DNA of 63,900 bases, taken from contig CM106586.1 in the NCBI GenBank assembly GCA_048013815.1, positions 1,984,001 through 2,047,900 of the forward strand, in the 5' to 3' direction. This document shows positions 1 to 63,900 of this stretch, piece by piece. A program made the translations under genes and the position numbers. The notes beneath the pieces are model-generated. The model was not told the origin of the DNA. It was given only the letters and a program-made list of their open reading frames with translations, and did not search any database. The DNA is from Setoptus koraiensis. Its lineage: Eukaryota > Animalia > Arthropoda. Position 1 is the first letter of the stretch. Each line of letters begins with the position of its first letter.

Positions 1-1
1 C

Positions 2-3000
2 GCCACAGGCTCACTAGATGGCGATCTACTGAATGCACAAAATGCGGCGGCTTACACAAACTACAGACCAATTCAACAAGATGTTGTTTCCGGTGAGTTT
101 GGAGGAGAGCTAGCAGCAAACCGATTCGAGTCACAAACAGCATCTAGTGCACATGACAGCAGTGGCGCATTTTCACCAAATTTTCATGTCGGATTATCGT
201 TGGATCGAGCTACACGACCCCGAGCCAGTTTCATGAGCGCTCCAGAATTAGAATTTATGAGTTCTGTGTCGCAGCAAGAACAAATGGGCAACAACTTAGA
301 GGGAGCTACTGGTGCACGAGAGACACTTTCACAACCTTTCGCCACTGAACATTTTGCAGCAATCAACAAGTTTGACAAGCTGAACGATGCTGACAAGATG
401 AGCGATCTAGCTGGGTCTGCATTTTCATTTGGTCACGAGGCACAACTCAATGCCATGCCATCCATGGCCGTAGATTATCAACAACAGCAGCAGATGCAGC
501 AAAATGAGTATCTCAATGGTGGCTATTGGCCAACAATTGATGGCAAGTCGTTTGAAGAACAGCAGCCATCTACAGTGAGAGAATTGAATCTAGCTAATTT
601 GAAACAGATACAAAACACAGAAACAGTCGCGATACTAGCAGCGCCGCAAAGTACCCCTATCGGGCAACCAACTGGCAGTATGCAAATACCGTTAGATGGA
701 AAAGATGAGCAAACACAATTGTCATCTCAACCTATTCCAACAAACCTGTCACCTCTGACTGCTGCCAGTCAGACGGTCAGTATTGATGCATCGAAGGAGT
801 CGCAAAGTGCCGATAATATGATCGCTTCATCTGTGTCAGCTTCGACTGACTTGCCACAACCAACAGTTGCTAGTGCATCAGTAGCTACAACAGCTACTTC
901 AGCTGCCGAAAACTCGTCGAATGCAGTAGCTTCGAATGATGTCCGAGCGGCAACATCCGGGCCCAGCATTGTTGCAAGTGGCAACAGTAGTGCAATAAGT
1001 GCGACAAATGAACTTTCAACTATTGCGCAATCATCGACAGCTAACGACATCACGAATCCTTCCTCAATTGTTGACAGTTCAGCAACACTCCTGAAGGAGC
1101 GGATAGTTGATCCGTTGACAACTGTGGAAAAAGGTATCCTAGACAGCGTTTCGAATGCCTTCCAAATACTTGGCTCAACTGCTCAAACAGTGACTAGTGA
1201 AGCATCAACTGCATCAGTAGTGACTGACAATGTTGCCAATAGCCAATCTAGTAGTTCCAGATCAGGCCTAGAAGTATCACAGACTTCCAATACAAATGGT
1301 GCGACTGCATCAGTCGAAGTGACTTCCGGTGGCAACTCGAATACGACAGTAAGCTCAATTGTTGCTGATGAAACAATTTCTCAAACTAATTCGAGCCAAT
1401 CATCAGTTTCAACCAGCGACACGAGTGATGTAACCAGATCTTCCGTTTCTACGTCTTCGTCGGCAACCGTTGACAATGGCCAGACGCAAAATACTTCGGA
1501 GAGTGCTTCATCGGCCACAACGACGGCTTCCTCAGCGAGCTCGTCAGCAGTCGCAAGCAACACTGACCAGTTGATAGGCGATAGCAGAAGCGCACTGCCA
1601 GATTCTGTTCCAGCGAGTAATCAACAACTTTCGATGAAAAATCAATCTTCGCAGGCATTGAATGAGAACGTGCAAACTGACCAGAAGCAATTATCTCAAA
1701 CAATCGTTACCAGTGGCAATCCATCTGTGAATACTGGCAGCAATCAACTAAAAATAGATGCAAACTCTCAGGCTCTTGCCGAGAGCATTGGATTGAGCTC
1801 CACTGGAACGTTGTCACCTGCAAAAGTCGTTGATTCGAACAATTTTGCTCAAACGTCTTCTATAAGCCCCTCGATAGGTAACACAGACATAGAATCCAGC
1901 TCTGATGAAAATGCACAGAGCAAAATCAATGAATTGCAGCCCGTTGATCAGGTTGCTGGTCAACAAGACATGTCGGGATTTTTTCAAAAAGGTCTTCAAC
2001 TGCCCGACAACCCATACATTGATCAGTACCCTCAGTTTGATGCTTATGGCAACAATTTGGCTGGTTTTATGTCAGCACAAGGCCAGTCGAGAGCTTCGGC
2101 GATAGACGCCCCCGAAAACAGTTTGCCAAGTGGTTTCACGCCGGTTCAATCGCTAAGCTCTTCGGGTGGCTCGAATATTGCATCTAGCAACTCTGAATTG
2201 GTTAGAGAAGAGAATGAATTGCAGCTCGGCAACAAGTTTGTTCGTGAGCAAGATATTCAAGCTCTGCCTCAAATGGATAGACGATTTCTCTACAATCCTT
2301 ACATGAATATCGCAACAAGCCCATTTATGAGTCAACAATTTGAGACTTTTAGTAACAATCTAGTGGGAGCCAACGCAGCACCTTCATCGGCCGCATTTCA
2401 GGATGATTATCCGCCAAGTTCATCAACTCCCGCAATTGCTTCATCGGCTGCCACGACAGGTTTCTCTGAAACCTCATCAGAAGTAGGAAGCAACACTGAC
2501 CAATCGATAGGCGACAGCGGGAGTGAGTTTTCAGTCACGGCTAACCAATTGGCAATGAAGAGTTCATCTGCGAGCAGATCAGAGGAGGAGAACATTTCTC
2601 TTCAAACTGATCAAAGGCAAATTTCTCCAATTGACACCGCTGCCTATCCAACTATGGATACTGTCAGTAATCAATTGAAAAACGATGCAGACTCTCAGCA
2701 TATTGCCAGCAGCACCGAATTGACATCGACAGATATGCTGTCACTTGCAAAGGCCAATGAATTAGATGGTTCTGCTCAAGCGCCTTCGCCAAGCTCCTCA
2801 TTGGGTAGCTCAGACGATGCGTCTGTCTCTAACGATATTTCGAGTGGAACAACCAATGACTTTCAGTTCGCCGACCAGATTGCTGGTCAGCAAGACACTT
2901 CCGGTTTTCCTCTTCTCTATCCACAAATACCATACAATCCATACATGAATGGTTATCCCGAATATCCTATGTTCCATGCTTATGGCAACAACTTCGCTGG

Positions 3001-5185
3001 ACTCATACCAGCAGAAGATGAGCTTAGAACATCGACGAACATTGAGACCCCAGAAATAGTCGCATCTGCGAGCCAGGCAACTATTCCAGCTCTAAGCTTA
3101 TCTGGTATCTCAGACACCGCTAGCTTGAAAATTGATACAGGCTCTCGGGCTCTTGTCACCGGGCCAAGCTCGACTGGTATTTTGTCAACAGTTAAAGGCA
3201 ACAATTTGGCTCAATCGTCCTCATTGAGCTCCTCATTGGGTAGATCAGATCTTGCATCCAGTGCCACTAACATTCCAAGAACAACTACCGATGAATCGCA
3301 GCTTGCCAACGAAATTGTTGGTCAGCAGGTCACTTCCGGTTTTCCTCTTTTCTATCCACAAATACCATACAATCCATACATGACTCAGTATCCCGATTAT
3401 CCTCAGTTTGGTGCTGCCGGCGACAATTTGGCTCAATTCACTGCACCAGAGAATGAGCTGAGAACATCGACGAATATTGGGGCGCAAGAAAGAGTCTTAC
3501 ATGCGAGTCAGGCAACTATTCCAGCTCTAAGCTTAGCTGGTAGCTCAGAGGCTGCATCTACCACCGCTAGTTCGGAAATTGATGCAGACTCTCAGGTTCT
3601 TGCCAAGGGCACCGGATCAAGCTTGGCTGGTATGTTGTCACCAGAGAAGGTCGAAAAATTGGATAGTTTTGCTCAAGCGCCTTCTATACAGTCTTCAATA
3701 GGTAACTTTGAAGTCGCATACAACGCCGATGACATTACGCAGAGAGAAATCGACGAGTTGCCGCTCATAAATAAGATTGTGCAGCAGGACATTTCAGGTT
3801 TTTCCCCGAGAGTTCCTCAGTTGCCTTACAATCAATACCTGACTCAGTATCCAGAATATCCCATGTTTCATGCTTATGGCAACAATTTAGCTGAGTTCAT
3901 GTCTGCAGAGGAACAGTTGAGAGCATCGACAAACATTGGGATCCCAGAACGAATTGCATCCGCAAGTTATGCAACAATTCCATCTTTAAGCTTACCAGAT
4001 AGCCCAGAGGTTGAATCCAAGTTGAAAATAGATTCAGACTCTAAGGCTCTTGTTGAGAGCACTGGGTTGAGCTCGATGTTGTCACCAGAAAAGGTCGACA
4101 GACCGACTGTTTCCCTGAAGTCGTCATTGGGCAGTTCAGACGTAGCATCTATCACCACTGACAGCTCTGGCGGAGAAACCAATGAAATGCAGATCAGCAA
4201 CCAGATTGTCGATCAGCAAGATATATCCGGTTTTCCTCCGTTCGATCCGCGAATGCCATACAATCAATTCATGACTCAGTATCCTGAGTATCCCATGTTT
4301 CATGCTTATGGCGATAATTTCGCTGGATTTGTGTCCAAAGAGGAAGAGCTGAAAGCATCGATGAACGCTGAGGCCCGTGGAGGAATTGTATCGGTTGCTC
4401 CAACTTCGATCATATCAGGCAGCTCAGATGATATATCTAGCGCTGCTAAGTTGACGACCGAAAATAAGATGTCTCAAGACAGATTAACTCTTCCCCAGAT
4501 AGATTCACAGTTGCCTTTCAATCCGTATATTCCATATATTAATGATGTCAATCTTTGGCCCGGTGCTGCCCGAGACGCAAACTATCTAGTTCGCCCAGAA
4601 GCTACTATGACGGATCAAGTCATGAATGTTTCTAAAACAGTCTCATCCGGAGATCAGTTGAGAACTTCAGCGGATTCAGATACGTCTGCGAGTTCCACGA
4701 TGGCCATGTCCGCCCCAGAACTTCGACCTAAGGCTGATATCTCAAGAGTACAGGCTATTGATATGATTCGAGGCGAACAACAAGGCTCATTGGGGGCTTC
4801 TGAGATGGATAGTGTCAATGATCAATTGAAAATTGATTCAACTCTCCAAAATCAGCAATTTCTTCCTGCCCAGGGCATTGGTTACTCACCTTACATCCCG
4901 CCATCACCGATGGAACAATCAGATGTAGCAGCTGGCCTCGTGCGAGCATCGTTATCGAGTTCCTCGACAGGTAGCTCGGATGTTGTGTCCAGTAGCAGCC
5001 AAGCTGTGGCAAACGCGAATGACTTGCAGCCAATGAACATTTTAAATTCCCCTACATTGAATCCGCGAATGCCATATAATCCATACGACTATTTTAATCC
5101 TCAGCTCAACAATTACGCGCCATCTTTCTCTGATATCCCGAATATCCTATGTTCCACGCCTATGGCGAAAATATGGCTGGATTAA
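2..5185 (+). CDS. 5'-truncated N-terminal part of a giant Ser/Ala/Thr-rich repetitive protein with Tyr/Pro motifs (structural, probably secreted; function inferred)
   Basis: The frame of ORF 200..5185 is open back to position 2 (ATGSLDGDLL...), so the start lies left of the window. It has eight or so QQD-SGF..PYNPY..YP(E/D)YP.F.AYGNN-type modules separated by Ser-rich spacers. The last 17 codons (after 5134) are an out-of-frame reading of the same motif. Confidence 0.8.
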   Translation, partial: ATGSLDGDLLNAQNAAAYTNYRPIQQDVVSGEFGGELAANRFESQTASSAHDSSGAFSPNFHVGLSLDRATRPRASFMSAPELEFMSSVSQQEQMGNNLEGATGARETLSQPFATEHFAAINKFDKLNDADKMSDLAGSAFSFGHEAQLNAMPSMAVDYQQQQQMQQNEYLNGGYWPTIDGKSFEEQQPSTVRELNLANLKQIQNTETVAILAAPQSTPIGQPTGSMQIPLDGKDEQTQLSSQPIPTNLSPLTAASQTVSIDASKESQSADNMIASSVSASTDLPQPTVASASVATTATSAAENSSNAVASNDVRAATSGPSIVASGNSSAISATNELSTIAQSSTANDITNPSSIVDSSATLLKERIVDPLTTVEKGILDSVSNAFQILGSTAQTVTSEASTASVVTDNVANSQSSSSRSGLEVSQTSNTNGATASVEVTSGGNSNTTVSSIVADETISQTNSSQSSVSTSDTSDVTRSSVSTSSSATVDNGQTQNTSESASSATTTASSASSSAVASNTDQLIGDSRSALPDSVPASNQQLSMKNQSSQALNENVQTDQKQLSQTIVTSGNPSVNTGSNQLKIDANSQALAESIGLSSTGTLSPAKVVDSNNFAQTSSISPSIGNTDIESSSDENAQSKINELQPVDQVAGQQDMSGFFQKGLQLPDNPYIDQYPQFDAYGNNLAGFMSAQGQSRASAIDAPENSLPSGFTPVQSLSSSGGSNIASSNSELVREENELQLGNKFVREQDIQALPQMDRRFLYNPYMNIATSPFMSQQFETFSNNLVGANAAPSSAAFQDDYPPSSSTPAIASSAATTGFSETSSEVGSNTDQSIGDSGSEFSVTANQLAMKSSSASRSEEENISLQTDQRQISPIDTAAYPTMDTVSNQLKNDADSQHIASSTELTSTDMLSLAKANELDGSAQAPSPSSSLGSSDDASVSNDISSGTTNDFQFADQIAGQQDTSGFPLLYPQIPYNPYMNGYPEYPMFHAYGNNFAGLIPAEDELRTSTNIETPEIVASASQATIPALSLSGISDTASLKIDTGSRALVTGPSSTGILSTVKGNNLAQSSSLSSSLGRSDLASSATNIPRTTTDESQLANEIVGQQVTSGFPLFYPQIPYNPYMTQYPDYPQFGAAGDNLAQFTAPENELRTSTNIGAQERVLHASQATIPALSLAGSSEAASTTASSEIDADSQVLAKGTGSSLAGMLSPEKVEKLDSFAQAPSIQSSIGNFEVAYNADDITQREIDELPLINKIVQQDISGFSPRVPQLPYNQYLTQYPEYPMFHAYGNNLAEFMSAEEQLRASTNIGIPERIASASYATIPSLSLPDSPEVESKLKIDSDSKALVESTGLSSMLSPEKVDRPTVSLKSSLGSSDVASITTDSSGGETNEMQISNQIVDQQDISGFPPFDPRMPYNQFMTQYPEYPMFHAYGDNFAGFVSKEEELKASMNAEARGGIVSVAPTSIISGSSDDISSAAKLTTENKMSQDRLTLPQIDSQLPFNPYIPYINDVNLWPGAARDANYLVRPEATMTDQVMNVSKTVSSGDQLRTSADSDTSASSTMAMSAPELRPKADISRVQAIDMIRGEQQGSLGASEMDSVNDQLKIDSTLQNQQFLPAQGIGYSPYIPPSPMEQSDVAAGLVRASLSSSSTGSSDVVSSSSQAVANANDLQPMNILNSPTLNPRMPYNPYDYFNPQLNNYAPSFSDIPNILCSTPMAKIWLD

Positions 5186-8100
5186 CCACAGCAGAGCAGG
5201 AGATGATAGCTCCGGCGAGCATTGAAGCCTCGAAAAGCAGCCCCTTTGCTGGTTATGCATCAGTTCCATCTCTAAGCCCATCAGGTAGCTCAAATGTCGC
5301 ATCTGTCACCACTGGCATTGCACTGTCGAAAGCATCCTCAAATATTCCAGCTGATACGAAGCGTGCATCGAATAACGATCTGTTATTTGAGACTCGCAAG
5401 CCGATTGAGACAGAACTGGGTAGCTCTATACCGAGCTCTCCCCAAATGTTTGATTCCAACGGTAGATATTTGCCTACATTTGATCCATGGTTGCAATCAC
5501 GGCCAGTTATAGAGCCACCAATCTTTTACAGTGATAAAAGAATGGCCTATGCACCTATTTTGACTTCAAATCCAATCGACCGGGATGCAGTCAGCCTGTC
5601 ACACTCCCTGCCCGAACTTATTCCGGTTGTGCCCATCAGTGTGCCATCAGCAACAGGTACCGCTGTTGCTTCCTCAGACTCTAATGGACAATCAAGAATC
5701 GAAGGTGATCTGGCGATACGTAGCGATTCACTGGCTGAGACACGACCGTTACGTGCTGCGGCCCCATCGATCACATCAGCCTCCCCAGGTTGGTCAGCGG
5801 CAACCACGCCAATTCCGTCTGCAATCACAACAGCAGTTGACGGCAACATTGACCAATTGATGGGCGACAGCATTAGTGGACTTTCACAACTCTTTCCTGT
5901 AGGCGAACAACTTCCGATGACAAGTCTAACCTCACAGGTTCTAAATGGCATATCACCTACTGATCAGAGGCAAGTATCTGCAACGGTGATCGATGGCTAT
6001 CCCCAAAATGATGTTGCAAATCAATTGAAAATTGATGTAGACTCTAAGGGGATTGTCCAGAACAACGGCTTGAGCCAGATCGACATGTCTCCTTCAAAAC
6101 TTGACAAATCGGCTGGTTTTTCTCAGAAGAATTCTCGAGGAAACTCCAACCTCTCAGCCAGCACTACTGAACTTGGAGCAGAAGTAACCAATGATTCACA
6201 GCTCGCTGACAAGGTTGATAGTAAACAAGAAATATCTGAATTTTTTCGGAGAGATACTCTATTGCCCTACAATCCATACATTATTCAGCAGCCTCAGTTT
6301 GATGTTTATAGCAACGATTTGGCCCGTTTTATGTCAGCACAAGACCAGTCAAGAGCTTCAACGATAAGCGCCTCCCAAGGAACGTCAGCTAGTGTCAAAC
6401 CGATCGCACCTATTAGGTCCTTAGGTATCTCGGATGTCGCATCTGGTAACACTGGCATCGTTAGAGCAGCGAATGAATTGCAGCTCGACAACCAGATTGC
6501 CGGTGAGCAAGACATTCGACCTTTTATTCCAATGGATCAACAATTTCCTTACAATCCATACATGAATATCCCAAATAGTCCCTTTATGCGTGATGTTGAT
6601 CGACAATTTGAGACTTTTAGCAACAATTTAGTCGGAGCCAACACAGAACCTTCTTCTGCAGCCTTCGAAAATAGTCAGTTGCAAAGTTCATCCAATTTAG
6701 CAAGGGCTTCATCGGCTGCCATGACAGATTTCTCTGTAACCTCTCCAGCGATTACGAGCAATGCTGCCGATTTTATTGGCAACAGTGAGAGCGGACTCTC
6801 TGATGTCGTTCCGGTCGAAAATGAACAATCGGCAACGAACAGTCTATCTGCGAAGAGATCCGATATTTTGAATCAAAAATATCAAAGTCAAATATCTCCA
6901 ATTGTCACCGATTCATCCTTGAATACTGTCGGTAATCAATTAGAAGTTGATAAAGACTCTCAGGCTTTTGCCATGAGTGCTGGATTGAGATACGCTGGAA
7001 CTTTGTCAGCTGCAAAAGTCAACGAAGCGGATGGCTTTGCTCAGAGGTCTTCACTGAGCTCCTCATTGGGTAGCTCAGACGTCGCACCTACCAACAATCA
7101 TATTCCATGGGGGCCAGCTAATGAATTGCAGCTCGCCGACAATATTGTCAATCTGCAGGACATTTCAGGTTTTTCCCCGAGAGTTCCTCAGTTGCCTTAC
7201 AATCAATACCTGACTCAGTATCCAGAATATCCCATGTTTCATGCTTATAGCAACAATTTAGCTGAGTTCATGTCTGCAGAGGAACAGTTGAGAGCATCGA
7301 CAAACATTGGGATCCCAGAACGAATTGCATCCGCAAGTTATGCAACAATTCCATCTTTAAGCTTACCAGATAGCCCAGAGGTTGAATCCAAGTTGAAAAT
7401 AGATTCAGACTCTAAGGCTCTTGTTGAGAGCACTGGGTTGAGCTCGATGTTGTCACCAGAAAAGGTCGACAGACCGACTGTTTCCCTGAAGTCGTCATTG
7501 GGCAGTTCAGACGTAGCATCTATCACCACTGACAGCTCTGGCGGAGAAACCAATGAAATGCAGATCAGCAACCAGATTGTCGATCAGCAAGATATATCCG
7601 GTTTTCCTCCGTTCGATCCGCGAATGCCATACAATCAATTCATGACTCAGTATCCTGAGTATCCCATGTTTCATGCTTATGGCGATAATTTCGCTGGATT
7701 TGTGTCCAAAGAGGAAGAGCTGAAAGCATCGATGAACGCTGAGGCCCGTGGAGGAATTGTATCGGTTGCTCCAACTTCGATCATATCAGGCAGCTCAGAT
7801 GATATATCTAGCGCTACTAAGTTGACGACCGAAAATATGATGTCTCAAGACAGATTAACTCTTCCCCAGATAGATTCACAGTTGCCTTTCAATCCGTATA
7901 TTTCGACCATCGCAAATAATCCATATATTAATGATGTCAATCTTTGGCCCGGTGCTGCCCGAGACGCAAACTATCTAGTTCGCCCAGAAGCTACTATGAC
8001 GGATCAAGTCATGAATGTTGCTAAAACAGTCTCATCCGAAGATCAGTTGAGAACTTCAGCGGGTTCAGATACGCTGGCGAGTTCCTCGGTGGCCATTCTC

Positions 8101-9936
8101 CAAAATCAGCAATTTCTTCCTGCCCAGGGCATTGGTTACTCACCTTACATCCCGCCATCACCGATGGAACAATCAGATGCAGCAGCTGGCCTCGTGCGAG
8201 CATCGTTATTGAGTTCCTCAACAGGTAACTCGGATGTTGCGTCCAGTAGCAGCCAAGCTGTGGCAAGCGCGAATGACTTGCAGCCAATGAACATTTTAGA
8301 TTCCCCTACATTTAATCCGCGAATGCCATATAATCCATACGACTATTTTAATCCTCAGCTCAACAATTACGCGCCATCTTTCTCTGATTCGAGTTTTGCA
8401 GAAGATCAGGTGAGAGGTTCAATTGAAACATCTTCGTTCGCAAACGAGCAATCCTCTCTCAATCGATTGAAAGTTGATACAGATTATCAGCCTGTTGCAC
8501 AGAATGTCGAATCGAGTTCACCCTCAATAGATAACAAATCTGCTGGTCTTGCTCCAGCGTCCTCTTCAATCTCCGAATTGGGTGGATCAAGCGTCGCATC
8601 CAGCAGTGCTGACATCGTTAGAGCAGCGAATGAATTGCAGCTCGACAACCAGATTGCCGGTGAGCAAGACATTCGACCTCTTATTCCAATGGATCAACAA
8701 TTTCCTTACAATCCATACATGAATATCCCAGATAGTCCCTTTATGCGTGACGTTGATCGACAATTTGAGACTTATAGCAACAACTTTGTCGGAGCTAATG
8801 CAGCATCTACGACCACCTTAGATGATGATCGGATGCAAATTTCATCAACTCCTGCAAGTGCTCCATCGCTTGTCTCAACAGGTTCCTCTTCAGCCTCATC
8901 AGTAGTTGGGAGAAATACTGACCAATGGATCGGTGACAGTGAGAGCGGACTCTCTGATGTCGTTCCTGTCAAAAATGAACAATTGGCAACGAACAGTCTA
9001 TCTGCAGAAAGATCAGCCATTTCACTTCAGACTGATCAGATGCAAATATCTCCAGTTTTGACTAATGGCCACACATCCTCTATCATTAATCTATTGAAAA
9101 ATGATGGAGACTCTCAGTTTGTTGGCATGGGCGCCCGATTGGGCTCGACTGGTTTGATATCGCCTGCAGTTGTCGACGAATCAATTGGTTCTGCCCAAGC
9201 GTCTTCTCTGGGCTCCTTAATGGGTAGCTCAGACGTTGCATCCAGTGCCACTGACATTCCACGAACAACAACTGATGAATCGCAGCTTGCCAACGAAATT
9301 GTTGGTCAGCACGACACTTCCGGTTTTCCTCTTTTCTATCCACAAATACCATACAATCCATACATGAATGGTTATCCCGAATATCCTATGTTTCATGCTT
9401 ATGGCAACAACTTCGCTGGACTCATACCAGCAGAAGATGAGCTTAGAACATCGACGAACATTGAGACCCCAGAAATAGTCTCATCTGCGAGCCAGGCAAC
9501 TATTCCAGCTCTAAGCTTATCTGGTAGCTCAGACACCGCTAGCTTGAAAATTGATGCAGGCTCTCGGGCTCTTGTCACCGGGCCAAGCTCGACTGGTATT
9601 TTGTCACCAGCTGAAGGCAGCAATTTGGCTCAATCGTCCTCATTGAGCTCCTCATTGGGTAGATCAGATCTTGCATCCAGTGCAACTGACATTCCAAGAA
9701 CAACTACCGATGAATCGCAGCTTGCCAACGAAATTGTTGGTCAGCAGGACACTTTCGGTTTTCCTCTTTTCTATCCACAAATACCATACAATCCATACGT
9801 GACTCAGTATCCCGATTATCCTCAGTTTGGTGCTTCTGGCGACAATTTGGCCCAATTCACTGCACCAGAGAATGAGCTGAGAACATCGACGAATATTGGG
9901 GCGCAAGAAAGAGTCTTACATGCGAGTCAGGCAACT
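2885..9936 (+). repeat. Intragenic duplication: 2885..3517 repeated at 9304..9936
   Basis: Collinear, near-identical 633-bp blocks at a constant offset of 6419. Confidence 0.9.
3785..8388 (+). repeat. Intragenic duplication: 3785..5134 repeated at 7156..8388
   Basis: Aligned by eye: near-identical at offsets 3371, 3389 and 3254, with an 18-nt insertion in copy 2 (7903-7920) and a ~135-nt segment present only in copy 1. Confidence 0.95.
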
Positions 9937-12900
9937 GCTCCAACTCCTATTTTATCAGGTAGCTTAGAGCCTGGATCTAGCATTGCTAGATTGAAAAACG
10001 CTGCAGACTCTCAGGATATTGCCATGAGTACCGAATCGATATCCACCGGTATGCTATCACCTGCAAAGGCTGATAAGGCTCTTGCTGCAAACTCCCAGGC
10101 TCTTGACATGGTTGTCGGCTTGAGCTCGAATGATCTTGCTCAAGTGCTTCCACTGAGCTCCTCTTTGGGCAGCTCAGACGTTGCGTCTGTCTCTAACGAT
10201 ATTTCGAGTGGAACAACCAATGACTTTCAGTTCGCCGACCAGATTGCTGGTCAGCAAGACACTTCCGGTTTTCCTCTTTTCTATCCACAAATACCTTACA
10301 ATCCATACATGACTCAGTATCCCGATTATCCTCAGTTTGGTGCTTCTGGCGACAATTTGGCTCAATTCACAGCACCAGAAAATGAGCTGAGAACATCGAC
10401 GAAATTTGAGGCCCCAGGAATAGTCTTATCTGCGAGTCAGGCAACTGTTCCTGCTCTAAGTTCATCTGGTAGCTCAGAGGCTGTATCCAGCGCCTCCAGT
10501 TCGAAAATTGATGCAGACTCTCAGGTTCTTGCCAAGGGCACCGGATCAAGCTTGGCTGGTACGTTTCAGATAGATGCAGACTCCGAGATTCTCGCTAAGA
10601 CTGGATCCAGCTTGAATGTTTTGTCGTTACCAGCGAACATCGTAAAATCGGCTGGTTTCGCTCGAGCGTCTTCTCTGAGCTCCTCATCTGGTAGCTCAGA
10701 CGTTGCAGCCTTCACAACTGACATTTCGGGTAATTCCAATGAATTGCGGATTTCTGAACAGATTGCTGATCGGGACACTTCAGGTTTTGCTCCTTTACAC
10801 CCACGAATTCCATACAATCCATTCGATAATTTTTATCCTCAGCCCAGCAATTACGCGCCCTCTTTCGCTGATTCGAGTTTTGCAGAAGATCAGCTGAGAC
10901 GTTCAGCACAAACATCTCCATTCGGAGACGAGCAATCCTCTCTCAAAAGTGTCAAGAATCATTTGAAAGTTGATGCAGATTATCAGCCTGTTGCACAGAA
11001 TGTCGGATTGAGCTTCACTAGAGCATTGTCACCTGCGAAATTCATGGAATCAAATGATTTTGCTCAAGCATCTTCGTCAATCTCCGCATTAGATAGCTCA
11101 GACGCAGCATCTAGCATCTCTAACTCCGTGCTGGATGCATCCAATGAATTGCAGCTCGGCAACAAGTTTGCCGGTGAGCAAGACATTCGACCTTTTATTC
11201 CAATGGATCAACAATTTCCTTACAATCCATACATGAATATCCCAAATAGCCCCTTTATGCGTGATGTTGATCGACAATTTGAGACTTTTAGCAACAATTT
11301 AGTCGGAGCCAACACAGAACCTTCTTCTGCAGCCTTCGAAAATAGTCAGTTGCAAAGTTCATCCAATTTAGCAAGGGCTTCATCGGCTGCCATGACAGAT
11401 TTCTCTGTAACCTCTCCAGCGATTACGAGCAATGCTGCCGATTTTATTGGCAACAGTGAGAGCGGACTCTCTGATGTCGTTCCTGTCAAAAATGAACAAT
11501 TGGCAACGAACAGTCTATCTGCAGAGAGATCAGCCATTTCACTTCAGACTGATCAGAGTCTAATATCTCCATCTGTCACCATTGGCTATCCACCTGCGAA
11601 TACTGTGAGTTATCAATTTGGAGTCGATGCAGACTTCAATGCTGCAGCCCACAACACCGAATTAATTTCATCTTCATCAGACGAAAAATCGGCTGGTTTG
11701 GCTCAAGCATACTCTCCGATTTCCGCATCGGAAAGTGCCAGCATCACTGACATTTCGAAAGGAGCCACCGATGAATTGCATCTTGGCAACCAGATTGTCG
11801 GTCTGCAAGACATTTCCGATTTTCCTCAATTCAATCCACAAATGACATACAATCCATTCATAAATATAGCACCTAGTCCATTCATGAATAATGTTGACCA
11901 GCAATTTGGGGCTTTCAGCAACAATCTAAACCAATTTAGAGCTGAAACGGATCAACTGAAATCGAGTACTTCAGCAACCTCATCAGACGTCGCAGCAAGT
12001 GAATCGGGAGCTTCAAACTTTGCCGATGTATCTGCGAAAGCTGCAGCCGTAACCCCGAAACTTATATCCCTTCAAGAGAGAGCAATGAGTGATGGCCAGC
12101 TTCCAGTGATAAGCGATCGCATCGAGGCCAATGTCGGGCATTTGAGCCGAGACCAATCTGAAATGCTTGCTGCTGACGGTAACATCCTGCCGAACATCGA
12201 TCCCTTCTTGCAATTGAGGCCAGTTATGGAGCCATCAGTCTATTACAGTAATAGTAGAATGGCTCCTGAGCCGGTTCTTAGCGCTGCCAGCAACGAACAA
12301 TCGGCAATGAACGGTTTATCTGCACCGATCTCAAATGATATAGTACATGATGATCAGATGCAAATATCGCCAATTGCCACTAATGGTTATTCCTTGAATA
12401 CTGTCGGTAATCAGTTGAAAATTGATGCAAACTCTCAGGCTTTCGCTGAGAGCATCGGATCGAGCTCGAGTGGTATGTTATCACCAGCTCAAGTCGACGA
12501 ATCAAGTGGTTTTATTCAAGCGTCTCCTCTGAGCTCCTCATTGGGTGGCTCAGACGTTGCATCCATCATCACTGATATTCCGAGAGCAACAACAATTGAA
12601 TTGCAGCTTCCAGATCAGATTGCTAGTCCGCATGATGCTTCGACCTCTCGTCCCTTCGAACCACGAATGCCATACATGACCCATTATCCCGAGTATCCTC
12701 AGCTTGTTGCTTACGGCAACAATGTGGCTGGATTCACTTCAGCAGAGGAAGAACTGCGAGCATCGACGAACATTAGGGCCCCAGAGCGATTTGTATCGGC
12801 AAATCATGCAACAGTTCCATCTGCAAGCTTTTCAGGTAGCTCTGAGGCTATATCTAGCGCCGCTGGGTTGCAAATCGATGCAGACTCCGAGTTTCTCGCA

Positions 12901-14419
12901 AAGACTGGATCGAGCTTGAATGGTTTGTCGTCACCAGCAAACATCGAAACATCGGCTGATTTCGCTCAAGCGTCGTCCCTGGGCCCCTCGACAGTCGTAA
13001 CTCACCTCAATAACATTCCAAGAGAAGCATCTAATGAATTGCAGTTTGTCGACCAGACCGCTGGTCAACAAGATATGTCAGGTTTATTCCACAGGGATTC
13101 TGGATTGCCGTACAATCATTACGCGAATGCCCCGAGTAATCAATTCCTGATGTCTTCTCAAATGATTGAGTCTGATGGTAACTATTTGCCGGCTATCACT
13201 CCGTCCTCACAGACTACTCCAGTTGAGGGGCCATCAATTTATTATAGTAATGATAGGAATGGCCCTGAACCGAGTGCAGCGATGAGCAGCTCTGTCAGTT
13301 CAGACGTCAATCTTTCACCATTATCCTCCCAGCTGGATGTTGCTTCATCTACTTCCGGCAGCACAGGACCCACAGTGGTTAGTGCACCATTGAGTTCAGG
13401 CCCTCTCGAGCGCTTTGATATTCCAAATTTGAATAGTCTATCCACTGTCGAACAAATGTCAATAGATAGGTACTCAAATTCAATGGGGAGTTTGGCTTCG
13501 ATGCGTGATGAAGAAGACCTCTCTATTTCCAACAACTACGCCCTTAGTGGCTCTATGTTGCCATACCGAGAGACTTCGAGCGATGCACAAGCATCCTTTG
13601 ATACTTCGGTTCAAATTCCATCCGATATAGATCACAGATCTGACTCTAACAACAATGCACTGGCTTCGAGTGATCAATTTATGAAACATATTCTAACGAC
13701 TAATGAAGTGAATGAAGAAGATAATTTTATTAGTAATCAGGCCAGTTCTGCAATAAACAATGATCGGGTGTCATTAGAAGAGCTCTCATCTCAGTCTATA
13801 AAGCAACAAGCACCAACACTAGCTTCTGTCACTAACACTAACCCCATGTTTCAATTAATGTCGCCTTTGAGCGACAATAACGATAGAGAAAAGATTACTC
13901 TTAACATTAACAATGACAACAACAACAATTATAACTTAGATAATTATGTTGTGCAAGAAACTAAAAATCACTACTACACACCTGCTATATCAACGGTTGT
14001 AAATGGCATTACAAATGATAATGCCCTTACAACTGCAACCACCACTACTGCAACTACCATAACTACCAAACAACAACCTCACCTAAAAAACCAAAAACTA
14101 CAACAACAACAACGACAAATGCTTCGTGATAAAACCCAAATCGATACCATACATCAATCATCATTAAACCAAAACCGACTACCAACCATGACGTCCGACG
14201 GCACATCCCTCATTCATGATGATCGCCTCTCACTATCGTCGGCACGACCTAATCTCGCCTTGCCATTGAGTCCTATTGAATTGACTTTGTTACAAACATT
14301 GTCGCTTAATAACAACAATGCCGTTCAAAATTCAATGCTACCCACCATTGACAACAACAACAACAACAACTACCGTTACTTTGATCAACAACAACAATCC
14401 GACTTACGCTCCGACACCG

Positions 14420-14468
<49 letters not shown>

Positions 14469-14852
14469 CTACAACTACAACTACAACTACAACTACAATA
14501 TCGCCACCGACCAACAATCGTTGCTATCGAACAACTACAACTATCAAACTTCCCTCTCCCCATCACTCGCTGCTACCCAAAATACTCTCGACACCCCAAA
14601 CATCCTCAACACTGAATCCTCTCCGTTTTCCGTCGCTAATCCCGCGATAAATAATCCCATAAATGAACTCTACTCGCAATCCGCTCTTTCCGACGCCCAT
14701 TCCGCTCTATACTCAACTCCCGAAAATCCTCTGAACATCCCCGACGATCCCGATCCCTTGTACTCTGCAATCGGCAATGAACGGCAATATCGCATAACGC
14801 AACGTGATCAACAAATGCTCGACGCAACGACTCAACTACAACTACAACAACT

Positions 14853-14883
<31 letters not shown>

Positions 14884-17800
14884 CCACTACTACTACTACC
14901 AACGCCGCTATCTAAACTGACTTCAACTTTGACGACTGCAACTGCGACGACACCGACATCACTTCCGACTTCTGCTGCATCCACCTCATCGCAACAACGT
15001 CAAACATCATCATCTATTGACAACCAATTTACACAACAACAATACCAACCAAACTATTTGACGACAACAACAAACGACGCTCTCGTTGCTGACGACTTCA
15101 CAACGGCAAACGGCGCTCAATTTATGCCACAACAACAACAACAACAATCATTTGATCGACTGCTTTACCCAATCAACAATGACTTGTCAACCGCCGCCTC
15201 AACCTCATCGTTGTCATCAATTGACAATCAACAATTATTTGAAACTATTGAAACAGGCTTGAAGAACAGACTCGCCGGTGGCGCTAGTTCGGCCGCCGCC
15301 TCATCTGCAGCTGGCGGCGGTGCGGCCTCATCAGCGGCTAGTTCCAGCTCGTCAGCGGGCGGTTCCGGTTTGGGAGCCGGTCCGCTTGGAGCGGGACTGG
15401 GACTGCTGGGCTCGTTGTCAAGCCCGTTCACTGGCGCACAACAATTGGGAGCGGCTGTTGGTTCGGCAAACGGTGCCACTAACCTGGGCTCGAAACTAAC
15501 AGGCTCAAACATAGGCAATGCTGTCGCTAGTACCTCGGGTGCCTTGACGGGTTCCGTGGGCAATGCGCTCAGTTCGGTGGGCGGAAATCTGGGCACTTTA
15601 ACCGATTTGTTCGTGAGCACTCCGTTGAGCGTCATCAATTCGGTGCCGGGCGCCGTGGCAGACTTTGGCCGTCTTATATCTCGACCGGTGGCCAGTGCCA
15701 TCGGAACGGCCTCGTCCGCGCTCACCAGTGGCACGCCCTCGTACGCGTCGCAACTATCTCACAGCGAATTGTCACAAGGTGCCCTGGCCAATGTCGCAAG
15801 TAGAAGCCTAGTCGAGCCTATAACCACTCTGGGCGGACTACAAACCGGCGGCTCGGGTGCCGCTTCGTCGGCATCGTCGGCCTCGTCCTCTTCGGCGGGC
15901 GGAGGCGCGGCGTCATCATCGGCGGCCTCGGCGTCATCAGGATCCTCGGGCGGCGGCGGCGGCCTGGGCATCATTGGCGGCCTGACCGGCCTGGGTGGTG
16001 TTGGCGGACTATTGACGGGCGGAGCGGGAATTGGCGGTGGCCAGACCAAACAGACCAGTACCACTACAACATCAACAAACAACGGGCTACTGGGTGGCTC
16101 TCAGCAAACAACTAGAACAACCACACAACAATCGTCTGACAACGGCGGCGGATTGGGTATAATGGGCGGCTACGGCGGCGTAGGAGGAGGCTCGTCGTCC
16201 GCCTCATCGGCCACATCGTCATCATCTGGATCATCGGGTAGTCCGCTTTTGGGCGCCGGAGTGGGTGGCGGCTCGTCATCATCAGCGGCATCGTCGTCAG
16301 CAGCGTCAGGCAACAGTGGCGGTATAGGACTTGGTCTGGGCTTGGGCGGATACAGACCAGGCTTCGGGCCGGGACCCGTGATCTACGGGGGCGGCCTCAG
16401 GGGTGGCGCCTCATCGTCTTCGGCAGCAGCGTCATCATCGTCAGCAAGCGGCGGCTCGGGTGTACTGGGCGGCTTAGGCGGCGGTTCATCAGCTAGTTCG
16501 GCGGCATCGTCGTCTTCGAGCGGCGGCATTGGCGGTGTCGGCCTTGGGGGCAGATATTTAGGCGGTGGCTACGGAATGGGCGTGGGATCAGTATTAAATG
16601 AGGGGAGTGCAGTCGGGCAGCTAGCAATGATGGACGGTAGAGCCGCAATGTATAATAATCTTGGTCGTCGTCACTACTATCTAGATGCAACAGGCGGATA
16701 CGGAGGATTGGCACAACAACAATCGGCGGCGGCCTCGTCGTCGTCGGCGTCGTCGGCGTCGTCAGCTGCGGGCGGCGGCCTAGGCCTGGGCGGGGGCGCC
16801 AGCTCGGCAGCCTCAACAACATCCACTTCTACAACATCAGTGGGCGGTGGCGGACTCGTAGCGGGCCGCCCGATAGGCTACCCGTTGGTGGGCGGCGGCG
16901 GCTTAACGAGCGGTCTGGCCAGTGGTCTGGCGGGAGCGGGCGCTCTCACCGGTTCGCTTATAAACTCTGCTGGCGCTGCGGCCTCAACGGCCGCGGCCGC
17001 ATCAACGGCAACGGCGAGTAACGTGGCGACCGGCGGTCTCGTGGGTGCAGGCGGTGTGATGAACAACGTCGGACTAATGGCTTCCGGTGCGGCTGGTGCA
17101 TTGAGTGGTGGATTGGGATTGAATGGAGCGGCTGGTTTATATGGTGGTGGTTTAGGAGGATACGGACCAGGAATGGGCGGATACGGACCGGGAGCAATGG
17201 GACTGGCGGCGGGTTCGGCGCTTGGCGCGCGCGGATACGGGCCTTTTGCTGGGGTTGGTTCAATGATTAATCCTCTTAAATCTGATCTAAATGAACAATA
17301 TTTGTCACGAGAGGCACAGTTAGCGGGCAATTATGCCAGTCAGGCAAACATTAAAGCTAGCATCAATAACAACAGAGCGGCCATAACGGGTTATGTCGGT
17401 GACAATTTGCGCGCCCACGTGTCCGATGTCAAGGCGGCCGAGGCAAATGCCCTGGCGGACGTGGCACAATCGAACGCTCTGGTAGAGCAAACAGCAAACA
17501 CGTTCAAGCAAGTGGGTCAATTAGCCGGCCAGGCAACAATAGCGGGCGCGGCGGCGGGTCTGGCGGGCGACGTGAGTCGCATTGGCGCGGCAACAGGCAG
17601 CGGACCGGCAACCATACCCGCAACATTGTCCGCAATGGGTCCCGGTATGATAGCGGGCGACGCGCTTGCAAACAATGCTCAAGATTACGCAATAGCTGGC
17701 AAAGAAATGGAACGTAGCACCGCCAACAATGTGGCCAATGCCGCCCTGGCCGGAAACGCCTACAGGGCGGCCAAGCTTGCGTCGGCCCGGGACAGTGTCA

Positions 17801-19080
17801 ATGTTGCGGGTACCATAAACAATGCGGCCACTATTAGCGACGCGGCTATTGCAACTCACAATGCGGCCAGCAAGGCAGAGGACGCTCTATTGGGCAGCGA
17901 GGTGGCCATGGACACTGCGGGCACTGTCTTTGATTCGGATGGCGCCTTCATACCCGACACCAAATACTCGCTGTTGCGTTCATTGCCCTACGGCAAGCTC
18001 ACCATGAGAAACATCTTGCCGCGCCCCTTGTCCGTGCCCAGTGCCCTGTTGCCCGACACATGGCTGAATGGTCGGCCCATAAACTATGGTCTGTCGCCCA
18101 TAAACAACTACGGCGGCTTGTACGGTTTCGGCAATCAATTCACAGCCGGCAGCGGTCTCAATCCCGGAGCGCCTCTTCCGCCCGGCCCGTGGTCTCCCGA
18201 GCTGCTGGGCTATCCGGCGGTGGGCGCCTTCTGGGGCGCAAATCCAATTTTGGGCGCACCCGGATTGGGCAGCGGACTGGGCACAAGTTTGGGCGCGGGT
18301 TTGGGAGCCGGTTTGCCGTTTTATGGTGCCGGTCCCGAGTCGACACTATTGGGGGCGGCACAATTGGCCTCATTTCCATTGGCCGCGGCACAACAATTGG
18401 CCTCTAGCGACCTGCAGGCACTGGGCTCTGTGTCGGCCAGCTTGGGCGGCCTAGTTCACCAGGGCGGAAATGGCATGCTATTGACGAGCACAACAACAGG
18501 CTCATCGATTATACCCGCCAGCGATACCGCCACCACATACCCGATTGGCTCAGCTTTAGTTATTGAACCCCGTGATTCATATTTTCAAGATTATCTAGAC
18601 GAGGCTACATCTCGTAAAAATTATAATGATGACGGCGACAATAATTCAATGAGAAACATAAATGCAGCTCGCCTAGGTAGCTCTCTGCCGGCGCCTTATT
18701 ATTATTCGCCACCACCATCCTATCCAATTATTAATCCAACACCATTCATTCAATCACCACTCATCCAACCAATAGCGTCGTTAGGTTCTGCTGCCACATC
18801 ATCAACAGCTGAATCGGCTAGCAGCGCCTCTAGTAGCGCAAGTAGCAGCTCAACAACATCCACTACCGCATCAACAAGCTCCAATGCCGGCGCTGGACTC
18901 TTAGGTGGTGTGTCGCCTTTCGGCGCAATGGGCCCCGCTATAGGTGGCGCTGGTGCTAGCACCACAAGCACAACCACCACTACGTCTAGTTCGGCCGGTG
19001 GAGCAGGTGGCGCTGGTGGAGCAAGTTCAGCGGCTAGTTCAGCTAGTTCGGCCAGTTCAGCCGGTTCAAGCATGGTCTAG
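5134..19080 (+). CDS. Main/C-terminal part of the giant protein: Tyr/Pro repeat region, Asn/Gln/Thr linker, Gly/Ala/Ser fibroin-like region and Ala-rich/Pro-Gly C-terminal region
   Basis: A 4,643-aa stop-free ORF (ATG 5149). The frame opens at 5134 with YPEYP-MFHAYG, the same motif seen in the upstream ORF, and it shares near-identical nucleotide blocks with that ORF. AATAAA follows at 19274. Confidence 0.85.
6472..11522 (+). repeat. Intragenic duplication: 6472..6851 repeated at 11143..11522
   Basis: Collinear, near-identical 380-bp blocks at a constant offset of 4671. Confidence 0.9.
14422..14499 (+). repeat. Coding microsatellite (AAC)16 followed by (TACAAC)5, giving N16-(YN)5
   Basis: Read directly from the sequence. 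Confidence 0.95.
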
Positions 19081-19273
19081 ATTAGGTTGCTGTCACACTA
19101 ATCACACTAATTATCATCATCGTTATAAACACTTGCAATTAGCATCATAACCGGTAAGTAACTGACCGCTCGCTTTTGTAGCTGCATGATTTGCGCCAAT
19201 TTTATACATTCAATATATCATCTGTGACACTTTGCTTTGTAACAAAAATGATACGCGTCGCTATAACTGTAAC

Positions 19274-19279
19274 AATAAA
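19274..19279 (+). terminator. Candidate polyadenylation signal of the giant ORF
   Basis: AATAAA 194 nt after the TAG at 19080, within an AT-rich 3' region. Confidence 0.5.
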
Positions 19280-20842
19280 ATAAAAATAATCACCTTCCTC
19301 TCTACTTGCGCCGCAACATCTCAAGTGGTTGACGTTTGCTTGACAGCTACACAGGACACACACTAACTTGGTATGGCGATGCTCTCAATTCGTGATACAC
19401 TTCGTACACTTACACATAATACTATCATAATCTCGCCCTCTTATGACGCCCACCCCGTTGCTTAGGTGCGATTTTTTCCAACTGCGACACTTCTCAACAA
19501 TGGACACCAAAACAGGAACAAACAAACATCAAAACAAATTCACTTGCTCGTGGTGCGACAACAATGCCGCTAGCAATGATAATATGGCAACGCGACAAGC
19601 TCGTTTGTCCCTGTTGACATGTCAATTTTCAAATAACCATCAAAACTGGAAATGATTTTGAATAAACAAAAACAAAACAGAAAAAATAATAAAAAGTGAA
19701 ATCACTCCCAGTGACATTATGACCCACTAGTGACTTGATTCGCAAGTATGGAGAAGTTAGATGAAAACAAACGATAGATAGAAGAACTGAGATCAACCAA
19801 CAACAGGCTAACAGATTTAGAGAGAAAGAGAGATAGAGGGAGATAATTGATTTATTTGTGTAAAAAAAAAGATGGATTTATACTACAGTTGTTAAGCTAC
19901 CACCAACAACACCATAAATGACCACTACCAACAATAGTGCCACTATACAAATACCGCCGCTAACTAGAGTGGGCCTCAATACGCTTCCGAACTCATATTC
20001 GTGTTCATTAGCGCCTTATTTATAATGCTTCAAAATAGATCTTCTTAATATTGGCCATTTTCATAAAAACCTTGTTTCTTTAAACAAACACTCTTTCGTG
20101 TGAAATCGAATCTCGACATTTTCTGTACGCATCCATTGGCTGTTGTCTGATACTTCGATTTTTGCTTGAATGTTTTCTATTGATAAATATTTTATAATTG
20201 CGAGAAAAAATTTTCAATCATTTCAATCAAGATGATGATTCAAAAGACTGTGACACCATTCAAGCTAATTATTAATCGACTTTATCTAGACTCTTACAAA
20301 TAATCTTTCTGTCACTCTGCTTGGCATCAAAACCATTTTTCTATAAAACCAAGCTATAACAAGAGCTACAGCTTTCGGTTTTACGGCTAGTTTCAATACT
20401 TCTCACATTGGGCTCAGATTTGGAGTTGTTGTAAGTTGTGCTCCTCATCCGATAGTTGGTTAGCGGATGAAGCACATGCGCTTATTTACGCATTTTCTAA
20501 ACTTTTCATGTTAAGTTCTATCTGGGTGAGGTACGCAGTCGCAGAATATGTAAACTTACTGTTTCAAGACCGCAAATCGTAGATGTGATTGTATGAACAG
20601 TTTGAGACAATTTTGATTGGATCAGACTTAATCCAAATGTTATACTATTTTCCATTACAAACAATGCAGATGAATGAGCTAATTTCCATCAGCCAATGTA
20701 GAGTGTAGTAAACACAGTAGACTGGAGAAAATATCAATACTATTGAAAGTTAAGACTGTTGAAAGCGGCCATTTCATTTTGGTCTTTGTGTAACGTGAGA
20801 TCTAATGCAATTGTTCGAAACTAAAATAAAATTTAAGATAAA

Positions 20843-21400
20843 ATGCCTGCAAAATGCACTGATGGGCGCAAATCTTCGCCCAATCGTAACGAAGTTAGCG
20901 TTTCGGCAACTAGCAAAGTTCATTTCAAAGGATCACCATATAACACCGCAGTTGAATTGACGCAAAACAATCACTTAGATAAAAACAACACCAACATAGA
21001 CAACGGTACAGATTTTAGCGACAATGTCACTATGAAGCAACAAGTGACAATAAATGGTCTCTGGTCTAAGCGAGAGCTTGACCAGTCATACAATATCGAG
21101 ACATTCGATTTAGATGCAAATAGGCGAGATACAACTAATTATAATAGCAGGGCCCTAGCTCATCAGCAGACTGTTTGCAATTGGTCGCGGCCTGTGTTCA
21201 CCATTTATCAACGAGCTATTCTAGAAAGAAAGTTTTCGTTTCAAAAATATGTAACAAAGCAAGAGAGACAAGAGCTGGGCTTCATGTTGAATCTAAAGGA
21301 AACTCAAGTGAAAATATGGTTCCAAAACAGACGAATGAAATGGAGACGATGCACCACAGCTTCGATACAAAATAAAACTGCAGCATCACGGAACATCTAA
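20843..21400 (+). CDS. Hlx: Homeobox protein, Hlx/H2.0-like (ANTP/NKL class), single exon
   Basis: Homeodomain at ~21176-21352: [55 protein letters not shown]. The WSR.VF and QKYVTK signatures match HLX/H2.0, with Dbx as the next closest family. AATAAA at 21624. Confidence 0.8.
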
Positions 21401-24400
21401 ATGTATCACGAGATAATGGCGACAATGGGAGGAAAATGTGGCCTACAGTAGAGTTACTGTGTTTCATATTATGATTATAGTTACAGAACATGATTAATTA
21501 TCATTGATACGCTGTTGGTTTGTTCATGTATCGACTTGCGTATGTATACTTTAGTCGACATCATTTTGGCATCCACTTCTGCTGGTACCAACAATTTACG
21601 GACAGCTTGACATGCGAACAAATAATAAAATGTCACATATTGTGTGACGATAATACAAATTTATCCAACCCATAGAGGTTACGCACCAAGTTCAATCGCA
21701 TCTATTAGTCACATTAATTTAGAATCACTATGACTCCAATTGCTGATGGTCAGCATATACTATAGCTATGGAAATTGTTTATTGTAGTAAACTTTGTCTC
21801 TTTGTTTGGTGTCATTGTGTCAACTAGAAGCTCGAACTATTATTAATAGAAGCGTTGAAGGAAACTGGATTAGAACAATTAAAACATGCATAACACACGC
21901 TATCGGTAAATTATCAATTATGTTATCGCACCATTCTCAACTGTGAGTCAGTTGTGAGGCTCGAATTCATTTGTTTTTCTGTGGTAACAATAACAATGAG
22001 ATCTAATGACTGAAATAACGCGCTCGTTTATTGAGCATCCCAAGAAAATTCTTGAATCGAGATTATTTATTTTGGCACAATGGTCTTGTTCAACCTATTG
22101 GACGTTAACTTCTTATCGAGTCTTTTTTCTTCTGATATTTTAATTTTATTTCACAGGAGATCTCAATTGTTATCATAAGCTCCATTTTGAATTACAAACC
22201 TGACTCCCTTTTGTTTTGGAAATAATCTCACTTGATTCTCTCGTGGTCGCCCTGCCGGGATATTCCTCAATGTTTATCTAACATCATTTGTCCCGAAGTC
22301 GAGCCTGATGTGTTATTTCATTTGACATTTTGATCAATTTTTGTGTAAAAACTGTCGCAACATTCAACAGAGATTGCACCAACAGCAGCACCAGCAGCAC
22401 CTACGTCATCCGCACCACCATCATCATCGGAGAATTGAGAATGCAAAGTATAAACTGAGTAACCCGTTCTTCTGTATTTCATGTCACATCCCTGGGTGTC
22501 CTTGCGAATAGTTTGACAATGTGGCTCCGATATGGTTTCTTCTTTATGGACTGGACCATAATCACAATGAGTGCAGTAGGACTAGTCCGCCAACCGAAGA
22601 CTAATCAATGAAAGGATCTCACCAATTTGGTCTCAGAAAAAAGGTTCAATCAAACATATTAGATCGATCAAAAGTACAAACCATCCAGCATATTATTACT
22701 ATTTATGAATATTTTAGATTATTGTTATTAGGATTTTTAATTGAATAGGAACTTCACGCCTAGGCATAAAAAAACCAAATTGTGTTATCTTTTAAATTGT
22801 TACATCCGACCAAAAGATAAATCAACTAGAGACGAGGTGGATTACTATTTTATTGGTGGTATAGTACCATAGTCACCCCTTTCGTTGATGTTACAAAGCT
22901 CAAATTACATTCGTTTGGAAAGAATCAAATTTGAGAGTATGTTACAGATTGCTAACTCTCTAGTCCGCCAATGAAGGGAATTAACCGAAATAGTAATCGG
23001 AATAACTCTCAATAGATGTTGGCAACAACGACAACAACTTTTACTAGCCGTGTTTAGTCACGTAGCATTTGTACTATTTGTACAACACAGATATTCCTAT
23101 ACAACTAGTCAGAATGCTGGACAAGGTTTGTTTGTTCTTTCGTCACAAGGGTTTCATCGCAACATTGAAAGCTATGACTGAATTTTAAAGGAAAAAAAAA
23201 TATTAAATTAATTACCAATATGGATTACTTTCTTTGTCGTCAGGTTGTAATTGAGATCGTTGACTGTAATTCTAATTGTAGTTTTAATTGTTTTGTTACA
23301 TGAATGAGTCGGGAATCCTTCAGCAGGTGACCACTATTGTTAAATTGTGTAAGCATGCTGGTGGCATTAAAATGATAAAAATCTCATTTAACGCGTAATG
23401 TTTGCTGTATCCGAGTTCCAAGGCATCGCGACCAGTTGCCAAGATGATAAACAGTTAGAAGATATGAGAAGTATCCACTTTTGTTCTTTCTACTTTTCTC
23501 TCTTCTACGCTTGTGAACGTTGCTATTATTATTGCTCATCACAGGACCATAGAGGTTAATTACTTTCTCACTAGCTGTTGTTTTGTTTATTATACTAATT
23601 ATGTTTGCGGCGTTTGACCATTAGAGAACCGGTCGGTGTACTTGTTGTGTGCGACTAGCAACAATTACGAATGCCTCGCCCAAAGTTGTTGCCTGTTTCC
23701 TAATGGCCAATGAGAATAATAATCCTTTACTTGTCTGGTGTTGTTGTTTTCGTTATTGAGCCTCAGTAGAATTATATTTGGATAGATAAGATCGAACGTG
23801 CGCATTATTGGTGAAACTTTCATAAACTTTCCATCCATAAATTATCACTCTCAACTAATTAAGCTCAGCCGATCTTTTTATTCATATCGGCGATGATATA
23901 ATGTTGCTTTGACCGAGCCGTTGTTGTTTATCACGATCACACACCCGATATAGTGTGTAGCAGTCACATAAGAACGATATTACATGATTACCGTTATGAT
24001 ACCCGCAGTATTTCAAAACAACAACAGCAACAAGTTAACAGGCAGTACACACAAATTATGTTGCTCTGCCTGATATTGTCGTCCCCGTTATGAGCATTAA
24101 TGACGGCCTAGTTGCTTTGAATTGTTGCTGTCATTCCTAAGGGATACATCATATGAGGGATGTTATCTAGTTATATATGTGAGGTTCAGCTGGTGGAAAT
24201 TGGAAGATGTGTTTGCAAAAAGACATCTAGCTAAAACAATAATCGATATTTGTAAACGAAGCTCTTTTCAGCCTACGTGAATCTTATCTTGCTATCGTGA
24301 ATGTTATCTTGCAGAGCGAGCGAGAAAGAGCAGAGAGAAAGAGAGATGGCGGTCAGCAAAGGAAACGAATCACAGAGTGGCAAAAAAGAACATGTTCTTT

Positions 24401-27400
24401 CGGGTTATGTTCGTCAAGTTGTCATGTTTTTCTTTTCTTTCTGTTACACACAACTACTATTATCGCTTTGATTTGGCGGCTGCTGTTCCTTCAGCATGTA
24501 TTATGCAACAGTAATATTCCATCGATAAATGTTATGGTAGAATTGGATAAGGTTTGCAGTGGAGAGAGCGTGAGCAGCACACATAATACAGACATGACGC
24601 CAATGTTCTCTTGTTTCAGTCAGATGAGAGAAGACGGAGAGAGATGTTTTTCTCGTCGTTCTTTAGTTCATATTTTTTCTTCATCATCATTATCTGTTCG
24701 TCATCAGTATCATGATGCAAATCATACAAGCAAGCTAGTTGCTATAGTTAGACCCATTCATGATTGACTAAGTAATGATGATCGGTCGCCATTCAGATAA
24801 TGTGTGTCCGTATGTGTTTGGTAGATATTGTTGCCACGGTAACAGACAGAAAAATAAAGATCTACGTTCGTAACCTCCCTGCCATCTAATGTGTCTGGGG
24901 AACAACTCCTTCAACTCGCTTCAGCTCTATTTATTCCCTATACATTGGCAGTTTTGCCAGGAACGTAACGTATTTTGACGAATTAAAACTAATCGATGTG
25001 GTCATAGTTGAGAGCGTTACATCTAGATGAGATCTCCATCATTTTGAATCATCATCGTTGACTTGATCAGCTCTCATTTAGTTTGAGTTTTAGCAGCAAC
25101 AGTTTTCTGTTGCTGTGAGAAACGAGTGAGCGATGTTATATTCACAAGTAAACTTTTATTTTCCACTGTAGCTACCCACTCTTTGGTAATCGATTGATGG
25201 TTGAGCCATGAAGCTTGGTGCTAATAATGTTCCATTGGTCAGTCGGTCAACTTATGATTGATGCCAAGAATTCATGGATAAAGGCGATGCTCGATGAATA
25301 TAAATGAGACTGAAAGAAAGAAGATTACTGTTGAAAAATAATTCTATTACTATTAAAACCACTAATATCACTACTACTACTACTACTACTACGAGAGGTA
25401 GAGAATAATTAGGAATGAATATATAAATGAAGGAGCCGGTTACATACAGGTGGAGTGCCTCAAACACACAAACACACACTCAATTGTCGACACGGTGACG
25501 ACACCGAGCCAAGTGATGCTGGCCGAATAATTTCGTGGCTGAATTAAATAAATTAGTTAAATTATCAATGTGCATTAGACAGCAGCAACGCAAAAGATTG
25601 AAATAAAATAAATGCATTCGTCGCCAATCAGCTTGACGCTTTATCAAGGCAAGTCGTTGTCAGTTGTCGGTTGTGCATGTAATTATGACAAGTCATGTCT
25701 AATAATGGGACAGGTCCGTTATAATTTTTATTTTTTTATGATTGCCGCTGATGGTGCATGGTAGGATTTTACTGGCATCAAAACATCAAGAAACGGTGTC
25801 TTGTTTAGGTATCAAACTTGACAATTTGGTCAGTCTAGTGGACACATGTTTACAACAAGTAACCTCAATAGTAGCCAAGCATTGGAAACTGGACGACGGA
25901 AACTCATACACAACTGATAGTTTAGTGGTCAGATAACTGACAACAACATGACAACATAGAGAGATTATTGTGTTTGGTAGTTTGTGTTAAAGCCTTGCGG
26001 CCATTGCACACACCAAAAGTAGCTCATGTGGCTAGAAAAAGTCTGGCTGGATATGGTGGTGACGATGAAGAGAGAACTAGATCATCATATTATGATTATA
26101 CTTTGCTTATGTAATGTTGTCTTGTTGATCGGCTCTGATGGTGTTGTCATTAGAAAAGCGTTCAGCTTCAATTTGCAAGTTGAGTAGGGTCGTCATTTGA
26201 GCGAAGCATTAATAGAGGCAAAATATGAAGTTAGCGCACCACGCTAATATACATAAATGTACAGTTATGGCAAATACAAACAACCACTATATGTATGCGT
26301 AGCGTATAAATATAGCCCGCACTAAGTTAACGGCACCTAGACAGTGGAAATTAGTGGCCAACTAAAACACGACGACAAATCAATTATCCTCATTGTGGTG
26401 CGCTAATGATTCAGGCATGGCTGGCACCTACACAAAAACAATTGCCAACCAACGAGGCTGCTCGATGGTAACTAAAGACAGACTAGAGACAGTCTAGAGA
26501 CAGAGGCAGAGAGACGGTCATAATTCTTGTAATTATCGTTGTTACAAGTGAGTGTTTAGTCTTAGAGAAAGGCGCCATGATTCATTTCATCCCTCACCAA
26601 CAATTATTTACTTGGACGAGTGCTTAGCTGGTCGAATGTTCTTAGCTGGCGAACATTGAGAATAGAACAAAACCAGTGAGTTACATCATTGTGAGACTGT
26701 GTGTAAATCTGGTCTCATCTTCCTCTCAAGCAACAAATTCACAAATACATATCAGCAAACAGAGTTATCAGAGAGAACAGCAATGGTAAGCAAAGTGAAT
26801 TTCCTATTTGGAAGAAGCAAATATAAATAATATTAGCTACCAAGGGCAGTTGTTAGACCAAAACTCTAACTCCTAGTGACGTTTTTGTTCTTACAGAAAT
26901 TCTTAGATTGTCTCTACTTAACTACGTTTGACCACTGGATGCGCATGGTGTTTGGTTAGCTGCTGCAAGTGATTTATTTACGTTTATCATTCAGACATAG
27001 TATCTCTGATTCATAGTGGCATTAAGTGCTCAATTAATTCAGTTTTTGCCCACCACTACGACCACAACTTGCACCACTTGCATCTGTACACCTGTTGTGT
27101 CTACCTGTTGTGGTTTGGTGTGTGACAGTAGCTGTTTGTAGTGATGTTATGTCACAACGGGCACATTTAAACACTTAGGTGCTATCGTGCTCAGCATGAG
27201 ATGCCAGAATATACAAACAAGGAAAACAAGCGTATGAAACGCAAACTTGATACTGATAAGAATATTCACACGAGATATCCAGTTACTTAAGCTGCTGCTT
27301 AAGCTCCTATTTTAGGACATACACGCATATACAGATATAGAGAACTATATAGAGAGGGAATTCTTTTCTTCGGTTTCACCCACTAACGACTAATTTATCT

Positions 27401-30375
27401 ACTCTCTGCTGGCTGTTGCGCCATGTTTTAAATTGAAGATGAAGTATCATCAAGGAAGAAGAAAAAGTAATGCTAAGATTAGTTGACCAGTCAAGTTACG
27501 GCAACAGCTTGGCTGCATATTGGAAAGTGGCTTCATTTGGCTGCTTGGCTAAACTGTGTGTCGACCAGTTTAACAATTTCCTAAATTCCAGCCTCAAGCC
27601 AGCAATGTTGATCGTGTTTGGCGCTGAACAGCAACTGCTGTTTGTGCTACTGCAAGACGACGGTAAATTGTTGTAAATTCTTCATCGATTGTGAATTGTT
27701 TATTCCCGGCAGCACTTATCGAAGAGTAATTAACGGTACCATCATGATGACTGCTACCGATGATGGCTTTATTTCTCGGTCAATCACAGGCTGGCCGCTA
27801 GACGACAAACAGTGATGCCAAAACACTGCTCTTACTGTTTGCCCCTTTTTCGGCTCGCTAATCTAATCCTCGATTGGATCTTTGATGCGCGATGATGATG
27901 ACCCATCAGCTATGTGTCTTATAAGAGTGTCTGTATATACATATGTATAAGTGGCTGGCAACTTGTTGATGTTATTATCAAAATGTTGCCGTTTATTATT
28001 CACTGACACTCACTGTATGTCGGTGACTACTAAATTAGTAGTACTAATGCGCCGACCGACCATCGCCGTTGTATCATGATAGTGATCGAGTCAGCGCATT
28101 AATGAACGCACAAAAAGAACGCGATGTTTCTAATTATTATTGGTGTATAGATACATTATACAAACGATGATGAGCTTCGAAATTGGAAATTCGTTACGAG
28201 CGCAACATAAGGTTGCTAGCCAAAGTTATCGATACTTTCTTTTGTCTTGGGGCCATTTTACCAATCTGTCTGTCTATCTGTGTGCATGTGTCTGTTGTTT
28301 CTATTTTCACGCCAGCCAATTTTCAGGCAGCTAATATCACTTTGGATGGGCCAATCATTGCCGCATCATCTACTGGCACAGCCATACTAGCTGACCAACC
28401 ATTAAATAGCTGCCACTAGCTTAATGGTTTAAATGCAAGCTAAGCAATTACAAAGTAGAGAGGGAGAGTGTATCCAATTGAGCCGTTATTTCTGTTGCTT
28501 ATTTTGGTTAGTAAAATGGGCAGTAACTTATTACAGCAAGCTGGCGATCAAATGGATGGTCAACTTGTTCTTTCTTGTAGCTTGTTGGATCGGAAAAAGT
28601 TGAGGAACTGTCGATAACAAGTCGCCGGTTTGCAATTATGCACACAACGCAGCCAGGGCAACTACTAACAACTATAATATTCAAAAACGTATATGTTGGC
28701 TACAGTATGCAGCCAGCGACGGACGATGATGAGCAGCCAACAATGCGAGTCACACAGAATAGATACATGTTATTGAGAGTAATCGATTAGAGTTTGCTCG
28801 TCTCATCCTTATCTCATTTTTATCAATGGTAAATCTCATGGCCCGAAACGAACTCGTTTGGCCGCCCGGTCAGCCCAATCGCTCAATGGCGATCATCGAG
28901 GCGGCTCAAATGGTGCGAGTTTTGTCCTGTTAGCCGTGAGCCCTTTTGCTATCAACAGGACAGGTGGTGGTTTCGAGTTTCCTGTCGAGACGACTCGATC
29001 TGGGCGAGCGTCGCTTATTGGTCGCACACGTTTGTGAGAGAGTGACCAATGGTTGGCTAGTGTGAATCGGACCACAACCAGATCATGTTTACCTAAACTA
29101 TTGCGTTATGTGTGTCTAGTGGAACAAGTGAAGTGAGTTATATATAACTCAGACGTCACACACAAGAAAAGACATAGACAGAGATATGAATTGGTGCGCT
29201 CTTTTTTGCTGCGAGGCCCGCTACAGTTAATCAGCACGCCGCGGCTACCACTGACTAGCAAACGGTTCAGGTTAGCTACTGCCAACTGTTGCTGTTGTTG
29301 TTGCTGTTACTGTTGCTGTTGCTGTTGTTGATGTTAGCAACTGTTCACGCATGATAGATACACAACAGGTGTATATGAGTGGCCACTTGTTGCTGGCAAA
29401 GGTAAAGAGGCCGTCGATGCTGTTGTATTGATGGGCATTTGTTGATGTGGATTTTTTTTTTAAAAGCTCAATGTTTAGTTTTAACATTAAAGTGGCAGCA
29501 AAGTCAGCAAGTGAAACAAAGTGGCTCATTGTTTGTTTTGGCTTTCAATTGGTTGTGTGAGCTTCATTGACGCCAGTTGCTCTTTTGCCCCGTGGTGGTC
29601 ACTATCAATATAATAATTTTTCTCTATATGTAATAATTTGCCCATTCAATAGACGCACTAGACCAACCTGTACAAGTTACAACATGAATGGCATAAGTTG
29701 AGCAGTGATGGATTCAGTCTCAATGCAATGATAATATCTTTGCTTGTCTCATCTATTCATTGAGTTGCTGCAGAGAATCTTTTCCAAAGATGGAGATTTC
29801 GAATTGCAATTGGCTCATCTCAAGTGCGCATTGCGTGCCAAAGACAGCGGCATCAATTGCAAGCTACTTCAATATGTTCAATATGTGATGAGATTATCAT
29901 GCACACTAGCAACATTACGACCACTGTGTGTGTGTCCATTACGTAATTTTTAAATATATTTATTTTATATATAAATATATATTTAAGTGAGTATGGTCAT
30001 ATGTGTGCGTGTGTGTGTGTGTCCGAGAAATCTGTGACTCACACACTGTGAGTGTGCGTGTGTCTTATAACTTGCAAGTTATAAGCTAAGTAAAAGGTAA
30101 TAAAAAGCTTTGAAGAAATACTTTGAGCATGATAATAGAGAAACAAACAATGCGCATAGGAGATACATTGATGATCATTTTACGACCTCCATTTATGCAG
30201 CGTCCGTCCACTGGGCACCTGGTTCAACAGCAGCATCGTACACTTGACGATAAGCACTTATCATCAAGTGAATGTATCTGCCGCAAAATTACGACATCCC
30301 AACAAAAATTGCATGATATTGCGAGGGATCAAGATCACACACACACACACACATGACCTGTGTTGTGTAATACAT

Positions 30376-30437
30376 GGTGTTATGTAATAGACGGTGTTAT
30401 GTAATAGACGGTGCTATGTAATAGACGGTGCTATGTA
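30376..30437. repeat. 17-bp minisatellite (GGTGYTATGTAATAGAC), 3.6 copies
   Basis: Units start at 30376, 30393, 30410 and 30427, with no spacers between them. Confidence 0.95.
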
Positions 30438-30825
30438 GGCACACACGGCCAACAAGACGAGTGGCTTGTCTCAAAGTGCGAGTCAAGGGCCCCCTCGACA
30501 AGGGACAAGGGCCAATGTTGTGGCTGTTGTCGTAGGTCGTCTATCTGAGTATCGGATCTCAATGCGCTCAATGCATTGACTAGATTGGCTCTGCTAGATC
30601 GGATTGACGACTGGCTAGCCCAAATCTTTCTATTGTGTGTGCCCAATTCTATTGAGCCCTGAATATTGAGTTGGGCTCAATATTCAACTGTGGCCATAGT
30701 GGCCAATGGATTAGCATGAGCTGCACAGTGTCAGCAGCGTGTATTGCGTAATGTGCAGTGACCAGTAGACGGACAAACGGGCGAAGAACAAAATTCAAAT
30801 TTCATGCAACAAGTGCGCAGTGTTT

Positions 30826-30827
<2 letters not shown>

Positions 30828-30856
<29 letters not shown>
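30828..30856. repeat. (CA)n microsatellite
   Basis: Read directly from the sequence. Confidence 0.95.
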
Positions 30857-30857
<1 letters not shown>

Positions 30858-32607
30858 TTGGTGAGTTGCAATTCGCAAGTGAGTTGCAGATAACGGTCAG
30901 TTTATAACGGACGGCGGCAGCAACTTTTCAGCTTGGCTTTGGTCACTGCGCACACAACATAACGGTATATCTGTGGGCAAGCAGCACACATTGTCGTTTG
31001 GCATATTTGGACAAGACAAAGATTGTTTCAGGATCACACCAGCAACAACTCTGCCTGGCAACGGGCTGCAGATGCACTAGGACAAGAGAAGAAAAAGTAT
31101 ACTAAATAGCACTGTTGTTGCCGTTGTTGTTGCCGTTGTTGCCGTTGTTGTTGCCGTTGTTGCCGTTGTTGTTGGTGTTGGTGTGTGCGAGCGTCCAATG
31201 TAATCAAATTGCAGACATGGTTGCGTTGGTTGGTAGTTGCGGCGACTGTTGCGCAACTTGCTCACTTTTCATCTGCATAAACAACATACAAACAAGAGGC
31301 AACATTACAGTGTAGAAACTGGTGGCCAACTTCATTTCAGTTTCATTCATTCATCAGCACACAACAACATCAATACACGACAACAACAACATCAGCAACA
31401 GCAACATCAGCAACATCAGCAACAACAACATCAGCAACAACAACAACCAAACGAATCAGTATAACCAATATCATGGTTGTGCAATAAAAGGCCGCCCCAT
31501 GCTATCGGCTGCAAACACACACACACACACACACACAACAGTTAGAGGCTGCAGTTGATCTTTGAATATTTGCAGTTGTAGTTGCCGCTACATCACATCA
31601 CATTACGTCATATCGCATGGCATGGCATGGCATGGCATGGGCTTAGGATAGCTGACAGGGGATAGCGTCGGATAAAATCGCATCGGATGGCATGTTATTG
31701 GCTAGTCGCATCATATCACATTGAATGGTGGTGGTCGTGGTCGGCCTACGTACACTAACAAACCAAACGTGTTTCGTGCCGTGTAGTGCAGTATTAAAAC
31801 ATTCATGTTATTTATGCGTTGCTTGTTGGCCATCACAACTATCCAATACTGCTCATATACATGTAGTGAACATTCTGCAAACCATGTTGTTCGTTAGCGA
31901 CGCTCTTTAACGTCATTACGCAATCAAAGCGCGCCATCCGTGCCAATGCAAACCAATCCAATTGAACCAATCCAATTCAACTCAATCCAATCAAATGCAA
32001 TCATCCAAACAAACGGCTATCATGCTCGTCACGCTCAACACAAGCCAGCCACAACTTGTAAATAAGCCGGCCGTCCAAGACATTAAGAGTTGTTGTTGGT
32101 GATGCCGCCGGTGGTAGCCGCTACTACTACTGCCACCACTGCCACCACTGGCACCACTGGCACCACTACTACTACCACTACTACTACCACCACTACTACT
32201 GATACTACACTAGCCACCTTTACTCACAAGCAGCAGCAGCAACAAAAACATTATGTAATATCTCTCGCAAACAGTGGCATCATATTAATCTCAACGAGTG
32301 CACACAAATTCAGCTAGCCGAGGCATAAACATTTTTGCGATAGTCGGTTCACCATAAACATTCACAGATAATCATCTATTTGCACTTGGCGTCACTTGCC
32401 AGTATCTGGCAGCAATTGGCGTGTATGGGTCGCCAAGCGTCGGCATCATTTAGCGAGCCAATACACAAAATCACAGTCATGATCTGCTAACAGTATGCAG
32501 TCTTGCTAAACTTAAACAGTCTTGTTAGATTAATGATTGAAGGCACACACACACACACACACGCACTCATGACCAATAAATAACAACAACAACAAGTGTC
32601 TGTCCAA

Positions 32608-33100
32608 ATGCCAAAAGAGAGCCTCTCGTTGGCGCCCGGTTCGCTGGGCTCCTCGGCCACGCCAACTTCATCGCCGGCCTCATCAACCAATGGCCTCAGC
32701 GAGCGCCCCTATTTCTCATCATGCCAAACTAGCAGCATAGATAGTTCATCAAATCGGGATTGTTACCATTTTACAATATTATCATCCAACTCGACAAGTT
32801 CGCAACAAATCGCGGCAGCCTTACATCAGCAACAACTGCACCAGCAACAACAACAACAACAACAGAGACCAGTGAATCATATTTATGATAATTTAAAGCT
32901 AACATCGGACAATGATCCCCGTCAGTTGTCTTCGTGTGAGCTTAGAAAGTGCTGTGAGAGATTGTTTCGTCCGCAACATGACAATAACCAACATGCAAAG
33001 ATAACACAGAAAACAACAAGTAAATCACTGGATAAAAGTTGCATCACTTATCAAGAATTATTATCTAGCCCGTATGTGGACAACAATAACACTAATCCTG

Positions 33101-33139
<39 letters not shown>

Positions 33140-36100
33140 TTGCTACCACTAATAATAAGAATAATGATAATAATAATAATGGCAAGACGTGTTTGCATAA
33201 AAATATTAATGATAGCTGTGATTGCCGCATGTGCTGTTATTTAACTAATGATAATTCATTGTGCCAGCACAACCATTTCGTAGTTGATGATGGTGGTAGG
33301 TCGTCATCATCATTTAGAGAAGTAACTGACCAATTATCAAACGGTCGTCATCATCAACAACTCCAACAAGGCCAGCTGATTTTGCTCGACAATACATGCA
33401 ACGAGCGTCATCGGCAAGACGATGATGATACCGCCAGCGAAGACACTGAACTCAAGTTTATCTGGAGCCGCAAATCAAATTGGGCTCATTTGAATTCAAA
33501 TTGCAGCAAGCACTCGAGCCAGCAAGATTCAATTAAAATCAACGAAGCTCAACGAATTGATTCGGGGGCCAATAAAGAAACGATCAATTCTAGTATTTGC
33601 AGCCATGAAACGGACGATCAAGAAAAAGAAGAACAAGACGACGACGACGGTGACGATGACGACGACGATCAATACGAGGATTTGGAAGTGACATCAATCA
33701 CAGAAAATAATAATCTTTATAAATATGATGACAGTGTTAGCAGCATTAGTCATGGCAGTGATTCGTCAATAATATCATTATCAGTATCGTCATCTTTATT
33801 ATCTCAAGTGATAAATTTAAGCCATCAACCGTTAAATGAATCTCTATTGGCCAGACGAAGGAGAAGAAGAATCAGACAGAAGCGATCAAATGATAGCAAT
33901 TATGCTATCACTGGTCTAACCATAATTGACGGTTGCGATGGCGCTAGTGGTCAAGACACAAACAACAGTCATCATTTAGGTGGCCAATCAAATTTGATAG
34001 AGTCTAGCAATTTATCGAGTCCGTCCATGTCGACGTGTGTTCATAATTGTCGACAATTGATACACGCAGAAACAACAACTAATAATTGTCTACGTGTCGG
34101 CCCAAATGATTGCAATAAATCATCGGATAAGTTACTATCTCATGCTCAACGATTATCATCTTATAATAAATTTTTCAACGAAAACAACACCATGCAAGAG
34201 ACAGTATTGCAGCAGCCACTGTATCCAGGCAGCATCACTGATCATAATAACAATAATAGTTATTCACACAACTATAATGGTTGTGAACTACAACAACAAC
34301 AAACACAATCGGAGAAGCTTCTTCAAGCCAGAGAAATATCCAACTGTATAAAGGCCAACCACTTACAGCCAATGGTAAAGAAACAGCCGAATCAGTTATG
34401 TAATAGCAACCATTATCATCATCATCAATCATCATTGTATGATAACGATTGGTCACCAATGAGCAACAACACAAGTAGTAGTGGCAAATATTTTGATCAA
34501 AATAACAACAACACTAGCAACAATGCAAGCAACATTAAAAATAATAGCAAACTAATTCAAATTAATCATCAATCAACAGTGATACTGCCGTTGATTATTA
34601 AACAAAAAAATCTAGATCGCTCAATTTCTACAAACGCTTCGTCTAGCGATGATCTTGATTATAATAATAGCCAATTGGTGGCAGACAACAATAATAAGAA
34701 TAATGTTAATCTGGCAAGTGATTCAACATCGTCCGAAACCAAGCAACAAAATAAACACATTGATAACACCAACGATAGCAACAATGGTCAACCCACTAGT
34801 CACAACAGCACCAACAGTAACACCAACGCAAACGCCAACGCCAACGAGCATATATTTCGGCTTGACCCTTGTTCGTTGCCCCTCAAAGACGACGCCTCAA
34901 TGGTTGAGGCCTATGCAAATGTTGTCGATGTTGTTGGAATGTCGTCTAGCGCCACAACGAGCGCCATAAATACACCTGTCGAAGCGCCACTGTGGAGCCG
35001 AACCAACAGATTTCAGCAGCAGCACCAGCACCAGCACCAGCAGCAACAACAACAACAACAACAACAACAACAGCAGTATAGAAATCGTAACATAAGTGGC
35101 GTTATGCAACAACAAGTGAGGCCAAGTCCTAGGCCGCGCAGTTCCATATCGCGCAACTCAAACAAGACTGGTCAAAATGATTCATTGGATGGTGCCAATA
35201 GAGCCGAGAGTGAGCCATACAAACTGCAAAAACCGGAGCTAAATGAATCCAGCCAAAATGAGCCTATTTATGATATTCCCGCCAGAGAGGAGACCAGTCC
35301 CGTTGATGGTGACGGGCAAACTATTCAGTATGCTAATATATTGTTGGACGATATTGTTGGCGCAAGCACGGTAAAACGGTCGACCTCCGACAAAGATCCT
35401 CTGCCACCCGACCAAAAGTATCCCTACGAATCGCCCAGTAGTAATAGTCACACAATACCGCGTCCAGTTGCCACACTAAAGTTACACGATGAAAGTAAAA
35501 TTGGGCAAAATCAACATTCTAGTCGTTTGACATTGAGCAACAATGATGATAATAAGACAAGCATGAAATCGTCTAGTGATAATTACAAATTAAAACTTGA
35601 TACTTGTGCTGATCACAGCAGAAAAACAAGGAAAAACAGAACACAAAATACTAATTACGCGAAATTACGTGATCGATTAGAGCCAGTGCAAAATGGACAA
35701 CGGTCAAGCAAAAGCCACAGGTGCCATTGTGATTTGTGTCAGTACAAGAAAAATCTAAAATTATATCTTAGGCAGCTGGATTTTAATCATGATCACAACA
35801 GTAAAAAAGAAACAGCAACCACTGACAATAGTGTGTCCCTTTATAGTAGATTAGCTATGGCGGGAAGTGATCATGACGAACGTGGCCAACATTATCACAA
35901 CCATCAACATCAACATCATCAACAACAACAGCAACAACAACATGGGCTCGTCGCAAAGCGACAAACCGACCAACAGCGTCGCCCGACTACCCGAGCGAAA
36001 CGTTCATTCTTTTCATCAAACAATAACAATCTGCGCTCTCCCTTATCCGGTGCTAAATTAGGCAATTCAGCAACAGCAAAACATAACAAGAAGAATTGTC

Positions 36101-38382
36101 GTATAATTGTTGATGGTGCAACAGTTGTTGATAGAGCTTATTATTACCATCATGATAATCATCATAAAGCTTCAACAAAAAGTGGCAACAATAATGGTCA
36201 AAAACTAATTAGAAACATTAAAAAGAATAACCGGAAGCGAGATTATACAACAACTAGCACCACTGTGACCAGTGTCAGTAGTAGTTGTGGTAGTAGTGTA
36301 TGTAACAGCTGTTGTTGTTATAGTGACGACGAGGGTGACACAAGTGATGTTGCCAATTGTCATTGTTGTAGCTGTTCTCTGACATCATTATCGGCGTCAT
36401 TGTCGTCAGTGTTATCTTCGCGTTCGTTCGAGTCTCGCCGGCATCATCGCAGACATAGACGTCACCGTCTTCAGCAACACCGACCAACTATAACAACAAC
36501 AAATGGAAGAAGCAGAAGAACTGATGAACAAAGAGCACAGTTATTACAACAAACAAGCACAAAAAATAATTACGTCATAAAAGATTCACAGAAATTTCAC
36601 AAAGGTTACATAGCATTGACAGGTGCTGTTAAGGCGCCATCGCCATTGTCAAAGAAAACCCTGTTGCTAATGAAGAAAAAGAGAAAATTAACTAATAGTA
36701 GTAATAATAATAGTGGTTATAATGGAGTTGGCGAGATTAACAAGTTACCAATAATGGATAGAATGCTGTTGTTGCGTCATGAGCATCATCGTGCGTCAAA
36801 TGTTAGTGAACACGCAATGAATGATGATCAACTAAAACCACTTATGATGACCACTGACATAAGTAGCAACGATAGTTTTAGTGAATATGACAACAACAAT
36901 TATCATCACCTAAAACACATTGCCACCGCTAATGCCACTGGCGCAACTAATGGCAAAATGGCGGCTAAATCAACAACTAATGGCCAACAGCCGGGAGCAA
37001 ATTATGTTTCTGACGACCAAGGTAATTTGGTTGTTGTTGTCGCGTCTAGTGTTGCAAACGAGAATGTAAAACGAAAAGCAACTTTAGTCAAGACAACCAC
37101 CACCACCACCACCACCGCTAACAAGTCTAAAACTAACAACACTAATGATTTACATCACGATCTACCGATAGAACGGGTCAACGATAGGTTGCGGCAACGC
37201 AACAATAATTATCTTAATTGTAGTAATAAAGTATTGTCTATTGTTAGTTCTGATGCATATGATGGTATTAGAAGAGCTAATCAGGGTAAAAGATGCAACG
37301 CAATAATAAATAAACTAAAACAAACATCTAAAGTGCCAACAATATTGCAAAGACACGACAACAATGACGAACAACAACAAGAGACAAACAGCATCATAAC
37401 AGATGATGATGATGATGATGATAACAATTATGATGAAGATATTTTAGTCAACACCAATAAAGATCTACATAATGACACAACAACCGATGGACATGATTCC
37501 ATGAGACCATTGAAAATTTATTCGCCAAAGAGTTTTTCCAATACCAATCAAAGACGTCATCATCTTTTGTTAGCATCATCACCAATGATTTTCGATCGAT
37601 CAACATCAATTCGGCAGCAACAACAAAATCAGATTAATAGATCGCATTCAAGACGACATAGAATAGGTCACAACAACATCGATAATGCAACAACAAAAAC
37701 ACATAGTGCGAACCGTTTGAGATTACGCAATCGACTAATTAGAGTAGGCGCCAATGGAAGTGTCTACTCAACAGGTGGAAGCATTGGTGCTCTGTCTAGA
37801 AATAAAAATCGAAGAGTAAGAAGACTGAAAAAAATGATGCTGATTAACGGCTCCTCACATCATAACGCCATTCAACAAAATGTATCAAATCATTGTAATA
37901 ATATGGCCACTAATAATGGAGCCAATCACGCAATTGCAAATCGCAAATATCATAAAAGAAAACTGTCCAGGAGACGACGTGATCTCGCAAGAAACATTCA
38001 CCTGCATGATTTGCATAATGATCAGCAAGTGTCACTGAAAGAACGTTTGCCAACAAACAATGCGATTGTCGAGACAACAGTCAACGGACAAACGACGGCA
38101 ACAAATGTTACAAACAACGTTAGATCAATTGGTAATATTAAATGTCGTTGCAGTCATTGTTGTTTGCTAGAGAAAATGATACAACTTGATAAAACGAATA
38201 GGTTGATAACAAAATTGACTAAACAACAACAACGCGCTTTGCAGTCGACCGGAAAATATGGCCGAAATGGTTTGTTGGACGATGAGCATCCATTTTTGAA
38301 ACAACCGACTAGTCAAATGAGAATAATCACACAAATGTTAGCCAATTGTTGTCCATCAGAGGCCAGACGAATATGCTGTTGA
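32608..38382 (+). CDS. Uncharacterised 1,924-aa low-complexity (N/Q/T/S/H/D-rich) protein, probably intrinsically disordered
   Basis: A 5.8-kb stop-free frame with first ATG at 32608 and an in-frame TAA upstream at 32581. No recognisable folded domain. The C-terminus is ...MLANCCPSEARRICC. Confidence 0.8.
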
Positions 38383-38428
38383 AGAAAGTAGAGAAAATAG
38401 AAAATAAAGAATGGCTCCTTTTGTGTCA

Positions 38429-38469
<41 letters not shown>

Positions 38470-39128
38470 GCAAACACTTTCTCCCTGTTATCGTTACAAA
38501 TTTTCCTGATTCTCTCATTCACGGTTCATAACTGTGTTACTGTGTATGATACTCAATAAAAAATTGACAAAAGGCCAATAGTCCATCTATAAACTTGTTT
38601 TCGGACCGACAAACATCCAACTGTGCTCGTACTACATATGTATTAAACTTTTGTTTGTGATTATGGCAACGTCTATAGAGTTTGCTTCCTTATGAAATTG
38701 TCGAGGACGCGACTAAATGGTATGGAGATACACTGACATCTGACAAATTACTTCGTTCTCAGTGGCTTGCTATTAACTTTTTCGTTTCATCACTTGGGGT
38801 AATTCAACTTGGATCAGAGCGAAACAATGTAAAGAGTGCCGGATTCCGGTCAAGCAGTCAAGGTAAGGATCACCTGGTGACCGAAATTGCAACTAAAGAT
38901 GAAACATCTGTTCAGCTCACAATTCTAATCATCCTGTTGTTATGAAAAAAAAAAAAACATGCCGATAACATTCATATACTTCTCTATCGAATTCAATATT
39001 GTTCAGATTGGAACTCATTTACTTGCATCTTTCACGTTAGTCAGTTGTAATTATCAAGTGCCGATGCCTTCTGTCTGATCAAAGGACACATCAAACGATA
39101 AATCAAAACAAAAACCAGTAGTAAAAAG

Positions 39129-39692
39129 ATGGCAGATGATTTCAAATCAGGCTCAACAATGAATCGTCAAGAGATGCTCAAGGCGGCCGTGTATTTTCTA
39201 CAAAATCCGCAACTGTCTGGTAGTCCACTAAGCTCAAAGAGAAAATTCTTACTAGATAAGGGATTATTAGAAGAGGAAATCGAGGATGCCATTAATCTAG
39301 CTCTAAGCCATGTGGCAAATAATCAACAGTCACCCCAGAAATCAAGTAAGTGGAACTTCTTACTTATATTGGGACTCTGCTACGGAGGCTATTCTCTCTA
39401 CAACTTTTACACGACATATAAAGAAACAAAGCGAATGGAAAAGCAACGCAAACTAGATGAAAATGCTCAAAAGAAACCAGTGTACACCCTCAAAGATATT
39501 ATGGACAGAATGTCGGCCATCCAACGCACTCTTGATCTACAAAAATCGTCCCTATCTAATGAGATCCAGTCTGTGAAATCTTTATTACTTAGTCATAATC
39601 AATTCACGGGGCCACCAACCATTCCAGCTTGGCAATTGAATGATGAAGAAAAGTCTAAGCCTGAATCACCAATTGCTCCCAATCCTGTATAA
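39129..39692 (+). CDS. PEX14: Peroxisomal membrane protein PEX14 (compact, 187 aa)
   Basis: Pex14 N-terminal domain (AVYFLQNPQL..SPLSSKRKFLLDKGL.EEEI), a hydrophobic segment (WNFLLILGLCYGGY), a coiled coil, and the conserved IQSVKSLLL...QF..P..IPAWQ motif. Confidence 0.93.
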   Translation: MADDFKSGSTMNRQEMLKAAVYFLQNPQLSGSPLSSKRKFLLDKGLLEEEIEDAINLALSHVANNQQSPQKSSKWNFLLILGLCYGGYSLYNFYTTYKETKRMEKQRKLDENAQKKPVYTLKDIMDRMSAIQRTLDLQKSSLSNEIQSVKSLLLSHNQFTGPPTIPAWQLNDEEKSKPESPIAPNPV

Positions 39693-42600
39693 CGGTCCAA
39701 TGCAACGATTCCGGCAGCCACAGTAGATATTCTTGTTTCAGGTCTGATATCAAAAATTAAGAAAAAATCAATAGATCAATATTTGGGGATTCACACAAAA
39801 GATTATCACAATCAAATTAAACACTCACATTCCGGTTCAACTTTCAGTATCCTTAACAACTGCTTCTTTGACTTAACATCCCTAGCGACAAGAGCTTTGA
39901 GTAGTTTCTCCGTCCTTGGTTGAAGTTTAGCCCATGGTTTTATCATGATAGAGGCGGGAGATAATAACTTTGGACTGTACGTTTGGAACCATGGTAAAAC
40001 CTGACCATTTAGCAGATACACAGCAAAGTGTTTGTATATCTCTACGCCTCTTTCCACCAAATGCAGTGGAACATCAACAGGTCCAATAGACCAAGATAAT
40101 GGACCAAATATACTTGATCTGCGACATGTAATCACATCTCGTTTAGAATCATAATTGGTCTTCAGGGTAGTTTCTTCTGGAGGATCGTTGAACGTACAAA
40201 GCTTGAATCCATATTCCGGAAGCCATTCTGGTTCGATCTCCACTAAGTCTCGCATGTATAATTTGTCACTATTCTCGTATATTTCTTTATATATAACAAA
40301 CTGAGGCTGGCTCACCTTCAGTACCGATTCCTGACTTATGAAAACTGGTTTTTCAACCTCAAGACATTCATAAGCATTTTTTAGCGGCTTGCTGGAGACA
40401 CTCTGATAGTGCCTTTCGTCGTTAAAAGTCTTACTCTCAGTATTTGGTATTTGGCATCCATCGGGCAACTTCCTTGCACAATGATCAAAGAATGAGGATA
40501 GTATAAGCTGACGTAGGATCCTCGCTTGGGCATCCGTAATTTTCAAACTGCAATCATCGAGTCGTATATTTGTGTCATTCATGGCTGAATTAACTTCGTT
40601 GGTGAGTTGCGTTCGAAGTTTGTGTATCTCAAGCATGGATTTACTTCTTAGGCCGTGCTTCTCACAGAATTCCAGAGAGCAACCCGATTTCTCGGATTCG
40701 CCGACCGCTCTCAAAATAATCATTATATCGCCTAGAGCTCTCATGTTATCCCCTTTTCCACGCCATGCCTTCCTGATCTCGAACCATTTGCTTCTTTTTC
40801 TCTTTCTATTGTCTTTGCCGACATAAATATCAAAATCTGTGAGGAAAATTTCACGAACTGTTAATGCGGAAACTATAGCTATGACGTGAGGTAATAGATC
40901 CGGCGGCGACATAGCCAACATTTTTGCAAATCTAGCGCCAACTGCAAAGCAAGCCATCGCTTTACCCAATTTAGTGGGTCTTGAGCAAAATTCTACACCT
41001 GCAACATCCTTGTTGGAGGAAAATTTGGGCTTCTCGTTGAGTGCACCTAGAAGAATTAATTTATTCTCAGCCGAAACTAAGGCTTCTTCACTGGGTCTGG
41101 TAGGGAAAGGAAAGTTTACGACGTTGTCAATATTCATCGATTTCATTTGAAGTACTAGGTCTTCTATGGGTTTTTTAACTATGTGTGGTTCGGCGAATTC
41201 GGAAAAGTCATTCACATAAACTGCAGATGAGTATAGTCTGAAACAATGACCTGGTCCTGTTCTGCCTGCTCGTCCTTTTCGTTGCTCTGCTGATGCCTTT
41301 GAAGTCCAAATCGTAGTAAATTTGGAAATTCCTGTAACTGTGTCATAGACTTTGGTCTTTTCTTTTCCTGTATCCACCACATAACGTATATTTGGGATGG
41401 TCAATGAAGTTTCGGCCACATTTGTAGCAACAACACAAAATCTGGCGTCTGCTGGTGGTTCTTTGAAAACCAGATTTTGTTTTTCAATTGGCAGCATAGC
41501 ATATAGACCTAAACAGTATAAAGGTGAACAATTTTCTTGAAAATTACCCATTGAATCTCGATCGTCTGCATCGTCCTCAGAATCTTCATCGTCTCCAGAC
41601 TCATCATAGTTCATCTCCAATTGATTCTTAGTTAAGTCATATTCAGACTCCTCGTCTGGTGCGCCCTCCTCTTCCTCTTGATCCGCAACTAACTCTAATT
41701 TGTACTTGTCGATAACAACATCATCATTTAGATCTAGAGCTTCATCAGCGTGCTTCGGATTGTCTTGTTGAACTTCGTTGCTGAGAGTCTGTGCCTTTTG
41801 TTTTTTATATTTAACTTCCCTCTTAGTTTTGGGGTAATTCTTCATCGGGAAACGTTGTCTTAACTTCTGACACAACACTCTTACATCTTGTTGACTAGTG
41901 ACAAATACTAGAATACCTCCCTTGGGTAAGCGACTATGAATCCTACAAACTTTCTTGTAAGCAGCTTCCAACCAATCTGTCGGAGTATTACGCTGGAATT
42001 GGACAGATACGGGATATTGGCGCGCTTCGATATCTATAACAGGTGGTGGATTTCTGAACAAAAAATTATTCTGAGTGAAATCTGATACTCTCAGTGTAGC
42101 TGACATAATGATGAGCTTGAGAGGATCACCTTTTTTCGCCCTAAGTGGTACTATCCTCGAGAGGAGACCAATCAATATATCAGAGAATACACTTCGCTCG
42201 TGGGCCTCATCGATAATTATGGCTGAATACTTCGATAACAAGAAGTCTTTCTGACACTCTTTCAAAAGTATACCGTCGGTCATAAATTTTATCCTGGTCC
42301 TCGTGGACACGTCACCTGAGAATCTAATTTGATAAGAGACCTCACCTTCAAGCAGATTGAGCTCTTGAGCTACTCTACTAGTCATTGATATAGCTGCCAC
42401 CCTTCTGGGCTCTGTTATGCCAATCATTTTTCCGTCTAATGCATAACCAGCCTCGAAAAGGAATTGTGGTAATTGTGTTGTTTTACCTGAACCTGTTTCG
42501 CCAGAGATGACCACAACATCGTTGTAGGTTATCTCTTCCATGATCCGTTGCTCCTCTCCTATAATAGGAAGTTGATGCCTTAATTTATCTATCTCAGGGT

Positions 42601-43225
42601 CACGGTATGTTGCAACATACACGGATTTTTTTATCTTTTTAACCTGACTCATTTGCTTATTTTGCACCACCGACCTAATTTGTACCGAGTTCTTTTGACT
42701 TTGTGCTCTCTCTATACTAAGATCCGATTGTTTAACAGGTGAAGCGATTGACGGTTGCCGTATTTCACTCATAGAGTATATCTCTGTATCACTACTGTTG
42801 TAATTACTAGATTCGTCGTCTGAGCTAACATTGTCAGTGTCTTCTGAATCACTGGAGGACGAAATAATGTCAAATTTGTCACAGTCCTTCTTTTTTCTTT
42901 TCCTACTGTAAAGAGTTGCAGCATTCAACCTATTTTCTTCAATTTGCTCTGCAATTCTGCTATATTCCAAGGAGGATTTCGAATCAATTTTCTTAGTGAA
43001 ACGTTTCAGACCTTTCGTTTGCATATATGATGTTGAATGCAATTTGTTCTGTTGCTCAGGATCCAGTCGATACTGTTTCAAATCCTCAATTAGATTTGTT
43101 CTATTTGATTTTAGCTTTCTCCTTTGGACAACTTTTTCTAATTTCTTTTTCTGCTTGTGTGACACGATGGCGGCAGTCGCCAAACGGCGTGCCTCCATCT
43201 TTTTTCTAATATCCATTCGACCCAT
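39655..43225 (-). CDS. DHX37: DEAH-box RNA helicase DHX37/Dhr1/kurz; exons 43225..39829 and 39743..39655 (1,161 aa)
   Basis: Motifs GETGSGKTTQLPQFL, IIDEAHERS, MSAT, ATNVAETSLTIP and QRKGRAGR. An 85-nt GT-AG intron at 39828..39744 (T|GTGAGT...ATCAG|AC) restores the family-like C-terminus YLKQEYLLWLPESLH. Confidence 0.95.
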
Positions 43226-44894
43226 GTCGGAGTTGAGTTTATTTGGTTAGGACTATTTATTGAAATGTTATAATAATAATAAAAATTTAATAATAAAAAT
43301 GCAAGTGAACAGAAAATGAGCTGTGTGATAACATGTGCTAATGCATGTTAACACACAGCCGGCCGATCGGTAACTTTTGCGAGTTCTAGCAGCACGTGCT
43401 TAGTGATCGGGGGAGAGCGGGAGAGCGTCTCCCAAATGGGCGCCTCCCCTCTCCCCTCCCGTTCAAATGTTAGTTTTTCTCAAATAGAGCCGAATTATCT
43501 AGTCGACATTGACAATAATCCGTTGATTGACGATGACAAACGATTTCGTAAGTATGTTGGACATGCTTATGTCTAACATACTATCATACTTACTAATAGT
43601 AGTTAGTTACTATCATGTTTATATTATTCGTTTATATTCTGCGGGATATCGGTGGACTAGTCGTCTTGTCTCTAGGTATCCGATACAAGGGGAATTTATC
43701 ACATAGATTTCTAAAAGGTAACAGTAACCATCATCCTGTGACTAGCAATACCGCAACGTGATACTAGATAAGGTTTGAATCATTGAGCTTGTGCATGATG
43801 TTTATATCTTTGACGAACTCATCAGATCAGTGAAGTGAGATGAGGTGTGCGGCCCTGATGGTCATTTAAAACTTGTTTTTGGCTATATTTAAGATTGTTT
43901 GACACAATCTAGCATGTAGATTTTATTGTGCAGAGGCTAAAAAGCGCGCGTGAAATAGATGATACAATATCATCTATTTTACATATAAATATATGTACTG
44001 GCAACAGTATATTGTTACATAATAATGTATAATTTATAAATAAATATACGTGTAAAGCGATAGGAATATATGTAAATAAAATTATATTCTTATTTAAATC
44101 TTGCAAATCATTTGGTTTTCATCCCAAATATTTGCCATTTGTGTTAGCAAGTGTTTGTGTGTGCGACGAATTAAAGTTACTTCCGGAGCAAAAGTGCTTT
44201 TGGTGCTTTGCGCCTGACTAGATGTCAGATTACGATGTGATGTGATGCTAGAATGTGAAAAACATAAATCATATAACTTATTCAGATTGGTTGGTTAAAA
44301 ACAAAGAGTGGTAACTTGTTTTTGTCGATATGCAAATACACAATAATTATGGGCTGATGTGTGTGATCTCATGTATTTGTTTTTACGAAGACAATATCCA
44401 GTACAAATATGTTTGGTTTGTATAGTAAATGATCTATCTCCTCTTTACCTTGAATAGTTCATCTGCTAAGATGGCTTATAAGATATTATAGCTGGTTGGT
44501 TGCTAAATCGTTGACCCTAAATAACACTGATTGTGATAATTCTTCCGACATTTGTTGTGTGTATATATTTATATTGTGGCAAGACACAGTTCGAATGTCG
44601 TATTGGTTAATCAGATTGAGGATGTAAATCCATGATGATAGAGAGAATGTTTTAATTTATCAAATGAGTTATCATTAATATGGCAACTGTACTACTATAA
44701 CCATGAGTAGTAGTAGCAGTAGTAGTGGTGGTGGTATTAGTGGTAGTAGCAGTAGTATTATATAATTCTGAATTTTGAATTGATGGGATCTTGAGGTAAT
44801 TAGTTCAACTGGTTTCACTTGGTGTCTTGTATTCGATATTCTTAATTAGACTATTTAAATTACGTGATATATTAATGAGATCAATCTGTATGTT

Positions 44895-45295
44895 TCAAAG
44901 CTTTGAAATGAAGTTTTTCATTGTATTAAGTATGGTTCCGCCTTGTTGATTGGCACCCATGCCACCTTGTGAATTACCATACATATCTAAGTTGTTGTTG
45001 TATGTTTGCTCTCCGATTAAATTTCCTCTCATTGTATTAAATTGAGACATAGATTGCTGTTGTTGAATGTTATTATAAATTGATGATGCTTGTTGTTGTG
45101 GTTGAGACTGTGTCTGTTGCTGACTAGCATTAGAAGAGCTGTAATGCGACACAAAAGGTTGATTAGATGATGTGTTATAATTACCGCTCATACTGGACGG
45201 AAATTGCGATGGTTGATTAGGATTTCTAGGTGTTGTTGCGGCCTCTATGATCTGTTTACCGCTGGTAAGTAGATTGCTAAGCATTCCACCAGCTT

Positions 45296-45330
<35 letters not shown>

Positions 45331-48300
45331 TGTTGTAAAGTTAACTGACCCATATTGGTGGTATTTGTTTTTTGATTATTGATCTGAACTCCTGGTATAC
45401 TGTATGAGCCAGTGGATGTGTTGGTGTTATTTACATTCGTTGTTCCTGTTCCGTATCTAGTTTGTGATGATTGCACACTTGGGTTGGCTATAATTTGATT
45501 TGTTTGATTATTAGTTATTGCACCACCAATACCAACACAAATACCTTGACCACTCCATTCACCTTGATTATTAGAAGACAAACCATTAGCCCCTAAATTC
45601 AATGTTGTCGGACGATTTATGCTATTGTTTTGGTTTACAATGTCCATCATATCATGATTCATGTGATTATTGGACATGCTGTCATCAATTCTACCAACAC
45701 CAGTCTTTAAATTATGTTGCTGACTACTATTAACAGTTATTAAGGATGGCTGTGTTTGAAATGTTGTTTGTACCATTTGTCTGTTGTTTAATTGCTGTTG
45801 TTGTTGGACATTTGTTGGAATAACTGTTGAACGATCATATTGATTGAACGATTGCTGATTATAAACATTAATACCCACTCCCTGATTTGGCATCGGACTA
45901 GCTGTTACTCCCTGTTGTTGCAGCAGACGTTGCTGTTGGTATCTTCCTGGAACGTCAGTTCTGAGGTTGGCCATTTTCTGAATATTGCACGCAGAGCATA
46001 TAATGCGCAAGTACATAGACAGAATACAGATGGGATTGATGAACGGTTTATTAGATCGAGAATTTCTATTTGAATGCTATTAATAGCGTATCACTAATGT
46101 AGAATAGCCATAACTGATCGATTCTTGTAGTGAAAGAAAGAATTCTCAAGTTGTCTGAATTATAGGTGACCGTTTGTTACTCACTTGTTGTTGTTGTTGT
46201 ATTAGTTGCTGTTGTTGGGCCAGCGTCATAGGCTCCTCTCTCAGAAAATTTGATGGAACTAATCCTCTTTGTTTAGTTCTTTCTAACTCGCCCATATAGA
46301 AGCCGTCGGTATCCATTCGACCATAAACAATGATTACATCTCCCACTCTAAAAGATATCTCAGACTATACGTAATACGTAAGAAAAAAAAAATATATTGA
46401 TTAGTTGGTAATAGAGGTTCAAATCGCTCGATCTTGAGCTAAGTATCGTTAGTAGATGTTGCATAGTTACCTCGGTGTCGGCATTCGGCGAATTCTCCTG
46501 GGGATCATAGTCATACAACGCAATCATCTTTTTTACACTGATCTGTTCGGATTGTTGTTGCCACTGTTCTAATAGAGGAGCTGGAACTGCCGAATTGATT
46601 GGCAATTGCTGTTGAATCATCACAGAATTGGCTGGTGTCTGAGATTGTTGTAACATATTTGGTCTACCTCTAATGGGATTTAAATTTGAAACAAATTGCG
46701 CATTGACTACCTGTTGTTGTTTATCTGTTGTGCCTGGTCTAATATTGGGATCTGGTATCTCCGAAACAACATTACATGGGACATAACCCATTCTACCGTC
46801 TAATTCTCCTCTATAGAATCCGTCAACACCTAGTGAATGACATTATAGACAATTTCAGCATTATTAATTTGAGCTGTGGAAACAATGTAAAGGATAATTA
46901 ACCGATTAATGGATGACGAAACTTACCCTTGTCTCCATAAACTTTGATAACAGTTCCCTCGCGAAAAGCTAGCTCTTCGGATGCGGCATCTGGATTTGGG
47001 GACATGGTTGTTGGATCATAATCGAATAAGGCAACAAAATATCGCACCATGTCTTTGTCTATAGATGACGATTTGGCCTTGTACAACTTACGCAATCTGT
47101 TCTGCGCGTTATATGAACTATCAACTGAATGCGATTGACGCGATCTATTTCTAGCCTCAGGATTGTATCTATTCAATCTACCTTGTCTAGCACCTTTTAA
47201 GCGCATTGAATTCTCAAACTCCTCTTCAGAGTAGCTTTCATTGTGGTTCATCGTCATGTCGTTGCTAGTGTTGTTGGTCTCTTTTGTAATCTCTATCATT
47301 GGAATACTGGATCGTGAATCATCCGATTCTAGATTTTGCATCGAGCGCGTTACTCCTCTTAGGTCTTGATGACCAATCGAAGCTAAATTGGATCCGGCGT
47401 ATTTAAACTGGCCACTAGTACCAGTGCAACGTTGAACAGGATTGGAACGATTAAATGTGCCCGAATGTCTCAAAGCCGATTGCCTATAATCGTTATGCAA
47501 AGGCTGTTTCATTGTGCGTTGCTGATGGGAATCGATCTGTCGAGGCATCCAGCATTGCATTTGTAATAATAATAATCATAAGGCGATCAAATGTTAATTA
47601 TTAAGGCGTTAATAGAATCACGCTGACGATAAAAAGATTGATGAGCTCACCTTGGATTTACAGTTAGATTTTAAATATTCGTCTGGTATTTGGCATGGCA
47701 TGGAATCTTGTGAAAGATTTTCACCTGATTTTGTTCGGACAGTTACCGACTTTTTGTGTAGACTCTCCAAGTCTACAAGATCTAACAATGCATGATCACC
47801 TGTGGGACTGTCGATGTCAGCCAGTTTTTTATGTCCAGCAAAAACAGCGTAACCAGTAACAGCGCACCCATTAGAGGTACCGCAATTGTTCAATGTTAGG
47901 GGTAACCATGTAACAAGGAGAGTTTTCTGTTGGGGTCCGGCCTCTACTTGAACATTTACTGGCGGATCCGGTAGACCTATACACGCAATTGTTCAGTGAT
48001 ATAGATTGATGATGTATGATTGTGATAGGGTAAAAGCTGCAATAGTGTTCAAAATAATAGAAATAATGATATCAATAAAGGTAATACTCACTTTTAGGCA
48101 CTGTTCTAAAATCGACATAAGTTGTTAGAGATTCCAATTTTTTCGGATTCTTCTCATCGATGGCAAGCAACTTGCCCGGCTTGGCTCTCACCCACACTCT
48201 GTATAATGTGTTAGCAGATAAACCATTAATTAGATGCTTATAAATACCAGGTCTCACTGTTTGCACTTCAACACTATTCACAGCGACGACATGATGAAAG

Positions 48301-49505
48301 TTACTATTGCAAGGCAACCAACTGATTAATGCAGAGTCCGAAGTTATATGCGACGCTTTTACACATGATGGTGCAAATGGTATGTTTTTGCCGATAACTA
48401 TTGTGCAACCGGCATCATTCGAATGTCTGCCATGATGATCAATAGCCCTGGCGCTAATTCTATGCGGTATATTCGAATCTACTCCCTCTAATAATGCCTT
48501 AGTTCTGTCACCACTTGGCACCGTTGATTTAAGCACTCCATCAACATAAATCTGATATGACACTATTGTACCTTTGGCCGCTTGCGGATGTAACCAACCA
48601 ATTAAGATGCTCTTGTTTAATTGACGCTCTAACATTAATCTTTGTGGCGGTGAAACAGCCTTTCGCATCTGTTCTGCTTCGGCGCGCTCATAATCCGACA
48701 AACACTCATCGTCTATTTCTGTTACGTCATCTAAATCAACATAATCATTCATACGATGAAAATCTTCTGGCGCTAATAAATGTTGGAAGTTTGTATGACC
48801 AATTGTATCATTAACTATGGCATCATAAAATTCGGGCGGATAGCTAGCACCTTCTGAGTCATCGTCGCCGTGCTGGCCAAACAAAATGGTGGCTTGAAAA
48901 TCAAATAAATCCTCGCCAGTTAATCTATCTAGCCAATTCGATGGAACATAACCTCTGCGACCGTCCATTAGTTCGCCAATAAAGAAACCGTCCTCATCTA
49001 TTTCCTCAAACGCCAATATGTATTCGCCAGCGACAAAGGCTAGCTCGGCATCTGGGTTATCATTTGGAGATTGCTTAAATGGATCATAACTATATTTGGC
49101 CATGTAAACTTTGCATCTACCCCTACCAGGTATCTCAATTGAATCAACGGCATCCTCCACTTGGCGCATCTCATCGAATTGCTGCTGCAATAATTGCTGG
49201 CCAATGCTACTTTGAGCCCGACTTGAGGCCATCGGCACTTGGTTAGCTGCGACTGCAGATGCCGATACTGATGGCAATCTATCTAATGGAAGAGAAGACT
49301 GATGGCGTAATTGTTGTCCTTCATGACCAATTATATTGGATGAAGAAGTTGCTTGGATTTTGTCAAATTGATCCGAATTCGATCCTATCGCTGGCTTACA
49401 AGCATTCTGGCTAAGTTGTTTTATTTTAGAATCGAGCTCTGCTATAATTTGGTTGTCCCTCTCCAGCTTAGCCATCAACTCATTCAGATTCAATTGACGA
49501 CTCAT
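44895..49505 (-). CDS. RIMBP2: RIMS-binding protein (SH3-FN3x3-SH3-SH3); exons 49505..48092, 47976..47651, 47536..46927, 46829..46471, 46364..46185, 45977..44895 (1,323 aa)
   Basis: SH3 domains (YSYDPFKQSPNDNPDAEL..., FDYDPTTMSPNPD..., YDYDPQENSPNAD...) and FN3 repeats (PPQRLMLERQLNKSILIGW; LPDPPVNVQVEAGP). Five GT-AG introns of 97-207 nt with consistent phases give an exon sum of 3972 nt (1324 codons). The acceptors of exons 3 and 6 and the start codon are less certain. Confidence 0.92.
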
Positions 49506-50475
49506 ACTACTGCTGCTACTTGTGCCGTTTACTCCATACAGTTGTCATTGATTATCTAATTCTCTTCCTCCCCCAACTGCCTTCTATTGCTTCTTTAATT
49601 GTGTTATAATAGATAATAACTATATTGTTGGTGCCAAATATTAATTTTAATAATGTTTATTCATCTATCTGGTGATGGCTGGTCTGGTTTTTGGTTTGCT
49701 AACAGAACGGTCTTTTTCCACTACGAAGCTTCGCAGATCTGCAGGACTGAGGCGTGCGCCATAGCTCTCCATTATTAAACTGGTACTGTGCGAGAAAGGG
49801 GCCCACATGTTTGCAAAGAAACAGGAAGAAGCAGCAAGACCACAACCAAATATCGGTTGTTGTCAAAAAATAATAACACGATATTAAGTTTTATTTTTAT
49901 TTTTACTTATGTTTGATGAGTACACATCGAGATATAATTGTTCAACACCGAACCGAAATATTAATTATGCTATCTTTAACTGTCTTCGATCTAACCAGCG
50001 ATGACAATGACGATCATTTCTGAGCTGATCGGACCCATAAATGCATCTTGAAACACAACTGATTCTAGAAGACATGAGAAGAGGGGGCCACCAGGAATGC
50101 ATTAAACTACAGCTGAGTTTCACACTTCCTTAGTTATATAACAAACATGTAACTTATTTATACTTTATTAAAGTAATGCATTCAAATCATATATGGCTAT
50201 GATCAATGTATTCTTCTTATTGGTAGAAAGATGCCTTTTGACACTTTCAATTAATCATATCATGAACTCCTGTCTATATAATAGACGTACACGTGTTTCC
50301 ATGTTATGCGAGAGATTATCGATTCCTATCACTGAGAAGAGACACAGATTCATTCATGAGTTGGCTTCAGGATGAACGTCAAGTTTGATATCCTGGTAGT
50401 ATTTTAGCCTCATTCTACTACTCTGGCAAAGAGATGTAAATATAAATTAAGTTTAGTTAATTAACGAATTGCGGT

Positions 50476-52079
50476 CTAGAATTTGGGACCAAGTGAAGAA
50501 AAGCACAATTTCAAAATATGATGCTTGCCCCCGGGATTCGGCATTGGAATATGATTACACATGACAAGAGCTTCAACTGCCTCCTGAACATCTTTGAATT
50601 GTATTAGACCCGATGAGTAGCGTTCGGCTATTGATATCAAAAAACATTACGCGATAAAAATACAGAGAAAGATAGAGGATGACATAAGGTATTAAAATAA
50701 GGCTCGCGCTGGAGTGGTAAGAAGTTTTCTCTCAGGAGGTGTGATAGCTTACATTTTGGGGGAAAGAATCGCACAGCTGAGGGTGTAATAGAACAAGACT
50801 CTTTGAATAGATCCACCATTTCATCCTCCGTACAACCGTGAGGGGCATTAAAGAAATGTAATACTTTAGCAGGAGCCGATATGCGATTTTTGCTAGCAGC
50901 TTCTGGATTAGTGAAACGGTTATACCTGTTTCCCATGAAATCAATAAAAGATGGGGATCCATCTGGTAGGTCGAATGGTTGCGCAACATCATTTAGGAAA
51001 GCCTGTTTAGAGTAGCTCAATTGCATCTCACATCCAAAAAATGGTAAGCTATTGAGTGTATTAACGCACCGATCAACAGCTGTGAGTTCTCCCATTTGCA
51101 CCATGGCGCAGCCCTCCTTGGAGCGAAGGAACTTTACTCTGACAACATTGCCATACAAACAAAATAAATTGAATAGTCTGTCACAATTTACTTTCTCATG
51201 GTTTAAACCGTAAACCATCATTACGCAACCCTGATGCGCGCCTCCGATCAGTGGCGGCGGTCCTGAAATGAGTGGTCCCGATCCATTTGGTCCAGCTGAG
51301 AATAGGCCAGTCTGATTATTGTGAGGGCCACCCACCATAACTTGTCTACTGTCTTGTCTATATGGGTCACCACTATGCTGCATATAGGGATCAGTCTGAG
51401 GATACGATGTCTGAGGTGGACCACCGCCACCACTGGTGGCACCACCTCCACCGCCAGGAGCACCGCTACCAGCACCGGCACTGGTTCCACCAGCGGTGGC
51501 AGCACCTCTAGATACGCCAAAGTTTCCGTCATGATGGAATGTGTCGCCTTGACCGTCATATCCTTGGTTCTGATGATGCTGTTGTTGTTGCTGATGATGA
51601 TGGTGGTGATGATGGCTAGGGTTAGAATGATGATGATGATGATGAGTAGCCGAATTTGAGCCAGCACCTCTATGATGGCCACCACCCCCAGGACCCACGT
51701 GATGATGAGCGCCGCCTGGTCCATGTGGTCCAGATGTTGTTCCGTCTCTTCCATCTCGGCCTCCTGAGCCTAGTGTTAGATTGGTATAATCATAGCTGTC
51801 GCTGTCATTTTTATAAACATTCAATCTAGTTGGCTTGGCGTATTCCACTCTTAATGTGCAACAATCATTATAAATGTCGCAGCCATGTAAAGCTTGTTTG
51901 GCCTTTTTAGCCGACTCAATACTATCAAATTCAACCATTGCTTGTAGGCCATTCTTTTTGAATATGACTATTCTTAGCACTTTTCCATAACTAGAACAAA
52001 TTTGATTAATAATATCGCACGTGATAGGATAGGCCGGATTTATGACAGTCATTAATAGAATATGATTAATAGCTGACAT
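50476..52079 (-). CDS. HNRNPL: Heterogeneous nuclear ribonucleoprotein L / smooth (RRM2-RRM3-RRM4); exons 52079..50753 and 50627..50476 (492 aa)
   Basis: NHILLMTVINPAYPIT...RIVIFKKNGLQAMVEFD...CCTLRVEYAKP (RRM2) and CVMMVYGLNHEKVNCDRLFNLFCLYGNV (RRM3). A 125-nt intron at 50752..50628 restores SERYSSGLIQF...LKLCFS (end of RRM4). Confidence 0.93.
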
Positions 52080-52242
52080 GATAATTTGAATTAATTGATA
52101 ATAATAATAGTAGTAAATTGTAGAATTGGATGAACCAATGATTGTAGATGATAGTGATGAAAAATTAAGTGAGATATTCGCACGAGCGACAAATTTGTTT
52201 TAGAATCCGATATCTTTAGACTCATACTTGTATGGTGTATAG

Positions 52243-52614
52243 GGTGTGAGGTCCAATACTACGAGTTTATACAGATCAAGTTACGCTGCCTTCCACAGTG
52301 CAATTTCTGCACACAAGCACTGTGCGCTGCTTCCAATGTGCACCGATTTTTTTGTGAAATATCCAACAGAGGCGCTGCTCACATTTTGTTCAACGAACAA
52401 CTCGGTGCAGCGCCGCTCTCGTGGATCTTTTGTAAACTAATTTAGGTGCAGCAGAAAAACATGTGCTTGCTCAAATCGCACAGTTCGTGCGTAAGCTTGA
52501 GTTTGAGCGTGTTTAGCGCCACAGTCCAACAGAAGCACATAATACTACTTTGCACTCTCTGTGCTTTTGTGCAGCACAGGAGCTTTCGGACCTTGCAGTA
52601 TTGGACCTCACACC
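52243..52614. mobile_element. MITE-like element, 372 bp, with 18-bp perfect terminal inverted repeats
   Basis: GGTGTGAGGTCCAATACT (52243-52260) and AGTATTGGACCTCACACC (52597-52614); non-coding interior; no clear TSD. Confidence 0.7.
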
Positions 52615-52993
52615 AATAAAATAAAGGACACCTTTCATATAGGGTGTCCAACAACTTTTGAGTTCTGCACAGAAATAAAAATACATTGAATACAATACGG
52701 CGTGCATAGAGCATGAATTTCAACTGCCGCATAAAGCGCTCACATCTATATTCGAAATACAATCGAGTGTAGCACAGTGTATACATTGGGGTGCGAATAA
52801 GTGCTTTCCCCTTGCGCGCTGCCGATAGGTGGCGTGCGTACAGGGCGCGTGTGCAATGTGTGCTGTTGTTGTTCAATGCTAGTCTTGTTAAGAACTGACA
52901 AGGAACACTCACCATACATGACGCGCCGAACGAAATGAATCATATGTATTCTTACTAAACATGACTCTCTGAGTTCGAAAATGATAATCATTT

Positions 52994-53903
52994 TGGTTGT
53001 TGTAGCGATTAGGTCCCCACTCAGATCTTGATGAAACTCCTGGTGCGGGTCCCCCTTGACCCTAATAGGATGGAAAAAGTGGTCCGGAAGTGCGGAAACT
53101 TCCGGTTCCGGTTTTACAAAAAGTTGAAGCTAGAGCTCCAAGATTCACCATAGAGACGTTTCAAGCTACGCTGAACACGATGACATAATTTTCAGCTCTG
53201 TGCGACTTCCGGTTTTCGAGATATAGAGATATTACTAGGGTTAGAAGACCGGAAGTGACCAAATTATTGCTTCGCTGCGCTCGGGGATGCACATGCGGTG
53301 TGTCTGAGAACTCGGCCTGCGGCCTCGTATTCTGGAGGCCGTCACATCTCCGTCGTCGCTCCCGCGACGACTGCGTGCGACGGAAACCCTTCGGGTAGAG
53401 TTGATGAGCGCTTCGGGTATCGGGCTGCGCCCTCTACCCTCCGCTCACATGACTGCAATCCATGCACAGATGTATGGAGAAAGACGAAAAAAACCGACAA
53501 AAAATGAAAACAAATGGGACAAGAGGATATGGATAATTATTTTATTTTTATTATATCAATGTGATGACTGATATATGACCCAATACATGGTGTTGCTCAC
53601 TCTATGCACAGAATGGGTCCGCTGACCGCATCCGCACAGACCCGGCCACACCTCTTAATCAAATAAACCTTGATATCTCTTAAACCGGAAGTGATGGGAG
53701 ATCGATTTTGATTTCATCATTCTCCGCTAGGTGTCATCTACTAGATTCTGAAATTTCAAAGCTCTATCTTGATATTTTTGTATTTCCGGAACCGGAAGTT
53801 TCCGCACTTCCGGACCACTCAACTCGTAATACAGGGCCCCTACGGGGCCCATGTGTGAAGTTTCATCGAATTCTGAGTGGGGACCTAATCGCTACAACAC
53901 CCA
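52994..53903. mobile_element. Non-autonomous foldback DNA transposon (~910 bp)
   Basis: A 28-bp perfect TIR core (52998-53025 / 53872-53899) extends imperfectly to ~41-45 bp. A 34-bp perfect subterminal inverted repeat lies at 53078-53111 / 53786-53819, with further symmetric ACTTCCGG/CCGGAAGT motifs. Confidence 0.85.
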
Positions 53904-54095
53904 TTCAATTTGTAAACAGCAAGTATTATCGCATGCTAATTTTTACTAGTTAGCGTCTCAGCCTTCACTGTATAATTGTTTCCTAATGACTCCGCCTTCT
54001 AGCTTTCCCTGTACTAACAAACTAGATAAATTTAGAACGATGAAACCTACGAGAAGCTTCCCGACGCCTTCGCTCTACTAATTTTTTCTAGAAAA

Positions 54096-55110
54096 ACAAG
54101 TTATACTGATTATACCAGTATAAGAGCGCTTAATTTTTCCGGTGAATGATCTTAGAGGTTTGGACAGTTTATAAAGTAGTGAAAAGTGCTAGCTGCCTCT
54201 AGGAAGTTTCAAGAATTTATCCTGGTGAGAACAGTTTTAAAAATTGCACATACTGTGGAGGCACATGTCCTCAATGATGGCCGATACCGCCAATACTAGA
54301 AACAGAAAATTGATTAGACTCGCACAGATTATGTATTAGACAGTGCTAGCTGTCTCTAGGAAGTTTCAAGAATTGATCCTGGTGAGAACAGTTTCGAAAA
54401 TGCACGGTACTGTATGGGCATATCTGATCAGATATCACAAACATTGTATGAGCTCACATGATCCGGGATGGCAATTAAGCTGTAGCTTACTGTGTATTAG
54501 GGGGTGGAGCCACTTAAGTCTCAAACTAGTGTGTAGCCCACCGTGTGCTGAGAAGTTGGAGTGACTTAATTCTCAAACTAGTGTGTAGCTTACTGTGTGC
54601 TAGGGAGTAATGACTCAAGTCTCGAACTAATGTGTAGCTTAATGTGTGCAAGGGAGGAAGAGTGACTTAAGCCCCGGTCCACCTCCTCACTATACATGAG
54701 CCCGAGACTCAAAATTCAATCCACCTCCCTAGTAAATGTGTGTTTGGGAGGTGGACGAACTTTCGAATCTCAAGCTTGAGTGTACCTCCCACCTCCCAAG
54801 CACATTTCAGCCTACACACTCACTTAGCACTAATTATACTGGAGTTAATGTATGCAAACACACAGCGCGTGACTCTCAAGATCAAAACTGTGAATATCCA
54901 CAAATGAATCGGTACGTGAATATTCACTGGCATACAAAGTCTGAGTGTTCACAAGCACACAGCGCGTGAATCACCATAGCACAATTGGTGAATATCCTGT
55001 GAAATGCACAAATTTGGTATCCACCATCATACCGTGCGTGGATATCATGCGTGATTTATAGGATCCAACAACACTACATCCTAAGCCCTTAATTGAAATT
55101 AAGCGCTAGA
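54096..55110 (-). mobile_element. Helentron-associated non-autonomous element (HINE, DINE-1-like), copy A
   Basis: 13-bp subterminal inverted repeats AGCGCTTAATTTT (54125-54137) and GAAATTAAGCGCT (55095-55107). The 5' subTIR has an adjacent inverted partner (AGCCCTTAATT, 55084-55094). A 3' stem-loop TTATACTG-N7-CAGTATAA (54101-54123) is followed by a T-run on the minus strand. Internal 157-bp and ~50-bp tandem repeats. Confidence 0.8.
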
Positions 55111-55112
55111 AA

Positions 55113-56375
55113 TTAATGACAATCGAGATATGGATAACGAACCGCCAAGCATTGATGATACGTAACCATAAGAAAACGTAAATGCCCAAACCGGCATAAA
55201 CGTAGACGGTAACAACAATCAAGGCATAGGCAATGTCATTGAAGCGGCTAGTCAGCGATTAAATCAAGATGATTTAACACGCAAATGTAATGAAATACGA
55301 GAACGAAATCGTAGATGTAAATCAAAGAAAGTAAGAGACAGACAAGAAAGGGGCCATAAACATGCCCGCTTCTGGGACAAAAGATTGCAACAGTGTAAGA
55401 ACAAGTTCATAACTGTTAAGATCAAGTACAAGAAAGAACTTCGGCAATACCGAAGGGAGTTGTTGAAATCCCAGGAGAAGGATGCCCTACAAGAGAGTTA
55501 CATGGTACAAAGAGCTGACGAAGTCAGACGTGCAGAATGTATATACAAACGGGAACTCGAAGAGACCCGTACGTGAAAATTCAGAGATAAATGCGACATT
55601 AGAGAAAACTCTAACGCATTTAATCAGGTATATAAAATTGTATTTAACAAATACAATAGAGAGACAGCTCTGACTAATATCATTCATCCGACTAAAGGTA
55701 TGCTTACCAAGCCGGATGAAATCACGCAACATATCATGGAAACTAGTTTTGCTGATGACGTCATAGAAGAAGATACACCTGAGCAAAGCGAACGTAGGAA
55801 ACGCGTCAACGATCTTGACGAGATTGAATACATTCGCTGGCAAGATGATATAGACAGACCATTAGGCCTGGTGACGTTAAACAATCCAGTCATACATAAT
55901 GTAGACGGAAGCCAATATGAACATATTAATGATCTAGGAGACCCTCTTGGACCACCAACACTTGAAGAAGTTACAAGTGCCATAATGAGATCTTCTAGTG
56001 GCAAAGCCCCTGGTCAAGATGGCATCATGACTGAAATTGTCAAGTATCAAAAAGAGACTATCGCTCCCATCATGAGAGTGATAATCGAGAAGAGCTTAAT
56101 CATTGGTTACTTCCCCACACAATGGAAGAGAGCCAATGTAGTCATGATACCGAAGGCTAACAAAAGCCAGCAATATGCAAATGGTTGGAGGCCAATATGT
56201 TTGCTAAACGTATTGGCAAAAATCATGGATAAAATCATGATTGAAAAGATCCTTGACCATGTTGCCAAGTCAGGTAACCTGAATCCCAATCAGTACGGAT
56301 TTTCACCTAGAAAGTCCACTGTACACGCTGTATGGGATGCAGAGCAGACAATTATCAGGAACCGAGATAAACACC
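55113..56375 (+). pseudogene. Degenerate non-LTR retrotransposon (LINE, R1-like by inference) ORF2 fragment: linker plus N-terminal RT, truncated at both ends
   Basis: KAPGQDG, FPTQWKRANVVMIPK, WRPICLLNVLAKIMDK and QYGF..RKST motifs. In-frame stops are present (e.g. TGA at 55574), and homology ends before the RT catalytic motifs at ~56375. Confidence 0.9.
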
Positions 56376-58746
56376 CAAGGGAATGATCCCATTTATACAT
56401 CCGGGTGGTACAGCGCAGCCATAAATGGTCCTAATAGCCATAATGAAGGAAACCCGACGGGCCAGATACTCATCATAGAGTTCGGTCCCAATGTATCCTT
56501 GGGAGACGCGATCGCGCTTTCTCCGGTAAGGCTCGGGCATGCTTTTGTCACCGTCGACACGGACGGGACGGCGACCAGGGTCGGCTTTAGCTTGGCTTGC
56601 GGTGGCCCATATGTGGCCGGCGTGAGCACGGGTGTTGTAAAAGGCAACCCAGTTTTGCCCAACGACTATTATATAATCCAAGTTGGCATTCTTAAATGGG
56701 TGCACTGGTGCAGGTTCGTGGTCCCGGGCTATGGGAGGTGTCCAGTCAGAGGAGCAAACGCCGAACCGGGCCAAGCTGTCTCCTTTGAGGGTACGACAAC
56801 GTGTCCCGAGGTCATAATAGTGAATAAGGGCCTGATACATGAGGATCCTGTGGGTCCTGGAACCATTGAAAGGGAATCGGGATATCTCAAGAGGCATGTT
56901 TTGGATAGGAAAAACAAGATAATGGGGACGATCTTGGTGTCCTACGGGCTCCACCATGCGGCGCAAAGGCTGATTGAGAGATCGATAGCCGAACCAGTCA
57001 AGCTTTGCTGGCGGCTGGCATATCCTAAGGTCAGTTATAACCTGACGTGTAAGCAGAAAACAGCGTGGGGCACAGCCTGGAAAATAGACGGAAAGCTGAC
57101 CGTCGATAACTATGGGGTCCGTTTTGCGAGGCTCAGGGTAAGTATAGGGATCCGAGAGAAAAATTCGAGCGGCCGGTCTGGCGTAGGTTGGATGACAAGT
57201 CAGAGAGGTAGAACTCTGAGTAGTAACCGGGACAGAAAGAGCGACCTAGAAAACATAGGTAAAGGAAGAGATCGTGTAAAAGATTTATTATTATTGATGT
57301 TGCGGAGATTGGTCCGGCAGGATACTGCGGACAGCTCTTTCACGCTCGACACAATTCTGGCAGTCTGCCTCATAGGAGGTAAGATGGTTGCAGCCGAATC
57401 CTATGGTGTTGAACAATTGACTCACAGTAGAGGAGGTCTCCGAAGTATTGAGAATGTCACGCGGAGTGAGGGGGCAGTGTCGGCCCGGGTTACAGCAGAC
57501 GTCTCGGCCGGATGAGGCTCGGATGTGGCGTCTCTGACAGGTGTGTTTTCGTCATTTTCGGTGACTTGCGGTTCGTCGGCAACGGCGGACGGCGTGACTG
57601 GTGATTCGGTAGCAGTAATAGGTGGATTGGCCGATGGGTCCTCAGCAGTGATAGGCTGTGGTGCATCAGCATCGGTGCGTGGCCCGGTGGTCGGCTGATC
57701 GGTGATAGCGGGCTGAATAGATGGTGGTGGAGGAATGACCTCTGCCCCGCTGATAATAGGCGAATATGTGATTGCAGGGAGGGTGAAAGCCTGAGTAATA
57801 GGGGGAGGACGAGGGGTCTCGTTGTCGGAGTCGGGATATTCGGAAGCCCGGTTGGACTCGATGGTAGTGTTAATAGATGGGCTAGTTGGGTCGGTGAAGA
57901 ATCGACGCGGCACGCCGGCGGAACTAGGGGTTGGAGGAGCCGTGGTTACAGGGGAAGTCTCGGAAGGGGAAGGCCGGGCCGGGGTACTGGTGAGGTTGGC
58001 GGAAGGATTAGGGTTAGGAGGTGCCTCAATAGCAAGAGGGGTGATGTTGACAGTAGTGCGAGATGTGGGGGTGCCGGCAGGAGGAGGGCGCTCGGAGATT
58101 ACAGCAGAATGGACAGGCGGCTGGTTATGAGGAGGACGGGTGTCCTCGGACCTGGGTCGTCGATGATCGGGTGGTGGCAAGGAAGGATGCCCGCTGGAGG
58201 GAGAGAAAGCGGCCTCGGGGTGAGTACAGCGCCAACGGAAGGCCGCAAGCATCCTGGCGAAGTTGTCTGGATCATATCCAGGGGCAAAGTTGAAGCGGGA
58301 TTGCGGCGGATAAATGAATCTGTCGGGAGTATTGTACGCTGGAAAATTCGGGTGAGGGGGCAGGAGCCTTCGCAGCAGCAAAGAGACTCTGGCTTGATGC
58401 CAGGTCCGGAGTTGGGTTGGGGCGCACTGCCCGGTGTAGAAGTACCAGAGTACTTGTACGAACCCGCTGAGAGGGTCCACTGCGGTACATCCATAGAGCT
58501 CGTCTCGGCGGCGTTTGATGAGCTGTTTGAACCTAGCCTGTGCTTCAAGGGCAATTTTGCCGAAGATGTTGGCACGCTCAAGGTAGGCGACCTTGTCCCG
58601 AACCAACAGGTCGGGTCCCTGATTGACGCTGGAAGGAGGGCTAACCCAGGGCCCTATGGGGGGTTCATTCCTATAGCGCCGGCTTCTGGGATGAAGGTCG
58701 AGGTGAATATCGGCTTGATGAAGCTGCGGCAGCCATACCTACATAC
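56355..58746 (-). other. Unidentified GC-rich coding segment truncated at both ends: ORF A (open 58738..57422), probable intron 57425..57246, ORF B (open 57245..~56375)
   Basis: Both frames are open well upstream of the listed TTG starts. There is a GTGAGT donor at 57425 and a polypyrimidine tract plus TAG acceptor at 57246. No recognisable family. Confidence 0.6.
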
Positions 58747-60644
58747 ACAAGTTATACTGATTGTACCAGTATAAGAGCGCTTAATTTTTCCAGTGAACAA
58801 TCTTAAAGGTTTGGACAGTTTATTAAGAAATGATAAGTGCTAGCTGTCTCTAGAAAGTTTTTCAAGAATTTATCCTGGTGAGAACAGTTTCGAAAATTGT
58901 ACATAATGTATGGGCACATGTGATCAGAAATCACATGTATTGAATGAGCTAACATGATCCAGAATTGCCTATAGCGCCAATACTTGAAACAGAAAATCGA
59001 TAAAACTTGCAAAGATCGTGTATGGCACAGTGCTTGCTGTCTCTAGAAAGTTTCGAGAATTTATCCTGGTGAGAACAGTTTCAAAAATAGCACATAATGT
59101 AATACTTGCACGAAATGTTTCGAGCAACATGCACAACACATACACGCAGTATCATCAAAACGGATAGGTGGGAACATGTTCAGAAATTGATGACTATACA
59201 TGAAATCCGTAATCCGAAATTTTTCTCTGTCTCGAAAAAGACCTATTGATGGCTGATCATACTTGCACAGAATGTTGCGAGTAACATGTAAAACACACAC
59301 ACGAAGTATTATCAAAACGGATAGGTGGGAACATGTTCAGAAATCGATGACTATACATGACATCCGTCATCCGAAATTTCTCTATGTCTCGAAAACGACC
59401 AATTGATTTCTGATCATACATGCACAGAATGTAGCGAGCAACATGTACAACACACACACGCAGTATCATCAAAACGGATAGGTGGGAACATGTTCAAATA
59501 TCACGATATTCACATGTGATCAGAAATCAGATGTATTGAATGAGCTTACATGATCTAGAATTGCCTATAGCGCCAATACTAGAAACAGAAAATTGATAAG
59601 ACTTGCACAGATCGTGTATGGCACAGTGCTTGCTGTCTCTAGAAAGTTTCAAGAATTTATCCTGGTGAGAACAGTTTCGAAAATCGCACATAATGTATGG
59701 GCACATGTGATCAGAAATCACATGTATTGAATGAGCTAACATGATCCAGAATTGCCTATAGCGCCAATACTAGAAACAGAAAATTGATAAGACTTGCACA
59801 GATCGTGTATGGCACAGTGCTTGCTGTCTCTAGAAAGTTTCAAGAATTTATCCTGGTGAGAACAGTTTCGAAAATCGCACATAATGTAGAGACACATGTG
59901 CCACAATATGGCCTATAGCGCCAATACTAGAAACAGAAAATTGATAAGACTTGCACAGATCGTGTATAGCATCGATCCACCTCCTCACAATACATTAACC
60001 TCTGCATGAGCCCGAGACTTAAAATTCAATCCACCTCCCTGAAATGTGTGTTTGGGAGGTGGACGAACCTTCGAGTCTCACACTTGTATGTAGGTTGTTG
60101 CATGCTCAGGAGGTGAACTTATTGTTTAAGCTGAAGCTAGTCCACCTCCCAAGCATGAGTCACCCCACGCTATTCGGAGTAGCTAAACCTATCTCGTTTT
60201 AGCCCCGGTCCACCTCCTCACTATACATGAGCCCGAGACTCAAAATTCAATCCACCTCCTTAGTAAATGTGTGTTTGGGAGGTGGACGAATTTTCGAGTC
60301 TTAAGCTTGAGTGTACCTCCCACCTCCCAAGCACATTTCAACCTACACACTCACTTGGCACTAATTATACTAGAGCTAATGTATGCAAACACACAGCGCG
60401 TGACTCTCAAGATCAAAACTGTGAATATCCACAAATAAATCGGTACGTGAATATTCACTGGCATACAAAGTCTGAGTATTCACAAGCACACAGCGCGTGA
60501 ATCACCATAGCACAATTGGTGAATATCCTGTGAGATGCACGAATTTAGTATCCACCATCATACCGTGCGTGGATATTCATGCGTGATTTATAGGATCCAA
60601 CAACACTACATCATAAGCCCTTAATTAAAATTAAGCGCTAAAAA
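58747..60644 (-). mobile_element. Helentron-associated non-autonomous element (HINE, DINE-1-like), copy B
   Basis: Same termini as copy A: stem-loop at 58752-58774, subTIRs at 58776-58788 and 60627-60639, inverted partner at 60616-60626. 60201-60640 is nearly identical to 54670-55108, and the central tandem array is expanded. Confidence 0.8.
58838..59960. repeat. Tandem array of 191-bp units (plus ~155-bp units) inside HINE copy B
   Basis: The anchor GTGCT(A/T)GCTGTCTCTAG occurs at 58838/59029 and 59626/59817 (period 191). A second unit containing ATCAAAACGGATAGGTGGGAACATGTTC occurs three times between 59130 and 59500. Confidence 0.9.
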
Positions 60645-60704
60645 TAGCACTGATTTGTTCTGTCACGTGAATAAACGTAGTCATAATAACCACCCCAATA
60701 GCAA

Positions 60705-60729
60705 CTTAATTAAAATTAAGCGCTAAAAA
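60705..60729 (-). mobile_element. Isolated extra HINE 5' terminus
   Basis: CTTAATTAAAATTAAGCGCTAAAAA repeats the copy B 5' end 85 bp further along. Confidence 0.6.
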
Positions 60730-60991
60730 GTTTCACGGCCCTGCCGAAGGGCAAAACCGAACGCCGTCTGCCGACGAAGACTACCCAGACAACGACCAAT
60801 TAAACGAGGAATTCGAATTGATCGACATGGGCCCGGACGATGAGGTCGAGCGTCAGGGCGGTACAACAGATCCAGTGGCCGAACAACAACACGCAGCAGC
60901 TAGCGAATTGGCCGAACGGCAACGCAAAGCAGCCGGCGAAGCGACCGAACGGCAACGCGAAGCAGCCGGCGAAGCGGCCGAACAAACACAC

Positions 60992-61194
60992 TGTTGGAAT
61001 ATGAACTGTACTGAGTACGTACAGTAACACATGAAGTACCATTTATTACAAGCTATACATTATATATATATTGATTAGTGTATTGGTATACACTTTTGTT
61101 TGTACATTGCTCATACATTGCTTATACATTGCTTATACATTGCTTATTCGCTGTTTACTGCACTTGCGCATACCGACACTACTGTTTTCTAACA
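60992..61194 (-). mobile_element. 3' LTR (203 bp) of an env-bearing copia element
   Basis: On the minus strand it reads TGTTAG...CCAACA, preceded by the polypurine tract CTGAGTGGGAG (61205-61195). It contains AATAAA (61047-61042) and an 11-bp tandem repeat. Confidence 0.9.
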
Positions 61195-61215
61195 CTCCCA
61201 CTCAGGAGTGTCGGT

Positions 61216-63360
61216 CTAATTCTCATTATAGCTCTCATAAACCTTTGCTTTACCAAATGATCTCATTGATCTCGAGGCGAAGGATGGCTCTCTTGCGGCT
61301 CCTGCTTGAGATATAATGTCATTGATTGATCTCGGGTTATCATAGATTGCGTCTAACTCGATTAGGCTGTTGACATTGTCCACACGTTCCAGCTTATTTT
61401 TCTTTGCAGCATTGTAATAGCATACCATTCCAATGATTATACTTACCAATATTGCTGCTGCAAAAGCTGTCACTATGACAATCGTCCCTGTCATTTGGAA
61501 TGACACTGTTTTGATCTCCTCACCAGTTACTTTAGCTTTAATACTGTATCTAAAATTGACATGTGATCTGTCACTGCTAAGGATAATGCCACGCAGGATT
61601 GTATTTTTAGGTCGTAAATTAGCTAGTTCTTTGTAGCCTGACAACTCGCTGATTTCGTCTACTGCAAGCTGACCACGATTGCACTGATTCAGGATGGTCT
61701 TGTATGTCGCTACACCACCAAGAATCTCACTATACAAATCTAAGGATGCTAGGATTGCTCTTGGCATGCTGCTAGCAGCATCTTCAACTTCTTGTTGATG
61801 AGTTCTGCTGGTCTGACTTACTTCATTTATCTTACTGATGGTCTCATTTCTAAACTTTTCATTCTGTCTGAACAGTTTCTCCGTTTCTAGCTTAACCTCA
61901 GAGATGAGTTCCTTAGCAGCATCTTGATTAGGCAAAATTTCTTCCGACGACAGGAACTTACTAATGACAAAGTTAGTTGCTCCAACTCCAATAGATTTCG
62001 CTATGTCAGTTCCTATGCCTCTTTTTTCTAAATTATGAGCACATCTTCCAATATTGTCTAGTAACGGAGTGAATTTGGTGTGGTATTGTCTGTTACATTC
62101 TTTCAAGAGTTGAGCTTCGACAGTATCACAAAAGCAGCTACATATACCATGCGTTGTGAAGTGAACCGGATGATAATCGGTGTTGTTCGACAACACATTG
62201 CATGGGTTATTGATGTAGACTGTCAACTCAAACACATCGGCGGTTACTCCCACTGTTCCCGCTACAATTAATGATGTTAGTAATAATAGGCTCTTGACTC
62301 CCATCATGTCTCTTAAATTCACAAACTGATTTCTAGCTAACGGTTTGGTTAATATATCCGCTATTTGTCGTGATGTTTCAATATACTTGACTTTGACTTT
62401 CTGTTCTTCTATGGCTACACGAATAAACATATATTTAACATCAATAAGTTTGATCTTTGTATGTATCTGTTGATTAACTATTAGTTTTATCGCACTTTGA
62501 CTATCTAAATATAGATTGATAGGATTTGTCATTTCTCGACCAAGCTCACTTAATAACTGTCTAACCCAAATGAGATTACTACAAGCTAAGCTAGCAGCGA
62601 TGAATTCAGCATTTGTGGTTGACGTTGCCGTTGTCGTTTGCTTTGTTGAACGCCAAACTACTGGTGCTCCATTGAGCATGACAATTATACCACTAGTTGA
62701 CTTCTTCGTATCTAAGTCTCCGGCGAAGTCGGAGTCAGAGTAGGATTCAAAGTGAAAGTTCTCACCCTTATTGTAATGCAATCCTATGTCTGATGTAGCT
62801 TTCAAATATCGGAAGATCCTCTTCACTCCCGCCCAGTGGGATGGCTTGACACAATCAGCATAGCTGGCTAATTTTGACACTGCATAGCTTATGTCTGGTC
62901 TTGTGCCATTGCTTACATAAATGAGGGATCCAATTGCTTCTTTATATGGAACTATAACTTCTTTCTCCACGTGATCTAAGGACAAACCATTTTTGCAATA
63001 CTTTTGGTTGTGCTCCATAGGAGTGGATGCATCCTTAGCGTTGCTTAACTCAAATCTTGCGATCATCTTTCTTATGTAGTAGCGTTGATTGACAATCATG
63101 TCTCGATTTTTTCTGTCTCGATAGATTTCCAATCCAACGAAACAACTCGGATCCATAATGGACACCTCAAATTTCGTCTTGAGGAAGTTGGTTATTTTAT
63201 CCAGCAGTTGGATATTATTGCTACACACTAATCCGTCATCTACGTACAAGACTAATATAAGGGTGATCTTGTCTCTATCATCCTTTCTTACCATGATGCA
63301 ATTATCTTTGTACAACGGCTGCAGCTCAAATGTCTTCAGAAAAGAAACAAACGTACAGTT
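61216..63360 (-). CDS. Ty1/copia pol C-terminal part (RT, RNase H) fused in-frame to an env-like membrane glycoprotein; 5' truncated
   Basis: RT LYVDDGL and PYKEAIGSL.Y....RPDI; RNase H YSDSDFAGD....STSG and ADILTKPL. These are followed without a stop by a hydrophobic signal-like segment, a Cys-rich segment, EKR|GIG, a heptad region and a TM helix. Confidence 0.92.
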   Translation of the reverse strand, partial: NCTFVSFLKTFELQPLYKDNCIMVRKDDRDKITLILVLYVDDGLVCSNNIQLLDKITNFLKTKFEVSIMDPSCFVGLEIYRDRKNRDMIVNQRYYIRKMIARFELSNAKDASTPMEHNQKYCKNGLSLDHVEKEVIVPYKEAIGSLIYVSNGTRPDISYAVSKLASYADCVKPSHWAGVKRIFRYLKATSDIGLHYNKGENFHFESYSDSDFAGDLDTKKSTSGIIVMLNGAPVVWRSTKQTTTATSTTNAEFIAASLACSNLIWVRQLLSELGREMTNPINLYLDSQSAIKLIVNQQIHTKIKLIDVKYMFIRVAIEEQKVKVKYIETSRQIADILTKPLARNQFVNLRDMMGVKSLLLLTSLIVAGTVGVTADVFELTVYINNPCNVLSNNTDYHPVHFTTHGICSCFCDTVEAQLLKECNRQYHTKFTPLLDNIGRCAHNLEKRGIGTDIAKSIGVGATNFVISKFLSSEEILPNQDAAKELISEVKLETEKLFRQNEKFRNETISKINEVSQTSRTHQQEVEDAASSMPRAILASLDLYSEILGGVATYKTILNQCNRGQLAVDEISELSGYKELANLRPKNTILRGIILSSDRSHVNFRYSIKAKVTGEEIKTVSFQMTGTIVIVTAFAAAILVSIIIGMVCYYNAAKKNKLERVDNVNSLIELDAIYDNPRSINDIISQAGAAREPSFASRSMRSFGKAKVYESYNEN

Positions 63361-63361
63361 C

Positions 63362-63426
63362 ACTTCATACGTTACTGAGCTGTTATACACATTCAGTGTT
63401 TACTGGGTACAGTTCATATTCCAACA
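63362..63426 (+). mobile_element. Inverted LTR 3'-end (U5) fragment closing the copia insertion
   Basis: Ends in GTACAGTTCATATTCCAACA, identical to the last 20 nt of the 3' LTR but in the opposite orientation. It is followed by CACAC, which matches CACAC at 60987-60991. Confidence 0.85.
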
Positions 63427-63593
63427 CACACGAACACACAAACCAATGAGCAATTGAAGACAATGCCTCAAGCGGACCAATTAACGCTATCGGGGCAACT
63501 CTGGACAATTTGGCGATAAATGCGAGAAATCCGAACAAACAGTCGACGAAACTGATGATCAGATTGCTAACGCCGACACGATAAACAGAGCAA

Positions 63594-63899
63594 TCAGGCC
63601 AACGTACTCATATATACTTTAAATCCTATCTTACTTAGCATCATTGAGTGGGTCCTGGGTGTGAGGGCCATGGTTAAAATATCGGCTTTCTGGTCTTCTG
63701 ATTTGATATACTCTAGTCTGAATTCTCCTTTGTTAAATCTCTCTCTCACGTAGTGTACCTTGAGATCGATGTGCTTTGTTTTGCCGTGGAACTCAGGGTT
63801 TTTAATGAGCCGGAGAGCCGATTGGTTATCTATAAATAGTGTTGGTTGTCTGGTTTTTAAACCAAGTTCTCTAAACAGTGAGTTTAACCACGTAAGTTC
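63594..63899 (-). mobile_element. Second Ty1/copia element: RNase H C-terminus, running off the right edge
   Basis: Manual translation: ELTWLNSLFRELGLKTRQPTLFIDNQSALRLIKNPEFHGKTKHIDLKVHYVRE...DQKADILTMAL..., stop at 63596-63594. Confidence 0.92.
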
Positions 63900-63900
63900 A

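Follow-up and report, generated by a model that had tools for sequence, protein, structure and literature searches.

A 63,900-nt stretch of the Setoptus koraiensis genome (contig CM106586.1; hereafter the window) carries what we consider, on balance, to be one gene, in which a predicted signal-peptide exon is followed by a giant exon. Its product would be a secreted, disordered structural or adhesive protein and a lineage-specific, enlarged member of a protein family. Judged by sequence homology, its last ~1,270 aa (15265–19080) are no orphan but an orthologue of the KAG9511123.1-like family. The best reading of the sequence is that the gene was enlarged about tenfold, new sequence of ~6,350 aa having been inserted after the signal peptide and ahead of the ancestral family body. 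The features are listed in Table 1.

Table 1. Features of the giant gene. Positions are those of the window, or of locus L002 where so prefixed.
Feature	Position	Strand	Basis or remark
Exon 1, predicted signal peptide	L002:5798–5921	+	Sequence; 124 nt
Predicted intron, GT–AG, 403 nt	L002:5922–6324	+	Sequence
Giant exon, frame 2	1–5131; begins 3,676 nt upstream of the window (L002:6325)	+	Open frame
About 20 modules of ~145 aa	1960–13150	+	Each an acidic Ser/Ala/Thr-rich spacer plus an aromatic/proline motif
Recent internal duplicate, 97% identical to 7155–8388, with a 135-nt insertion	3784–5134	+	Right end coincides with the frame break
Sole frame break, frame 2 to frame 1	5131–5134	+	Motif end ...NNYAPSFSD meets motif YPEYPMFHAYG
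Second copy of the recent internal duplication	7155–8388	+	Pairs with 3784–5134
Asn/Gln/Thr/Ser-rich low-complexity linker with poly-N, poly-Q and NY runs	13150–15265	+	Open in the coding frame only
Gly/Ala/Ser-rich block	15265–17268	+	Family homology starts at about 15340
Conserved C-terminal domain of the KAG9511123.1-like family	17269–18702	+	Homology, alignment
Lineage-specific tail, Pro/Tyr then Ser/Ala/Gly/Thr; stop TAG at 19078–19080	18703–19080	+	Lies past the relatives' end
Candidate polyadenylation signal AATAAA, ~195 nt past the stop	19274–19279	+	Sequence only

Extent and reading frame of the gene

In an ORF scan, frame 2 ran without interruption from window base 2 until a stop at 5185, and frame 1 was open between 5149 and the stop at 19078–19080. 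No stop occurred in any segment of the coding frame, whereas every one of the other five frames had 31–195. At 4,648 codons the longest open frame exceeds the maximum of 50 shuffles, 210 codons, and is far longer than chance allows. Scan and shuffles together bear out the preliminary description of the window, according to which a frame with a single break stays open from the window edge as far as 19080. Extension to the left, as proposed there, prolonged the open frame by another 3,694 nt and led to a predicted upstream signal-peptide exon. The resulting model, in which splicing is predicted, consists of a short first exon, one intron and a single exon of ~22.8 kb, with a predicted product of ~7,625 aa or more. 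The gene had been called apparently intronless; with the short upstream exon and the intron predicted here, it would not be. The protein is a giant, as had been described, although the earlier estimate of at least ~6,350 aa was too low. Composition was computed by script on the joined exon 1 + exon 2 model with X placed at the break, and searches were run piecewise or exon by exon on the unjoined sequence. One run search returned no run carrying the stretch that is recorded as RNA, the matching runs being contigs. No transcriptome was used in the genome paper, and mentions of the run accessions and protein accessions were not found in the literature.

Exon 1 encodes a start with positive charge, a hydrophobic core of 16 residues and, at its end, T-D-A of the cleavage type. 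The GT donor of this exon is phase-compatible with the first AG past the upstream in-frame stop, a CTAAC branch-like site lies ~45 nt ahead of this acceptor, and TATAAAAG, located ~215 nt upstream, was counted in favour of the exon 1 model. The mature end of the exon 1 product (AHLGLALGALGGG..) is like the G/L-rich starts behind the signal peptides of family members. No methionine with a hydrophobic start was found in any plus-strand frame between 12500 and 15700, and the family part thus lacks a start of its own; with the predicted splice, the signal-peptide exon lies 21 kb upstream of the family part and none adjoins it.

Read unspliced, exon 1 is a complete 45-codon ORF ending in G-R-R-T-stop, and could therefore be a separate small peptide gene. 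That it is an independent gene for a small secreted peptide, with the giant frame encoding a non-secreted low-complexity cytoplasmic or nuclear protein from an internal methionine (the first at ~L002:6406), seems to us distinctly improbable. The Gly-Arg-Arg-Thr-stop ending is the layout of an amidated peptide precursor, and the giant exon opens with an N/Q/S-rich head of the kind found in many nuclear low-complexity proteins. Against this stand the phase-compatible GT–AG pair with its branch-like site, the predicted signal peptides that mark the homologous family as secreted elsewhere, and the combination of zero cysteine with Gly/Ala/Ser blocks, which is typical of extracellular structural proteins; moreover, Pfam returned no intracellular-type domain.

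The frame break

The preliminary description reported a single −1 break. There is indeed one break, but it is the junction of two non-homologous repeat positions rather than a simple indel, and it coincides with the right end of the 3784–5134 duplicate, over which contig depth was about twofold. Contigs from four public runs, belonging to three studies, carry a different repeat copy to the left of 5132 and keep the frame. In these, a copy resembling 2792–2951 is joined to 5132, codon position 1 to position 2, to read ..PYNPYMNG/YPEYPMFHAYGEN.., an in-frame junction that is absent from the assembly. The read evidence consists of de Bruijn contigs, which show the in-frame junction to exist, and not that the population lacks the junction of the assembly. 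The assembly itself was built with Flye from PacBio CLR reads, which are long and error-prone, of >100,000 pooled wild mites (genome paper). We conclude that the break is probably not biological; it may stem from mis-joining during assembly, from the collapse of a repeat or from a minor structural allele, and is not taken as a feature of the gene.

Were the break real, the product would be a truncated protein of ~2,990 aa ending at 5185, and the other 13.9 kb, family part included, would go untranslated, be in decay, or be translated on its own from the ATG present at 5149, in the last case without a signal peptide. The deposited assembly does carry the break, and its position at a non-homologous junction ending a recent 1.35-kb duplication could reflect a true rearrangement. 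However, the 13.9 kb past the break contain no in-frame stop, while a dead region would not stay open; the in-frame junction missing from the assembly is present in four read sets; and the assembly method is error-prone in repeats. We regard a real break as very unlikely. Flagging a probable assembly error inside the gene is of practical use, as annotators would otherwise split or discard it.

Composition and the repeat front

The joined model contained no cysteine in 7,625 residues, which upholds, and sharpens, the earlier statement that cysteine is essentially absent. The absence of an enzyme domain was likewise confirmed, Pfam giving no family at E<=1 for either piece. Of the three compositional parts described previously, the compositions stood but the count did not, there being more than three parts. 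The ~6,350-aa front alone is made up of a Ser/Pro/Asn-rich head, the ~20 modules and the Asn/Gln/Thr linker. The modules are of a Tyr/Pro/Phe 'sticker' type, are 28–77% identical to each other and carry the motif ..SGFPxxxPQxPYNPYMxQYPEYPxFxAYGNN.., of which there are at least three subtypes. Composition is S 16%, A 10%, P 7% and Y 3% over 1960–13150, and S 14%, N 13%, T 10% and Q 10% over 13150–15265. Tandem Repeats Finder reported only three short microsatellite-type arrays, and missed the 145-aa modules because they are too diverged. The dN/dS of repeat copies was 0.42–0.89, only mildly below 1, and exceeded 1 in the two most recent copies, from very few changes. AlphaFold2 prediction of one module with 17 paralogous copies gave a pLDDT of 50.6 and no secondary structure, which is a hint, and only a hint, that the modules may be disordered.

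No relatives of the front were found with the 480-aa repeat unit or the 1,224-aa head as query, a result limited by the length window of the tool and by low complexity. A genome search revealed no paralogue.

The C-terminal part belongs to a conserved family

An exhaustive search with the C-terminal part returned eight representatives at E<=1e-30 (phmmer E=1.4e-82 to 4e-31), and a profile search yielded 20 family members of 360–970 aa, a size range far from the ~7,625 aa of the giant protein. The homology start falls directly behind the signal-peptide position of the closest relative, a protein of ~1,275 aa encoded by two exons, the first of which matched the Gly/Ala/Ser block in BLASTP (E=8e-08). 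The block (15265–17269) is composed of G 27%, S 19% and A 16%, with 0 Cys. The C-domain (17269–18702; A 17%, G 12%) is 39–51% identical to its relatives, and 49 positions are invariant, among them those of NAYRxAKLAxARD and PRDxxFxDY. Its invariant core, at 17740–18087, is Ala-rich and predicted to be helical, and its terminal motif P.G..PRD..F.DY lies at 18541–18594. The ancestral body would consist of fast-evolving Gly/Ala/Ser-rich repeats followed by a strongly conserved, helical, Ala-rich C-domain.

The only named member is the hypothetical protein GZH46_00317 (KAG9511123.1) of Fragariocoptes setiger, an eriophyoid; the remaining members are about 20 proteins from public assemblies. Most full-length members comprise a signal peptide, a Gly/Ala/Ser-rich region and the conserved C-terminal domain, with G+A+S of 31–50% (35% or more in most). 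Cysteine is confined to their signal peptides, except in a fragment (P0009) and in the probably mis-annotated front of P0008. They are ~600-aa single genes on compact, intron-poor contigs. Over its last ~1,270 aa the giant protein aligns with them, and like them it is free of cysteine and has a Gly/Ala/Ser-rich region, but it adds an unrelated front of ~6,350 aa and a tail of ~125 aa. The architecture had been considered unrecognised. The searches made with the front found no relatives, but since the last third, described as fibroin-like plus Ala-rich, belongs to a conserved ~600-aa protein family, the whole is not beyond recognition.

AlphaFold2 prediction of the C-domain from nine sequences gave a pLDDT of 45.8 and long helices only. 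With the C-domain as query, ESM Atlas gave no usable match (best 0.76, a viral hypothetical cluster) and a PDB profile search gave matches at chance level only (E 0.18 and 0.94). Homodimer prediction for the conserved helical core scored 0.00, which speaks neither for nor against self-association. Synteny was uninformative because the neighbours of family genes differ between loci: a DEAH helicase adjoins in two (L012 and L015/L016), DHX37 lies 20 kb from the giant gene, and nothing here corresponds to the neighbour of the closest relative. Six contigs of one family member, of ~2.1–2.5 kb and from six runs of one study, start within 75 nt of each other; they look transcript-like but have no poly-A, and are a hint only.

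Comparison with known giant secreted proteins

The heavy-chain fibroin gene of Bombyx mori reportedly has a tiny signal-peptide exon, one intron and a giant repeat exon of >15 kb. The giant gene shares this layout, as predicted here, and Gly/Ala/Ser-rich blocks, but there is no sequence homology, GAGAGS crystalline repeats do not occur in the giant protein, and most of it is acidic Ser-rich spacer. Fibroin H binds the light chain via cysteine, whereas the giant protein has none: the conserved N-terminus and C-terminal light-chain cysteine that mark lepidopteran and trichopteran heavy-chain fibroins are absent, there being 0 Cys and no homologue of this type in any of the searches. Spidroins likewise place a fast-changing repeat core beside a conserved non-repetitive terminal domain. 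The conserved domain of the giant protein is, however, unrelated, and the giant protein has no conserved domain at its N-terminus; neither piece matched the spidroin N- or C-terminal domains in Pfam at E<=1. The Sgs proteins of Drosophila and the Balbiani-ring proteins of Chironomus are very large secreted repeat proteins with very long exons that make Ser/Thr/Pro-rich glue or fibre. Size, repeat build and the very long exon are shared, but these proteins have cysteines and regular short tandem repeats, in contrast to the long, diverged ~145-aa modules of the cysteine-free giant protein. The 'fibroins' of Tetranychus urticae are also mite proteins called silk-like from their Ser/Gly/Ala composition, and no Tetranychus protein was among the matches of the exhaustive search. 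Three T. urticae fibroin candidates work instead as salivary proteins (PMC12534534), which cautions against naming proteins from their composition. The earlier 'silk/cement/eggshell' label for the present protein is a statement about composition only.

Possible nature of the material

The predicted upstream signal-peptide exon, together with the signal peptides of full-length relatives, makes a secreted structural or adhesive role the most reasonable one. The corresponding earlier proposal is supported as regards a single huge, non-enzymatic repeat protein with a predicted signal-peptide exon; the function itself is read from composition and family features. The product would be secreted, acidic, cysteine-free and largely disordered, and once exported may form or coat extracellular material. 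The conserved C-domain could serve in assembly or anchoring, the same job as in the short family members, and the Gly/Ala/Ser block could provide cohesion. The long front would be a hydrated, probably glycosylated spacer, whose aromatic/proline stickers may engage in numerous weak contacts or become cross-linked through tyrosine.

Most arthropod cuticular proteins are cysteine-free and Gly/Ala-rich, as are almost all KAG9511123.1-like members. The material could be cuticle matrix rather than silk, glue or cement, the family being an eriophyoid-specific cuticular protein whose enlargement adapts the cuticle of this species. An apparently single-copy family fits this (one copy in the one fully searched genome, the only one in which copies were counted; the 20 members were drawn from many different sources). 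We nevertheless hold a cuticular role to be unlikely: Pfam found no chitin-binding domain, either R&R (Chitin_bind_4) or CBM14 (CBM_14), and 7,600 aa is far beyond the usual size of cuticular proteins.

Somewhat less probable still is a mucin-like role, with a heavily O-glycosylated protein that lubricates or coats a salivary, gut or egg surface and whose Gly/Ala/Ser part forms no fibre. The giant protein is acidic and predicted to be disordered, Ser+Thr make up 22% and Pro makes up 7% in 7.6 kb of coding sequence, and the composition-called fibroins of T. urticae turned out to be salivary (PMC12534534). Yet the Cys-rich ends of gel-forming mucins (VWD, C-knot) had no Pfam match in this protein with 0 Cys, Tandem Repeats Finder detected no tight PTS tandem repeats, and the conserved C-domain family would be left unexplained.

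Within the favoured reading of a secreted structural or adhesive protein, we suggest, with low confidence, that the family supplies the structural protein for the silk or attachment secretion of eriophyoid anal glands, and that Setoptus, through an insertion of ~6,350 aa of sticker-and-spacer sequence, enlarged it tenfold to obtain a different, more adhesive or bulkier material. A 2026 study names 'silk genetics and proteomics' as future work, and the gland system has been proposed to be ancestral and functional even in webless species (PMC13027148). No genes have been published for the silk, attachment, spermatophore or egg materials of eriophyoids, which makes the KAG9511123.1-like family a concrete candidate for them.

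The family defined here is conserved, secreted according to its predicted signal peptides, and lies outside Pfam, and the giant gene would be an extreme example of how a gene that is compact elsewhere can grow about tenfold in one lineage through new repeat sequence. The S. koraiensis genome is ~48 Mb with 5,954 annotated genes (PMC11920263). Eriophyoid genomes are among the most reduced in arthropods, yet a coding exon of ~23 kb has been kept for one protein; its retention in so reduced a genome suggests that the product is probably needed in bulk.

Structure of the giant gene

The window (G000:C2:1984001-2047900) and the 20 kb upstream of it (L002) were read for the extent of the giant gene. 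The coding frame contained no stops, as compared with 31-195 per segment in each of the five other frames, and its longest open stretch of 4,648 codons far exceeded the maximum of 210 codons found in 50 shuffles of the same DNA. The long open frame with a single break reported in the preliminary description is thus real. Upstream of the window the same frame ran on without a stop for a further 3,694 nt, as far as L002:6306; its extension to the left therefore stood, and its intronless character did not, as an upstream exon and intron were predicted.

The product of this short exon 1 has two lysines at its start and a hydrophobic stretch of 16 residues closed by T-D-A, on sequence grounds the layout of a signal peptide. 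A GT donor lies at L002:5922, the acceptor is the first AG after an in-frame stop (L002:6323-6324), and CTAAC is found ∼45 nt before this AG. The two exons match in phase, because the 124 nt of exon 1 make 41 codons plus one base. Phase and splice signals together predict splicing of exon 1 to exon 2; TATAAAAG is located ∼215 nt upstream of the exon 1 ATG. The resulting model has ∼7,625 aa (S 15.5%, A 10.5%, D+E 9.0%, K+R 4.8%) and 0 Cys, in line with the near absence of cysteine noted earlier. Pfam was silent on both pieces of the giant frame at E≤1, in agreement with the claimed lack of an enzyme domain.

If unspliced, exon 1 (L002:5798-5935), which lies ∼4.1 kb ahead of the window, forms an entire ORF of 45 codons comprising a signal peptide, a Gly/Leu-rich 14-mer and Gly-Arg-Arg-Thr-stop. 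Amidated peptide precursors have this layout, so that a transcript keeping the intron would encode another small secreted product.

Features of the giant gene and its neighbours (window positions unless prefixed)
Feature	Position	Strand	Basis or remark
Exon 1 (short ORF)	starts L002:5798, ∼400 nt upstream of giant open frame	+	sequence
Giant exon, first stretch	frame 2 open from base 2, stop at 5185	+	six-frame reading
Giant exon, second stretch	frame 1 open from 5149, stop 19078-19080	+	six-frame reading
Part 1, predicted signal peptide	exon 1		
Part 2, head			∼1,900 aa, Ser/Pro/Asn/Gln-rich, recurring P-L-S-P-L-A-P-L-L-like motifs
Part 3, modules	1960-13150		∼20 modules, spacing ∼145 aa
Part 4, linker	13150-15265		Asn/Gln/Thr/Ser
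Part 5, Gly/Ala/Ser block, then Ala-rich domain	15265-17268, 17269-18702		
Part 6, tail			Pro/Tyr, then Ser/Ala/Gly/Thr
AATAAA	∼195 nt 3' of giant-gene stop		sequence
Homeodomain gene	20843-21400	+	185 aa, 1.8 kb 3' of giant gene
PEX14-like gene	39129-39692	+	187 aa, intronless
DHX37	39812-43225	-	1,137 aa, intronless

Anatomy of the protein

A composition count confirmed the compositional parts described previously; the three named parts are real, and the whole protein has six, listed in the table from the N-terminus. Each module is built of an acidic Ser/Ala/Thr spacer and a conserved aromatic/proline motif, of which there are at least three subtypes. Values of dN/dS among repeat copies were 0.42-0.89, indicating weak purifying selection on the copies, the two youngest of which have too few differences for a verdict. 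AlphaFold2, supplied with an alignment of 17 paralogous modules, predicted a module without secondary structure (pLDDT ∼50), which fits disordered modules. The prediction for the conserved C-terminal domain (17269-18702) was of too poor a quality for a fold search.

An in-frame junction at the frame break

Self-comparison revealed that 3784-5134 is a recent copy of 7155-8388 (97% identical) that ends exactly at the break, where the end of an ..NNYAPSFSD motif is joined, one base out of register, to a YPEYPMFHAYG motif. Non-homologous repeat positions meet there, ruling out a homopolymer slip. Contigs of four public runs (two from one sample, two from different studies) were compared over 2400-8399. 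In 4/4 runs, the contig covering 5132 onward extended to the left with 67-160 letters like 2792-2951, not 5065-5131. In the upstream frame base 2951 occupies codon position 1, and 5132 is the second codon base of the downstream frame, so the form in these contigs reads through, as ..PYNPYMNG followed directly by YPEYPMFHAYGEN...

The in-frame junction is present in reads, as run contigs. Its Gly codon is not that of the copy at 2951, and no more than 23 identical letters are common to the two sites, whereas such contigs are built from 31-letter words; it is therefore a separate genomic copy and no graph artefact. The junction was not found in the assembly, even allowing one mismatch, and one run contig, which reaches 511 letters to the left, contains a repeat unit missing from the assembly at the same point. 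The published Setoptus koraiensis assembly (two chromosomes, N50 24.53 Mb) is a Flye assembly of PacBio CLR data; more than 100,000 wild mites were pooled for it, and heterozygosity was 1.13%. Given such an assembly and the junction in the runs, the break likely stems from a mis-join, from repeat collapse or from a minor structural allele. The contigs demonstrate the in-frame form but leave room for an out-of-frame form beside it, and the actual gene could exceed its assembled length somewhat.

The C-terminal part belongs to a conserved family

Homology searches were run on each piece of the giant gene separately. The architecture had been deemed unrecognised, a view that holds only in part: an exhaustive HMMER search with 17269-18702 returned nine proteins, 8/9 at E≤1e-30, and a profile search returned 20, all relatives in both being 360-970 aa long. 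The C-terminal part belongs to this family. Protein searches with the head and modules yielded no homologues, and no part of the gene is duplicated elsewhere in the Setoptus koraiensis genome.

Only one member is named, a hypothetical protein from the eriophyoid Fragariocoptes setiger; the others, from public assemblies, are ∼600-aa single genes on compact, intron-poor contigs. One such contig carries a presenilin with 70-73% identity to that of the Setoptus koraiensis genome. Most full-length members have a signal peptide and then a G/L-rich stretch, and their mature parts lack cysteine with one exception, the fragment P0009. Gly+Ala+Ser content is 31-50%, mostly at least 35%. The repeat halves vary between species, and the C-terminal domain has 49 invariant positions.

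The closest relative, encoded by two exons (∼586 and ∼688 aa), is 47% identical in this domain and aligns to the giant protein from just behind its own signal peptide (∼window 15340). A ∼1.2-kb stop-rich interruption separates its coding blocks (L011:4184-5375), presumably an intron, unlike the single-exon members on other contigs. In the giant gene, no forward frame of 12500-15700 contains a start codon with a hydrophobic stretch; the family part has no start of its own. The end of exon 1 (AHLGLALGALGGG..) resembles mature N-termini of the family, a weak, low-complexity similarity which suggests that both ends of an ancestral gene were kept and ∼6,350 aa added between them. Most likely, the giant protein is a member of this conserved family enlarged tenfold, the one named protein of the family being eriophyoid.

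Six runs of a single study each yielded the family member P0014 (635 aa) on contigs of 2.1-2.5 kb (L019-L024) with 5' ends at most 75 nt apart. Transcript contigs would be expected to cluster in this way, a hint that the family is strongly expressed. Among the public runs found to hold the giant-gene stretch, none is recorded as RNA.

Known systems and possible function

In the silkworm heavy-chain fibroin gene, a tiny exon for the signal peptide is followed by one intron and a giant exon of repeats, a layout paralleled by that predicted for the giant gene. Like spidroins, its product places a fast-changing repeat core beside a conserved terminal domain. Every feature tested for membership failed for spidroins (Pfam), heavy-chain fibroins (0 Cys), cuticular chitin-binding proteins (no Pfam domain) and gel-forming mucins (no Pfam domain, 0 Cys). 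The C-terminal-domain family is the only one that the protein joins, exceeding its members in size by an order of magnitude, and we rate it among the giant secreted repeat proteins.

The gene most likely encodes one secreted, non-enzymatic, disordered material protein. It is predicted to be secreted and would serve as an extracellular structural or adhesive material. The C-terminal domain might assemble or anchor it and the Gly/Ala/Ser block might provide cohesion, while the sticker-and-spacer front would hold water, make multivalent contacts and possibly form tyrosine cross-links. Eriophyoid silk has been proposed to come from anal glands, which would be ancestral to the group and still function in species without webs, the genetics and proteomics of the silk being named as future work (2026 study, PMC13027148); the family is therefore a candidate for this silk. 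The data agree just as well with cuticle, egg cement, spermatophore or saliva, and in spider mites 'fibroins' named from composition can be salivary proteins (PMC12534534).

Neighbouring sequence

An open frame of 1,928 aa at 32596-38382 (+) abounds in Asn, Gln, Ser and His, contains Arg-rich stretches as well as homopolymeric runs of Q, N and T, and lacks any Pfam domain; it probably encodes a nuclear low-complexity protein. The PEX14-like and DHX37 genes converge, their ORFs lying ∼120 nt apart. In the GC-rich block (52%) at 55700-58774, long frames of the two strands overlap. Among them are a fragment resembling a reverse transcriptase (55700-56386) and, on the minus strand, a 394-aa frame rich in Pro/Thr/Ser; the block looks like retroelement debris. 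A 724-aa frame at 61216-63390 (-) opens with the terminal portion of a copia-type reverse transcriptase (RVT_2); the ∼380 aa that follow, with a hydrophobic stretch near the end, are possibly an envelope-like addition to a Ty1/copia element.

Follow-up and report, generated by a model that had tools for sequence, protein, structure and literature searches.

A 2.36-kb segment lying in a nest of transposable elements in the Setoptus koraiensis genome carries two forward open reading frames on the minus strand (ORF A and ORF B) and, opposite them in codon register, an antisense frame that is open over almost its entire length. The three codons that are all but absent from the forward frames are precisely the ones whose loss would be expected if the antisense frame were kept open. 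This ambigrammatic coding is the most diagnostic feature of the segment and was absent from the original prediction, which had read the forward strand as a virus-like gene with an optional splice. By composition the segment is foreign to the host genome; it was once protein-coding, and the copy examined here is dead. Our preferred reading, held tentatively and at slightly less than an even chance, is that an undescribed virus of the nucleus left this remnant in the genome, a virus whose forward unit was spliced and whose reverse frame was kept open so that it could be translated. A viral origin is likely on the basis of composition, selection pattern and analogy; the searches gave no viral hallmark gene or family match.

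Genomic setting and layout of the segment

The host genome is compact, intron-poor and animal. Across the window, by which we mean the whole 63,900-nt stretch of DNA analysed, several ORFs encode DHX37-like, PEX14-like, RIM-BP-like, homeobox and hnRNP L-like proteins, and a Pfam scan returned RRM and RT matches among the window ORFs. The order within the nest is a HINE-like repeat, a LINE RT fragment, the 2.36-kb segment, a second HINE-like copy and copia remains. By comparison with the structure described in PMC4067079, these repeats appear HINE-like in having short inverted repeats near their ends, a palindrome at the terminus and tandem repeats in the centre. The junction between the LINE and ORF B, near 56380, was bridged by one contig. 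The features are as follows.

54094..55113, plus strand: HINE A, a HINE-like copy in the same orientation as HINE B
55172..56380, plus strand: LINE fragment (start of the RT; RVT_1, E 9e-8), joined to the 3' end of B
56380..58738, plus strand: codon-aligned antisense frame of ~785 codons with two breaks, the frameshift and a single stop; neither end is preserved
57602..57604, plus strand: the single in-register antisense stop (a TCA codon in ORF A)
57476..58738, minus strand: ORF A, 5'-truncated; a ~180-aa helical-looking part, then a Pro/Thr/Ser-rich stretch
57470..57474, minus strand: C5 homopolymer run, the frameshift site of the window copy
57291..57467, minus strand: end of A plus a 44-codon tail that carries C-x-H-x7-C-x2-C, a putative Zn site; stop at 57293-91
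57420..57425, minus strand: candidate donor GTGAGT, phase 0 (chance 1-9%)
57246..57293, minus strand: 48-nt AT-rich spacer with three TAA, AATAAA, a pyrimidine tract and a candidate TAG acceptor
56380..57245, minus strand: ORF B, 3'-truncated by the LINE junction; remote homologue P0001
58747..60645, plus strand: HINE B, a high-copy HINE-like repeat that removes the 5' end of A; contigs with loose ends at 58747

The forward frames lack the codons that would stop the reverse frame

With each part of the segment read in its own frame, TCA, CTA and TTA together occur once in 767 codons (at 57604), against an expectation of ~19 (Poisson 1e-7); the lowest family rate, which is the most conservative choice, still gives 9 (1e-3). 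The deficit was found in the head of A (p 0.02), in its stalk (p 0.05) and in B (p 0.007), and all eight control ORFs were without such depletion. Of 83 TCN and CTN codons, one ended in A; for the remaining four-fold families the figure was 64 of 353 (Fisher p 6e-6). TTA was used 0 times and TTG 7. A-ending codons including GTA, ATA and CCA were used at 18%; GTA and ATA are used normally, and the pattern is therefore not TpA avoidance. CCC, GCG, ACG and GGT were likewise under-used, so codon bias has further sources here. Outside the reading frame, TCA, CTA and TTA occur 108 times in the segment, and the remaining two antisense registers contain normal numbers of stops.

Nowhere else in the window are both strands open for as long as in this segment, with runs of 378 and 296 codons; the next is 121 codons. 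The antisense frame spans A, the tail, the spacer and B with no aligned-frame stop in the spacer, a passage of 16 codons through AT-rich sequence that is weak evidence by itself. It is open without visible amino-acid constraint, and its product opposite A is Gly/Arg-rich. RNA folding was not pervasive: over 9 windows, each 240 nt long, mean z was 0.0 on the minus and -0.9 on the plus strand. This signal may have been weakened by decay once the segment had integrated.

Ambigrammatic narnaviruses all use the codon-aligned reverse frame, according to 10.1101/761890. For narnaviruses with a reverse ORF (rORF), PMC7010960 gives a mean usage of the three codons of 0.0049 at a GC3 of 61%, a level described there as attained by cellular genes only above ~90% GC3; the corresponding values for the segment are 0.0057 and 0.55. 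These figures bear on whether the segment could belong to a small gene family, the host's own or one acquired horizontally, that is biased towards C- and T-ending codons, the antisense frame being a by-product. Its splice signals are host-like, codons other than the three are depleted too, and an aligned antisense frame can open through codon bias, as PMC13262655 reports. The pseudoambigrammatic SalaUV-NL1 has a long aligned reverse ORF, as here, but owes it to a GC3 of over 90% (PMC13262655), and by-product cases generally are described as lying above that value (PMC13262655, PMC7010960). With the much lower GC3 of the segment, the common use of GTA, ATA, CCA and other A-ending codons, frameshifts in the copies and a window copy truncated at both ends, we consider such a gene family quite improbable.

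ORF A probably ends in a Cys/His tail beyond a frameshift

The anatomy outlined in the original prediction, comprising ORF A, the C-run frameshift, the C-x-H-x7-C-x2-C tail, the in-phase donor, the acceptor and ORF B, proved correct at every coordinate. ORF A is open from stop to stop between 58738 and 57422 on the minus strand (438 aa), with its first Met only at 58252, and the helices of its first part appear only in a predicted structure with a pLDDT of 40. A third ORF end, claimed to overlap the start of A, is not supported and is best put down to chance: that frame has only 4 stops in 421 codons, its start lies within the HINE junction, and for this stretch the A frame was preferred by the frame model (2.6 vs -0.9 bits). 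Also at the start of ORF A is a 21-codon AUG frame (58736-58671, minus strand), out of frame with A and probably due to chance. An acceptor considered at 58739, ahead of A, was dropped; the alignment of the diverged copy ends at 58738.

At the C5 run, where one base had been suggested to be missing, both X1 and X3 show a diverged copy with an indel at exactly this position. Contigs identical to the window read through the C5 run with no gap in X1, X2 and X3, and the break in the window copy is therefore real rather than an assembly error. Beyond it, the tail frame finishes ...CNHLTSYEADCQNC...QHQ* at 57293-91, followed by two further TAA and an AATAAA at 57289 that overlaps the stop cluster. 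The C-x-H-x7-C-x2-C motif is the sole one of its kind in the six frames, and third positions in the tail are element-like. When the tail was shuffled 20,000 times, a post hoc test, 15% of the shuffles were open and none was both open and in possession of the motif. A position-specific composition model likewise preferred the tail frame (+3.5 vs -4.2 and -7.9 bits).

A candidate splice would connect ORF A with ORF B

ORF B is open from 57245 to 56355 (296 aa), the final ~8 codons being antisense LINE. It has no Met until residue 97, and homology to P0001 begins by residue 49; because this homology precedes the first Met, B must be reached by splicing or begin in an unusual way. The composition model was indifferent where B begins (-0.6 vs -0.2 and -2.7 bits). 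The GTGAGT at 57425 is the single GT[AG]AG on the minus strand of 56380-58800, and a candidate acceptor, ...TTTTCTAG, ends at 57246, which would give an intron of 180 nt. The tail and ORF B share a common frame, a Ser/Thr-rich linker carries on across the candidate junction, and the spacer, at 27% GC, is similar to host intron ends. In random trials of 100 codons, a phase-0 GTRAGT arose in 1.1% and broader donors in 9.4%, and a chance acceptor of equal strength is present at 57077. P0001 has its own Met 45 residues ahead of the aligned part and its gene may stand alone. An open antisense frame would by itself hold the tail and B in phase, without splicing. Judged from these sequence signals, the splice from 57425 to 57246 is plausible, with a little better than an even chance of being real.

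An AUG frame of 18 codons across the spacer and the start of B (57256-57200, minus strand) was set aside as a route to B. It is probably there by chance, is out of frame with B, and has no obvious slippery site and no indel among those listed below.

If the segment is indeed the remnant of a nuclear virus, protein A would have ended in a small Cys/His tail, putatively metal-binding, with a poly(A) signal at its stop, while splicing would have dropped the tail and reached ORF B, which has no usable AUG. The reverse strand would have been selected for translatability rather than for a particular protein sequence, as in ambigrammatic narnaviruses.

Related copies record selection on the forward frames

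The segment, or part of it, was found in six of eight sequencing runs, none of which is on record as RNA. The contigs comprise window-identical pieces, others that match A and the end of B at 87-91% identity, and a 95-97% variant in B. Depths in X1 were 71 for the LINE-joined contig, 115-151 for window-identical A pieces and 52-57 for diverged pieces, values that fit about three copies, depth not being a copy number. Three indels are listed, each in X1 and X3. Besides that at the C-run, 9 nt are inserted in frame at 58145, and ORF B has lost 8 nt at 56699, a deletion absent in X2 although X2 and X3 are one sample. A contig from X4 covering 57049-57851 has one gap, and X5 and X6 gave thin pieces at a depth of 3-4. 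X7 and X8 contained nearly none of the segment's words, which is no proof of absence. The diverged copy ceases to match at 56380 and at 58738 and continues into other sequence at both points, in a 1370-nt contig that extends ~1.1 kb past 56380 and a 367-nt contig that extends past 58738; since it runs on past them, the window copy is truncated at both ends.

Of the 40 differences to the related copies considered here, which are drawn from 209 sites and from more than one variant, 30 lie in B, where 18 are synonymous (p 2e-4), and 10 lie in A, where 7 are synonymous (p 0.014). Third codon positions of A or B account for 26 of the 40 (p 4e-5). In the forward frames 25 of these 40 were synonymous, compared with 11 in the reverse frame, and none created a stop in either. 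Because divergence is mostly synonymous though copies carry frameshifts, selection probably acted before insertion. At four-fold sites the segment has A at 0.14-0.16 and C at 0.39-0.45, whereas all nine host and TE controls have A at 0.30-0.39 and C at 0.17-0.21; CpG is unbiased (0.8-0.9).

The same differences make it very improbable that the true gene lies on the plus strand, as a single ORF of over 785 codons, with A and B as its shadow. Although the plus frame crosses the spacer in which the minus strand has four stops, more than twice as many differences are synonymous on the minus strand as on the plus, the sole homologue matches minus-strand B, and the product opposite A, Gly/Arg-rich as noted above, is without matches.

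Equally, one may ask whether some uncharacterised transposon or retroelement with an antisense ORF carried the segment as a spliced accessory gene, the copies being old transposed relics. The surrounding nest, the splice signals, the presence of several copies and purifying selection before insertion would all suit such an origin. Against it, the resident LINE and copia genes are host-like in composition and show no reverse-stop avoidance, no transposase or RT match was found, and copy depth is low (50-150, vs tens of thousands for HINE), so that we regard this origin as improbable.

Under the nuclear-virus reading, selection on a replicating agent would have preceded integration, related strains would have integrated more than once, and LINE and HINE events would later have truncated the window copy. 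The earlier suggestion of an endogenous virus-like element thus gains from the foreign composition, purifying selection, frameshifted copies and lack of a host or TE match; the analogy with AAV Rep on which it also drew is without sequence support.

Homologue and fold searches

Among 1.84 billion representatives, ORF B has one remote orphan homologue. This protein, P0001, is a singleton of 364 aa, encoded on a 1773-nt contig and present in Logan only (E 2.5e-8; 28-29% identity over 207 columns), and its local score against B was 166, compared with a shuffle maximum of 60. Nothing significant was returned by Pfam, NCBIfam or PHROGs for A, B, the tail or P0001, and two plus-strand ORFs had no match in Pfam, the one collection used for them. 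The original prediction had named a match to a host gene or known TE as evidence against itself; A, B, the tail and P0001 have no family match. PDB sequence searches gave noise only. Word-seeded searches found no match among 621 candidates for B and none among 304 candidates of 240-767 aa for residues 20-190 of A, and a profile of B and P0001 run among 5604 returned P0001 alone. The ESM Atlas held no usable match for B or the A head, viral contigs held no loci related to B, A or the plus frame, related loci were not found in metagenomes, and Rfam gave nothing real.

Two structure models reached pLDDT values of 40 and 30, with best Foldseek E values of 0.28 and 0.38 and best Z scores of 5.9 and 3.8; four fold searches with such low-confidence models assigned no fold.

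Profile and PDB searches agreed with the earlier statement that no SF3 helicase, RdRp, RT or transposase motif is visible, A being 5'-truncated. No RdRp was found in B, nor in A, for which the homologue search was limited to proteins of 240-767 aa. No Pfam or PDB sequence match to the HUH endonuclease or SF3 helicase of Parvoviridae or CRESS-DNA Rep proteins was obtained for A, B or P0001, and profiles detected no DDE, RT, Helitron Rep or Ulp1/OTU catalytic domain within the 2.36 kb of the window. Two further likenesses found no support: that of the A head to a hepadnavirus core in Pfam and PDB sequence searches, and that of B to a Ulp1-like protease in profile and PDB sequence searches.

Comparison with known systems

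Replacement by splicing of a C-terminal tail with another frame is known from AAV Rep78/68, polyomavirus small and large T and foamy virus Tas/Bet, and in Rep78 and small T the C-terminal tail is Cys-rich. The analogy concerns layout only, as neither an HUH, SF3 helicase or J domain nor any other homology was found in the segment. The reverse ORFs of NEG8 and HBZ lie within about 190-220 codons. In influenza A segment 8 (NEG8), HTLV-1 (HBZ) and HIV-1 (ASP), a nuclear spliced forward unit is paired with a reverse ORF (PMC8781085 for HBZ and ASP), which for ASP is likewise given as within about 190-220 codons (PMC8781085). The segment bears no sequence likeness to any of the three, and composition and hosts differ.

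In its coding the segment works like an ambigrammatic genome. [quoted passage not shown] The reverse ORF is nonetheless described as required for persistence (PMC8316113). Companion Robin/S2 segments are presented as 0.8-1 kb long, with one forward ORF and no database homologues (PMC8155312, PMC8316113, PMC10460169). The segment differs from ambigrammatic narnaviruses in having no RdRp match and no pervasive RNA folding, whereas such folding is reported for narnaviruses in PMC10293807. In place of a single spanning forward ORF, it has two, the second without an AUG, and signals that resemble splice sites; at >2.3 kb it is more than twice as large as the companion segments. The terminal G/C runs and 3' stem-loop of ambigrammatic narnaviruses would fall in the ends that this copy lost at the HINE and LINE junctions. 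We have not filed it as a narnavirus because of the four forward stops, its size, the lack of pervasive folding and the failure to find an RdRp, the test being incomplete for A.

It is nevertheless conceivable, if rather unlikely, that the segment is an endogenised cDNA of a cytoplasmic narnavirus-type ambigrammatic RNA, either a large Robin-like companion or a second ORF preceded by what remains of an RdRp ORF at its 3' end. In that case the splice-like sites would be chance and B would start by a non-AUG codon or reinitiation. The aligned-frame signature, GC3, unbiased CpG and forward-conserved, reverse-relaxed divergence all agree with such an origin, and Robin/S2 segments are, as described, similarly devoid of homologues. 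PMC7010960 reports EVEs related to rORF narnaviruses from assemblies of insects (9 matches). ORF A lacks its 5' end, and its homologues were sought among proteins of 240-767 aa. Several features speak for a different source: known companions have 0.8-1 kb and one forward ORF, whereas here more than 2.3 kb contains four stops between A and B; folding is not pervasive; B is not a piece of an RdRp, given one homologue among 1.84 billion representatives; and the donor, AATAAA and acceptor are ordered as in a nuclear gene.

A nuclear, spliced virus with a translatable reverse frame thus remains our preferred source. A broader proposition, which we hold to be doubtful, is that there are unknown nuclear, spliced arthropod viruses or virus-like mobile elements, outside the narnaviruses, in which an entire multi-gene region, intron included, is translatable on both strands. 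No ambigrammatic DNA virus or transposon appears in the literature searched, although table ST5 of PMC13262655, outside that search, may list non-narnaviral cases; the same source counts about 114 of 221,000 GenBank virus sequences with long opposite-strand overlaps. Why narnaviruses hold the full reverse frame open is presented as unsettled in PMC8316113 and PMC8155312, the candidates being a protein product or ribosome cover. With its two forward ORFs, probable splicing and no RdRp, the segment would, if read correctly, mean that ambigrammatic coding can exist apart from narnaviral RdRp RNAs, and the two ideas could then be tested in another system as well. Orphan viral fossils could also be sought without homology, by scanning at moderate GC3 for frames in which TCA, CTA and TTA are missing.

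Neighbouring features of the window

The LINE RT fragment (55180-56379, plus strand) folds more stably than its shuffles in five of five windows (z -2.2 to -6.7; -4.6 at 55420-55659). On the minus strand, 61216-63399 contains the RT/RNase H end of a copia element (RVT_2) with an in-frame extension of ~350 aa that includes a hydrophobic stretch and is env-type-like. By eye, this piece is flanked by a 20-nt sequence that starts with TG and resembles an LTR end, present in inverted orientation at 60993-61012 and 63407-63426. Between 60710 and 61042 lies an acidic, Ala-rich ORF with a 33-nt tandem repeat and a codon-aligned minus-strand ORF over ~76 codons; depth there resembles that of the window-identical ORF A pieces, a hint of segmental duplication across HINE B. 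At 52994-53903 there is a MITE-like, high-copy element with long inverted arms. Finally, two overlapping giant low-complexity ORFs of 1727 and 4648 aa with long internal repeats occupy 2-19080 (plus strand) and are likely a single gene, split by a frameshift near 5134-5185.

Follow-up and report, generated by a model that had tools for sequence, protein, structure and literature searches.

The truncated copia insertion and its open frame

The window, by which we mean the whole 63,900-nucleotide stretch of DNA that was analysed, carries a truncated copia insertion of 2435 bp on the minus strand (60992..63426), with a 26-nt inverted repeat at its ends. A polypurine tract (61195..61203, minus strand) is followed by a 203-bp 3' LTR of the form TG...CA (60992..61194, minus strand), which holds a TATA-like element at 61070 and AATAAA at 61047, and whose start is marked in sequencing runs X1, X2 and X3 by a contig with another flank behind 61195. 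On its 5' side the copy is cut off inside the reverse transcriptase (RT), so that gag, protease, integrase and the N-terminal part of RT are absent, as are the 5' direct LTR and the PBS. Since gag, protease and integrase are missing, this copy cannot move alone. The insertion begins with a terminal piece of about 80 bp (63346..63426) that resembles the reverse complement of the LTR 3' end, its first 26 nt being 92% complementary, and both ends of the insertion thus look like a right-hand LTR terminus. The terminal piece has a read depth of ~560-1100 against ~100, as for a multi-copy element end, and in the reads several different flanks lie behind 63426 and other interiors are attached to the same end. 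The inverted 5' end could mean that integrase took up an aberrant cDNA; alternatively, it belongs to a family of short inverted repeats that came from the LTR. A possible 5-bp duplication, GTGTG, flanks the insertion (63427-63431 and 60987-60991) and is suggestive only, because GTGTG is of low complexity. Over the element, depth is ~100-140 against 115-120 in adjoining unique sequence (X1, X2), which makes it near single copy. The 5' truncation, the absent 5' LTR repeat and the inverted LTR-end-like start at 63426 had been overlooked in an earlier sequence-only reading of this DNA.

Between these ends, minus strand 61216-63399 forms one reading frame of 727 aa, stop to stop, which spans the end of RT, RNase H and a long extension. 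It contains the C-terminal half of a copia RT (63013..63360, YVDD at 63246-63235; Pfam RVT_2, E 2e-11, profile positions 131-243 of 244) and a copia RNase H (62296..62750) recognised from the frame and its sequence, which ends in ADILTK..MMGV with no stop. At a conserved RNase H motif, 62440-62457 (minus strand), the window copy differs from its relatives at one position, and the four acidic motifs are present. Past MMGV a further 359 codons are free of stops (61219-62295, minus strand), as the sequence-only reading had reported when it described RNase H running into some 360 codons; the two remaining minus-strand frames contain 28 and 39 stops across the extension, and the chance of a 359-codon open frame from the local base composition is ~1e-11. 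The motif positions named in that reading were all found in place. An assembly chimera at the RNase H-env junction was considered and rejected: Logan contigs from three studies (X1; X2, X3 and X4; X5), one of them possibly the window's source, cross the junction with at most 5 differences, and it is therefore not an assembly error. The X1 and X2 contigs cover 743 bp (61838-62580) and differ from the window at 1 and 0 sites, the X5 contig covers 62125-63121 with 5 differences (no stop among the 4 listed), and an X3 contig, from the same sample as X2, also bridges the junction. No RNA dataset was among the read sets listed as carrying the sequence.

The extension, hereafter mini-Env, has a class I layout (signal-like segment, basic site, fusion-peptide-like segment, single C-terminal transmembrane helix), as judged by hydropathy and motif only. 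On the minus strand it begins with an internal signal-peptide-like segment (62239..62292) that ends in V-T-A at a predicted signal peptidase site; a hydrophobic segment occupies this position in all six proteins compared, by hydropathy. There follows an F2-like subunit of 73 aa (62020..62238) comprising strand 1, a P-C pair, a long helix, three conserved Cys and an NNT sequon (62187-62179), and ending in LEKR (62031-62020), which is dibasic and not a strict furin site. The putative fusion peptide (61951..62019) bears the family motif G..TNF[IVL] and is moderately hydrophobic, with a mean KD of 0.74 over 22 residues against a family median of 1.07 (51 of 90 sequences scored). The model and alignment place broken HRA-like helices (model residues 105-154) and a central helix (158-185) with an invariant Cys at its end in 61678..61920, and an NET sequon lies at 61848-61840. 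A C-terminal beta-hairpin in the model (61540..61602) closes the match to F domain III described below, and about 19 residues separate it from the transmembrane (TM) helix (61420..61482, KD 2.8), behind which a cytoplasmic tail of 67 aa and the stop complete the frame (61216..61419). The sequons are not conserved in the family, and homolog P0002 has none.

A sister copy, of lower depth, differs from the window at 30 of 346 env sites and carries an indel of +6 nt in the tail. Synonymous changes make up 16 of the 22 differences listed, against a neutral mean of 7.5 ± 2.2 (P 0.0002); env is under purifying selection. Either side of a shared 743-bp stretch the sister copy is 84-91% identical to the window (61246-63031), and run X5 is sister-like at 61502-61851 and window-like at 61861-63121. 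Such mosaic haplotypes in the reads suggest recombination among copies.

Elsewhere in the window, an ordinary copia RNase H occurs a second time, represented by its end at 63594-63899 (minus strand), with a stop soon after the last motif and no env. Two adjoining frames at 56358-58738 (minus strand), of 296 aa and of 438 aa (Pro/Thr-rich), have no Pfam match and sit beside a non-LTR RT fragment (55577-56383, plus strand), and satellite-like repeats at 59500-60730 reach depths of tens to hundreds of thousands against ~120. Two plus-strand frames of 4648 and 1932 codons (5134-19077 and 32584-38379) have no Pfam match at E 0.1, and genes with few introns encode a RIM-binding-protein-like protein (SH3, fn3; Ig_RIMBP2 falls short of the cut-off), an hnRNP L-like protein and DHX37. 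From these genes the host is taken to be an animal, and they hint at a compact genome like that of a mite.

Env-like extensions in copia polyproteins

A full HMMER scan with the extension against 1.84e9 representatives returned 84 proteins at E<=1e-3, the best 38% identical. We examined 90 sequences, namely the window, 83 further HMMER matches, P0002, P0004, P0009 and three ORFs from metagenome loci. Four Cys are near-invariant, being present in 39 of 39, 50 of 50, 53 of 54 and 69 of 69 rows with a residue at the position. A strict R-x-K/R-R cleavage site occurs in 43 of 64 sequences, and P0133, a close relative of the window, has no dibasic site; a looser count of 60 of 64 comes from a permissive pattern without a control, and we place no weight on it. 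A Pfam scan of the window's extension gave no family above the cut-off, and in scans of 18 homologous proteins the extension matched an env or host family in none. The extension almost certainly belongs to a real protein family. The window copy is 5'-truncated and near single copy, as might suit an extension that is a relic decaying in this copy alone or that was taken from a membrane protein of the host. Such an origin is highly improbable given 84 homologs of constant architecture, the synonymous excess, best matches to viral fusion proteins, and Pfam scans that showed no host family. Host-gene capture was rejected; the extension is neither a host protein nor unique to this copy, the two outcomes that the sequence-only reading had named as fatal to its proposal alongside a stop after RNase H in full-length copies.

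Full-length relatives read through instead. A copia RNase H is in frame with env in 22 of the 90 sequences, window included (among these P0212 is of the long type described below and P0176 is too short to assign), and nine proteins, 1610-1797 aa long, run complete from Gag through PR, IN, RT and RH to Env, integrase preceding RVT_2 (six Pfam-scanned by us, three with precomputed Pfam). The copia order gag-PR-IN-RT-RH was found in all six full-length relatives scanned, and a search of longer proteins with an RT-to-env query gave at least three with 76-99% coverage among the 120 matches listed. The copia lineage with an in-frame Pol-Env that the earlier reading had proposed is supported. When metagenomes were scanned for an RNase H motif, without regard to env, 12 loci came up, two of which (L006, L008) have an in-frame mini-env in their DNA; two others appear to be chance matches, one stops after RNase H, and seven stay open for some tens of codons, a run-on in which no env match was found. 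In two of these seven loci (L003:1557-2042 and L011:2010-2606) the RNase H frame has a stop, and over 1 kb further down an env-like ORF of long type begins, with a weak profile match (E 0.3-0.46); this is possibly a separate-ORF arrangement or a different element. In L004 (oriented 1980-2381) a short ORF directly after a copia RNase H has a motif that resembles a chromodomain; chromodomains are typical of gypsy and not of copia.

Many env homologs are predicted as stand-alone proteins that start with Met and a signal, a point against the reading that we favour below. Env could function as we propose there and yet be translated mostly from an AUG of its own, on an RNA that is spliced or subgenomic, the join being incidental. 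Of the 22 fused sequences, 16 have a Met no more than 10 residues from where RNase H ends, against 39 of 88 in plain copia. In P0149 and L008 a polar linker precedes the Met and signal, and on a contig of 5396 bp P0133 is predicted by itself, starting at a Met. On the other hand, at least P0154 has no Met before its signal, P0153 and P0202 have one only inside it, and 22 diverse sequences keep the join open, some over linkers of ~40 residues; we hold this route to be somewhat unlikely.

The sequence-only reading had called for an RT phylogeny with env presence mapped. In an RT/RH tree (IQ-TREE, 38 of 128 rows) the window falls in a 14-row clade with support 100/100, in which 10 members have an in-frame mini-env and 4 stop after RNase H, so that read-through is not universal even in the window's own RT clade. 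The mini-env protein P0197 groups elsewhere (support 100/97), beside P0071, and the incomplete extension of P0071 starts like the long type, and a 128-row FastTree agrees with the smaller tree. The window's clade stands apart from the NCBI-named plant copia rows, in trees that hold neither named Sirevirus nor named animal copia references. The window's Pol is of copia type (RVT_2-type RT, copia RNase H) and not the Ty3/gypsy RT-RH-IN of errantiviruses. No relative was found in the viral contigs searched. An env-only word-index search of near-length proteins and an env alignment against longer proteins gave no match either, and both methods are weakly sensitive, since such homologs and longer proteins exist.

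Predicted fold and the short and long forms of Env

The ectodomain (250 residues), modelled with a 70-row alignment, reached a pLDDT of 87.9 and a pTM of 0.82; a single-sequence prediction had a pLDDT of 36.6, and a trimer prediction without alignment, at a score of 0.05, counts on neither side of the question of trimerisation. VIA-align placed model residues 1-231 on residues 47-282 of prefusion F (Z 6.9, rmsd 4.3 Å, 145 residues, 11% identity), and prefusion F outscored postfusion F (Z 6.9 against at most 4.8). Among 48,161 chains compared, the top 12 were all class I fusion proteins (paramyxovirus and pneumovirus F, foamy virus Env, coronavirus S2; Z up to 6.5), and the first unrelated chain came at Z 4.2. 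The tool advises caution at Z under 8, which covers all these values, and the case for F draws on their consistency with language-model features and anatomy. ESM features of the extension included Baculo_F, Fusion_gly and Gypsy env (0.87-0.90, weak by the tool's marks), and the Atlas recognition value was below its mark. The Foldseek comparison suggested in the earlier reading did put F proteins at the head of both lists, the 19 PDB rows before the first unrelated chain being all paramyxovirus or pneumovirus F and the BFVD list being led by F-type proteins, but it gave no match at E<=0.001 (best 0.13 in PDB and 0.054 in BFVD, TM ~0.3). Sequence searches of the PDB with A1 and A3 returned nothing significant. 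On this evidence mini-Env is very probably of F ancestry, and the class I fusion-like envelope that had been read from the sequence is supported by the model, at modest structural scores.

The range of F that is matched, residues ~47-285 over the alignments, corresponds to domain III (PIV5 F 42-278), with boundaries from the PIV5 F structure. As the match extends over the whole ectodomain, the prediction is that mini-Env consists of F domain III with the membrane anchor following almost at once, counterparts of F domains I, II and HRB being absent. The heptad/coiled-coil segment of the earlier reading is helical in the model, as the HRA and central helix of a domain III in its prefusion fold, and there is no HRB.

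The distance from the central-helix Cys to the TM helix has a median of 55 residues and a range of 43-85 in the 67 of 90 sequences that have both motif and TM. A long homolog, L006:3-1280 (plus strand), has 239 residues there and matches the env profile at a probability of 98% (E 8e-14); its long form combines the domain III match with about 185-190 more residues, a heptad-like helix and a TM. It lies on the strand opposite a mini-env copia on the same 4.4-kb contig, its own Pol being off the contig. The continuation of P0212 resembles this long form. P0022, a copia polyprotein with an in-frame extension of ~550 residues, has an Atlas Fusion_gly value of 0.90 with 205 shared features. It matches the long form in L006 over a short stretch (E 4e-5) and reaches E 2.5 only against the env profile; we consider it F-like because of its architecture, these features and the short match. 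No match was found between A1 and P0122, the C-terminal part of a P0022-type long env. In an env tree of 62 rows, weak as to the number of origins of the short form, the two long forms join at support 36. Our inference is that a full F-type env lost ~185 residues and so gave rise to the mini form. The sequence-only reading was right that this env is shorter than typical F proteins; its further suggestion of an internal deletion fails for the window copy, and a deletion specific to that copy was rejected, the short Cys-to-TM distance being common to 67 sequences. Shortness is a trait of the lineage and not damage, since the short spacing is family-wide and a long homolog has ~185 more residues.

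Proposed action of mini-Env and known systems

The reading we favour, with fair though limited confidence, is that a copia Gag-Pol frame extends into a paramyxovirus-F-like type I protein, made of domain III and an anchor, which likely serves as the envelope of the particle. In the translated polyprotein, the internal signal behind RNase H would direct Env to the ER, where signal peptidase would free it into the lumen, Pol remaining in the cytosol for processing by the element's protease. A Golgi convertase could then cleave the basic site into F2-like and F1-like chains, presumably held together by disulfides among the four invariant Cys, and a prefusion trimer of Env would coat budding particles or the cell surface. 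On triggering, HRA would extend and the fusion peptide insert. Gag, protease and integrase would have to reach the window copy from other members of its kind.

The last step is the most unusual one. HRB drives formation of the six-helix bundle in F, and with no HRB the canonical bundle cannot form, so that fusion would need the helix-hairpin segment behind the central helix to refold as a leash, or else Env has a role other than fusion. For fold-back, that leash would have to be the stretch of ~65 residues that leads from the central helix to the TM, unlike in paramyxovirus F. The other possibility is a mini-Env derived from F and still under selection that no longer fuses and acts in attachment, budding or membrane anchoring, or keeps out relatives whose Env is of full length. 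The missing domains I, II and HRB, the short linker to the TM, the absence of the basic site from some close relatives and the weak fusion peptide of the window all suit such a role; yet the basic site (strict in 43 of 64) and the hydrophobic segment (median KD 1.07, n=51) are kept across 20-40% identity, and this would be expected of a protein that still depends on cleavage to activate its insertion into membranes. We regard a non-fusion role as unlikely, and are slightly inclined to see mini-Env as a working fusogen. It likely allows copia elements to form enveloped particles, and it may be the smallest fusion machine of class I. Rather more tentatively, and with a little less than even confidence, we propose that small arthropods harbour an undescribed, diverse clade of Ty1/copia elements that are enveloped and infectious, with a 250-residue, domain-III-only fusogen lacking HRB and with long-Env relatives that keep the ancestral form.

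In the largely open-access literature covered, there was no report of an F-type env in an animal copia or of a domain-III-only F, and none of the former in work on copia in eriophyoid mites. Ty1/copia was the sole large LTR group there without an accepted virus-derived envelope, which mini-Env supplies; with a copia envelope in many intact polyproteins, each of the three LTR superfamilies has examples of envelope capture. The plant Sirevirus SIRE1, like mini-Env copia, has an extra ORF after pol in Ty1/copia. This env-like ORF is plant-specific and separate, and we know of no established homology between it and a viral fusogen. The portions consulted of PMC3118150 and of bioRxiv 10.64898/2026.08.24.746826 hold nothing on copia env, and the nature of plant copia envelopes is called unclear in the part consulted of PMC5408684.

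F-type ENV has been surveyed in errantiviruses, where all elements are classed as Ty3/gypsy and copia env-like ORFs are, in the sections consulted, mentioned briefly (Chary and Hayashi, eLife 2026, PMC13524379). As far as those sections go, errantivirus ENV and mini-Env are alike in sitting in an LTR retrotransposon and in having a signal peptide, furin site, fusion peptide and TM; the errantivirus ectodomain has four domains and mostly a C-terminal helix, whereas mini-Env has the equivalent of domain III only, and the carrier is Ty3/gypsy there and Ty1/copia with env in the Gag-Pol frame here (PMC13524379). A precedent for the in-frame arrangement is the BEL/Pao Atlas virus of Ancylostoma ceylanicum, described in the part consulted as a stop-free single Gag-Pol-Env polyprotein, which differs in its belpaovirus Pol and its class II, phlebovirus-like Gn/Gc (PMC9094657). 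Like mini-Env, the TelKA env of bdelloid rotifers is a paramyxovirus-like F taken up by an invertebrate LTR element, but it is full length (~600 aa), lies in ORF3 and is, in the portion consulted, not described as copia, whereas mini-Env is short and in the copia frame (PMC5408684). With paramyxovirus and pneumovirus F (PF00523; PDB 8v5a, 9dtu, 2b9b) mini-Env shares the predicted order of F2, basic site, fusion peptide, HRA, central helix and beta-hairpin, at ~10% identity and Z 5-7, and without a counterpart of domains I, II or HRB. A natural, selected F-like protein predicted to lack these parts opens to direct test how small a class I fusion core can be and whether it needs the six-helix bundle, and the long and short forms within one env family offer a natural comparison. 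What stands out here is copia as the carrier of env, together with the reduced F architecture.
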